Below, in pieces: positions 1 to 29,070 of a stretch of 29,070 nt of DNA (positions within the stretch are counted from its first letter, which is position 1; every line of letters begins with the position of its first letter). Source of the DNA: a virus. Taxonomy: Duplodnaviria; Heunggongvirae; Uroviricota; Caudoviricetes. Both the position numbers and the translations under genes were made by a program. Where the stretch lies: the IMG/VR virus record IMGVR_UViG_2526164628_000008; one strand, given 5' to 3'. The notes beneath the pieces were generated by a model, which did no database searches, was not told the origin of the DNA, and was given only the letters and a program-made list of their open reading frames with translations.

Positions 1-389
1 GATGTTTTTCAATAAAGACATACTTCATTTCAGGCGCTTCGCGAAGTATGTCGCGGCCTTTTGGAGGATAGCCAGCTCTTCATCCCGTTCTGCCAGCTGG
101 CGTTTGAGACGTGCAATCTCGGTAGACATCTCCAGTTCACGTTCAGAAGACGTCTGCTGATTTTGCTGTTTACTGCGCCAGTTGTAGAGCTGTGATTCAT
201 ACAGGCTGAGTTCACGGGCTGCGGCAGTAACACCGATGCGTTCAGCAAGCTTCAGGGCTTCACTGCGAAATTCAGGCGAATGCTGTTTACGGGGTTTTTT
301 ACTGGTTGATACTGTTTTTGTCATGTGAGTCACCTCTGACTGAGAGTTTACTCACTTAGCCGCGTGTCCACTATTGCTGGGTAAGATCA
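1..389 (-). mobile_element. IS3 (partial copy; the element continues beyond the window start)
   Basis: Terminal sequence TGATCTTACCCAGCAATAGTGGACACGCGGCTAAGTGAG on the minus strand ending at 389 matches the IS3 end as I recall it; encodes the IS3 OrfA protein. The OrfB part lies left of the window. Confidence 0.8.
25..324 (-). CDS. insE: IS3 OrfA transposase subunit (InsE-like), helix-turn-helix protein
   Basis: Translation MTKTVSTSKKPRKQHSPEFRSEALKLAERIGVTAAARELSLYESQLYNWRSKQQ... recognised as IS3-family OrfA. Start may be the upstream ATG at 331-333 (MTHMTK...). Confidence 0.8.
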   Translation of the reverse strand: MTKTVSTSKKPRKQHSPEFRSEALKLAERIGVTAAARELSLYESQLYNWRSKQQNQQTSSERELEMSTEIARLKRQLAERDEELAILQKAATYFAKRLK

Positions 390-1153
390 GTCAGTTTTAA
401 CACGTTAGCCTCTAATGTTTTGCTTGGCCACCCTGTTTCTTGTGCACCACATTGACCAAGAATTCCATAGTTGCTAGTTTGACCATCAGGAAATTCCACT
501 GTAGCAATTAGGTCAAACCCAGCATCACCAGATGTGGGAGCTTTATTTATTTCCCTTGTGTTTAAACTACAAACTCCAAGATCTTTTCCTAAAATTTGTA
601 GAGCATTCCGAAGATTCGTTCCATAATATTTTTGCCTATCATCGGAGTTAGCATCAAAAATTCTTACGGTGCCATGTGCAGGTAAGAGAGAAATCATTGC
701 AACTTTACATACTCTGGCAAAGCTCTTTGCCCAACGTTGTGCTGCTCCTCTAATCGACTTAAAGGATCTAAGTCTAGAGCAACAAAGGAGAAAAACATAT
801 ATTCTTTGTTGTTGGTTTAGATTTTCTTTAATAATTATCTCATCACCTGAAATTATAAATGGATATATCTTTCCAAGAGCGCTTTCTCTATATTCGAGTT
901 GTGTCCAAACATCTTCTAGTTGCTCTTCAAAACGATCATTTCTCTCTGCGTCTCCATCAATTTCTTCTTCAAAATTACATTCTTCATCAATTTCTTCAAC
1001 ACTTGTCATGCCGAATTTTCTTACTGAATCTAAATCATTTTTATGCAGAGAGTTACGTCCGATATAATTAATCACCGTGAGTAACTCGGCTAAATCTGCA
1101 AACAAATGGGGAGAGTTGGGATGCATAACTCCTACTTCAAAAGTCATCATCAC
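371..1153 (-). CDS. hypothetical protein (cargo gene B); acidic N-terminal half; last 5 codons and stop supplied by the IS3 terminus, so the native C-terminus is lost or altered
   Basis: 260-aa ORF, AT-rich, overlaps the upstream gene by 17 nt (operon). The stop TAG at 371-373 lies inside the IS3 inverted repeat (IS3 ends at 389). Start uncertain among three tandem ATGs at 1145-1153 or the ATG near 1126 preceded by AGGAG. Confidence 0.55.
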   Translation of the reverse strand: MMMTFEVGVMHPNSPHLFADLAELLTVINYIGRNSLHKNDLDSVRKFGMTSVEEIDEECNFEEEIDGDAERNDRFEEQLEDVWTQLEYRESALGKIYPFIISGDEIIIKENLNQQQRIYVFLLCCSRLRSFKSIRGAAQRWAKSFARVCKVAMISLLPAHGTVRIFDANSDDRQKYYGTNLRNALQILGKDLGVCSLNTREINKAPTSGDAGFDLIATVEFPDGQTSNYGILGQCGAQETGWPSKTLEANVLKLTDLTQQ

Positions 1154-2258
1154 CTCTGCTATTTTTCTCTGCTATTTCAGAACCTATAAGCTTAATATGT
1201 TTATTGATTCTTCGTGCTACTTCATGAGCCTGTCTATCATACTCTACTGTGGCAACCATGCCTGCTGCATCTATCAAAGCCGCTTCAACTTGATAAAGTA
1301 ACTGGAGAAAGTCCTTAGTAATATCAGATGTCAATTGGTAGGCCACTGCGAGTGGAGCCCCCATTCGGAATTGCTCCAATGCCTTAGGGCTACTAACAAC
1401 AGCAGCTAATTCTCTTAAATTACGTGACTCTCCAACACGAGTTTTTTTATCCTCACCTTTTTTATATAACCACTCAGTTAGCTCTTTTATTTCTTTGTTC
1501 TTTAAGCTATTAGAGTTGATAATAGGATGACTTGGTATTGTGTCTCCATCGTCTTCGATTGAAACTCCGACAAATTGGCCTAACCGCTCATCAGCAAGTG
1601 CTGTTGATAATACTGAAAATTTAATCGTTTCTTCATCTAGTTTTTCAATACCATAAAAATCATTTTCTTTAATGATTTCATACACCGCTAAAGCGTCTAG
1701 GTTACGCTTGATATGATCCCTACGACTGCCAATAGCTCTGGCAACCTCATAGTAGCGTAGCATCGGATCCTGATTTGCATTGGTATAATCAAAAAGCTGT
1801 TTAATATATCGAGCTTTTGATAAGGGCTCCCATTGTTTGACACCAGTAATATGTCTGAAACCAAGATACGGAAGAATCTCTTCTCTTGTTTGGCGCTCAA
1901 TGACAGGAACACGATCGACTGTATGTTTTGCATTTGATGCAATTTCTCGTAGTCGAGCACTTGGATTTTCACATAGTGTCGGATCGCGTAATAATTTAAC
2001 TGCGGATAGGCGACGGTTTCCTTCAACTACAATGTACTTCCCCGGCGCGACACTGTCAGGAATGACAATCAATGGTTCTCCAGGGAAAAAACCATTTTCC
2101 GCAATAGCACTCATTAGATCTTCGATAGATGTTGAGGTTGCTATGTAGTTAATCATTCCCAATTGGTCACGAGACACGCCTTCAGGAAGTCTTGGGTTTT
2201 CTGTGTCAAGTTCCAAATCATCTAGCGGAACATAAAGTATTTCTGAATCAGCAATCAT
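1137..2258 (-). CDS. ParB N-terminal domain (ParB/Srx fold) protein, cargo gene A
   Basis: 373-aa ORF with GGAG ribosome-binding site 7 nt upstream. N-terminal region (LYVPLDDLELDTENPR ... PLIVIPDSVAPGKYIVVEGNRRLSAVKLL) fits the ParB N-terminal pattern including a GxRRxxA box (EGNRRLSA). C-terminal ~270 aa unrecognised. Confidence 0.6.
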   Translation of the reverse strand: MIADSEILYVPLDDLELDTENPRLPEGVSRDQLGMINYIATSTSIEDLMSAIAENGFFPGEPLIVIPDSVAPGKYIVVEGNRRLSAVKLLRDPTLCENPSARLREIASNAKHTVDRVPVIERQTREEILPYLGFRHITGVKQWEPLSKARYIKQLFDYTNANQDPMLRYYEVARAIGSRRDHIKRNLDALAVYEIIKENDFYGIEKLDEETIKFSVLSTALADERLGQFVGVSIEDDGDTIPSHPIINSNSLKNKEIKELTEWLYKKGEDKKTRVGESRNLRELAAVVSSPKALEQFRMGAPLAVAYQLTSDITKDFLQLLYQVEAALIDAAGMVATVEYDRQAHEVARRINKHIKLIGSEIAEKNSRGDDDF

Positions 2259-2315
2259 CTGGATCTCCGTTGAACATGTCTACGAGAAGGAGCACAAAGT
2301 TATTTCATAACATGC

Positions 2316-2321
2316 AATATA
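2316..2321 (-). promoter_or_regulatory. putative -10 element (TATATT on minus strand) for the cargo operon
   Basis: AT-rich region upstream of the ParB-like gene; TATATT hexamer about 58 nt upstream of the ATG. No clear -35. Confidence 0.2.
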
Positions 2322-2484
2322 CTCATTCTGTAGCCATAAATGAATTATTCATGATGTAAGATTCGCGTTGATGTGCGTGAATTCGCAAGTAATTTTATAG
2401 CAAGGTTTGATTGGGTATCGTTAGCACTGGCGCGGTTTCAACGTATTCATGCACCTGCATTAAAACCGACCCATGAAGCGGGCG

Positions 2485-2503
2485 GGCGAGGCGGGGAAAG
2501 CAC
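2485..2503. other. cos site, 19-nt cohesive-end sequence of P2-type phages
   Basis: GGCGAGGCGGGGAAAGCAC matches the P2 cohesive-end sequence as I recall it; located in the ORF-free GC-rich region just upstream of the portal gene Q, where cos lies in P2. Confidence 0.7.
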
Positions 2504-2672
2504 TGCGCGCTGGCGGTGGTGCTGATTTTATTTTTTCAGCGTCTGAGCGCGTCGTGATGGCGTTTAGATTGTTAGCCGGGGCGTTGGTGTGTCTGCGGGC
2601 TGTTTTGTGCGGTGGTGAGCGTGTGAGAGCGTGATGGCGGGTTGTAAAAAAGCCGCCCGCAGGCGGCGATGT

Positions 2673-3707
2673 TCAGCCGTTGTCAGTGTCCAGTGAGTAG
2701 TTTTTAAAGCGGATGACCTCCTGACCGAGCCAGCCGTTTATCTCGCGGATCCTGTCCTGTAACGGGATAAGTTCATTGCGGACAAAGACCTTTGCCACTT
2801 TCTCAATATCACCCAGCGACCCGACGTTCTCCGGCTTGCCACCCATCAACTGAAAGGGGATGCGGTGCGCGTCCAGCAGGTCAGCGGCGCTGGCTTTTTT
2901 GATATTAAAAAAATCGTCCTTCGTCGCCACTTCACTGAGGGGGATAATTTTAATGCCGTCGGCTTTCCCCTGTGGGGCATAGAGAAACAGGTTTTTAAAG
3001 TTGTTGCGGCCTTTCGACTTGACCATGTTTTCGCGAAGCATTTCGATATCGTTGCGGTCCTGCACGGCATCGGTGACGTACATGATGTATCCGGCATGTG
3101 CGCCGTTTTCGTAATACTTGCGGCGGAACAGCGTGGCCGACTCATTCAGCCAGGCAGAGTTAAGGGCGCTGAGATATTCCGGCAGACCGTACAGCTCCTG
3201 ATTAATATCCGGCTCCAGCAGGTGAAACACGGAGCCGGGCGCGAAAGGTGTCGGCTCGTTGAAAGACGGCACCCACCAGTAAACATCCTCCTCCACGCCA
3301 CGACGGGTATATTTGGCCGGTGAGGTTTCCAGTCTGATGACCTTACCGGTGGTGCTGTAACGCTTTTCCAGAAACGCATTACCGAACACCAGAAAATCCA
3401 GCACAAAACGGCTGAAATCCTGCTGGGAAAGCCACGGGTGCGGGATAAACGTTGAAGCCAGAATATTACGTTTGACGTAAATCGGTGAGCTGTGATGCAC
3501 GGCAGCACGCAGACTTTTTGCCAGGCCGGTAAAGCTGACCGGTGGCTCATACCATCTGCCGTTACTGATGCACTCGACGTAATCCAGAATGTCACGCCGG
3601 TCGAGTACCGGTACCGGCTCACCAAAGGTGAATGCCTCCATTTTCGGGGCGCTGGCGGTCATTGTTTTTGCCGCAGGTTGCGGTGTTTTCCCTTTTTTCT
3701 TGCTCAT
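2673..3707 (-). CDS. Q: portal protein Q (P2 gpQ)
   Basis: 344 aa, same length and recognisable sequence as P2 Q (MSKKKGKTPQPAAKT...); adjacent to P on the same strand. Confidence 0.9.
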   Translation of the reverse strand: MSKKKGKTPQPAAKTMTASAPKMEAFTFGEPVPVLDRRDILDYVECISNGRWYEPPVSFTGLAKSLRAAVHHSSPIYVKRNILASTFIPHPWLSQQDFSRFVLDFLVFGNAFLEKRYSTTGKVIRLETSPAKYTRRGVEEDVYWWVPSFNEPTPFAPGSVFHLLEPDINQELYGLPEYLSALNSAWLNESATLFRRKYYENGAHAGYIMYVTDAVQDRNDIEMLRENMVKSKGRNNFKNLFLYAPQGKADGIKIIPLSEVATKDDFFNIKKASAADLLDAHRIPFQLMGGKPENVGSLGDIEKVAKVFVRNELIPLQDRIREINGWLGQEVIRFKNYSLDTDNG

Positions 3708-5479
3708 CAGTAAAACTCCAGAATGGTGGATGTCAGCGGAGTGCTGATACCGGCGGTGAGTGGCTCATTTAACAGGGCGTGCATGGTCGCCCAGGCGAGG
3801 TCGGCGTGGCTGGCTTCCTCGCTGCGGCTGGCCTCATAGGTGGCACTGCGTCCGCTGCTGGTCATGGTCTTGCGGATAGCCATAAACGAGCTGGTGATGT
3901 CGGTGGCGCTGACGTCATATTCCAGACAGCCACGGCGGATAACGTCTTTTGCCTTGAGCACCATTGCGGTTTTCATTTCCGGCGTGTAGCGGATATCGCG
4001 CGCGGCGGGATAGAACGAGCGCACGAGCTGGAACACGCCGACACCGAGGCCGGTGGCATCAATTCCGATGTATTCGACGTTGTATTTCTCGGTGAGTTTG
4101 CGGATGGATTCAGCCTGAGTGGCAAAGTCCATGCCTTTCCACTGGTGACGCTCAAGGATCCTGAATTTGCCACCGGCCACCACCGGCGGTGCCAGTACCA
4201 CGCATCCGGCGCTGTCGCCACGGTGTGACGGGTCGTAACCAATCCATACCGGGCGGGAGCCGAACGGATTCGCGGCAAACGGCGCATAGTCTTCCCATTC
4301 TTCCAGCGTGTCGACCATGCAGCGTTGCAGCTCCTCGAACGGGAACACCGATGCCTTGTCGTCAACAAATTCACACATGAACAGGTTTTTAAAATCGTCG
4401 GCGCTGTTTTCACGTTTGAGCTGCTCAATGTCGAACAGCGTGCAGCCGCCTTTCAGGGCATCCTCAATGGTGACAATCTGCCGCCACTGGCCGTCCGCAC
4501 AGAGAAGACCTCCGGCAAGGGCGTTATGACTGACGTCGATTTCCACGCGTTCGGCGGCGCTGGCGCGTCCCCGGTTGAACAGTTCACCCGACCAGAACGG
4601 GTAGGCGTCGTGCGCCAGCGTGGACGGGGTGGAGAAATAGGTCGAGCGCAGGTGACTCTGTGAGGCCATACCTGATGCCACCTTACGCAGTACCTGAAAA
4701 TTCGGGATCCAGAAAATCTCGTCGACGTACAGGTCGCCGTTATGGCTCTGTGCGGTGTTGGAGTTGGTGCCGAGAAAAATCAGTTTTGCGCCGTTATTGC
4801 CCAGGACAATCGGGTCACCGGTCAGGTCAACGTCAACCAGTCGGGCAAAGGCGATGATGTATTCGCGGAACACATACGCCTGCGTTTTACTGGCCGACAG
4901 AAAAATCTGGTTATGACCGGTTTTCAGGGCGCGCAGCAGCGCCTCGCGGGAAAAATAAAACGTCGCGCCAATCTGGCGGGATTTCAGGATATCGCGGATG
5001 CGGTGCTCAAGCCCGGCGCGATACCAGTGCAACTGATATTCGAAAGACTGCTCAAAGAAAATCTGCTCCAGCTTTTCGATAGCCTCGTCGCTGAAAAAAT
5101 TCTTTTTCGGTTTGCGCCGCCCGCCTTTGTTGCGGTTAGCGATGTTCGGATTAAGGTCTGCCTCGTTGCCGGTCTGGTTGTAGCGGTTTACCCGTGCCAG
5201 TCGTTCAATCTGGCGTCCGAGCAGGTCAATTTCCTTGAAGTCACCGCCGGTTTTCTGCGGTTTTATGATGAGCTGGGTCAGCCGCGCTTCCAGACTCATT
5301 TCGACACGGCTGATGGGGGCAACGCTGTCCCAGCCGTCGCGCTGTTTCCAGCTCTGCACCGTCGGGCGTTTCATCTGCAACATGGCGGCAATCTGCGGCA
5401 CGGAAAACCCCTGCCAGTACAGCAGCGCCGCCTGACGACGCGGGTCGTGTAAAAGAGTGGTGTCTGTGGTGATGGTCAT
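3707..5479 (-). CDS. P: terminase large subunit / ATPase P (P2 gpP)
   Basis: 590 aa from MTITTDTTLLHDPRRQAALLYWQGF...; the ORF track's upstream in-frame ATG adds 10 aa. P2-like order Q-P divergent from O. Confidence 0.9.
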   Translation of the reverse strand: MTITTDTTLLHDPRRQAALLYWQGFSVPQIAAMLQMKRPTVQSWKQRDGWDSVAPISRVEMSLEARLTQLIIKPQKTGGDFKEIDLLGRQIERLARVNRYNQTGNEADLNPNIANRNKGGRRKPKKNFFSDEAIEKLEQIFFEQSFEYQLHWYRAGLEHRIRDILKSRQIGATFYFSREALLRALKTGHNQIFLSASKTQAYVFREYIIAFARLVDVDLTGDPIVLGNNGAKLIFLGTNSNTAQSHNGDLYVDEIFWIPNFQVLRKVASGMASQSHLRSTYFSTPSTLAHDAYPFWSGELFNRGRASAAERVEIDVSHNALAGGLLCADGQWRQIVTIEDALKGGCTLFDIEQLKRENSADDFKNLFMCEFVDDKASVFPFEELQRCMVDTLEEWEDYAPFAANPFGSRPVWIGYDPSHRGDSAGCVVLAPPVVAGGKFRILERHQWKGMDFATQAESIRKLTEKYNVEYIGIDATGLGVGVFQLVRSFYPAARDIRYTPEMKTAMVLKAKDVIRRGCLEYDVSATDITSSFMAIRKTMTSSGRSATYEASRSEEASHADLAWATMHALLNEPLTAGISTPLTSTILEFY

Positions 5480-5652
5480 GAATACCTCGCCGTGATGAAT
5501 ACACGGCAAGGCTACTGAGTCGTGCCCTGCGATTCGCTAAGGTGCTGTTGTGTCAGTGATAAGCCATCCGGGACTGATGGCGGAGGATGCGCATCGTCGG
5601 GAAACTGATGCCGACATGTGACTCCTCTAATCACTATTCAGGACTCCTGACA
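5480..5652. promoter_or_regulatory. divergent late-promoter region between P and O (expected Ogr-dependent PP/PO)
   Basis: Inferred from P2 organisation only; I could not identify the activator-binding dyad confidently in the sequence. Confidence 0.35.
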
Positions 5653-6507
5653 ATGGCAAAAAAAGTCTCAAAATTCTTTCGTATCGGCGTTGAGGGTGAC
5701 ACCTGTGACGGGCGTGTCATCAGTGCGCAGGATATTCAGGAAATGGCCGAAACCTTTGACCCGCGTGTCTATGGTTGCCGCATTAACCTGGAACATCTGC
5801 GCGGCATCCTGCCTGACGGCATTTTTAAACGTTATGGCGATGTGGTCGAACTGAAGGCCGAAAAGATTGACGATGATTCGGCGCTGAAAGGCAAATGGGC
5901 GCTGTTTGCGAAAATCACCCCGACCGATGACCTTATCGCGATGAACAAGGCCGCGCAGAAGGTCTATACCTCAATGGAAATTCAGCCGAACTTTGCCAAT
6001 ACCGGCAAATGTTATCTGGTGGGTCTGGCCGTCACCGATGACCCGGCAAGCCTCGGCACGGAATACCTGGAATTCTGCCGCACGGCAAAACACAACCCCC
6101 TGAACCGCTTCAAATTAAGCCCTGAAAACCTGATTTCAGTGGCAACGCCCGTTGAGCTGGAATTTGAAGACCTGCCTGAAACCGTGTTCACCGCCCTGAC
6201 CGAAAAGGTGAAATCCATTTTTGGCCGCAAACAGGCCAGTGATGACGCCCGTCTGAATGACGTGCATGAAGCGGTGACCGCTGTTGCTGAACATGTGCAG
6301 GAAAAGCTGAGTGCCACTGAGCAGCGCCTCGCTGAGATGGAAACCGCTTTTTCCGCACTTAAGCAGGATGTGACTGACAGGGCGGATGAAACCAGCCAGG
6401 CATTCACCCGCCTGAAAAACAGTCTCGACAGCACCGAAAGTCTGACCCAGCAGCGCCGCAGCAAGGCCACCGGCGGTGGCGGTGATGCCCTGATGACGAA
6501 CTGCTGA
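5653..6507 (+). CDS. O: capsid scaffolding protein O (P2 gpO)
   Basis: 284 aa from MAKKVSKFFRIGVEGDTCDGRV...; the ORF track start at 5587 is an upstream in-frame extension. Confidence 0.9.
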   Translation: MAKKVSKFFRIGVEGDTCDGRVISAQDIQEMAETFDPRVYGCRINLEHLRGILPDGIFKRYGDVVELKAEKIDDDSALKGKWALFAKITPTDDLIAMNKAAQKVYTSMEIQPNFANTGKCYLVGLAVTDDPASLGTEYLEFCRTAKHNPLNRFKLSPENLISVATPVELEFEDLPETVFTALTEKVKSIFGRKQASDDARLNDVHEAVTAVAEHVQEKLSATEQRLAEMETAFSALKQDVTDRADETSQAFTRLKNSLDSTESLTQQRRSKATGGGGDALMTNC

Positions 6508-6565
6508 CCGGCGTCAGTCAGTCCGGGAAAACCTTCACGATTAACCCTTAATTTCAGGAAAAACT

Positions 6566-7639
6566 ATGCGCCAGGAAACCCGCTTTAAATTTAATGCCTA
6601 CCTGTCCCGTGTTGCCGAACTGAACGGCATCGACGCCGGTGATGTGTCGAAAAAATTCACCGTTGAACCGTCGGTCACCCAGACCCTGATGAACACCATG
6701 CAGGAGTCCTCTGACTTTCTGACCCGCATCAACATTGTGCCGGTCAGCGAAATGAAAGGGGAAAAAATTGGTATTGGTGTCACCGGCTCCATCGCCAGCA
6801 CCACCGACACCGCCGGTGGCACCGAGCGTCAGCCGAAGGACTTCTCGAAGCTGGCGTCAAACAAGTACGAATGCGACCAGATTAACTTCGATTTTTATAT
6901 CCGCTACAAAACGCTTGACCTGTGGGCGCGTTATCAGGATTTCCAGCTCCGTATCCGTAACGCCATTATCAAACGCCAGTCCCTTGATTTCATCATGGCC
7001 GGTTTTAACGGCGTGAAGCGTGCCGAAACCTCTGACCGCAACAGCAATCCGATGTTGCAGGATGTGGCGGTCGGCTGGCTGCAGAAATACCGCAATGAAG
7101 CCCCGGCGCGCGTGATGAGCAAGGTCACTGACGAGGAAGGGCGCACCACCTCTGAGGTTATCCGCGTGGGTAAGGGCGGTGATTATGCCAGCCTTGACGC
7201 ACTGGTGATGGATGCGACCAACAACCTGATTGAACCGTGGTATCAGGAAGACCCTGACCTTGTGGTGATTGTGGGACGTCAGCTACTGGCGGACAAATAT
7301 TTCCCCATCGTCAACAAGGAGCAGGACAACAGCGAAATGCTGGCCGCTGACGTCATCATCAGCCAGAAACGCATCGGTAACCTGCCGGCGGTACGCGTCC
7401 CGTACTTCCCGGCGGATGCGATGCTCATCACGAAGCTGGAAAACCTGTCCATCTACTACATGGATGACAGCCATCGCCGCGTGATTGAGGAAAACCCGAA
7501 ACTCGACCGCGTGGAGAACTACGAGTCAATGAACATTGATTACGTGGTGGAAGACTACGCCGCCGGTTGTCTGGTGGAAAAAATTAAGGTCGGTGATTTC
7601 TCCACACCGGCTAAGGCGACCGCAGAGCCGGGAGCGTAA
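6566..7639 (+). CDS. N: major capsid protein N (P2 gpN)
   Basis: 357 aa, MRQETRFKFNAYLSRVAELNGIDAG...; position after O. Confidence 0.92.
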   Translation: MRQETRFKFNAYLSRVAELNGIDAGDVSKKFTVEPSVTQTLMNTMQESSDFLTRINIVPVSEMKGEKIGIGVTGSIASTTDTAGGTERQPKDFSKLASNKYECDQINFDFYIRYKTLDLWARYQDFQLRIRNAIIKRQSLDFIMAGFNGVKRAETSDRNSNPMLQDVAVGWLQKYRNEAPARVMSKVTDEEGRTTSEVIRVGKGGDYASLDALVMDATNNLIEPWYQEDPDLVVIVGRQLLADKYFPIVNKEQDNSEMLAADVIISQKRIGNLPAVRVPYFPADAMLITKLENLSIYYMDDSHRRVIEENPKLDRVENYESMNIDYVVEDYAAGCLVEKIKVGDFSTPAKATAEPGA

Positions 7640-7642
7640 CCG

Positions 7643-8386
7643 ATGACGAGTCCCGCACAGCGCCACATGATGCGGGTCTCGGCAGCGATGACCGCGCAGC
7701 GGGAAGTCGCCCCGCTGCGACATGCAACTGTCTATGAGCAGATGCTGGTTAAGCTCGCCGCAGACCAGCGCACACTGAAAGCGATTTATTCAAAAGAGCT
7801 GAAGGCCGCGAAAAAACGCGAACTGCTGCCGTTCTGGTTGCCGTGGGTGAACGGCGTGCTGGAGCAGGGCAAAGGTGCACAGGATGACATTCTGATGACG
7901 GTCATGCTGTGGCGTCTGGATACCGGCGATATTGCCGGTGCGCTGGAGATTGCCCGTTATGCCCTGAAGTACGGTCTGACCATGCCGGGTAAACACCGCC
8001 GCACCCCGCCGTACATGTTCACCGAGGAGGTGGCGCTCGCGGCCATGCGTGCTCACGCTGCCGGTGAGTCTGTGGATACCCGCCTGCTGACGGAGACCCT
8101 TGAACTGACCGCCACGGCTGACATGCCTGATGAAGTGCGCGCAAAGCTGCACAAAATCACCGGTCTGTTTCTGCGTGACGGTGGTGATGCCGCAGGGGCG
8201 CTGGCGCACCTGCAACGTGCGACACAGCTCGACTGTCAGGCAGGCGTCAAAAAAGAGATTGAACGACTGGAGCGGGAGCTGAAACCGAAGCCGGAGCCGC
8301 AGCCCAAAGCGGCCACCCGTACCCCGCGTAAGACCCGGAGCGTGACACCGGCAAAACGTGGACGCCCGAAAAAGAAAGCCAGTTAA
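7643..8386 (+). CDS. M: terminase small subunit / endonuclease M (P2 gpM)
   Basis: 247 aa, position and sequence consistent with P2 M. Confidence 0.88.
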   Translation: MTSPAQRHMMRVSAAMTAQREVAPLRHATVYEQMLVKLAADQRTLKAIYSKELKAAKKRELLPFWLPWVNGVLEQGKGAQDDILMTVMLWRLDTGDIAGALEIARYALKYGLTMPGKHRRTPPYMFTEEVALAAMRAHAAGESVDTRLLTETLELTATADMPDEVRAKLHKITGLFLRDGGDAAGALAHLQRATQLDCQAGVKKEIERLERELKPKPEPQPKAATRTPRKTRSVTPAKRGRPKKKAS

Positions 8387-8485
8387 CAACCGAATGCGCC
8401 CCGCGCCAGGGCGGCACGCCGGTCAGTGAGGGTGAATCACCTGACACTGCACCGGCGTCCACCGCCCGACTTTTCAGAGGTGGTC

Positions 8486-8995
8486 ATGATGACGCTGATT
8501 ATTCCGCGAAAGGAGGCTCCCGTGTCCGGTGAGGGTACGGTGGTCATCCCGCAACCGGCAGGCGACGAGCCGGTGATTAAAAACACGTTCTTTTTTCCCG
8601 ATATCGACCCGAAGCGCGTCCGGGAACGTATGCGCCTTGAGCAGACCGTCGCCCCCGCCCGTCTGCGTGAGGCTATCAAGTCAGGCATGGCGGAGACAAA
8701 TGCGGAGCTGTACGAGTATCGCGAACAGAAAATTGCCGCCGGTTTTACGCGTCTGGCGGACGTCCCGGCGGACGACATCGACGGTGAAAGCATCAAAGTT
8801 TTTTACTACGAGCGCGCCGTGTGTGCGATGGCGACCGCGTCGCTTTATGAGCGTTATCGCGGCGTGGATGCCAGTGCGAAAGGCGACAAGAAGGCCGACA
8901 GCATTGACAGCACCATTGATGAACTGTGGCGGGATATGCGCTGGGCGGTGGCGCGTATCCAGGACAAGCCGCGCTGCATCGTGAGTCAAATCTGA
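8486..8995 (+). CDS. L: head completion/stabilisation protein L (P2 gpL)
   Basis: 169 aa from MMTLIIPRKEAPVSGEG...; stop overlaps the X start (ATGA-type overlap at 8993-8997). Confidence 0.88.
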   Translation: MMTLIIPRKEAPVSGEGTVVIPQPAGDEPVIKNTFFFPDIDPKRVRERMRLEQTVAPARLREAIKSGMAETNAELYEYREQKIAAGFTRLADVPADDIDGESIKVFYYERAVCAMATASLYERYRGVDASAKGDKKADSIDSTIDELWRDMRWAVARIQDKPRCIVSQI

Positions 8996-9198
8996 TGAAG
9001 ACCTTTGCGCTACAGGGCGACACGCTCGACGCCATTTGTGTCCGGTATTACGGGCGCACTGAGGGCGTGGTTGAGACCGTGCTCGCCGCAAATCCGGGAC
9101 TGGCTGAACTGGGTGCGGTGCTGCCACACGGCACCGCCGTCGAACTGCCCGACGTTCAGACCGCGCCCGTGGCTGAAACTGTCAATCTGTGGGAGTAA
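8995..9198 (+). CDS. X: tail protein X (P2 gpX)
   Basis: 67 aa, MKTFALQGDTLDAICVRYYGRTEGVVETVLAANPGLAELG...; internal start within the longer ORF 8926-9198. Confidence 0.85.
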   Translation: MKTFALQGDTLDAICVRYYGRTEGVVETVLAANPGLAELGAVLPHGTAVELPDVQTAPVAETVNLWE

Positions 9199-9201
9199 CG
9201 C

Positions 9202-9483
9202 ATGACAGCAGAAGAAAAAAGCGTCCTGTCGCTTTTCATGATTGGGGTGCTGATTGTTGTCGGCAAGGTGCTTGCCGGTGGTGAACCCATCACCCCGCGT
9301 CTGTTTATCGGGCGCATGTTGCTCGGCGGTTTTGTCTCGATGGTTGCCGGTGTTGTTCTGGTGCAGTTTCCTGACCTGTCACTGCCTGCGGTGTGCGGCA
9401 TCGGTTCCATGCTGGGTATCGCCGGTTATCAGGTGATTGAGATTGCCATTCAGCGCCGCTTTAAGGGCAGGGGGAAACCGTAA
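9202..9483 (+). CDS. Y: holin Y (P2 gpY)
   Basis: 93 aa with hydrophobic transmembrane segments; immediately precedes the endolysin. Confidence 0.88.
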   Translation: MTAEEKSVLSLFMIGVLIVVGKVLAGGEPITPRLFIGRMLLGGFVSMVAGVVLVQFPDLSLPAVCGIGSMLGIAGYQVIEIAIQRRFKGRGKP

Positions 9484-9980
9484 TGCCGGTAATTAACACG
9501 CATCAGAATATCGCCGCCTTTCTCGACATGCTGGCCGTGTCCGAAGGGACGGCGAATCATCCGCTGACGAAAAACCGGGGCTATGACGTGATAGTCACCG
9601 GACTGGACGGAAAGCCGGAAATTTTCACCGACTACAGTGACCACCCGTTCGCGCATGGCCGACCGGCGAAGGTGTTTAACCGTCGCGGTGAAAAATCCAC
9701 GGCCTCCGGTCGCTATCAGCAGCTTTACCTGTTCTGGCCGCACTACCGCAAACAGCTTGCCCTGCCGGATTTCAGTCCGTTGTCACAGGACAGGCTCGCC
9801 ATTCAGTTGATCCGCGAACGCGGTGCACTGGATGACATCCGGGCGGGACGCATTGAGCGCGCCATTTCACGCTGTCGCAATATCTGGGCGTCCCTGCCGG
9901 GTGCCGGTTACGGTCAGCGTGAGCATTCACTGGAAAAACTGGTCACCGTCTGGCGTACCGCCGGCGGCGTACCGGCTTAA
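9483..9980 (+). CDS. K: endolysin K (P2 gpK)
   Basis: 165 aa, MPVINTHQNIAAFLDMLAVSEGT...; lysis cassette position. Confidence 0.9.
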   Translation: MPVINTHQNIAAFLDMLAVSEGTANHPLTKNRGYDVIVTGLDGKPEIFTDYSDHPFAHGRPAKVFNRRGEKSTASGRYQQLYLFWPHYRKQLALPDFSPLSQDRLAIQLIRERGALDDIRAGRIERAISRCRNIWASLPGAGYGQREHSLEKLVTVWRTAGGVPA

Positions 9981-9994
9981 ACGGAGTAAACACC

Positions 9995-10420
9995 ATGAAG
10001 AAATTATCCCTTTCACTGATGCTGAACGTGTCGCTGGCGCTGATGCTGGCACTGTCCCTGATTTACCCGCAGAGCGTGGCCGTCAGTTTTGTCGCCACCT
10101 GGGCGATTCTGGCGACGGTTATCTGTGTGGTTGCCGGTGGTGTCGGCGTGTATGCCACGGAGTATGTGCTGGAACGCTACGGGCGGGAGCTGCCGCCGGA
10201 ATCGCTGGCCGTGAAGATTGTCACGTCGCTGTTTTTGCAGCCGGTGCCGTGGCGCAGACGGGCGGCGGCTCTGGTGGTGATGGTGGCGACGTTTATCTCG
10301 CTGGTCGCTGCCGGGTGGATTTTTACCGCGCTGATTTATCTCGTGGCGTCGCTGTTTTTCCGGTTGATGCATACGGCCTGCCGCCAGCGTCTTGAGGGGC
10401 GGAAACCATGTCAAGGCTGA
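9995..10420 (+). CDS. lysA: lysis timing/membrane protein LysA
   Basis: 141 aa, strongly hydrophobic multi-pass membrane protein after K. Confidence 0.85.
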   Translation: MKKLSLSLMLNVSLALMLALSLIYPQSVAVSFVATWAILATVICVVAGGVGVYATEYVLERYGRELPPESLAVKIVTSLFLQPVPWRRRAAALVVMVATFISLVAAGWIFTALIYLVASLFFRLMHTACRQRLEGRKPCQG

Positions 10421-10851
10421 TGACTGTGCTGATTGTGTTGTTATCGCTGGCGGTGGCCGGTCTGTTTCTGGTGAAACACAAAAATGCCAGCCTGCGCGCC
10501 TCGCTGGACAGGGCGAACAATGTCGCCAGTGGGCAGCAGACGACCATCACCATGCTGAAAAATCAGCTTCATGTTGCACTCACCAGGGCAGACAAAAACG
10601 AGCTGGCGCAGGTGGCACTGCGTCAGGAACTGGAGAACGCCGCGAAGCGTGAAGCACAGCGCGAGAAAACCATCACGAGGTTACTCAATGAAAACGAAGA
10701 TTTTCGCCGCTGGTACGGTGCTGACCTGCCTGATGCTGTGCGCCGGTTGCACCAGCGCCCCGCCTGCACCGACGCCAGTGATTGTCCACAACGCCTGCCC
10801 GAAAGTGAGTCTTTGCCCGATGCCGGGCAGCGACCCGCAGACGAACGGTGA
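10408..10851 (+). CDS. lysB: LysB, Rz-like inner-membrane spanin subunit
   Basis: N-terminal transmembrane anchor followed by a charged coiled-coil-like region; contains the embedded lysC in the +1 frame. Exact start uncertain. Confidence 0.85.
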   Translation: MSRLMTVLIVLLSLAVAGLFLVKHKNASLRASLDRANNVASGQQTTITMLKNQLHVALTRADKNELAQVALRQELENAAKREAQREKTITRLLNENEDFRRWYGADLPDAVRRLHQRPACTDASDCPQRLPESESLPDAGQRPADER

Positions 10852-10978
10852 TTTAAGTGCCGATATCCGGCAGCTTGAGAACGCGCTGGCGCGCTGTGCC
10901 AGCCAGGTAAAAATGATTAAACACTGTCAGGACGAAAACGATGCTCAAACCCGACAGCCTGCGCAGGGCGCTGACTGA
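10688..10978 (+). CDS. lysC: LysC, Rz1-like outer-membrane lipoprotein spanin subunit
   Basis: 96 aa from MKTKIFAAGTVLTCLMLCAGC with lipobox LCAGC, proline-rich mature part; begins inside lysB in a different frame. Confidence 0.85.
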   Translation: MKTKIFAAGTVLTCLMLCAGCTSAPPAPTPVIVHNACPKVSLCPMPGSDPQTNGDLSADIRQLENALARCASQVKMIKHCQDENDAQTRQPAQGAD

Positions 10979-11408
10979 TGCCGTCACGGTGCTGAAAACT
11001 AACCCCGATATGCTGCGGATATTCGTGGATAACGGGAGTATTGCCTCCACACTGGCGGCGTCGCTGTCATTCGAAAAGCGTTACACGCTCAATGTGATTG
11101 TGACCGACTTTACCGGTGATTTTGACCTGCTCATTGTGCCGGTGCTGGCGTGGCTGCGGGAAAATCAGCCCGACATCATGACCACCGACGAAGGCCAGAA
11201 AAAGGGCTTCACGTTTTATGCAGACATCAACAATGACAGCAGCTTTGATATCAGTATCAGCCTGATGCTGACCGAGCGCACGCTGGTCAGTGAGGTGGAC
11301 GGCGCACTGCATGTGAAGAATATCCCGGAACCCCCGCCGCCGGAGCCGGTCACCCGCCCGATGGAGCTTTATATCAATGGCGAACTGGTGAGTAAGTGGG
11401 ATGAATGA
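10941..11408 (+). CDS. R: tail completion protein R (P2 gpR)
   Basis: 155 aa, position and sequence consistent with P2 R. Confidence 0.88.
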   Translation: MLKPDSLRRALTDAVTVLKTNPDMLRIFVDNGSIASTLAASLSFEKRYTLNVIVTDFTGDFDLLIVPVLAWLRENQPDIMTTDEGQKKGFTFYADINNDSSFDISISLMLTERTLVSEVDGALHVKNIPEPPPPEPVTRPMELYINGELVSKWDE

Positions 11409-11853
11409 GTTTAAGCGTTTTGAAGACCGGCTGACCGGGCTGATTGAATCGCTGTCACCGTCAGGGCGTCGGCGACTGAGCGCCGAACTGGCGAAACGTC
11501 TGCGTCAGAGTCAGCAGCGTCGGGTGATGGCACAGAAAGCCCCGGACGGCACCCCCTACGCGCCACGTCAGCAGCAGAGCGCCAGAAAAAAGACCGGTCG
11601 CGTTAAGCGAAAAATGTTTGCGAAACTTATCACCAGTCGTTTTTTGCATATCCGCGCCAGCCCGGAACAGGCATCAATGGAATTTTACGGCGGGAAGTCG
11701 CCGAAAATCGCCAGTGTGCATCAGTTCGGTCTGTCGGAAGAAACCCGGAAAGACGGTAAGAAAATTGATTATCCGGCGCGTCCTCTGCTCGGCTTTACCG
11801 GTGAGGATGTGCAGATGATTGAAGAGATTATCCTGGCTCACCTCGACCGTTAG
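11401..11853 (+). CDS. S: tail completion protein S (P2 gpS)
   Basis: 150 aa, overlaps the R stop; P2 order. Confidence 0.88.
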   Translation: MNEFKRFEDRLTGLIESLSPSGRRRLSAELAKRLRQSQQRRVMAQKAPDGTPYAPRQQQSARKKTGRVKRKMFAKLITSRFLHIRASPEQASMEFYGGKSPKIASVHQFGLSEETRKDGKKIDYPARPLLGFTGEDVQMIEEIILAHLDR

Positions 11854-11919
11854 TTGTGCCATTCCCGACACCTCATCGTCACATTGCCGCCGGTATGACC
11901 CGGCGGCATCCTTCCCGTT

Positions 11920-12555
11920 ATGAACACTCTCGCAAATATTCAGGAACTCGCGCGCGCACTGCGCAACATGATACGCACCGGCATTATCGTCGAAACCGAC
12001 CTTAACGCCGGTCGCTGCCGTGTGCAGACCGGCGGCATGTGCACCGACTGGCTTCAGTGGCTGACCCATCGCGCCGGACGTTCGCGCACGTGGTGGGCAC
12101 CTTCCGAGGGGGAACAGGTGCTGATTCTGGCCGTGGGCGGTGAACTCGACACAGCGTTCGTTCTGCCGGGGATTTATTCCGGTGATAACCCCGCGCCGTC
12201 TGCGTCGGCGGATGCCCTGCATATCCGTTTCCCTGACGGGGCGGTGATTGAGTATGAACCCGAAACCAGTGCACTCACGGTAAGCGGAATTAAAACGGCC
12301 AGCGTGACGGCTTCTGATTCTGTTACTGCCACGGTGCCGGTGGTCATGGTGAAAGCGTCAACCCGCATCACCCTGGACACCCCGGAGGTGGTCTGCACCA
12401 ACAGACTGATTACCGGCGCGCTGGAAGTGCAGAAGGGCGGGACGATGCGCGGCAACATTAAACATACCGGCGGTGAACTCTCATCAAACGGTAAGGTACT
12501 GCATACCCATAAACACCCCGGCGACAGCGGCGGCACAACCGGGAGTCCTCTATGA
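11920..12555 (+). CDS. V: baseplate spike protein V (P2 gpV)
   Basis: 211 aa, MNTLANIQELARALRNMIRTGIIVE... Confidence 0.9.
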   Translation: MNTLANIQELARALRNMIRTGIIVETDLNAGRCRVQTGGMCTDWLQWLTHRAGRSRTWWAPSEGEQVLILAVGGELDTAFVLPGIYSGDNPAPSASADALHIRFPDGAVIEYEPETSALTVSGIKTASVTASDSVTATVPVVMVKASTRITLDTPEVVCTNRLITGALEVQKGGTMRGNIKHTGGELSSNGKVLHTHKHPGDSGGTTGSPL

Positions 12556-12899
12556 CAGCGCGTTATCTTGGAATGAATCGCAGTGATGGCCTGACTGTCA
12601 CTGACCTTGAGCATATCAGCCAGAGTATCGGCGATATCCTGCGCACGCCGGTCGGCTCACGGGTGATGCGTCGTGATTACGGCTCATTGCTGGCGTCAAT
12701 GATTGACCAGCCGCAGACCCCGGCGCTTGAGTTACAGATTAAGGTCGCCTGTTACATGGCGGTGCTGAAATGGGAACCCCGCGTCACCCTGTCATCCGTC
12801 ACCACTGAGCGCAGTTTTGACGGGCGAATGACAGTTACGTTAACCGGCCAGCACAACGACACCGGCCAGCAACTTTCGTTAACCATCCCTGTGAGTTGA
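12552..12899 (+). CDS. W: baseplate protein W (P2 gpW)
   Basis: 115 aa, overlaps the V stop. Confidence 0.9.
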   Translation: MTARYLGMNRSDGLTVTDLEHISQSIGDILRTPVGSRVMRRDYGSLLASMIDQPQTPALELQIKVACYMAVLKWEPRVTLSSVTTERSFDGRMTVTLTGQHNDTGQQLSLTIPVS

Positions 12900-12903
12900 A
12901 ACC

Positions 12904-13812
12904 ATGCCGATTATCGACCTGAACCAGCTACCCGCACCGGATGTGGTCGAGGAGCTGGACTTTGAAACCATTCTTGCCGAACGCAAGGCGACACTGATTT
13001 CCCTTTACCCGGAAGACCAGCAGGAGGCGGTTGCCCGTACCCTGACGCTGGAATCCGAGCCTCTCGTCAAACTGCTGGAGGAAAATGCTTATCGTGAGCT
13101 TATCTGGCGTCAGCGTGTGAATGAGGCCGCACGGGCGGTAATGCTGGCCTGTGCCGCCGGTAATGACCTTGATGTGATTGGTGCCAATTACAACACCACA
13201 CGCCTGATTATCACCCCGGCAGATGATTCGACCATCCCGCCGACACCGGCAGTGATGGAATCTGACACCGATTATCGGCTGCGTATTCAGCAGGCGTTTG
13301 AAGGTTTAAGCGTCGCCGGGTCGGTGGGTGCCTATCAGTATCATGGCCGCAGTGCCGACGGGCGTGTCGCGGATATCTCTGTCACCAGTCCGTCTCCGGC
13401 CTGCGTCACTATCTCTGTGCTGTCACGTGAAAATAACGGTGTCGCATCCGAAGACCTGCTGGCGGTGGTGCGTAACGCCCTTAATGGCGAGGACGTCAGG
13501 CCGGTGGCCGACCGCGTGACCGTGCAGTCTGCCGCCATCGTTGAATACCAGATAAACGCCACGCTTTACCTTTACCCTGGTCCCGAAAGCGAACCCATAC
13601 GCGCTGCCGCCGTGAAAAAACTGGAAGCGTATATCACGGCACAGCACCGGCTGGGGCGCGATATCCGACTGTCTGCCATTTATGCCGCTTTGCATGTGGA
13701 AGGCGTGCAGCGTGTCGAACTGGCTGCACCGCTGGCCGATATCGTGCTTAACAGCACGCAGGCGTCTTTCTGTACCGAATACCGCGTCGTGACCGGAGGC
13801 TCGGATGAGTGA
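12904..13812 (+). CDS. J: baseplate protein J (P2 gpJ)
   Basis: 302 aa, position after W. Confidence 0.9.
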   Translation: MPIIDLNQLPAPDVVEELDFETILAERKATLISLYPEDQQEAVARTLTLESEPLVKLLEENAYRELIWRQRVNEAARAVMLACAAGNDLDVIGANYNTTRLIITPADDSTIPPTPAVMESDTDYRLRIQQAFEGLSVAGSVGAYQYHGRSADGRVADISVTSPSPACVTISVLSRENNGVASEDLLAVVRNALNGEDVRPVADRVTVQSAAIVEYQINATLYLYPGPESEPIRAAAVKKLEAYITAQHRLGRDIRLSAIYAALHVEGVQRVELAAPLADIVLNSTQASFCTEYRVVTGGSDE

Positions 13813-14335
13813 TTCGCGACTGCTGCCGACCGGCTCATCACCGCTTGAAGTCGCCGCCGCAAAAGCCTGTGCGGAAATTGAAAAAACGCCGGTCAGGATT
13901 CGTGAGCTGTGGAACCCGGACACCTGCCCGGCAAATTTGCTGCCGTGGCTGGCGTGGGCGTTTTCGGTCGACAGATGGGATGAAAAGTGGCCGGAAGCGA
14001 CAAAACGCGCCGTTATCCGCGATGCCTATTTCATCCACTGTCATAAAGGCACTATCGGCGCAATCCGGCGTGTGGTGGAGCCGCTCGGCTATCTCATCAA
14101 CGTGACGGAGTGGTGGGAAAACAGTGACCCGCCCGGCACCTTCCGGCTCGATATTGGTGTACTGGAAAGCGGTATCACAGAGGCAATGTATCAGGAAATG
14201 GAACGGCTGATTGCTGATGCCAAACCTGCAAGCCGTCACCTTATTGGTCTGAACATTACCCGGGACATTCCCGGCTACCTGTTCGCCGGTGGTGTGGCTT
14301 ATGACGGCGATGTAATTACGGTTTACCCCGGATAA
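13805..14335 (+). CDS. I: baseplate protein I (P2 gpI)
   Basis: 176 aa, overlaps the J stop. Confidence 0.9.
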   Translation: MSDSRLLPTGSSPLEVAAAKACAEIEKTPVRIRELWNPDTCPANLLPWLAWAFSVDRWDEKWPEATKRAVIRDAYFIHCHKGTIGAIRRVVEPLGYLINVTEWWENSDPPGTFRLDIGVLESGITEAMYQEMERLIADAKPASRHLIGLNITRDIPGYLFAGGVAYDGDVITVYPG

Positions 14336-14345
14336 GTGAGGAATA

Positions 14346-15538
14346 ATGAGCACAAAATTCAGAACCGTTATCACCACTGCCGGTGCAGCAAAGCTGGCAG
14401 CGGCAACCGCGCCGGGAGGGCGGAAGGTCAACATTACCACGATGGCCGTCGGGGATGGCGGTGGTAAATTGCCTGTCCCGGATGCCGGACAGACCGGGCT
14501 TATCCACGAAGTCTGGCGACATGCGCTGAACAAAATCAGCCAGGACAAACGAAACAGTAATTATATTATCGCAGAGCTGGTTATTCCGCCGGAGGTGGGC
14601 GGTTTCTGGATGCGTGAGCTTGGCCTGTACGATGATGCGGGAACGTTAATTGCCGTGGCGAACATGGCCGAAAGTTATAAGCCAGCTCTTGCCGAAGGCT
14701 CAGGGCGTTCGCAGACCTGCCGCATGGTCATCATCGTCAGCAGTGTGGCCTCAGTGGAGCTGACCATTGACACCACAACGGTGATGGCGACGCAGGATTA
14801 CGTTGATGACAAAATTGCAGAGCACGAACAGTCACGACGTCACCCGGACGCCTCGCTGACCGCAAAAGGTTTTACTCAGTTAAGCAGTGCGACCAACAGC
14901 ATGTCTGAAATGCTTGCCGCAACGCCAAAAGCCGTTAAGACGGTAATGGATGAAACGAACAAGAAAGCGCCATTAAACAGCCCTGTACTGACCGGAACGC
15001 CAACGACGCCAACTGCGCGACAGGGAACGAATAATACTCAGATCGCAAACACGGCTTTCGTTATGGCCGCGATTGCCGCCCTTGTAGACTCGTCGCCTGA
15101 CGCACTGAATACGCTGAACGAGCTGGCGGCGGCGCTGGGCAATGACCCGAATTTTGCTACCACCATGACTAATGCGCTTGCGGGTAAGCAACCGAAAGAT
15201 GCTACCCTGACGGCGCTGGCGGGGCTTGCTACTGCGGCAGACAGGTTTCCGTATTTTACGGGGAATGATGTTGCCAGCCTGGCAACCCTGACAAAAGTCG
15301 GGCGGGATATTCTGGCTAAATCGACCGTTGCCGCCGTTATCGAATATCTCGGTTTACAGGAAACGGTAAACCGAGCCGGGAACGCCGTGCAAAAAAATGG
15401 CGATACCTTGTCCGGTGGACTTACTTTTGAAAACGACTCAATCCTTGCCTGGATTCGAAATACTGACTGGGCGAAGATTGGATTTAAAAATGATGCCGAT
15501 GGTGACACTGATTCATTCATGTGGTTTGAAACGGGGGA
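14346..15538 (+). pseudogene. H: tail fibre protein H, 5' fragment (interrupted by IS2)
   Basis: N-terminal region MSTKFRTVITTAGAAKLAAATAPGG... is P2 H-like. The reading frame runs into the IS2 end at 15539 and continues as IS2-derived sequence to a stop at 15710. Confidence 0.88.
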
Positions 15539-15549
15539 TGGATTTGCCC

Positions 15550-16455
15550 CTATATTTCCAGACACCTGTTATCACTTAACCCATTACTGGCCTGCTGCCG
15601 CAGATATTCCCGTGGCGAGCGATAACCCAGTGCACTATGCGGATGCCATTCGTTATAATGCTCGAACGCCTCTGCAAGGTTCTTTGCTGCCGTTAACCCG
15701 TCTGGTTTAGGCATGATACTGATGTAGTCACGCTTTATCGTTTTCACGAAGCTCTCTGCTATGCCGTTACTCTCCGGACTCCGCACCGCCGTGTTCTTCG
15801 GTTCAAGCCCCAACATCCGGGCAAACTGCCGTGTTTCATTAGCCCGGTAGCATGAACCATTATCCGTCAGCCACTCTACTGGAGACGCCGGAAGCTCGTT
15901 GCCGAAGCGGCGTTCCACCGCTCCCAGCATTACGTCCTGTACTGTTTCACTGTCGAAGCCGCCCGTAGTGACTGCCCAGTGCAGTGCCTCACGGTCACAG
16001 CAGTCCAGCGCGAACGTGACTCGCAGTTTTTCTCCGTTATCACAGCGGAACTCGAACCCGTCAGAGCACCATCGTTGATTGCTTTCTTTCACGGCCACTT
16101 TGCCAGTATGTGCCCGTTTCGATGGCGGTACAGCGGTTTTTCGCTCAAGCAACAGCGCATTCTGGCGCATGATCCGGTAAACACGTTTGGCATTGATCGC
16201 AGGCATACCATCAAGTTCGGCCTGTCTGCGAAGCAGCGCCCATACCCGACGATAACCATACGTGGGCAGCTCTCCGATAACATGGTGTATACGGAGAAGC
16301 ACATCCGTATCATCTGAGTGACGGCTGCGGCGACCATCTTTCCAGTCATCGGTTCGTCTGAGAATTACGTGCAACTGCGCACGCGACACCCGGAGACAAC
16401 GGCTGACTAAGCTTACTCCCCATCCCCGGGCAATAAGGGCGCGTGCGCTATCCAC
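15550..16455 (-). CDS. insD: IS2 transposase OrfB (InsD)
   Basis: 301 aa, [30 protein letters not shown]...; integrase-core (DDE) transposase of IS2. Confidence 0.92.
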
Positions 16456-16778
16456 TTTTTTGCACGCCCGTATTCAACGGCTTCTTTAAGGAGTTCATTT
16501 TCCATCGTTTTTTTGCCGAGCAGGCGCTGGAGTTCTTTAATCTGCTTCATGGCAGCAGCAAGTTCAGAGGCAGGAACGACCTGCTCTCCTGCGGCCACAG
16601 CAGTAAGACTTCCCTCCTGGTATTGCTTGCGCCAGAGAAATAACTGGCTGGCTGCCACACCGTGTTGCCGGGCAACAAGGGAGACCGTCATTCCCGGTTC
16701 AAAACTCTGCTGAACAATAGCGATCTTTTCCTGTGTAGTACGCCGTCTGCGTTTCTCCGGTCCTAAGACATCAATCAT
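16413..16778 (-). CDS. insC: IS2 OrfA (InsC)
   Basis: 121 aa from [29 protein letters not shown]...; GGAG ribosome-binding site upstream. The ORF track's longer version starts outside a plausible start. Confidence 0.92.
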
Positions 16779-16874
16779 CTGCTCTCCAATGACTAGTCTA
16801 AAAACTAGTATTAAGACTATCACTTATTTAAGTGATATTGGTTGTCTGGAGATTCAGGGGGCCAGTCTAGGGGA

Positions 16875-17703
16875 TAACGGCAATGAATATTTCAAATGGA
16901 GAAGCCGCCAGAGTACTACAACAAAAGACCTGATGAATCTTAAATGGGATGCTTTGTATGTTCTTGTCAATGCCATTGTAAATGGCGAAGTCATATCAAA
17001 ATCAGCAAACGGCCTACGTATTGCTTATGGTAATTACGGATTCTTTATTCGTAATGATGGTTCAAATACATACTTCATGTTGACAAACTCCGGTGACAAC
17101 ATGGGGACTTATAACGGATTAAGGCCATTATGGATTAATAACGCTACTGGCGCTGTTTCGATGGGGCGTGGCCTTAATGTTTCAGGGGAGACGCTTTCAG
17201 ACCGTTTTGCTATTAACAGCAGTAATGGTATGTGGATTCAGATGCGCGATAACAACGCTATCTTTGGGAAAAATATAGTTAACACTGATAGCGCTCAGGC
17301 GTTGCTTCGCCAGAATCACGCTGACCGCAAGTTCATGATAGGTGGACTGGGGAACAAGCAATTTGGCATCTACATGATTAATAACTCAAGGACAGCCAAT
17401 GGCACCGATGGTCAGGCGTACATGGATAATAACGGTAACTGGCTTTGTGGCTCGCAAGTTATTCCCGGCAACTATGGCAATTTTGATTCCAGATATGTGA
17501 AAGATGTTCGACTTGGTTCACAGCAATATTATGGAGTTAACAACTGGCAAACATGGAATTTCCAGTGCCCGTCAGGTCATGTATTGTCTGGTATTAATGT
17601 TCAGGATACAGGGTCCAACTCTGCCGATAATATAGCGGGCGTTTATTACAGACCCGTTCAAAAGTATATAAATGGCACCTGGTATAATGTAGCGAGCGTT
17701 TAA
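16875..17703 (+). pseudogene. H: tail fibre protein H, 3' fragment (receptor-binding part, no own start)
   Basis: Removing IS2 and one GGGGA copy joins ...WFETGD to NGNEYFKW... in frame, giving a 673-aa H (P2 H is about 669 aa). Confidence 0.88.
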
Positions 17704-17704
17704 T

Positions 17705-18232
17705 ATGATGCACTTAAAGAACATAAAAGCGGGTAACGCTAAAACACTGGAACAGTATGAGTTAACAAAGAAACACGGAGTTATCTGGCTTTACTCTGAG
17801 GACGGAAAAAACTGGTATGAGGAAGTGAAGAACTTTCAGCCAGACACAATAAAGATTGTTTACGATGAAAATAATATTATTGTCGCTATCACCAGAGATG
17901 CTTCAACGCTTAATCCTGAAGGTTTTAGCGTTGTTGAGGTTCCTGATATTACCTCCAACCGACGTGCTGACGACTCAGGTAAATGGATGTTTAAGGATGG
18001 TGCTGTGGTTAAACGGATTTATACGGCAGATGAACAGCAACAACAGGCAGAATCACAAAAGGCAGCGTTACTTTCCGAAGCGGAAAGCGTTATTCAGCCA
18101 CTGGAACGCGCTGTCAGGCTGAATATGGCGACGGATGAGGAACGTGCACGACTGGAGTCATGGGAACGCTACAGCGTTCTGGTCAGCCGTGTGGATCCTG
18201 CAAATCCTGAATGGCCGGAAATGCCGCAATAA
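17705..18232 (+). CDS. G: tail fibre assembly chaperone G (P2 gpG)
   Basis: 175 aa immediately after H; [30 protein letters not shown]... Confidence 0.88.
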
Positions 18233-18266
18233 GTTGTATGAGCTCTAGTGTGGGCTTACATATCTA

Positions 18267-18308
18267 TGGCACAGAGTAAAGCCTAATCTGACAGTCCACT
18301 CTGTGCCA
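18267..18308. repeat. 11-bp perfect inverted repeat (TGGCACAGAGT / ACTCTGTGCCA) with 20-nt spacer
   Basis: Read directly in the G-to-cargo intergenic region; no following T-run, so not a canonical intrinsic terminator. Confidence 0.6.
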
Positions 18309-18447
18309 GAGGTGGGCATTGCTGATGTCATAAAATATTATGCCAGCAGCCGTCTTAGGGGAGTGTTTACATTTCAATGATCGGGTATGATCTCGGCATG
18401 TTAATGGTTTATTACTAAATGCTTGCGCCTATCTTTATGGAGGAGTA

Positions 18448-19347
18448 ATGAGTGGTATTCGTATAACTCAGGCTATTGATAACAATCAGATTTTAGTCAA
18501 TGTAAATACTTTTAATTATAGTGTTAATCCCTATCCACTCAAATGTCCTGACCCAAATTGCTCTGCTCATTTGGTGTATGTCAAAAGCCATATTCGTCGG
18601 AGTTTTAATAAAACCTTGCATATCCCCGCCTTCTTTAGACTGGAAAAAAATTTCACGCATGACAAATTATGTCAGTATGGAACTTCAGGATTGAATACAA
18701 TTTATGCAAGTGATTCCAGTCATGATATCAGCCGTGCGCTTGCCACAGGTAATAATATATTCCGTATACATATACTCGATGAAGATGATATCTCTAAATT
18801 AAGCAGAAAAGCTGCAGCTATGCAGGCAAATCCACCTTCTGATACTACAGACCGCGTTTATGTCAAGAGAGGTCGGAAAGCCCCCTATGTGAAGAACATG
18901 GATAGCTTACGGGAGATCTATGAATATGGAAAAGCTCACCCCAACAAGAGAAACAGCATAAAAATTGTTACTGGAACAAGTACTGTAACGTGGTCTGATT
19001 TTTTCTATGAAACAACGCAGTTAGAACGATTGTCAACTTACCTCCAGAAAGTAAAAATAGCTCAGGTTGCTGTAATTATGAAAGTGCATGTGGCGAGAAT
19101 CCCTATGGCGAAATTTAATTATCGACACTTCATTGAAGGTTCGCCAATGAGGATAAAAGGGGGCTTTAATATATATCCTACGATTCAATTAGGAAATGTT
19201 ACTCCAAAATTATTTCCGTTGAGTAGCATTGTCATGGTACTCGGTAAATTTACTATTCCAACAAATAGAAAAATGATAATGGATCCAACATTTGAGCGTG
19301 AAGTCAGAACCATAGTTTCTAGTGAAGAGCAAGTGCTAATTCTTTGA
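18448..19347 (+). CDS. hypothetical protein, cargo at the Z/fun position between G and FI
   Basis: 299-aa ORF in an AT-rich island with GGAGG ribosome-binding site (TATGGAGGAGTAATG). No recognisable domain; Cys/His-containing N-terminus (CPDPNCSAHLVYVKSH). Whether it is the P2 fun(Z) homologue is untested. Confidence 0.65.
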   Translation: MSGIRITQAIDNNQILVNVNTFNYSVNPYPLKCPDPNCSAHLVYVKSHIRRSFNKTLHIPAFFRLEKNFTHDKLCQYGTSGLNTIYASDSSHDISRALATGNNIFRIHILDEDDISKLSRKAAAMQANPPSDTTDRVYVKRGRKAPYVKNMDSLREIYEYGKAHPNKRNSIKIVTGTSTVTWSDFFYETTQLERLSTYLQKVKIAQVAVIMKVHVARIPMAKFNYRHFIEGSPMRIKGGFNIYPTIQLGNVTPKLFPLSSIVMVLGKFTIPTNRKMIMDPTFEREVRTIVSSEEQVLIL

Positions 19348-19543
19348 AATCAAGAGGATTTGGCTCGGATGATTATGTGCGGCTTATAACCATAACGTAA
19401 TGAGCGGATTTTTCTACTGCTTTTTATCATTTTGGTTAACTAAAACTAATCTCTGCTCCTCGCTCAAAGCAGACTGTCAGATTTGATAGCGTTTTGGCTA
19501 TGTAAATTGTCAGTCGGAAAATGAGTGAGTACAAATCAGGACA

Positions 19544-19572
19544 GGCGGGCGAATTGCCTGCCTTTTCTTTAT
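19544..19572 (+). terminator. putative intrinsic terminator downstream of the Z/fun-position cargo gene
   Basis: GGCGGGC-GAATT-GCCTGCC stem-loop (7 bp, one G-U) followed by the T-rich run TTTTCTTTAT. Confidence 0.45.
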
Positions 19573-19666
19573 CTGTTGTTTCATCCACTGACCAGCCAGG
19601 TCAAATAGCGTCTCATGCTCTGCACAACAGAAAATAGTTGCACCCATTAACCACGGAGTTAAACGG

Positions 19667-20857
19667 ATGAGCGACTATCATCATGGCGTGCAGGTGCTGG
19701 AGATTAACGACGGCACCCGCGTCATTTCCACTGTATCCACCGCCATTGTCGGCATGGTCTGCACGGCCAGCGATGCGGATGCGGAAACCTTCCCCCTCAA
19801 TAAACCGGTGCTGATTACCAATGTGCAGAGCGCAATTGCAAAGGCTGGTAAAAAAGGCACGCTGGCGGCATCGTTGCAGGCCATCGCTGACCAGTCAAAA
19901 CCGGTCACCGTTGTTGTGCGTGTGGAAGACGGCACCGGCGACGACGAGGAAACGAAACTCGCGCAGACCGTATCCAATATCATCGGCACCACCGACGAAA
20001 ACGGTCAGTACACCGGACTGAAAGCCCTGCTGGCGGCGGAGTCGGTAACCGGTGTTAAACCGCGTATTCTCGGCGTGCCGGGGCTGGATACCAAAGAGGT
20101 GGCTGTTGCACTGGCATCAGTCTGTCAGAAGCTGCGCGCTTTCGGGTATATCAGCGCATGGGGCTGTAAAACCATTTCCGAGGTGAAAGCCTACCGCCAG
20201 AATTTCAGCCAGCGTGAGCTGATGGTCATCTGGCCAGATTTCCTCGCATGGGATACGGTCACCAGTACCACCGCCACCGCGTATGCCACCGCCCGTGCGC
20301 TGGGTCTGCGCGCTAAAATCGACCAGGAGCAGGGCTGGCATAAAACGCTGTCCAATGTCGGGGTAAACGGTGTTACCGGCATCAGTGCCTCTGTATTCTG
20401 GGATTTGCAGGAGTCCGGCACCGATGCTGACCTGTTGAACGAGTCAGGTGTCACAACGCTGATTCGCCGTGACGGTTTCCGCTTCTGGGGTAACCGTACC
20501 TGCTCTGATGACCCGCTGTTCCTCTTTGAAAACTACACCCGCACCGCGCAGGTGCTGGCCGACACGATGGCTGAGGCGCACATGTGGGCGGTGGACAAGC
20601 CCATCACCGCAACGCTGATTCGCGACATCGTTGACGGCATCAATGCCAAATTCCGTGAGCTGAAAACAAACGGCTATATCGTGGATGCGACCTGCTGGTT
20701 CAGCGAAGAATCCAACGATGCGGAAACCCTCAAGGCCGGAAAACTGTATATCGACTACGACTATACACCGGTGCCTCCTCTTGAAAACCTGACCCTGCGC
20801 CAGCGTATTACCGATAAATACCTGGCAAATCTGGTCACCTCGGTTAACAGCAATTAA
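19667..20857 (+). CDS. FI: tail sheath protein FI (P2 gpFI)
   Basis: 396 aa, MSDYHHGVQVLEINDGTRVISTVSTAIVGMV... Confidence 0.92.
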   Translation: MSDYHHGVQVLEINDGTRVISTVSTAIVGMVCTASDADAETFPLNKPVLITNVQSAIAKAGKKGTLAASLQAIADQSKPVTVVVRVEDGTGDDEETKLAQTVSNIIGTTDENGQYTGLKALLAAESVTGVKPRILGVPGLDTKEVAVALASVCQKLRAFGYISAWGCKTISEVKAYRQNFSQRELMVIWPDFLAWDTVTSTTATAYATARALGLRAKIDQEQGWHKTLSNVGVNGVTGISASVFWDLQESGTDADLLNESGVTTLIRRDGFRFWGNRTCSDDPLFLFENYTRTAQVLADTMAEAHMWAVDKPITATLIRDIVDGINAKFRELKTNGYIVDATCWFSEESNDAETLKAGKLYIDYDYTPVPPLENLTLRQRITDKYLANLVTSVNSN

Positions 20858-20869
20858 GGAGCCTGACCG

Positions 20870-21388
20870 ATGGCAATGCCGCGCAAACTCAAGTTAATGA
20901 ACGTCTTTCTGAACGGCTACAGCTATCAGGGCGTCGCGAAGTCCGTCACGCTACCAAAACTGACCCGTAAGCTCGAAAACTATCGCGGTGCGGGGATGAA
21001 CGGCAGCGCACCGGTAGACCTCGGCCTTGATGACGATGCGCTGTCAATGGAGTGGTCGCTCGGTGGCTTCCCGGATTCGGTTATCTGGGAGCTTTACGCC
21101 GCAACCGGTGTGGATGCCGTACCGATTCGTTTTGCAGGCTCTTACCAGCGCGACGATACCGGCGAAACGGTGGCCGTCGAGGTGGTCATGCGTGGACGTC
21201 AGAAAGAAATCGACACCGGCGAGGGCAAACAGGGAGAAGACACCGAGTCGAAAATCTCCGTGGTCTGCACCTATTTCCGGCTGACGATGGACGGTAAGGA
21301 GCTGGTCGAAATCGACACCATCAACATGATTGAGAAGGTGAACGGCGTCGACCGGCTGGAGCAACACCGCCGCAATATCGGCCTGTGA
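20870..21388 (+). CDS. FII: tail tube protein FII (P2 gpFII)
   Basis: 172 aa directly after FI. Confidence 0.92.
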   Translation: MAMPRKLKLMNVFLNGYSYQGVAKSVTLPKLTRKLENYRGAGMNGSAPVDLGLDDDALSMEWSLGGFPDSVIWELYAATGVDAVPIRFAGSYQRDDTGETVAVEVVMRGRQKEIDTGEGKQGEDTESKISVVCTYFRLTMDGKELVEIDTINMIEKVNGVDRLEQHRRNIGL

Positions 21389-21444
21389 TTTTCATCCGGT
21401 CAGCCTGGCTGACCGGTTAACCCCGATTCAGAAGTGAGAAAACC

Positions 21445-21720
21445 ATGAACAAAGAAAATGTGATTACCCTGGACAATCCGGTCAAGCGTGGTGAGCAGGT
21501 TATCGAACAGGTCACGCTGATGAAACCTAATGCCGGGACGCTGCGCGGTGTCAGTCTGGCTGCGGTCGCAAACTCCGAAGTCGATGCACTGATTAAGGTG
21601 CTGCCGCGCATGACGGCACCGATGCTGACCGAGCAGGAGGTCGCCGCGCTGGAACTGCCTGACCTTGTGGCGCTGGCCGGTAAGGTGGTCGGTTTTTTGT
21701 CGCCGAACTCGGTGCAGTGA
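21445..21720 (+). CDS. E: tail assembly chaperone E (P2 gpE)
   Basis: 91 aa, MNKENVITLDNPVKRGEQVIEQVTLMKPNAG...; precedes the tape measure gene. Confidence 0.9.
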   Translation: MNKENVITLDNPVKRGEQVIEQVTLMKPNAGTLRGVSLAAVANSEVDALIKVLPRMTAPMLTEQEVAALELPDLVALAGKVVGFLSPNSVQ

Positions 21721-21872
21721 CGTTTCCGAAAAATCTCTCGGTCGATGACCTGATGGCAGATGTGGCTGTGATATTTCACTGGCCGCCATCAGAACTGTAT
21801 CCCATGAGTCTGACCGAACTCATCACATGGCGCGAAAAGGCGCTCCGGCGAAGCGGAAACACGAATGAGTAA
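21445..21872 (+). CDS. E': E+E' frameshift product (programmed -1 frameshift at T TTT TTG, 21693-21699)
   Basis: Slippery heptamer near the end of E; the -1 frame stays open to TAA at 21870-21872, overlapping the T start, as in P2 and the lambda G/GT paradigm. Confidence 0.75.
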
Positions 21873-24312
21873 CAATGTAAAATTACAGGTATTGCTCAGG
21901 GCTGTTGACCAGGCATCCCGCCCGTTTAAATCCATCCGCACAGCGAGCAAATCGCTGTCGGGGGATATCCGGGAAACACAAAAATCACTGCGCGAGCTGA
22001 ACGGTCAGGCATCCCGTATTGAGGGATTTCGCAAGACCAGTGCACAGCTCGCCGTGACTGGTCATGCACTTGAAAAGGCACGGCAGGAGGCCGAAGCCCT
22101 TGCCACACAGTTTAAAAACACCGAACGTCCGACACGTGCTCAGGCGAAAGTGCTGGAATCCGCGAAGCGTGCGGCGGAGGACTTACAGGCGAAATATAAC
22201 CGCCTGACGGATTCCGTTAAACGCCAGCAGCGGGAACTGGCCGTTGTGGGAATTAATACCCGCAATCTTGCACATGATGAGCAGGGACTGAAAAACCGTA
22301 TCAGTGAAACCACCGCACAGCTTAACCGTCAGCGTGACGCGCTGGCGCGTGTCAGTGCGCAACAGGCAAAACTTAACGCAGTAAAACAGCGTTATCAGGC
22401 AGGCAAGGAACTGGCCGGAAATATGGCCTCAGTGGGCGCTGCCGGTGTGGGGATTGCGGCGGCGGGAACGATGGCCGGAGTTAAGTTGCTGATGCCAGGT
22501 TATGAGTTTGCGCAGAAAAACTCAGAATTGCTGGCCGTGCTCGGAGTGGCAAAAGACTCCGCCGAAATGACCGCACTACGCAAACAGGCGCGCCAGCTCG
22601 GCGACAATACCGCCGCCTCGGCGGATGATGCGGCCGGTGCACAGATAATCATCGCGAAAGCCGGTGGGGATGTTGATGCCATTCAGGCGGCAACGCCGGT
22701 CACGCTGAATATGGCGCTGGCGAACCGCCGCACGATGGAAGAAAACGCCGCCCTGCTGATGGGGATGAAATCCGCCTTTCAGCTTTCAAACGATAAGGTC
22801 GCTCATATCGGGGATGTTCTCTCCATGACGATGAACAAAACCGCCGCCGATTTTGACGGCATGAGCGATGCGCTGACCTATGCCGCACCTGTGGCAAAAA
22901 ATGCCGGTGTCAGCATTGAAGAAACCGCCGCAATGGTCGGGGCGCTGCATGATGCAAAAATCACAGGCTCAATGGCGGGGACGGGAAGCCGTGCCGTGTT
23001 AAGCCGCCTGCAGGCACCGACGGGAAAAGCGTGGGATGCACTGAAAGAGCTTGGTGTGAAAACCTCAGACAGCAAGGGAAACACCCGACCAGTATTTACC
23101 ATTCTGAAAGAAATGCAGGCCAGTTTTGAGAAAAACCGGCTCGGTACTGCCCAGCAGGCAGAATACATGAAAACCATTTTCGGGGAGGAGGCCAGCTCAG
23201 CCGCCGCTGTGCTGATGACTGCCGCGTCAACCGGAAAGCTGGACAAACTGACCGCTGCGTTTAAAGCCTCAGACGGAAAGACCGCAGAACTGGTAAATAT
23301 CATGCAGGACAACCTCGGCGGTGACTTTAAGGAGTTTCAGTCCGCTTATGAGGCGGTGGGGACTGACCTGTTTGACCAGCAGGAAGGCGCACTGCGTAAG
23401 CTCACTCAGACGGCCACAAAGTATGTGTTAAAACTCGACGGCTGGATCCAGAAAAACAAATCACTGGCGTCAACCATCGGCATCATTGCCGGTGGCGCAC
23501 TGGCGCTGACTGGCATCATCGGTGCCATTGGTCTTGTAGCCTGGCCGGTTATCACCGGCATCAATGCCATCATCGCGGCAGCAGGCGCAATGGGGGCAAT
23601 CTTCACGACGGTTGGCAGTGCTGTTATGACGGCCATCGGGGCGATTAGCTGGCCGGTTGTGGCCGTGGTGGCCGCCATTGTCGCCGGGGTGTTGCTTATC
23701 CGTAAATACTGGGAGCCTGTCAGCGCATTCTTTGGCGGTGTGGTGGAAGGGCTGAAAGCGGCATTTGCGCCGGTGGGGGAACTGTTCACGCCACTTAAGC
23801 CGGTGTTTGACTGGCTGGGCGAAAAGTTACAGGCCGCGTGGCAGTGGTTTAAAAACCTGATTGCCCCGGTCAAAGCCACACAGGACACCCTGAACCGTTG
23901 CCGTGACACGGGCGTCATGTTCGGGCAGGCACTGGCTGACGCGCTGATGCTGCCGCTTAATGCGTTCAACAAACTGCGCAGCGGCATTGACTGGGTACTG
24001 GAAAAGCTCGGGGTCATCAACAAAGAGTCAGACACACTTGACCAGACCGCCGCCAGAACTCATGCCGCCACGTATGGCACCGGTGGTTATATTCCGGCGA
24101 CCAGCTCTTATGCAGGCTATCAGGCTTATCAGCCGGTCACGGCACCGGCTGGCCGCTCTTATGTGGACCAGAGTAAAAACGAATATCACATCAGCCTGAC
24201 GGGTGGTACTGCGCCGGGGACACAGCTTGACCGCCAGTTACAGGATGCGCTCGAAAAATACGAGCGGGATAAACGTGCGCGCGCCCGTGCCAGCATGATG
24301 CATGACGGTTAA
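21865..24312 (+). CDS. T: tail tape measure protein T (P2 gpT)
   Basis: 815 aa, Ala/Gly-rich with hydrophobic central segment; position after E/E'. Confidence 0.92.
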   Translation: MSNNVKLQVLLRAVDQASRPFKSIRTASKSLSGDIRETQKSLRELNGQASRIEGFRKTSAQLAVTGHALEKARQEAEALATQFKNTERPTRAQAKVLESAKRAAEDLQAKYNRLTDSVKRQQRELAVVGINTRNLAHDEQGLKNRISETTAQLNRQRDALARVSAQQAKLNAVKQRYQAGKELAGNMASVGAAGVGIAAAGTMAGVKLLMPGYEFAQKNSELLAVLGVAKDSAEMTALRKQARQLGDNTAASADDAAGAQIIIAKAGGDVDAIQAATPVTLNMALANRRTMEENAALLMGMKSAFQLSNDKVAHIGDVLSMTMNKTAADFDGMSDALTYAAPVAKNAGVSIEETAAMVGALHDAKITGSMAGTGSRAVLSRLQAPTGKAWDALKELGVKTSDSKGNTRPVFTILKEMQASFEKNRLGTAQQAEYMKTIFGEEASSAAAVLMTAASTGKLDKLTAAFKASDGKTAELVNIMQDNLGGDFKEFQSAYEAVGTDLFDQQEGALRKLTQTATKYVLKLDGWIQKNKSLASTIGIIAGGALALTGIIGAIGLVAWPVITGINAIIAAAGAMGAIFTTVGSAVMTAIGAISWPVVAVVAAIVAGVLLIRKYWEPVSAFFGGVVEGLKAAFAPVGELFTPLKPVFDWLGEKLQAAWQWFKNLIAPVKATQDTLNRCRDTGVMFGQALADALMLPLNAFNKLRSGIDWVLEKLGVINKESDTLDQTAARTHAATYGTGGYIPATSSYAGYQAYQPVTAPAGRSYVDQSKNEYHISLTGGTAPGTQLDRQLQDALEKYERDKRARARASMMHDG

Positions 24313-24326
24313 GGAGGTGACGAAAA

Positions 24327-24806
24327 ATGATGCTCGCGTTAGGTATGTTTGTTTTTATGCGCCAGACGCTGCCACACCAGACCATGCAGCGTGAATCAGA
24401 TTATCGCTGGCCGTCAAATTCCCGTATCGGTAAACGGGATGCCTACCAGTTTCTCGGCGTTGGCGAGGAAAACATGACGCTGGCCGGTGTGCTTTATCCC
24501 GAACTGACCGGCGGCAAGCTGACGATGACCACGCTCAGGCTGATGGCAGAGGAAGGTCGGGCGTGGCCGTTGCTGGATGGCACCGGCATGATTTACGGCA
24601 TGTATGTCATCAGCAGGGTGAGTGAAACAGGGAGTATTTTCTTTGCAGACGGCACACCCCGAAAAATTGATTTTACGCTGTCGCTCACCCGCGTTGACGA
24701 ATCACTGGCCGCGCTTTATGGCGATATCGGTAAACAGGCGGAATCGCTCATCGGTAAGGCTGGCAGTATGGCGACTAAATTCACAGGTATGACGGGGGCG
24801 GGATAA
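24327..24806 (+). CDS. U: tail protein U (P2 gpU)
   Basis: 159 aa, P2 order. Confidence 0.9.
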   Translation: MMLALGMFVFMRQTLPHQTMQRESDYRWPSNSRIGKRDAYQFLGVGEENMTLAGVLYPELTGGKLTMTTLRLMAEEGRAWPLLDGTGMIYGMYVISRVSETGSIFFADGTPRKIDFTLSLTRVDESLAALYGDIGKQAESLIGKAGSMATKFTGMTGAG

Positions 24807-25969
24807 TGCTGGATGCACTGACATTTGATGCAGGCAGTACGCTGACGCCGGATTACATGCTGATGCTCGACAGCAGGGATATTACCGGCAATATCAGCGA
24901 CCGTCTAATGAGCATGACTCTGACGGATAACCGGGGCTTTGAGGCTGACCAGCTTGATATTGAACTGAACGATGCCGACGGGCAGGTCGGGCTGCCGATT
25001 CGTGGCGCTGTCCTGACGGTGTATATCGGCTGGAAAGGTTTTGCCCTGGTATGCAAAGGGAAATTTACCGTTGATGAGGTTGAACACCGGGGCGCGCCGG
25101 ATGTGGTCACCATCCGCGCCCGGAGTGCAGATTTTCGCGGGACGCTCAATTCCCGCCGTGAAGGCTCCTGGCATGACACCACGCTCGGTGCGATTGTTGA
25201 GGCAATAGCCTCCCGTAACAGGCTGGAAGCCAGTGTCGCGCCGTCACTGGCCGGAATTAAAATCCCGCACATCGACCAGTCGCAGGAGTCTGATGCAAAA
25301 TTCCTGACCCGCCTTGCTGAACGCAACGGCGGTGAGGTGTCGGTAAAAATGGGAAAATTGTTGTTTCTCAAAGCGGGGCAGGGGGTGACGGCCAGCGGTA
25401 AAAAAATCCAGCAGGTCACCATCACCCGCAGCGACGGCGACCGTCATCATTTTGCGATTGCTGACCGTGGAGCCTACACCGGCGTAACGGCAAAGTGGTT
25501 ACACACCAAAGACCCGAAGCCGCAAAAGCAGAAGGTAAAACTGAAACGCAAAAAGAAAGAGAAACACCTGCGCGCACTGGAGCACCCGAAAGCGAAACCG
25601 GTCAGGCAGAAGAAAGCGCCAAAAGTACCGGAAGCGCGCGAAGGTGAATACATGGCCGGTGAGGCTGACAACGTTTTTGCCCTGACCACGGTATATGCCA
25701 CGAAAGCACAGGCCATGCGCGCCGCTCAGGCTAAGTGGGATAAACTGCAACGGAGTGTAGCAGAGTTCTCCATCAGCCTGGCTACCGGTCGGGCCGATAT
25801 TTACACGGAAACACCGGTTAAAGTGTCAGGCTTTAAGCGCGTCATAGACGAGCAGGACTGGACAATCACTAAGGTGACACATTTTCTTAATAATAGCGGC
25901 TTCACGACGTCCTTAGATCTTGAGGTCAGGCTTTCTGATGTGGAGTACGAAACAGAAGATGATGAGTGA
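24806..25969 (+). CDS. D: tail protein D (P2 gpD)
   Basis: 387 aa, overlaps the U stop; contains a Lys-rich low-complexity segment (KDPKPQKQKVKLKRKKKEKHL...). Confidence 0.9.
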   Translation: MLDALTFDAGSTLTPDYMLMLDSRDITGNISDRLMSMTLTDNRGFEADQLDIELNDADGQVGLPIRGAVLTVYIGWKGFALVCKGKFTVDEVEHRGAPDVVTIRARSADFRGTLNSRREGSWHDTTLGAIVEAIASRNRLEASVAPSLAGIKIPHIDQSQESDAKFLTRLAERNGGEVSVKMGKLLFLKAGQGVTASGKKIQQVTITRSDGDRHHFAIADRGAYTGVTAKWLHTKDPKPQKQKVKLKRKKKEKHLRALEHPKAKPVRQKKAPKVPEAREGEYMAGEADNVFALTTVYATKAQAMRAAQAKWDKLQRSVAEFSISLATGRADIYTETPVKVSGFKRVIDEQDWTITKVTHFLNNSGFTTSLDLEVRLSDVEYETEDDE

Positions 25970-26050
25970 TGTTTTTATTTTATCTGTTTGTTTTGTAAGG
26001 ATAAATTAACTAAAATGACACCATCAACAAAACCGGAAGAGGTGCTCGCG

Positions 26051-26269
26051 ATGTTTCATTGTCCTTTATGCCAGCATGCCGCACATGCGCGTACAAGCCG
26101 CTATATCACTGACACGACAAAAGAGCGTTATCACCAGTGTCAGAACGTGAATTGCAGCGCCACGTTCATCACTTATGAGTCGGTGCAGCGATACATCGTG
26201 AAGCCGGGAGAAGTCCACGCCGTAAGGCCGCACCCGTTGCCGTCAGGACAGCAAATTATGTGGATGTGA
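26051..26269 (+). CDS. ogr: late transcription activator Ogr (zinc-finger)
   Basis: 72 aa, MFHCPLCQHAAHARTSRYITDTTKERYHQCQNVNCSATF... with the C-x2-C ... C-x4-C zinc-binding pattern. The ORF track start at 25988 is an upstream extension. Confidence 0.92.
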   Translation: MFHCPLCQHAAHARTSRYITDTTKERYHQCQNVNCSATFITYESVQRYIVKPGEVHAVRPHPLPSGQQIMWM

Positions 26270-26279
26270 TCACAAAAAT

Positions 26280-26307
26280 AGCCCCTCAGTTGAGGGGCTT
26301 TATTTAT
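26280..26307 (+). terminator. intrinsic terminator after ogr
   Basis: AGCCCCTC-AGTT-GAGGGGCT perfect 8-bp stem followed by TTATTTAT. Confidence 0.7.
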
Positions 26308-26397
26308 GGTCGATGTGGACGCTATGTGGACAGAGTTTGATATAAATCCATTTATATCATCAGGTTAGGTGCTTTTTTGTGACACCATCCCTGTCTT

Positions 26398-26423
26398 CCC
26401 CCACATGATGTGGGGTTTTTTTT
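26398..26423 (+). terminator. intrinsic terminator upstream of fieF (possibly the 3' end of the upstream host gene or part of the att region)
   Basis: CCCCACA-TGA-TGTGGGG stem followed by eight T residues. Confidence 0.6.
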
Positions 26424-26504
26424 ATCCTCAATTTGCCTGCTGCTTAATGCATTGCAGATGATTTGCTTCCGTTATACTAGCGTCAGTTGATAGCGGGAGT
26501 ATTT

Positions 26505-27407
26505 ATGAATCAATCTTATGGACGGCTGGTCAGTCGGGCGGCGATTGCTGCGACGGCGATGGCTTCGTTGCTATTGCTGATTAAAATTTTTGCATGGTGG
26601 TATACCGGGTCGGTGAGTATTCTCGCCGCGCTGGTGGATTCGCTGGTGGATATCGGCGCGTCGTTGACGAATTTATTGGTGGTGCGATATTCCCTGCAAC
26701 CTGCCGACGATAATCACTCGTTTGGTCACGGTAAAGCTGAGTCCCTCGCGGCGCTGGCGCAAAGTATGTTTATCTCCGGTTCGGCACTATTCCTGTTTTT
26801 GACGGGTATTCAACATCTGATATCTCCAACACCGATGACAGATCCAGGCGTCGGGGTTATCGTGACAATTGTGGCGCTAATTTGTACGATTATCCTTGTC
26901 TCGTTTCAGCGTTGGGTGGTGCGGCGGACGCAAAGCCAGGCGGTGCGGGCTGATATGCTACATTACCAGTCTGATGTTATGATGAACGGCGCAATTCTGC
27001 TGGCGCTGGGGTTGTCCTGGTACGGCTGGCATCGCGCCGATGCTCTGTTTGCATTGGGAATCGGCATCTATATTTTATATAGCGCGTTACGCATGGGATA
27101 TGAGGCGGTACAGTCATTACTGGATCGCGCATTGCCTGATGAGGAACGGCAAGAAATTATTGATATCGTGACTTCCTGGCCGGGTGTTAGCGGCGCTCAC
27201 GATCTTCGCACGCGGCAGTCAGGGCCGACCCGCTTTATTCAGATTCATTTGGAAATGGAAGACTCTCTGCCTTTGGTTCAGGCACATATGGTGGCGGATC
27301 AGGTAGAGCAGGCTATTTTACGGCGTTTTCCGGGATCGGATGTAATTATCCATCAGGACCCCTGTTCCGTCGTACCCAGGGAGGGTAAACGGTCTATGCT
27401 TTCATAA
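26505..27407 (+). CDS. fieF: cation diffusion facilitator family Fe/Zn efflux transporter FieF (YiiP)
   Basis: 300 aa from [49 protein letters not shown]...; recognised as enterobacterial FieF. Confidence 0.9.
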
Positions 27408-27587
27408 TCAGTATAAAAGAGAGCCAGACCCGCATTTTGTGTATAAAATACCGCCATTTGGCCTGACCTGAATCAATTCAGCAGGAAGTGATTGTTATAC
27501 TATTTGCACATTCGTTGGATCACTTCGATGTGCAAGAAGACTTCCGGCAACAGATTTCATTTTGCATTCCAAAGTTCAGAGGTAGTC

Positions 27588-28550
27588 ATGATTAAGAAAA
27601 TCGGTGTGTTGACAAGCGGCGGTGATGCGCCAGGCATGAACGCCGCAATTCGCGGGGTTGTTCGTTCTGCGCTGACAGAAGGTCTGGAAGTAATGGGTAT
27701 TTATGACGGCTATCTGGGTCTGTATGAAGACCGTATGGTACAGCTAGACCGTTACAGCGTGTCTGACATGATCAACCGTGGCGGTACGTTCCTCGGTTCT
27801 GCGCGTTTCCCGGAATTCCGCGACGAGAACATCCGCGCCGTGGCTATCGAAAACCTGAAAAAACGTGGTATCGACGCGCTGGTGGTTATCGGCGGTGACG
27901 GTTCCTACATGGGTGCAATGCGTCTGACCGAAATGGGCTTCCCGTGCATCGGTCTGCCGGGCACTATCGACAACGACATCAAAGGCACTGACTACACTAT
28001 CGGTTTCTTCACTGCGCTGAGCACCGTTGTAGAAGCGATCGACCGTCTGCGTGACACCTCTTCTTCTCACCAGCGTATTTCCGTGGTGGAAGTGATGGGC
28101 CGTTATTGTGGCGATCTGACCCTGGCTGCGGCCATTGCCGGTGGCTGTGAATTCGTTGTGGTTCCGGAAGTTGAATTCAGCCGTGAAGACCTGGTAAACG
28201 AAATCAAAGCGGGTATCGCGAAAGGTAAAAAACACGCGATCGTGGCGATTACCGAACATATGTGTGATGTTGACGAACTGGCGCATTTCATCGAGAAAGA
28301 AACCGGTCGTGAAACCCGCGCAACTGTGCTGGGCCACATCCAGCGCGGTGGTTCTCCGGTGCCTTACGACCGTATTCTGGCTTCCCGTATGGGCGCTTAC
28401 GCTATCGATCTGCTGCTGGCAGGTTACGGCGGTCGTTGCGTAGGTATCCAGAACGAACAGTTGGTTCACCACGACATCATCGACGCTATCGAAAACATGA
28501 AGCGTCCGTTCAAAGGCGACTGGCTGGACTGCGCGAAAAAACTGTATTAA
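27588..28550 (+). CDS. pfkA: ATP-dependent 6-phosphofructokinase I
   Basis: 320 aa from [26 protein letters not shown]...; classic PfkA sequence. The ORF track start at 27492 is an upstream extension. Confidence 0.95.
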
Positions 28551-28606
28551 TGATTTCGGAAAAAGGCAGATTCATTTAGCCTGAAACCGATGACAGAAGC
28601 AAAAAT

Positions 28607-29070
<464 letters not shown>

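Follow-up and report, generated by a model that had tools for sequence, protein, structure and literature searches.

A ParB-fold protein, a nuclease-like partner and a C5 methyltransferase at the cos-proximal hotspot of a P2-like prophage: a candidate restriction-modification variant, interrupted by IS3 in one copy

Described systems closest to the cassette

The ParB nucleotide-switch fold is known so far mainly from chromosome segregation, with further roles in conflict and DNA modification (GmrSD, DndB, DpdB). The cassette treated here joins a gene of this fold (A) to a second gene (B) and to a C5 cytosine methyltransferase gene (M). PD-lambda-5, which consists of a homologue of A and a methylase, gives broad phage defence (PMC9519451). 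It resembles the cassette in its residence on E. coli mobile elements, in a homologous ParB-N region of ~190 aa, in having a methyltransferase partner and in having been described as RM-like. It differs in having two genes, an A protein of ~500 aa that gives a weak HEPN signal in its C-terminal part and a Dam-like methylase (MethyltransfD12), whereas the cassette has a 373-aa A in which no HEPN motif is conserved, B as an obligatory second protein and a C5-type methylase. Related as well are the Wphi genes gp98/gp96/mth ('RM-like system'), where gp98 is similar to A (E 9e-56) and gp96 to B (E 2e-25); the 'RM-like system' of Rousset et al. is a catalogue entry with a label, and no mechanism is given.

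In GmrSD, BrxU and SspE, too, an NTP-binding module of the ParB/Srx superfamily is joined to a nuclease module, and prophages carry some of these enzymes. Unlike the cassette, they belong to the DUF262 branch, carry a DUF1524/HNH nuclease, lack a cognate methylase and target DNA that is modified. The subunits GmrS and GmrD may also be separate proteins (PMC12839542). In the cassette, GmrSD_N gave E values of 0.085-0.29, far below the cut-off, and DUF1524 was not found. Classical type II R-M systems are comparable in the convergent C5 methylase, which in the cassette is ~40% identical to M.HaeIII in a full-length alignment (E 3e-48), and in the winged helix and cleavage-like domain of B. They differ in that B, a putative nuclease, is without the canonical (D/E)xK lysine, and we know of no ParB-fold subunit in type II enzymes. 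The CTP-switch clamps ParB, KorB and Noc share with A the N-domain fold, the GxRR box and the ParB-type HTH that follows. In contrast to these, A has neither a ParA partner nor a ParA-binding motif, its C-terminal region is different and its context is that of a methylase and a nuclease-like protein; the CTP-hydrolysis residues of the clamps, box I Gln and box III Glu-Asn, are not conserved in A in a by-eye alignment.

The cassette is already catalogued, although its mechanism has had no prior study. WP_000559726, WP_000142507 and WP_001143635 are listed in Table S5A of Rousset et al. 2022, and the family appears in Table S5B as system #2, 'RM-like system', represented by a B-family protein, a Wphi-type A and a C5 MTase. 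The term undescribed, used in the preliminary description, can thus no longer be kept. With 1136 occurrences among 18,150 P2 hotspot loci, the system is the second most common there (Rousset et al. 2022). A Wphi-type cassette, pFR107, had no detected activity against eight phages in host MG1655 (Rousset et al. 2022). Apart from this one, whose proteins are 33% (A) and 26% (B) identical to those of the present allele, no homologous cassette has had a direct test. Wphi lysogens may restrict lambda, a point that is not counted as evidence here. MG1655 is presumed to carry McrBC and Mrr. For this reason, and because the PD-lambda-5 assay by Vassallo et al. needed a deletion of the mrr region, the negative result with pFR107 is weak.

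The locus and its interrupted copy

The cassette region lies between cos and the left edge of the window, the window being the whole 29,070-nt stretch of DNA that was analysed. The string GGCGAGGCGGGGAAAGCAC, read on the plus strand at 2485-2503, is taken to be the P2-type cos cohesive end, which puts the cassette into the hotspot near cos (gpA-gpQ) of a P2-like prophage. The portal gene Q of P2 (2673-3707, minus strand) is the conserved hotspot anchor on one side, and identical DNA in RefSeq is annotated 'phage portal protein'; the terminase (3707-5509) adds to the P2 context. With portal, terminase and cos string all present, the earlier assignment of the genes as P2-like hotspot cargo holds, as does the observation that the cargo is AT-rich relative to the backbone: GC is 0.36-0.39 over 501-2000 vs 0.52-0.63 over 2501-16500, with the P2 backbone put at 54-60%. 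The cassette is terminal in the genomes of phages HQ103 and Wphi. The AT-rich leader upstream of gene A (2259-2484, minus strand) is the presumed promoter region of an A-B operon; its position and composition fit such a role, and matches to promoter consensus sequences are weak.

Gene A, taken from the open reading frame list (1137-2258, minus strand), is intact and encodes a 373-aa protein, WP_000559726. Its overlap with B, noted at the outset from minus-strand frames at 1137-2258 and 371-1153, is confirmed and amounts to 11 nt; the final A codons, GGT GAT GAT GAC TTT TGA, hold ATG start codons of B, and the RefSeq start of B corresponds to window position 1147. For B the reading frame was correctly recognized, but the gene is not intact, its 329 codons being interrupted by IS3 after codon 253. 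The truncated gene (371-1147, minus strand) retains native codons 1-253 (390-1147), followed by five IS3-derived codons (DLTQQ) and a stop. This division rests on the homologous E. coli and phage genomes, which all begin to match at 390, and on the IS3 terminal repeat, TGATCTTACCCAGC..., which ends at 389. The left end of the IS3 element inside gene B thus occupies 1-389 (minus strand), with orfA at 25-333 (minus strand), which matches the HTH_Tnp_1 transposase profile (E 5.7e-10), and the terminal inverted repeat at 360-389; the latter, TGATCTTACCCAGCAATAGTGGACACGCGG, has a single occurrence in the window. The second IS in the window is not another IS3 copy.

Recovery of the intact B from relatives, as had been proposed, gave a product of 329 aa, WP_000142507. 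IS3 has cut off the last 76 residues and, judging from its sequence, the cassette copy in the window is dead; it is unsuited as a cloning reference. The methylase gene of this copy lies past the IS3, outside the window.

A conserved three-gene unit

A and B are conserved together with a third gene, for a C5 methyltransferase, which follows B, and the description as a two-gene operon has to be enlarged accordingly. The triad is found in 12/12 hand-checked contexts and in 52/52 testable IMG/VR loci (out of 54), and it is intact in 48/48 complete E. coli genomes that bear this allele; the methylase is convergent with A-B except in two contexts. The contexts examined range over E. coli, Salmonella, Yersinia phage HQ103, Burkholderia, Pseudomonas, Methylophilaceae, Ferrovum and Pusillimonas, and the triad is also present in phages Wphi, 12474III and D14A. 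It is kept at ~25% B identity despite altered gene order. Among 12 cassettes the identities of A and B co-vary (r = 0.98), and 10 of these keep an MTase identity of 66-77%, even with A and B down to 33% and 26%. Conserved methylases beside fast-diverging endonucleases are common in R-M systems.

In intact relatives the methylase is a PF00145 C5 cytosine methyltransferase. It carries FSGCGG, PCQGFS, ENV and QERKR, which we recognize as the C5 MTase catalytic motifs, and an adjacent cognate methyltransferase with these motifs is present in all intact relatives. The best PADLOC matches are DruM/MTase_II, and PD-Lambda-5_B is not among the matches listed (25 families). Two E. coli strains deserve mention in this respect: ATCC 8739 (Crooks) carries this cassette at 99.9% identity and E. 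coli W has the Wphi-type. Both are without mcrBC and mrr (PMC3032704), and an active m5C methylase fits this background. Strain TW10590 likewise has an intact copy of M, B and A (NZ_CP035850.1, 1101841-1104893).

The ParB-fold and nuclease-like proteins and their putative function

Protein A begins with a ParB/Srx-fold N-domain, continues with a ParB-type HTH and then a helical C-terminal region, and closes with the acidic tail ...DDDF, whose last residue is Phe. The ParB fold first proposed for it is borne out, as the EGNRRLSA box at residues 79-86 (GNRR at 80-83) is invariant in 31 homologues; fold and GNRR box together suggest nucleotide binding. Is A, then, an ordinary ParB-type partition or replication protein that keeps the prophage as a plasmid? 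The ParB N-domain with its GxxR box and the HTH, both features of a ParABS protein, are present, relatives go under the name 'chromosome partitioning protein ParB' in some database entries, and a putative plasmid-partition system occurs in a quarter of P2 hotspots (Rousset et al. 2022). That system, however, is made of different genes, StbA + Plasmid_stab_B. Beside A, no ParA or other partition ATPase was seen in the 12 hand-checked contexts, and its companions are invariably the methylase and the nuclease-like protein. On A, the scores of NCBIfam ParB/RepB models lie far under their cut-offs, and a reading of its N-terminal sequence did not reveal the ParA-binding motif LG(R/K)GL (as defined in PMC12704722). 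A partition role is highly improbable on these grounds.

Although it was earlier held that no named family could be matched, residues 9-192 of A match PD-Lambda-5_A (best E 1.6e-28, profile positions 7-196 of 440); 25 PD-Lambda-5_A profiles matched A, the total for PD-Lambda-5_A / PDC-M38A being 26, and a Burkholderia homologue behaves likewise. Such a match brings up a PD-lambda-5-type combination of RM and abortive infection, in which A would act as an effector RNase of the ParB-HEPN kind and kill or arrest infected cells, and the methylase and B would be sensor or antidote instead of a conventional restriction pair. PD-lambda-5 is labelled 'ParB/HEPN, methyltransferase' and viewed as a compacted RM+Abi system (PMC9519451), the label of Rousset system #2 includes HEPN Pfams, and A of the window holds RRINKH, an Rx4H string. 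The match of A to PD-Lambda-5_A is nevertheless only N-terminal: it stops at ~190 residues, and a full-length relationship that includes a C-terminal HEPN-like region was not found. A conserved HEPN Rx4-6H motif is absent from A, and profile and fold searches gave no HEPN match; R350 is nearly invariant, and the His of RRINKH is Asn or another residue in most of the 31 homologues. An effector RNase of this type is quite improbable, though less so than a partition protein.

No Pfam, NCBIfam or PADLOC profile matched B, even when 40 diverse relatives were included, which agrees with the initial failure to name a motif; PDB profiles gave no match either, and PHROGs matches are to unknown-function families only. 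As there is no Pfam or PADLOC model, defence finders currently miss the B family, which comprises 1223 representative clusters at 50% identity. The predicted structure has a winged helix and a weak PD-(D/E)xK restriction-endonuclease-like domain, and the fold neighbours found by Foldseek against the PDB are restriction-enzyme cleavage domains (BspD6I, FokI, MspJI). Candidate catalytic residues are D212...Q232-x-G and a relocated K243; the canonical (D/E)xK lysine is missing and the domain match is weak.

Might the cassette instead serve the phage itself? The methylase could shield phage DNA against restriction by the host, or the genes could form an epigenetic or addiction module, with A and B as accessory DNA-binding factors for the loading, targeting or regulation of methylation, like the ParB-like DndB or DpdB. 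ParB-fold proteins do act in DNA modification (DpdB, DndB; PMC12839542, PMC10853773), and ParB-fold/methyltransferase fusions are enriched in prophages (PMC12704722). The missing catalytic lysine of B would agree with an accessory role, as would the negative outcome with pFR107, the sole direct defence test. Against this, the methylase is a complete M.HaeIII-like enzyme, the structural neighbours of B cleave DNA in restriction enzymes, and A-B is strictly linked to M even where gene order has changed. In addition, separate IS insertions have struck B, one in the present copy and one in a prophage of Pseudomonas where A and M are intact, and knock-outs of B with M spared fit a costly B; in phage L-413C, just a remnant of A remains. 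To our knowledge, M.HaeIII-like methylases need no helper. Self-interest of the phage is thus an unlikely explanation, if somewhat less so than an effector RNase.

The defence role that was first suggested for the gene pair is judged plausible. The reading we favour, with a probability of roughly 0.55, is that the cassette represents an R-M variant with a two-subunit ParB-NTPase/nuclease restriction part that would attack unmethylated DNA, the window copy being dead. The label 'RM-like system', which Rousset et al. gave independently, speaks for it. The M.HaeIII-like C5 methyltransferase, possibly with GGCC specificity, would mark lysogen and prophage DNA. A and B are presumably coupled in translation and evolve in close step, and because of this they probably form a complex. 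Within it, A may be the DNA-engaging, NTP-gated subunit, through its predicted nucleotide-binding GxRR pocket and ParB-type HTH, and B the cleavage subunit, through its winged helix and PD-(D/E)xK-like domain (D212...Q232-x-G, K243); their joint target would be incoming DNA without the methyl mark. In function the pair would be analogous to two-subunit NTP-dependent restriction enzymes (McrB+McrC, GmrS+GmrD), with a cognate methylase added. That A merely reads the site of the methylase is disfavoured, since the HTH recognition helix varies between subfamilies whose methylases are 77% identical. A more specific proposal, which we put forward tentatively and consider rather doubtful, is that A-B constitutes a new restriction-enzyme class, where a CTP/NTP-gated ParB clamp with its own HTH would load onto DNA or scan it and license a dedicated, non-canonical PD-(D/E)xK partner to cleave DNA devoid of the m5C mark.

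If intact copies restrict phage, the ParB nucleotide-switch fold would be tied to methylation-controlled DNA cleavage. Should the clamp proposal be true, the cassette would provide the first R-M system driven by a ParB clamp, and the cargo that ranks second in abundance at the P2 hotspot would be explained. The cassette family is also present in prophages of Pseudomonas, Burkholderia and methylotrophs; because of this spread and its abundance, its function is relevant to the way in which hosts are armed by temperate phages.

One distant cassette has a HhH-GPD glycosylase between B and M. Mismatch-repair accessories adjoin some m5C methylases, and by analogy the glycosylase could be such an accessory.

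The locus and its IS3 insertion

The block called by ORF prediction as A (1137-2258, minus strand, 373 aa) and truncated B (371-1153, minus strand) is AT-rich (36-39% GC vs 52-63% in the flanking phage DNA, by a composition scan of the window). To its right lie GGCGAGGCGGGGAAAGCAC (2485-2503), presumably the P2 cohesive end, the P2 portal gene (2673-3707) and the terminase (3707-5509), with scaffold, capsid and tail genes beyond. The cos-proximal gpA-gpQ hotspot placement of the preliminary description is therefore correct. The host genes fieF (cation efflux) and pfkA at the right flank (26487-28550) indicate integration at the cpxP-fieF site, which is also occupied by Wphi1 of E. coli W (PMC3032704).

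The left end of the window (1-389) is an IS3 end, with orfA at 25-333 and the terminal repeat TGATCTTACCCAGCAATAGTGGACACGCGG at 360-389; in every related E. coli genome, and in Yersinia phage HQ103, the match to the window begins only at 390. Intact B has 329 aa (WP_000142507), of which the window copy keeps residues 1-253, followed by five IS-derived codons (DLTQQ) and a stop. The lost segment holds R273, D292, R293 and R295, which do not vary even in relatives of only 23-30% identity. The cassette copy in the window is inactivated by IS3, and its gene B is, by its sequence, very probably non-functional. Gene A (WP_000559726) is intact; ATG codons of B fall within its last codons, an overlap that suggests translational coupling of the two.

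Tail-fibre gene H is split into an N-terminal part (14346-15710) and a Gp34_trimer C-terminal part (16789-17703) by a second, different IS3-family element on the minus strand (rve transposase, 15550-16455; orfA, 16413-16823), all within 14346-17703. With insertions in both B and H, the prophage is probably defective. The second P2 hotspot position (Z/fun), between the tail-fibre assembly and sheath genes, is occupied by an AT-rich (37-46% GC) 299-aa open reading frame (18448-19347), for which Pfam and PADLOC searches gave no match.

A conserved three-gene unit

Is this a two-gene system, as first proposed? The comparisons argue otherwise, as the conserved unit is A, B and a C5 methylase, M: of 54 IMG/VR loci with a B relative, two are interrupted by a contig end, and each of the other 52 has A immediately upstream and the methylase adjacent. 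E. coli TW10590, 100% identical to the window over 390-2700, has the order gpA, C5 DNA cytosine methyltransferase, B, A, portal Q, with the methylase convergent on B. The same arrangement of A, B and convergent M is found in HQ103, Salmonella P2-like prophages, coliphage vB_EcoM-12474III and Pseudomonas phage D14A, as well as in unrelated integrated elements of Burkholderia, Pseudomonas, Methylophilaceae, Ferrovum and Pusillimonas. All three genes are intact in 48 of 48 complete E. coli genomes with the window allele. In HQ103, the M open reading frame (1817-2761 of sequence L002, 314 aa) is intact yet unannotated in the GenBank/RefSeq records.

Two relatives with B about 25% identical retain the triad in altered order: M-A-B and A-B-(HhH-GPD glycosylase)-M. 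Some distant cassettes have a further gene between B and M (2735-3454 in comparison sequence L021, 7165-7929 in L007); it is an HhH-GPD DNA glycosylase in one, possibly for m5C-deamination repair, and an HNH_2 endonuclease in Methylophilaceae.

The identities of A and B track each other over 12 cassettes (r = 0.98), and in 10 of the 12 M identity stays at 66-77% even where A and B drop to 33% and 26% (e.g. Wphi). M carries FSGCGG, PCQGFS, ENV and QERKR, which we take to be C5 methyltransferase motifs, and its alignment with M.HaeIII covers the entire length (E 3e-48, ~40% identity). The alignment takes in the SRNR and GR arginines, which in M.HaeIII presumably contact the guanines of GGCC; GGCC is thus a reasonable guess for the putative target of M.

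Relation to known systems

The pair had been presented as undescribed and without a match to a named family. Neither point survives for the locus as a whole or for A. The exact accession trio is listed as 'ParBc + DNA_methylase + hypothetical' in the P2 hotspot table of Rousset et al. 2022 (PMC9122126). System #2 there, labelled 'RM-like system' and counted 1136 times, has as its representatives a B-family protein, an A of the Wphi type and a C5 methylase. Homology of Wphi gp98 to A (E 9e-56) and of gp96 to B (E 2e-25) places the gene family in GenBank since the sequencing of Wphi. The 2025 ParB-CTPase fold survey mentions orphan ParB-like proteins carried by prophages as well as methyltransferase fusions; the A-B-M triad is not described in its searched passages (PMC12704722).

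The first ~190 residues of A match PADLOC PD-Lambda-5_A (E 1.6e-28), with only the first ~45% of the profiles aligned. Other family profiles are sub-threshold (Pfam ParB_N, E 0.09; TIGR00180, 33 bits vs a cut-off of 58). The GNRR box, invariant among homologues, aligns with the GERR of a ParB. A partition function is highly improbable. The C-terminal third of A is helical, and structure comparison gave no informative neighbour for it.

PD-lambda-5 is a two-gene 'ParB/HEPN, methyltransferase' system with broad protection, termed a compacted RM and Abi system, whose cloning required a host without the mrr region (Vassallo et al. 2022; PMC9519451). Where M is a C5 enzyme, the PD-lambda-5 methylase is Dam-like (MethyltransfD12), and the cassette has three genes; the two have nothing in common beyond the ParB module and the principle of a methylase partner, and other membership features fail. 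Does A act by a HEPN/Abi mechanism of this kind? Its RRINKH string resembles the HEPN Rx4H, but His is replaced by Asn in most homologues, and none of the HEPN families and structures searched matched. Such a mechanism is improbable. The locus is an already catalogued RM-like cassette, related to PD-lambda-5 through the ParB module; the preliminary description rested on a real but incomplete observation, and its interpretation was right only in part.

Proposed function

The likeliest reading, given somewhat better than even odds (about 0.55), is that the cassette constitutes a restriction-modification-like system with a restriction part of two subunits. M would methylate self DNA, A, as a nucleotide-gated ParB-like DNA binder, would engage DNA, and B would cleave DNA that has no methyl mark. 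Several features favour this: the triad is strict, the methylase is complete and convergent, and A-B diverges fast beside a conserved methylase; B has a predicted restriction-enzyme-like fold, A is homologous to a validated defence protein, and the genes lie in the hotspot.

Gene B had been said to hold no nameable motif, and Pfam and PADLOC are indeed silent even for 40 diverse members of a family that forms 252 clusters at 90% identity and has 1223 representatives at 50%, a large blind spot in present defence annotation. In the model, D212 opens one beta strand and Q232-C-G closes the next, a PD...(D/E)xK-like geometry; K243, nearly invariant, follows in a low-confidence loop. In a Pseudomonas prophage contig (L072, 4908-7100), an IS3-family element interrupts the B homologue near residue 240, with A and M intact. 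The cassette has decayed in L-413C, the Yersinia phage of plague diagnostics, where B and M are both lost and a remnant of A alone is left (207-1199 of L018; 62% identity over residues 9-303). Two independent IS hits in B, one beside intact A and M, and the joint loss of B and M are circumstantial support for the restriction-modification reading. So is the absence of mcrBC and mrr from both E. coli W, with the Wphi-type cassette, and Crooks/ATCC 8739, with the window's cassette (PMC3032704); this absence would also offer a reason why a test in MG1655 might be negative.

Against it stands one negative defence test: pFR107 ('RM-like', 3 genes), the Wphi-type cassette cloned from E. coli ATCC 9637, was among additional systems with no activity detected against eight phages (PMC9122126). 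The nuclease assignment of B is weak, the canonical lysine is missing, and the putative recognition helix of A varies between subfamilies whose methylases are nearly the same. Could the genes instead have a modification-accessory or purely phage-selfish role? This is unlikely. A ParB-switch-driven restriction enzyme, if true, would be a genuine surprise, tempered by a locus already flagged in the literature, a homologue that tested negative and a dead window copy.

The close subfamily has, at the C-terminus of A (residues 366-373, window 1137-1160), an acidic tail whose last residue is an invariant Phe (...DDDF); the tail is absent from A of Wphi, D14A and more distant relatives. It recalls the SSB C-terminal tail and may be a docking peptide.

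Follow-up and report, generated by a model that had tools for sequence, protein, structure and literature searches.

An IS3 terminus truncates gene B of a three-gene cassette in the replication endonuclease/portal hotspot of a P2-like prophage

The DNA analysed here, called the window throughout, is the whole 29,070-nt stretch of IMG/VR record IMGVR_UViG_2526164628_000008. It carries a P2-like prophage whose left side, as sequenced, begins within an insertion sequence. Two cargo genes, A and B, lie between this element and the portal gene, in a known P2 hotspot delimited by the replication endonuclease and portal genes (PMC9519451). The features at the left end of the window, each with its basis where one applies, are the following.

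1–389, minus strand: terminal 389 nt of IS3, the orfA-proximal (IRL) end (389/389 identity to the 1258-bp IS3)
25–324, minus strand: IS3 orfA, a 99-aa HTH transposase component, on the strand of cargo genes A and B (PF01527; ATG at 324 from the sequence)
351–389, minus strand: 39-nt terminal inverted repeat of IS3 (repeat pair of the complete copy aligned to the window)
371–1147, minus strand: chimeric truncated gene B′, 258 aa (alignment to 329-aa orthologues; breakpoint 389/390; translation)
390–392, no strand: GTC, the first three native bases beside IS3 and the candidate 3-bp target triplet (uninterrupted target in TW10590)
1137–2258, minus strand: cargo gene A, 373 aa, intact, ParB/Srx fold
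2259–2672, no strand: intergenic, from the cargo to portal gene Q, the right boundary of the replication-endonuclease/portal hotspot (portal position; hotspot of PMC9519451)
2673–3707: P2 portal protein (Q)

The element at the left edge was compared with a complete 1258-bp IS3 copy (positions 843–2100 of E. coli locus L005), annotated as "IS3-like element IS3 family transposase". Window positions 1–389 match reference positions 870–1258 with 389/389 identity. The remaining 869 of 1258 bp run leftward past the window edge, and the first-pass annotation was right by simple geometry in placing the other IS3 end outside the window. A 39-nt imperfect terminal inverted repeat pair, 72% complementary, was defined directly on the reference copy. 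The window-side arm is CTCACTTAGCCGCGTGTCCACTATTGCTGGGTAAGATCA in window orientation, with its last base at 389; it ends ...GGGTAAGATCA (...GATCA) and, from outside, reads 5′-TGATCTTACCC... Alignment to complete IS3 thus bears out the first-pass claim that the inverted repeat ends at this base.

Members of the IS3 family have imperfect terminal inverted repeats ending 5′-TG...CA-3′. They encode orfA (HTH) and, after it, orfB (DDE/rve), with a programmed −1 frameshift linking the two; in the window element the frameshift site, orfB and the second repeat arm fall to the left of the sequenced edge. In the window orfA is intact and matches HTH_Tnp_1 (PF01527, E 5.7e-10), and the reference copy, identical over the window part, carries a programmed-frameshift annotation. 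The window element agrees with IS3 of E. coli in its sequenced part, its terminal repeat, the HTH_Tnp_1 domain of orfA and a break at the terminal base. There is no difference in kind from canonical IS3; the insertion site alone is new, being absent from 5426 complete E. coli genomes. Nucleotide comparison of the window with complete IS3 found no IS3 segment besides 1–389.

The reference copy itself lacks a 3-bp direct repeat (TTG at 840–842 vs GTA at 2101–2103) and adjoins a truncated gene for an Ig-like-domain protein. Given the differing flanks and the truncated neighbor, this copy has probably undergone rearrangement. Its flank, GTAGTGTTATCAC, resembles the window flank, GTCAGTTTTAACAC, a resemblance that may reflect target preference or chance.

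Similarity to IS-free P2-like prophages begins at exactly 390, placing the DNA break at 389/390. When window positions 1–2700 were compared with complete E. coli genomes, 48 genomes had a match starting at query position 390. On the minus strand gene B reads ...CTG AC|T GAT CTT ACC CAG CAA TAG, where the bar marks the IS3 junction. IS3 supplies the third base of codon T253, the five codons for DLTQQ and the stop (16 coding nt + 3). The chimeric product B′ is therefore 258 aa long, with native residues 1–253 (window 1147–390) followed by DLTQQ and the stop (389–371). Gene B is annotated as starting at ATG 1147, whereas the mechanical ORF list gave the GTG at 1153; an exact-protein look-up found no record of the 260-aa GTG-start version. 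The first reading of the sequence had described a gene B frame that runs 16 nt into IS3, with DLTQQ and the stop encoded by the element, and all of its coordinates and counts were right. In annotation, the proper label for the 258-aa ORF is disrupted gene rather than protein.

The junction was recovered from independent data. A 3225-nt contig of the Logan assembly of SRR254188, present in 3 samples, matches window 362–3586 exactly over its whole length. Its 28 nt of IS3 are joined at the same base, and it encodes the same 258-aa product, so the junction is not peculiar to one assembly. An exact look-up of the chimeric protein returned one Logan contig, ending 28 nt into IS3. A 201-nt junction probe had no match covering the junction in the 5426 complete RefSeq E. 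coli genomes, and exact-pattern scans gave 0 matches in species-representative genomes and 0 in JGI metagenome contigs. Mis-assembly at IS elements is a classic problem, the window starts inside IS3 and ends inside an IS110-family element, and the junction is in no complete RefSeq genome. An artificial join at the repeat is nevertheless extremely unlikely: the independent contig has the same junction base and the same 258-aa product, and the break falls at the exact last base of the IS3 inverted repeat, as transposition predicts. The junction is real.

E. coli TW10590, an enterotoxigenic strain (PMC6446980), carries the same prophage at the same chromosomal site (NZ_CP035850.1) without IS3 in gene B. 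Window 390–29070 differs from it at 2 positions in 28,681 nt (99.993% identical). One difference is a C/T substitution at 9008, inside the phage late region. The other is a run of T8 vs T9 at 26424, between ogr and fieF, which may be a homopolymer sequencing error. By this degree of sequence identity the TW10590 prophage is the pre-insertion allele and the IS3 insertion very recent, because the two prophages are near-identical and TW10590 nonetheless lacks IS3. The uninterrupted target in TW10590 reads ...GGAAATAGGTG GTC AGTTTTAAC... The same genome has five further matches to the IS3-containing query, which are consistent with resident IS3 copies as donors.

Intact gene B is 990 nt long and encodes a 329-aa "hypothetical protein" in the three IS-free E. 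coli prophages inspected. The window protein is identical to that of TW10590 over residues 1–253 and divergent thereafter; 232 nt (76 codons + stop) are cut off. Set against orthologues of IS-free prophages, 76 aa (23% of the protein) are missing, in agreement with the first-pass view that the native C-terminus had been displaced. Homology search detected 252 members of the gene B family, spread over Enterobacterales, Pseudomonas, Burkholderia and methylotrophs, and the homologues are 327–348 aa long in nearly all of the 120 matches listed (of 252). No naturally shortened gene B occurs among the 48 complete E. coli genomes with the cassette described below (0/48).

The segment that was lost is conserved. 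Alignment of 50 family members identified eight invariant residues within it (P269, R273, W279, D292, R293, R295, W314 and F318) and about 11 nearly invariant ones. In the structure model the missing part holds strands 264–267 and 288–291 and helices 293–323 (two strands and three helices in all), mostly at pLDDT 85–96. The 5-aa IS-encoded tail could superficially suggest that IS3 landed just past the natural end of an intact gene B, with nothing functional lost. No other support for this reading was found, and its probability is close to nil: IS-free orthologues are 329 aa long, including the one in the 99.993%-identical prophage, family members listed are nearly all 327–348 aa, and the missing 76 aa are conserved. 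A natural end of gene B at 389/390 had been named beforehand as the refuter and was tested; it is ruled out, since the 329-aa orthologues do not stop there and the lost segment is conserved.

Searches for a family to which gene B belongs returned nothing credible from Pfam, NCBIfam or PADLOC with the intact protein, from Pfam with 50 family members, or from a profile search of PDB sequences. A restriction-endonuclease signal, consistent but weak, came only from structure comparison. Within this weak signal, the longer structural matches (at least 120 residues) are enzymes of the NgoMIV/Cfr10I/SgrAI/AgeI/BsaWI type.

Gene B is the second gene of a cassette. Genes A and B share 11 nt, the 3′ end of the first lying over the start of the second in the manner of an operon; protein A combines an invariant E-G-N-R-R box with a C-terminal half that is helical. 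In IS-free genomes a 314-aa C5 cytosine methyltransferase gene follows in convergent orientation, 7 nt past gene B; in these relatives the methyltransferase matches PF00145 (E 5.2e-65) and TIGR00675 (dcm). The cassette, methyltransferase included, is one uninterrupted 3053-nt piece in 48/48 complete E. coli genomes carrying it. The first-pass annotation had raised the possibility that further hotspot genes were displaced, and this methyltransferase, present beyond gene B in all 48, is one such gene. Cargo genes A and B (390–2258) have a G+C content of 39–42% vs 54–61% in the P2 structural genes and backbone (3001–16000), a compositional contrast consistent with horizontally exchanged hotspot cargo.

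The arrangement of A, B and methyltransferase genes recurs in Pseudomonas, Burkholderia and Salmonella, beside integrases or inside prophages. By this recurrence near integrases and in prophages, the cassette behaves as a mobile unit. In Methylophilaceae (loci L010, 7165–7929, and L011, 3165–4097) an extra HNH_2-domain gene separates gene B from the methyltransferase, a sign that nuclease genes may be added to the cassette as modules. In E. coli NCTC8623 (locus L015, 2248–3370) gene A is annotated as two ORFs (546 + 600 nt), with gene B and the methyltransferase intact; the split reflects a sequencing error or else a separate frameshift that inactivated the other partner.

The most probable event, with high confidence, is that IS3 transposed into codon 253 of gene B, the second gene of this three-gene cassette, leaving gene B most likely null. 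Canonical IS3 would have entered the gene within the replication endonuclease/portal hotspot of the P2-like prophage and split the last 76 codons from the rest. Translation would then run 16 nt into the inverted repeat, add DLTQQ and stop, with a product of 258 aa vs 329 aa. IS3 makes a 3-bp target-site duplication, and elements of the IS3 family normally insert simply, by copy-out/paste-in transposition. From this usual behavior and the near-identity to TW10590, it is likely that the insertion was of this simple kind and that the rest of gene B and the methyltransferase gene still lie beyond IS3. The left flank would then read ...GGAAATAGGTGGTC|TGATCCTACCCACGTAATATGG... in window orientation, with GTC repeated. 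On the far side of the complete IS3 the last 232 nt of gene B would be followed by the methyltransferase gene.

IS3 could instead mark a larger rearrangement, either an adjacent deletion or recombination between IS3 copies. Gene B would still be truncated, with its 3′ end, the methyltransferase and perhaps early prophage genes away from IS3; the whole cassette, and possibly the prophage replication region, would be gone or relocated. The further matches in TW10590 fit multiple IS3 copies available for recombination. The reference IS3 copy, found without a target duplication and beside a truncated gene, indicates that such events occur, and decay of the prophage is already under way, its tail-fibre gene having taken an IS2-type insertion. 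Against this stand the simple insertions that IS3-family elements normally make and the 2 small changes in 28.7 kb relative to TW10590, which argue for a single recent event. A rearrangement is thus the less likely course, though one with some weight, and simple insertion is the preferred reading.

Either way gene B has lost a strongly conserved segment that is part of the predicted folded core of a putative restriction-endonuclease-like domain, and it is most likely null for that reason. Domains of the PD-(D/E)xK type usually fail to fold once core elements are removed. Conservation and the structure model together make loss of gene B function likely. The first-pass annotation had proposed that the system may be inactivated; with eight invariant residues and modelled core lost, the proposal is well founded, and we infer the same. 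The N-terminal domain is retained in B′, as are the candidate motif residues D165, D208, D212, Q232, K243 and E246. The remaining protein (253 native aa + DLTQQ) might retain or gain function, so that the cassette would be modified rather than off. Such an altered function could be binding of protein A or DNA via the N-terminal helical/winged-helix part, or a deregulated activity. This is improbable: two strands and three helices of high model confidence and eight invariant residues are removed, core removal in domains of this type usually abolishes folding, and no naturally shortened version exists in the 48 complete genomes.

Loss of gene B function is thus preferred, and the insertion probably disables the restriction-modification-like cassette. 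From gene linkage and predicted folds, the cassette is plausibly a defence unit of restriction-modification type, resembling PD-lambda-5, with A and B as the restriction arm, gene B as its putative nuclease and the methyltransferase protecting the host. Should gene B provide the toxicity or restriction, inactivating it would deprive gene A of its partner. If the insertion was simple, an orphan methyltransferase would also remain on the far side of IS3. The strain with the window prophage should not be scored as the carrier of a functional copy of the cassette.

The closest described system is PD-lambda-5, a validated two-gene prophage system listed as "ParB/HEPN, methyltransferase" (Vassallo et al. 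2022, PMC9519451 Table S1). Its authors, who used a host deleted for mrr to clone it, describe it as a compacted RM+Abi system of prophages, and several systems from the same study sit in the same P2 hotspot (PMC9519451). The N-terminal ~190 residues of protein A match PD-Lambda-5_A in PADLOC (E 1.6e-28). The cassette resembles PD-lambda-5 in this ParB-like N-terminal module, in having a methyltransferase partner, here of C5 (Dcm) type, and in being prophage-borne. It differs in gene number, with three genes here (in 48/48 E. coli genomes and four distant taxa) vs two there. Protein A is 373 aa long vs PD-lambda-5 profiles of roughly 430–590 positions, and its C-terminal half has no alignment to the PD-Lambda-5_A profiles and no HEPN match. 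The cassette also has the separate 329-aa restriction-endonuclease-like gene B, for which PADLOC has no model. Identity with PD-lambda-5 was rejected on the third gene and the lack of a HEPN match; the cassette is partly related to it.

Weak GmrSD_N matches were found in 22/45 members of the protein A family. As in GmrSD, BrxU and SspE (DUF262 ParB-like NTPase + nuclease), a ParB/Srx-like domain is paired with a nuclease-like module, and by analogy the pairing suggests nucleotide-controlled DNA cleavage. GmrSD, BrxU and SspE are single polypeptides with a DUF1524/HNH-type nuclease, typically modification-dependent and without a cognate methyltransferase. The cassette, in contrast, has two separate proteins, a PD-(D/E)xK-like predicted fold and a linked methyltransferase. 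A convergent methyltransferase/endonuclease-like pair is also found in Type II restriction-modification systems with C5 methyltransferases (NgoMIV/Cfr10I/SgrAI/AgeI/BsaWI group). This feature, a methyltransferase adjoining the endonuclease-like gene, is observed in the IS-free relatives; in the window strain its expected place is past IS3.

It is possible, though somewhat doubtful, that IS3 interrupted a so far uncharacterised defence cassette of three genes, different from PD-lambda-5 with its two genes and common on Proteobacteria prophages and islands. The cassette would combine, as tentatively, a ParB/Srx-fold nucleotide-switch protein, a family-less restriction-endonuclease-like protein and a C5 methyltransferase. 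On this reading nature has supplied a near-isogenic knock-out (the window strain) and wild type (TW10590), with the nuclease arm removed and an orphan methyltransferase possibly left. No characterisation of the cassette or experiment on it was found in the literature searched.

A known element disrupted a gene here, as IS elements ordinarily do. IS insertions into accessory genes are routine, and the event itself therefore matters little. The more interesting by-product is the cassette, which is conserved, widespread, only partly related to PD-lambda-5 and, by the papers searched, seemingly uncharacterised. The window strain and TW10590, separated by two small changes in 28.7 kb, offer a natural comparison for the function of this ParB-like/endonuclease-like/C5-methyltransferase cassette. 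The visible decay (IS3 in the cargo, an IS2-type element in the tail fibre and an IS110-family element alongside) illustrates the loss of prophage-borne defence cargo.

IS elements occupy both window ends, and a third lies inside. The internal one is a complete 1331-bp IS2-type element at 15539–16869, flanked by a perfect 5-bp duplication, GGGGA (15534–15538 and 16870–16874). It encodes two ORFs.

15550–16455, minus strand: IS2-type orfB, with rve domain
16413–16823, minus strand: IS2-type orfA

This second transposase was considered as a recombining IS3 copy and rejected, having no nucleotide similarity to IS3 and belonging to the IS2-type element. The P2 tail-fibre gene is split by it into 14346–15710 and 16789–17703. 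TW10590 has the identical insertion, and its tail-fibre gene is annotated as a pseudogene. As the IS2-type insertion is common to both strains, the prophage had probably become defective before IS3 arrived. At the right end, 28825–29070, just after pfkA, is the N-terminus of an IS110-family transposase (DEDD_Tnp_IS110, E 3.2e-10), annotated as IS621 in TW10590.

A 299-aa ORF at 18448–19347 had no Pfam or PADLOC match. It lies in an AT-rich patch (42–45% G+C) between the tail-fibre assembly and tail sheath genes. This is the position of the second P2 defence hotspot, the Z/fun locus (PMC9519451), and the ORF is a candidate uncharacterised cargo gene.

Follow-up and report, generated by a model that had tools for sequence, protein, structure and literature searches.

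A complete IS2 isoform interrupts tail-fibre gene H in a P2-like prophage of an ETEC lineage

Our analysis supports the view that a complete IS2, bounded by a 5-bp target-site duplication, interrupts the P2-type tail-fibre gene H in a P2-like prophage. This prophage occupies the interval between cpxP and fieF in an ETEC lineage, one member of which is TW10590, an archetypal STh/CFA-I/CS21 ETEC isolate (PMC6446980). The stretch of DNA analysed here (29,070 nt, hereafter the window) is the entire draft contig AIHF01000031.1. We consider it almost certain that codon 398 of H in this prophage was hit by transposition of an IS2 isoform, which duplicated GGGGA and inactivated the gene.

Results

Direct reading of the sequence placed a complete IS2 of 1331 bp on the minus strand of the window, between two copies of the pentamer GGGGA (Table 1). 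Its low-coordinate end opens with TGGATTTGCCCC and corresponds to the right end (IRR), and its high-coordinate end closes with GGGGGCCAGTCTA, which is the left end (IRL) in reverse complement. The element breaks codon 398 of H, so that a continuous full-length frame is restored only in silico: joining positions 14346-15538 to 16875-17703 yields 2022 nt that read through 673 codons to a single terminal stop. The insertion point lies inside the Gp34_trimer domain (Pfam, residues 375-485 of the rebuilt protein), within the conserved motif WFETGD/NGNEYFKW (the slash marks the insertion) and upstream of the receptor-binding part.

Table 1. Features of the interrupted H region, in coordinates of the window.
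Feature	Position	Strand	Remarks
H 5' fragment, codons 1-397 + 2 bases of codon 398	14346..15538	+	98% protein identity to P2 gpH
Left target-site duplication GGGGA	15534..15538	.	single copy at the PSUO2 empty site
IS2 isoform, 1331 bp	15539..16869	-	IRR at low-coordinate end, IRL at high-coordinate end; transposase genes antisense to H
Extension of the truncated H ORF into IS2	15539..15710	+	1 base of the hybrid Asp codon, 56 codons, TAG stop
IS2 orfB (InsD/TnpB, 301 aa)	15550..16455	-	Pfam rve, rve_3, HTH_21
IS2 orfA (InsC/TnpA, 121 aa)	16413..16778	-	protein identical to K-12 InsC; Pfam HTH_Tnp_1
304-aa ORF	16789..17703	+	27 codons outward from the IS2 left end, in frame with H residues 397-673
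Right target-site duplication GGGGA	16870..16874	.	direct reading and PSUO2 comparison
H 3' fragment, codons 399-673 + stop	16875..17703	+	rest of Gp34_trimer and P1 S-like distal receptor-binding part
Tail-fibre assembly gene G, intact	17705..18232	+	Pfam Caudo_TAP, phrog_136, 94% identity to P2 gpG

Pfam, PHROGs and a comparison with phage P2 were used to check the identity of H. As in a P2-type H, the N-terminal fibre domain (Phage_tail_fib PF12571, residues 1-151, E = 1.7e-60) is followed by fibre repeats (Phage_fiber_2 PF03406, residues 170-210), and the gene sits between baseplate gene I, recognized by Tail_P2_I, and chaperone gene G, recognized by Caudo_TAP. The protein is uneven in its relatedness: identity to P2 gpH is 98% over residues 1-397 and only 26% over residues 441-673, and residues 184-673 share about 79% identity with tail fibre S of P1. 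The insertion point is located approximately 40 residues upstream of the place where similarity to P2 gpH drops. The split gene is a mosaic P2 H with a P1 S-like tip.

Uninterrupted alleles of H were readily found. The rebuilt gene matches the intact H of E. coli PSUO2 (NZ_CP011915.1) at 2020 of 2022 bases, and the empty site of PSUO2 contains a single GGGGA (...GAAACGGGGGATAACGGC...). A further 156 complete E. coli genomes cover at least 80% of the rebuilt H; among the 40 best places listed, 39 were such places, all of them single unbroken pieces. Furthermore, a P2-like phage genome (OU784549.1 / NC_070904.1) carries an intact 673-aa H with 99.1% protein identity. The original prediction had proposed that a complete IS2 flanked by GGGGA repeats splits H, and that removal of the element and one repeat restores a 673-codon frame. 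Coordinates, pentamers and the empty site in other genomes agree with the former claim, and the 2022-nt gene rebuilt here, only 2 bases off PSUO2, bears out the latter. Its statement that full-length fibre cannot be encoded as sequenced follows directly from the sequence.

The element has the length and the canonical ends of IS2. Over their terminal 45 nt, IRL and IRR are identical to those of K-12 IS2A at 45/45 and 44/45 positions, respectively, and the ends of the two copies coincide exactly. Overall, 57 substitutions and no indel separate the two (95.7% identity). In the ISfinder convention, isoforms of an insertion sequence share more than 95% DNA identity, a threshold that the identity to IS2A just exceeds. 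Both orfA and orfB are open. The orfA product matches NCBIfam NF006928 'IS2 repressor TnpA' (276 bits, cutoff 229), and the orfB product, which carries the rve (DDE) domain and differs from its K-12 counterpart by 11 aa substitutions (96.3% protein identity), matches NF006918 'IS2 transposase TnpB' (706 bits, cutoff 597). As in K-12, an A6G motif for programmed -1 frameshifting lies at IS coordinate 409 (window 16455-16461). In TW10590, PGAP annotates a programmed-frameshift transposase that it names only 'IS3 family transposase', not 'IS2 family'. Full-length copies 100% identical to this element occur in many E. coli genomes at many different sites, which is indirect evidence that it may be active in transposition. 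The element is a widespread IS2 isoform, not a canonical copy.

A search of 5426 complete genomes for IS2 in tail-fibre genes returned three cases, the P2-like H genes of TW10590 and TW10573 and a tail fibre of VL40. These three host genomes carry 18 to 30 IS2 places each, compared to a median of 3 per genome, a distribution consistent with simple mass action where IS2 is abundant. The insertions occurred independently in three different prophages, each no more than about 0.4 kb downstream of a conserved DNA segment that all three have in common, as would be expected if tail-fibre genes, or a conserved linker motif common to the fibre genes of P2, P1 (S) and the VL40 prophage, were a preferred IS2 target or a site of selected inactivation. 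Nonetheless, we regard this explanation as very unlikely: the search was built around that very segment, which makes the clustering an ascertainment effect; only 3 of the 5426 genomes are concerned, all with IS2-rich hosts; and the three sites and their duplications (GGGGA, AGCCC and CAAAA) differ, without any consensus that could define a common target sequence.

All three insertions have the same orientation. A synthetic query for the opposite one, made of H positions 15339-15538 joined to the IRL end, covered at least 80% in 0 genomes, versus 3 for the orientation observed. Such a sample is too small to support an orientation bias of IS2 near the conserved H segment (three of three, p = 0.25).

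Two ORFs extend across the junctions. The first, at 14346-15710, encodes 454 aa, namely 397 native codons, a hybrid codon and 56 IS2-encoded codons; the hybrid codon GA/T still specifies Asp, as in intact H. An IS2-derived tail of 57 aa had been predicted, correctly to within this hybrid codon. PGAP annotates the H 5' fragment of TW10590 as a pseudogene, 'missing C-terminus'. The second is the 304-aa ORF, which retains the greater part of the Gp34_trimer domain and all of the distal part, and which PGAP annotates as a hypothetical protein (WP_000202503.1). This ORF was absent from the original prediction.

In principle, the 304-aa ORF could supply the C-terminal part of the fibre separately. 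It is an open, in-frame CDS with its distal part whole, and the split might then be functional, with the ORF product assembling with the N-terminal fragment or acting alone as a free receptor-binding protein. We give this possibility very little credence. Upstream of its ATG we found no Shine-Dalgarno-like sequence, and a consensus scan of positions 15300-17100 returned no promoter-like site, compared to 1.9 expected by chance. Moreover, in TW10573 the same IS2 ATG and the downstream fragment are in different frames, which makes the in-frame fusion seen here a 1-in-3 accident, and no mutation postdating the insertion speaks to selection. Equally improbable, in our judgment, is an extended form of this proposal in which the ORF delivers the P1 S-like distal half and the uniform antisense orientation reflects selection for split genes or an orientation rule of IS2 in late phage operons. 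The fusion of IS2 codons to H residues 397-673 is probably fortuitous, and the 454-aa and 304-aa ORFs are halves of one tail-fibre gene with added IS2 sequence, not independent genes.

Misassembly at the IS2 junctions, named with the original prediction as something that would refute it, was also examined. Both junctions between IS2 and H are identical base for base in the complete circular chromosome of TW10590. The left junction is also present at the end of PNRR01000029.1, a contig that stops 226 nt into IS2, and the right junction at the start of CBCSBF010000058.1, which begins 119 nt before the end of IS2, both with 0 mismatches. A second EHX protein accession exists for the junction ORF. 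Among the 5426 complete genomes, both junctions are unique to TW10590 and could be used as a marker of the lineage. Although the window is a draft contig with both ends in repeated IS elements (IS3 at positions 1-389 and IS621 at the right end) and IS2 is multicopy in the lineage, with about 20 places in TW10590, a copy of IS2 misplaced inside an H that is really intact is extremely unlikely given the perfect 5-bp duplication, the exact canonical ends, the identical junctions of the circular chromosome and the two further drafts that break inside IS2 yet carry the same left or right junction, all under accessions and with contig structures different enough to argue against a single common read set.

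The prophage has the gene order of P2: int, C, cox, A, Q P O N M L X Y K, lysA-lysB-lysC, R S V W J I H G, FI FII E T U D and ogr, as annotated by PGAP in the TW10590 copy, which is 99.99% identical. In that copy, H is the only pseudogene and all other genes from int to ogrK are annotated as intact. G closes the V-W-J-I-H-G operon, and no other gene of the operon lies downstream of the insertion; the annotation of the P2 record gives the same operon and a terminator after G. This operon assignment rests on conserved gene order, as the late promoter lacks homology support: the 80 nt preceding V, where P2 has its pV promoter and Ogr site, are unrelated to P2 (27/80 identical). The 299-aa gene that follows G gave no match in PADLOC, Pfam or NCBIfam. 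Cargo and lysis genes had both been predicted to be intact. The lysis genes are annotated as such in the TW10590 copy; for the cargo the prediction does not fully hold in the window, where an IS3 end at positions 1-389 takes the place of the final 232 nt of a cargo gene that encodes 329 aa and is complete in TW10590. The junction between IS3 and the prophage (window 1-700) was absent from all complete E. coli genomes searched. The window comes from a relative of TW10590 and not from that strain.

Discussion

We propose the following course of events. The IS2 isoform transposed antisense into codon 398 of H, duplicating GGGGA. Translation from the H start now stops 57 codons into IS2, giving a product that lacks the 275 C-terminal residues, including the P1 S-like distal, receptor-binding part, and that would presumably not assemble into functional trimeric fibres. 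Expression of the chaperone gene G may be lowered as well, by some 1.1 kb of untranslated antisense IS2 RNA and by the loss of translational coupling between H and G. Such polarity on G, an effect absent from the original prediction, is likely; since no promoter or terminator that could account for it, or for expression of the 3' fragment, was found by scanning positions 15300-17100, we infer it from Rho-dependent termination and translational coupling. Truncation of H and reduced expression of G would leave particles, if made, without fibres and non-infectious.

H is an essential late gene of P2, and prophages of the P2 type are not SOS-inducible. From P2 genetics it is reasonable to infer that the prophage probably fails to produce infectious particles. 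For TW10590-type ETEC, the prediction is a P2-like prophage that keeps its other genes but can no longer spread as a phage. A co-resident prophage could complement H in trans, and TW10590 has a second place matching H.

The insertion is recent, because the H fragments are otherwise undamaged, the IS2 is identical to other copies and H is the sole pseudogene of the TW10590 prophage. Its presence in several assemblies of the lineage fits vertical inheritance of one event. Our literature search found no paper on IS2 in the H gene studied here; the only precedent it returned was an insertion in the sit gene of pSvP1. The case is an ordinary inactivation of a prophage by a common insertion sequence of E. 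coli. It has little general significance and stands as a clean, well-bounded IS inactivation of a prophage in an IS2-rich ETEC lineage.

Several known systems frame this event. The K-12 element IS2A (IS3 family, IS2 group), which likewise splits a gene (yaiX), has in common with the isoform its length of 1331 bp, an identical IRL, OrfA, the frameshift coordinate and a 5-bp target duplication, whereas the isoform differs by its 57 nucleotide substitutions, 11 aa changes in OrfB and 1 substitution in IRR. In phage P2, the gene order and the operon position of H are the same, with a gpH of 669 codons compared to 673 here; unlike in P2, the distal part of H is replaced by a P1 S-like sequence and the gene is interrupted by IS2. 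Both uninterrupted relatives lack IS2: OU784549.1 shares G and the 299-aa gene downstream of it with the window, whereas PSUO2 has an HNH endonuclease gene after G in place of the latter. TW10573 H and the VL40 tail fibre also contain IS2 with 5-bp repeats in a tail gene, and their frames are restored upon its removal; however, positions, pentamers and prophages differ, and their IS2 copies are canonical (3 to 5 mismatches to K-12) instead of the isoform. Finally, the P1-like plasmid pSvP1 bears IS2 in its sit gene, flanked by 5-bp direct repeats (ACCAA), and resembles the H case as an insertion inside a phage tail gene that differs in position and pentamer (PMC6906374).

Interruption of the tail-fibre gene H by IS2

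The original prediction placed a complete IS2 between identical GGGGA pentamers in the P2-type tail-fibre gene H, and direct reading and computation confirmed all of its numbers. On the plus strand, the element starts with TGGATTTGCCCCTATATTTCCAGACA and ends with ...CAGGGGGCCAGTCTA, and its transposase genes are antisense to H. Removal of IS2 and one repeat joins positions 14346-15538 and 16875-17703 into a continuous frame of 2022 nt (673 codons plus stop) devoid of internal stops, as had been proposed. The ORF that begins at the H start in the window encodes instead 454 aa and ends at a TAG codon (15708-15710). It comprises 397 whole native codons, one hybrid codon made of GA from H and T from IS2, which keeps the native Asp398, and 56 codons from IS2, in agreement with the anticipated truncated fibre bearing a 57-aa IS2-derived tail. 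Since the frame is interrupted, no full-length H can be translated.

Coordinates of the features discussed in the text (window coordinates unless a piece is named; L002 and L003 are pieces of the E. coli TW10573 and VL40 genomes).
Feature	Position	Strand	Remarks
Cut 329-aa cargo gene	~158-1153 (ORF 371-1153)	minus	
ParB-N-terminal-domain protein, 373 aa	1137-2258	minus	Many PADLOC PD-Lambda-5_A models, best E = 1.6e-28
GGGGA target duplication, left copy	15534-15538		Directly before IS2
IS2 element	15539-16869	transposase genes on minus	1331 bp; direct reading and computation
304-aa ORF	16789-17703	plus	ATG 81 nt inside IS2 left end, in frame into H residues 397-673
GGGGA target duplication, right copy	16870-16874		Directly after IS2
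299-aa gene	18448-19347	plus	Between G and sheath gene FI; end-to-end phrog_7195 (unknown function)
TW10573 IS2	L002 4302-5632	antisense to fibre gene	Duplication AGCCC; ~30 codons further into P2-like H
VL40 IS2	L003 4336-5666	antisense to fibre gene	Duplication CAAAA; tail-fibre gene of unrelated prophage

Of 5426 complete E. coli genomes searched with the rebuilt 2022-nt H, 157 contain a place spanning 80% or more of the gene, and this place was one unbroken piece in all of the best 40 of the 157 except TW10590. The closest among the matches listed, PSUO2, differs from rebuilt H by 2 of 2022 bases, both within the first 66 nt, and its empty site carries a single GGGGA (...GAAACGGGGGATAACGGC...). 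Likewise, the P2-like phage genome OU784549.1 / NC_070904.1 carries an uninterrupted gene whose 673-aa product is 99.1% identical to rebuilt H, with G and then the 299-aa gene after it, as in the window.

The junctions recur in independent assemblies

The window is the entire draft contig AIHF01000031.1 (GCA_000250315.2), which begins in one repeat (IS3, positions 1-389) and ends in another (IS621), so the caveat that the IS2 junctions could result from misassembly or sequencing error was worth testing. A left-junction query (200 nt of H and 200 nt of IS2) found a full match at 100% identity in only one complete genome, TW10590 (NZ_CP035850.1), which is 99.99% identical to the window across 28.7 kb. 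The left junction is also present in the draft PNRR01000029.1 (GCA_003980305.1), which ends 226 nt into IS2, and the right junction in CBCSBF010000058.1 (GCA_965137445.1), which begins 119 nt before the IS2 end, both with 0 mismatches to the window. Together, these independent assemblies settle the question against misassembly, and the insertion stands. Because they share it, the insertion is taken to be fixed in a small lineage. The junction ORF has two separate EHX protein accessions.

The sole differences between the window and TW10590 over the 28.7 kb are a C/T substitution at 9008 in tail gene X and a 1-nt deletion at 26424 between ogr and fieF, at the right end of the prophage. At the right end of the window (~28826-29070, coordinates transferred from TW10590), ~245 nt belong to the transposase gene of an IS621 (IS110-like) located downstream of pfkA. 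The contig thus stops on either side in a repeated IS element, yet the central IS2 was assembled through.

Structure of H and predicted consequences of the insertion

Rebuilt H matches PHROG tail-fibre families over its full length and contains the Pfam domains Phage_tail_fib (residues 1-151), a fibre repeat (170-210) and Gp34_trimer (375-485). It is 98% identical to P2 gpH at residues 1-397, 77% at 398-440 and 26% at 441-673, whereas residues 184-673 are ~79% identical to tail-fibre protein S of P1 and D6. These segment identities indicate that rebuilt H is a mosaic, namely P2 H carrying a distal module similar to P1 S. IS2 interrupts the conserved motif WFETGD|NGNEYFKW in the trimerisation domain, at a point upstream of the module boundary.

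H is flanked by P2 I upstream and by the Caudo_TAP chaperone gene G downstream, whose product is 94% identical to P2 gpG despite the replaced distal part of H. In the P2 record, V-W-J-I-H-G are annotated as a single operon whose terminator follows G, which leaves G as the sole gene downstream of the insertion. In the region 11846-11919 of the window, gene S ends at 11853, directly before V; the 80 nt upstream of V show no resemblance to the P2 pV promoter/Ogr-binding region (27/80 identical), hence the late promoter of the V operon is not identifiable by P2 homology.

The 454-aa product would be missing the entire distal part and the greater share of the trimerisation domain, and therefore working fibres are not expected. 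Transcription would have to cross ~1.1 kb of untranslated antisense IS2 sequence. G starts 1 nt after the H stop, and Rho-dependent polarity together with lost translational coupling would probably reduce G too. Particles, if made, would be devoid of fibres and non-infectious.

A 304-aa ORF fuses the IS2 left end to the H 3' fragment and is labelled by PGAP as a hypothetical protein (WP_000202503.1). Neither a promoter-like site nor a Shine-Dalgarno-like sequence was found for this ORF, and in the independent TW10573 insertion the same IS2 ATG is out of frame. We regard it as a fortuitous fusion.

Lysis and cargo genes

The original prediction took lysis and cargo genes to be intact, which is supported for the former but not entirely accurate for the latter in this contig. 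Apart from H, all prophage genes of the TW10590 copy from int (adjoining cpxP) to ogrK (adjoining fieF) are annotated by PGAP as intact, including holin, endolysin, lysA, lysB and lysC. In the window, one cargo gene is cut: a 389-nt IS3 terminus with orfA on the minus strand occupies positions 1-389, in place of the 3' 232 nt of a hypothetical 329-aa gene that TW10590 carries complete. This IS3-prophage junction was found in no complete E. coli genome, so at least this second IS hit in the same prophage separates the strain of the window from TW10590.

The 329-aa gene adjoins the ParB-N-domain gene, and in TW10590 a DNA cytosine methyltransferase gene (DruM/MTase_II-like) lies next to them, all between gene A and portal gene Q. 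The ParB-N gene and its partner, cut here by IS3, may constitute a two-gene anti-phage cargo system. The 299-aa gene, without match in Pfam, NCBIfam or PADLOC, is a candidate lysogenic-conversion or defence gene; its position is occupied by fun(Z) in P2 and by an HNH endonuclease in PSUO2, while OU784549.1 carries the same gene.

The IS2 copy and other IS2 insertions in tail-fibre genes

Compared to IS2A of K-12 MG1655, the element has equal length, no indels and 57 substitutions (95.7% identity). Its left inverted repeat is identical, its right one has 1 change, and the A6G frameshift motif occupies the same coordinate. OrfA (121 aa) is protein-identical despite dense substitutions in the orfA region, whereas OrfB (301 aa) has 11 substitutions. 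The element scores above the curated cutoffs of the NCBIfam models 'IS2 repressor TnpA' and 'IS2 transposase TnpB', and matches Pfam HTH_Tnp_1, rve and rve_3. Full-length, 100% identical copies occur at many unrelated sites in many genomes. The element is a complete and probably active IS2 isoform. Since the H fragments lack further lesions and identical IS2 copies exist elsewhere, the insertion looks recent.

The left-junction search yielded two more independent cases, TW10573 and VL40, whose frames were restored once IS2 and one repeat were removed, and whose IS2 copies are canonical (3-5 mismatches to K-12). In all three cases IS2 runs antisense to the fibre gene it interrupts (p = 0.25); a search with a synthetic junction found none in the opposite orientation, and GGGGA, AGCCC and CAAAA share no consensus. 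Clustering near the conserved segment is an ascertainment effect, as the search was anchored on that segment. TW10590, TW10573 and VL40 have 18-30 IS2 places each, compared with a median of 3 per genome, and this richness is a sufficient explanation for the tail-fibre hits.

The analysis supports the original reading of a tail-fibre gene split by IS2, and RefSeq already marks H as a pseudogene beside an IS3-family transposase. The insertion is a classic case of an IS breaking a structural gene of a prophage. It has a published precedent in the P1-like plasmid pSvP1, whose sit gene contains an IS2 with 5-bp repeats (PMC6906374).

Follow-up and report, generated by a model that had tools for sequence, protein, structure and literature searches.

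A one-gene cargo cassette at the Z/fun site of a P2-like prophage encodes a conserved protein with a predicted zinc-binding domain and OB-fold, a candidate phage-exclusion factor

What is the gene that sits alone in a P2-like prophage between the tail genes G and FI, and could it protect the lysogen against other phages? We addressed this question in a stretch of 29,070 nucleotides, referred to here as the window, for which an initial annotation had described a gene for a 299-residue protein in an AT-rich island between G and FI, preceded by a strong ribosome-binding site, and had regarded it as an orphan that might be a single-gene exclusion protein or a divergent homologue of fun(Z). The gene is present on the plus strand, with an ATG at 18448 and a stop codon at 19345-19347, and its neighbours are the tail-fibre assembly gene G (17705-18232) and the tail sheath gene FI (19667-20857). 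The base composition agrees with the description of an island, GC content being 0.35-0.40 over 18200-19600 versus 0.52-0.59 in the flanks. The gene itself is made up of the following features:

18448-19347, plus strand: coding sequence for 299 amino acids (34.1 kDa, pI 9.76), corresponding to Wphi gp44, WP_000014362.1 and PHROG 7195
18440-18446, plus strand: Shine-Dalgarno sequence GGAGGAG, read directly from the sequence

The ribosome-binding site was confirmed: GGAGGAG ends 2 nt 5' of the ATG and the core GGAGG lies 4 nt upstream of it. A run of 299 stop-free codons is expected by chance with p ~4e-10 given the base composition of the cassette itself; the opposite strand of the interval holds just short open reading frames of at most 55 aa, and a scan of the interval with Rfam returned no RNA family. 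Because dN/dS is 0.15-0.22 among the window copy and its orthologues in Serratia, Proteus and Morganella, we conclude that the reading frame is a genuine gene under constraint. Short alleles of the E. coli gene (81 and 66 aa), frameshifted or internally duplicated, are found in public assemblies, so that some carriers have the gene inactivated.

To delimit the cargo, we used an alignment with P2 and P2-EC67, in which the common backbone stops at ~18316 and restarts at ~19456. The interval contains the following features:

18261-18314, plus strand: hairpin of the phage backbone right after gene G (-21.6 kcal/mol, z -2.5), without a U-tract
18285-18309, plus strand: left inverted-repeat arm, named 'left inverted repeat' in AJ512685
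18313-18341, plus strand: weak candidate for a sigma-70-like promoter, TGGGCA-17-TATTAT, at the left edge of the cargo
~18317-19456, plus strand: AT-rich cargo cassette of ~1.14 kb with one gene, GC ~0.37 (versus 0.55)
19459-19483, plus strand: right inverted-repeat arm in the phage backbone, named 'right inverted repeat' in AJ512685
19543-19563, plus strand: intrinsic terminator in the phage backbone, a hairpin followed by a T-run (-17.9 kcal/mol, z -4.1)

The cassette consists of one gene with a leader of ~130 nt and a trailer of ~110 nt. It has the conserved G-FI junctions, the inverted-repeat flanks and the foreign base composition of cargo at the Z/fun site, the variable insertion site being bracketed by the two repeat arms, of which the left one is contained in a hairpin that P2 and P2-EC67 have kept. 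The promoter candidate matches the consensus at 9 of 12 positions and coincides in position with the -35/-10 annotated in P2-EC67; it lies in AT-rich DNA, and the region holds 10 promoter-like sites versus 4.6 +/- 2.6 expected by chance. Between G and the 299-residue gene, neither the terminator scan nor RNA folding found a terminator. The gene had also been credited with a downstream terminator of its own. This needs correction: the hairpin at 19543-19563 lies ~90 nt beyond the right boundary of the cargo, and because it is kept in P2 and P2-EC67, whose cargos differ, it belongs to the backbone, where it probably ends the transcripts that cross the cargo. Inside the cargo there is just a weak hairpin with a U-rich tail at ~19401-19432, which was read by eye and not flagged by the scan.

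The idea that the gene is an orphan was not borne out. Its product is 100% identical to the product of Wphi orf44 (gp44, AAN28239.1; tblastn against AY135739), and the 1434-nt G-FI interval of Wphi is 99.7% identical to that of the window at the nucleotide level, with the gene in the same position and orientation. The profile of PHROG 7195, a function-unknown family and the sole library family to match the query, aligns across residues 1-299 of 299 (E 5.8e-218). Wphi gp44 is annotated without a function, and its gene entered GenBank with the deposition of the Wphi genome. The whole window is 100% identical to a prophage of TW10590, in which the protein is listed as WP_000014362.1, 'hypothetical protein'; compared with Wphi, the prophage differs in its A-Q cargo and in an IS2-like insertion in gene H. 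Carriers among phages are Wphi, Yersinia phage HQ103 and one isolate named 'Peduovirus P2', that is, three distinct phages in 50,697 records (tblastn, E <= 0.01). Among 5426 complete E. coli genomes, the flanks match in 1033 and the full interval in 115, corresponding to ~11% of the backbone-matching genomes and ~2% of all complete genomes. No copy from the close clade was found among species-representative genomes.

The family is nevertheless much larger than these close copies. A word-indexed search returned 12 clusters with at least 65% identity, all of ~299 aa, from E. coli, Serratia, Morganella, Leclercia and Proteus. When 1.84 billion representatives were searched exhaustively with HMMER (E <= 1e-3), the family grew to 151 or more clusters at 50% identity, nearly all of them 295-330 aa long, and the family size is a second argument against an orphan. 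Further members come from Halomonadaceae, Pseudomonas, Cellvibrio, Paraburkholderia and Gallionella as well as plasmid-borne members from Vibrio, Pseudoalteromonas and Bacillus. Conservation was assessed on 112 sequences, which outside the close clade have only 16-22% identity to the query. The N-terminus, previously described as containing Cys and His, can now be described more sharply: C33, C38, H71 and C75 are invariant in all 112 members. Moreover, R106, Y147, W182, F185 and Q295 are conserved at 91-99%, and the family shares a conserved N-terminal sequence (MSGIKI or MGIKM). Apart from the four putative ligands, acidic residues, His and Asn all stay below 90% conservation in the 112 sequences. 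Searches with known families gave little: the query had no hit in PADLOC-DB v2.0.0 at E <= 1 and no match in Pfam or NCBIfam, the 112 members had no meaningful match in Pfam or PADLOC (scattered single PADLOC matches, best E 3e-4), and a sequence search of the PDB with two profiles returned noise (SBP zinc finger, E 0.8; ZNF295, E 9.5).

We took advantage of structure prediction to examine the architecture of the protein, for which two parts of the gene are relevant:

18544-18672, plus strand: codons of the C33-x4-C38...H71-x3-C75 motif, a predicted zinc site
18895-19344, plus strand: codons of residues ~150-299, a helical lead-in and a predicted OB-fold

The AlphaFold2 model built from 49 sequences has a mean pLDDT of 78 and a pTM of 0.69; an earlier model from 13 close sequences had been unusable (pLDDT 46.9). 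Per 10-residue block, residues 150-299 have a pLDDT of 80-95, mostly ~90, and the N-terminal half is modelled with moderate confidence (38-87). The four invariant Cys/His putative ligands have knuckle-type spacing and lie inside a beta-rich N-terminal domain (residues ~1-80) with predicted strands at 41-45, 48-52, 55-59 and 62-65. In the C-terminal part, the predicted model has the five-stranded beta-barrel topology of the OB-fold superfamily, and Foldseek searches of the PDB and BFVD agree with this assignment (MCM2, E 4.5e-4; SSB; tRNA_anti); in these databases there was no full-length match, the TM-score for the whole protein being at most 0.28. Known catalytic and membrane domains are absent from the protein, which is basic and has no hydrophobic or membrane segment. 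In the predicted architecture, a CCHC zinc domain is followed by a helical linker and then by an OB-fold; none of the parts is recognisable as an enzyme domain. Binding of single-stranded DNA or RNA would be consistent with the pI of 9.76 and with the near-invariant aromatic residues Y147, W182 and F185. Of note, the OB-fold is a generic fold, which, like the moderate confidence of the N-terminal half of the model, weighs against the exclusion hypothesis presented below. Modules that combine zinc with an OB-fold to bind single-stranded DNA (the MCM N-terminal domain, the MCM10 internal domain and RPA70 DBD-C) have 6-15% sequence identity to the protein; their zinc module is inserted in or follows the OB-fold, whereas here it precedes it, and unlike them the 299-residue protein has no ATPase or other partner domain. 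The likeness is one of fold class, not family membership. Two further roles were considered and rejected, namely a membrane superinfection-exclusion protein, because there is no hydrophobic segment, and a tail-fibre or chaperone role, because the gene occurs solo outside any tail module.

The genomic company of the gene bears on what it might do. In the loci examined, the gene is always solitary, and the cassette moves as a one-gene unit among unrelated mobile elements. A copy with 88% identity lies in the early-right region of a lambdoid prophage, after the replication genes, flanked on one side by lambda-P-like, MT-A70, DUF968 and GIY-YIG genes and on the other by HNH and lysis genes. Its nucleotide homology to the window starts at ~18314, which is the left edge of the cassette and marks the mobile unit. 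The lambdoid copy retains the same leader of ~130 nt and has an extra insertion of ~107 nt. The copies in Serratia, Morganella and Proteus are 65-73% identical to the E. coli gene. In Serratia, the gene is located in an integrase-bounded island directly after a type I restriction endonuclease (E = 0) and JukA (8e-52); in Morganella, it is located in an integrase-bounded island at a prophage end, adjoining a retron I-B reverse transcriptase (3e-91) and an ATPase-Toprim protein (2e-225); in Proteus, it lies beside colicin/pyocin genes; and in Leclercia, it is within an AlpA-containing island. The Serratia, Morganella and Proteus copies also have conserved AT-rich blocks ~300 nt upstream (for example TTACTnATTTT...AGTAACT and TTTTAAAnnAGTAAG); the E. 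coli cassette lacks these blocks, which may represent a common promoter or operator.

Distant members of the family adjoin TIR, SLFN and SymE proteins, a Tn7-like element that carries PIN-TPR-GreABC, Olokun OloA/OloB and an 809-aa SIR2-domain (ThsA-like) protein. When 87 neighbours within ~6 kb were pooled and searched with PADLOC, matches to GajA/B, RT_UG17, RT-SLATT, RmrA, AbiTii and PDC-M11 were also obtained; these defence matches are a raw tally, mostly pooled across loci rather than counted locus by locus. Several relatives have ordinary metabolic neighbours only. On plasmid pFP31 of Vibrio tubiashii, a family member next to AbiH is split into two annotated reading frames and is probably a pseudogene; the cluster also holds a GIY-YIG nuclease and large AAA/P-loop NTPases. 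A conserved upstream partner in the distant relatives was considered and rejected, the two upstream reading frames being unrelated to each other.

The insertion site itself has been linked to defence. Vassallo 2022 (PMC9519451) described the fun locus as a second defence-enriched site of P2-like prophages and validated three systems there. The tail-gene hotspot is listed by both Egorov et al. 2024 and Moura de Sousa et al. 2026, and in the latter study of P2 and P4 (NAR) it holds 16% of the P2 defence systems. In the same study, 6 of 8 random hotspot cargos of unknown function were protective, all of them from P4. Rousset et al. 2022 analysed the A-Q hotspot alone. A search of the available text and supplements of the main E. 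coli defence screens and of DefensePredictor found neither the accession nor the sequence of the 299-residue protein.

Based on these observations, our working hypothesis is that the gene forms an accessory ('moron') unit of its own at the Z/fun site of the P2-like prophage and that its product, a basic soluble protein of 34 kDa in which a helical linker joins an N-terminal CCHC zinc-binding beta domain to a C-terminal OB-fold, would act as a stand-alone phage-exclusion protein through binding rather than catalysis. Specifically, we suggest that the OB-fold protein would attach to single-stranded nucleic acid from the incoming phage, or to one of its nucleoprotein intermediates, and thereby block its replication, recombination or expression. 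Such a protein would be a stoichiometric 'poison' of the single-stranded DNA metabolism of a competitor, similar in spirit to Tin. Different parts of this hypothesis stand on different ground. We infer that the protein binds zinc and nucleic acid, that it is expressed from the prophage and that it has a role in defence, the last of these from location and association; the binding mechanism is suggested by the fold class, the charge and the absent catalytic signatures; the target and a mode of action by poisoning or sequestering are speculative. The earlier suggestion of an exclusion protein has circumstantial support, in that the hotspot location, the one-gene mobility and the defence neighbours speak for it, while the lack of a match to any defence HMM, the absence from the defence screens and the metabolic neighbours of several relatives speak against it. 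We also count in favour of exclusion that an insertion sequence disrupts the tail-fibre gene of this prophage and leaves the 299-residue gene intact. Taken together, a prophage exclusion factor that binds nucleic acid through a zinc/OB-fold protein and is carried on a moron cassette is the best reading, and we hold it tentatively.

If the protein excludes phages, it would represent a new and compact (0.9 kb) defence family that PADLOC, Pfam and NCBIfam have missed and a rare form of immunity in which neither an enzymatic nor a pore-forming effector is obvious, and it could inform how prophages interfere with the replication of their competitors. In the widest version of the hypothesis, the gene would found a widespread family of single-protein immunity in Proteobacteria and Bacillota, distributed over phages, plasmids and islands as judged from its sequence relatives, in which a zinc/OB-fold protein with no enzymatic or membrane effector captures a single-stranded nucleic-acid or nucleoprotein intermediate; we consider this version unlikely. 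If the protein is inactive in defence, it would still define a conserved zinc/OB-fold family that merits its own entry in databases. New here are the family itself, the boundaries of the cassette, the invariant CCHC signature, the prediction of an OB-fold and the repeated occurrence of defence systems in the neighbourhood. The observation holds but is of an ordinary kind: the gene is hotspot cargo already deposited with Wphi, a reasonable candidate for a test at the bench and not yet a discovery.

Among the alternatives, the one that survives best is that the gene is moron or selfish cargo with no part in defence, such as a DNA- or RNA-binding regulator or a host-fitness factor, and that the apparent association with defence merely reflects residence in generic integration hotspots. 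P2 hotspots do carry other cargo, including partition systems and a cytolethal distending toxin (Rousset et al. 2022), machine learning predicted only 15-32% of the unknown P2 proteins to be antiviral (Moura de Sousa et al. 2026), and some relatives have purely metabolic or transposase neighbours. Against this alternative, direct neighbours of the gene in unrelated taxa repeatedly include validated defence systems, and the protein has neither a DNA-binding regulator domain (HTH or similar) nor similarity to virulence factors; we regard this explanation as improbable, if still worth serious attention.

Distinctly less probable is that the protein works by abortive infection, with the OB-fold sensing phage nucleic acid and the infected cell being killed or arrested, either because the CCHC domain is a cryptic treble-clef (His-Me/HNH-like) nuclease or because it recruits a host nuclease. 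The arrangement C-x4-C...H-x3-C around a beta-hairpin region resembles treble-clef zinc sites, H48 and R106 are conserved in 61% and 91% of the members, and the defence-island context would suit a sensor-effector protein equally. However, the conservation profile, in which no acidic, His or Asn residue beyond the four putative ligands reaches 90%, argues against an active site, sequence searches identified no nuclease family, and the structure matches cover the OB-fold part only.

A role in the service of the phage itself, during the lytic cycle or in counter-defence, is likewise a poor prospect. The protein could, for example, be an accessory single-stranded DNA-binding protein that protects replication intermediates or inhibits a defence sensor of the host, and many replication proteins that bind single-stranded DNA are built from an OB-fold plus zinc. 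Because the hairpin after G has no U-tract and no terminator follows G, read-through from the late V-G operon is plausible and indeed likely, and the co-orientation with the late tail operons together with the weak promoter match means that this could be a lytic-cycle gene and not a lysogenic-conversion gene. The position of the lambdoid copy after replication genes points in the same direction. On the other hand, the gene is carried by just three distinct phages in the 50,697 records, most members are in chromosomal or plasmid islands by defence systems and integrases and not in replication modules, and the gene is dispensable because most P2-like phages bear other cargo at this site.

Finally, the proposal that the 299-residue protein is a divergent homologue of Fun(Z) that blocks T5 has the shared G-FI insertion site in its favour and is refuted at the sequence level to the point of having next to no probability, since the proteins differ in size and strand and BLASTP against NP_046777.1 gave a best E of 3.6 over 31 residues. 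P2 Fun(Z), which blocks T5 and confers FUdR sensitivity, is a protein of 528 aa whose gene runs on the opposite strand, whereas the window gene lies on the same strand as G and FI. The two occupy the same insertion site within the same inverted-repeat backbone and both are AT-rich foreign cargo, yet an alignment of the two cargos has just the flanking backbone in common; to judge from sequence, they are positional analogues only. This corrects the assumption that occupants of the Z/fun site are related to fun(Z), which they need not be. Homology to P2 Tin was also considered and rejected (hhalign probability 0.1%, E 0.64), and Tin resides in the A-Q hotspot rather than in the Z/fun (G-FI) site. 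Tin reportedly excludes T-even phages by poisoning the T4 single-stranded DNA-binding protein gp32, in work attributed to Mosig et al. 1997. It serves here as a functional model, as a small, single, non-enzymatic prophage protein from a P2 hotspot, which is what we propose for the 299-residue protein.

The identity with gp44 raises the possibility of a link to the biology of Wphi. Work in the 1960s is said to have connected the Wphi prophage with restriction of lambda and with abortive infection by T2/T4 in E. coli W, and to our knowledge the determinant of these exclusion phenotypes has never been mapped. The 299-residue gene might be the determinant of one of them, namely the abortive infection by T2/T4. 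The A-Q hotspot of Wphi (AY135739, 29419-32589) contains a DNA cytosine methylase gene (mth) and, on the opposite strand, the genes for gp96 and gp98. Because this hotspot holds a cytosine methylase and two uncharacterised genes, either locus could underlie these phenotypes. The three genes may form a restriction-modification-like module that could explain the restriction of lambda by E. coli W, and this phenotype fits better with the methylase-containing A-Q cargo than with the 299-residue gene.

In the window, the A-Q hotspot (371-2258, minus strand) has a different content, a two-gene cassette for proteins of 260 aa and 373 aa. The larger of the two matches PD-Lambda-5_A (E 1.6e-28) in its N-terminal half only, and neither protein has a match in Pfam. 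This cassette is 96.8% identical to that of Yersinia phage HQ103 and absent from Wphi, from which it follows that the two hotspots assort independently. Elsewhere in the prophage, an IS2-like element of the IS3 family (1330 nt, 15540-16869, with orfA/orfB on the minus strand) interrupts the tail-fibre gene H, leaving the parts 14346-15539 and 16870-17703. Against the intact H of a related IMG/VR prophage, the junction overlaps by ~6 nt, consistent with a target-site duplication. Because H is split, the prophage is probably unable to make tail fibres. At its right end, ogr is followed by the host genes fieF and pfkA (26487-28550), placing the attachment site at the location of the Wphi/L-413C type, as in the RefSeq annotation of TW10590.
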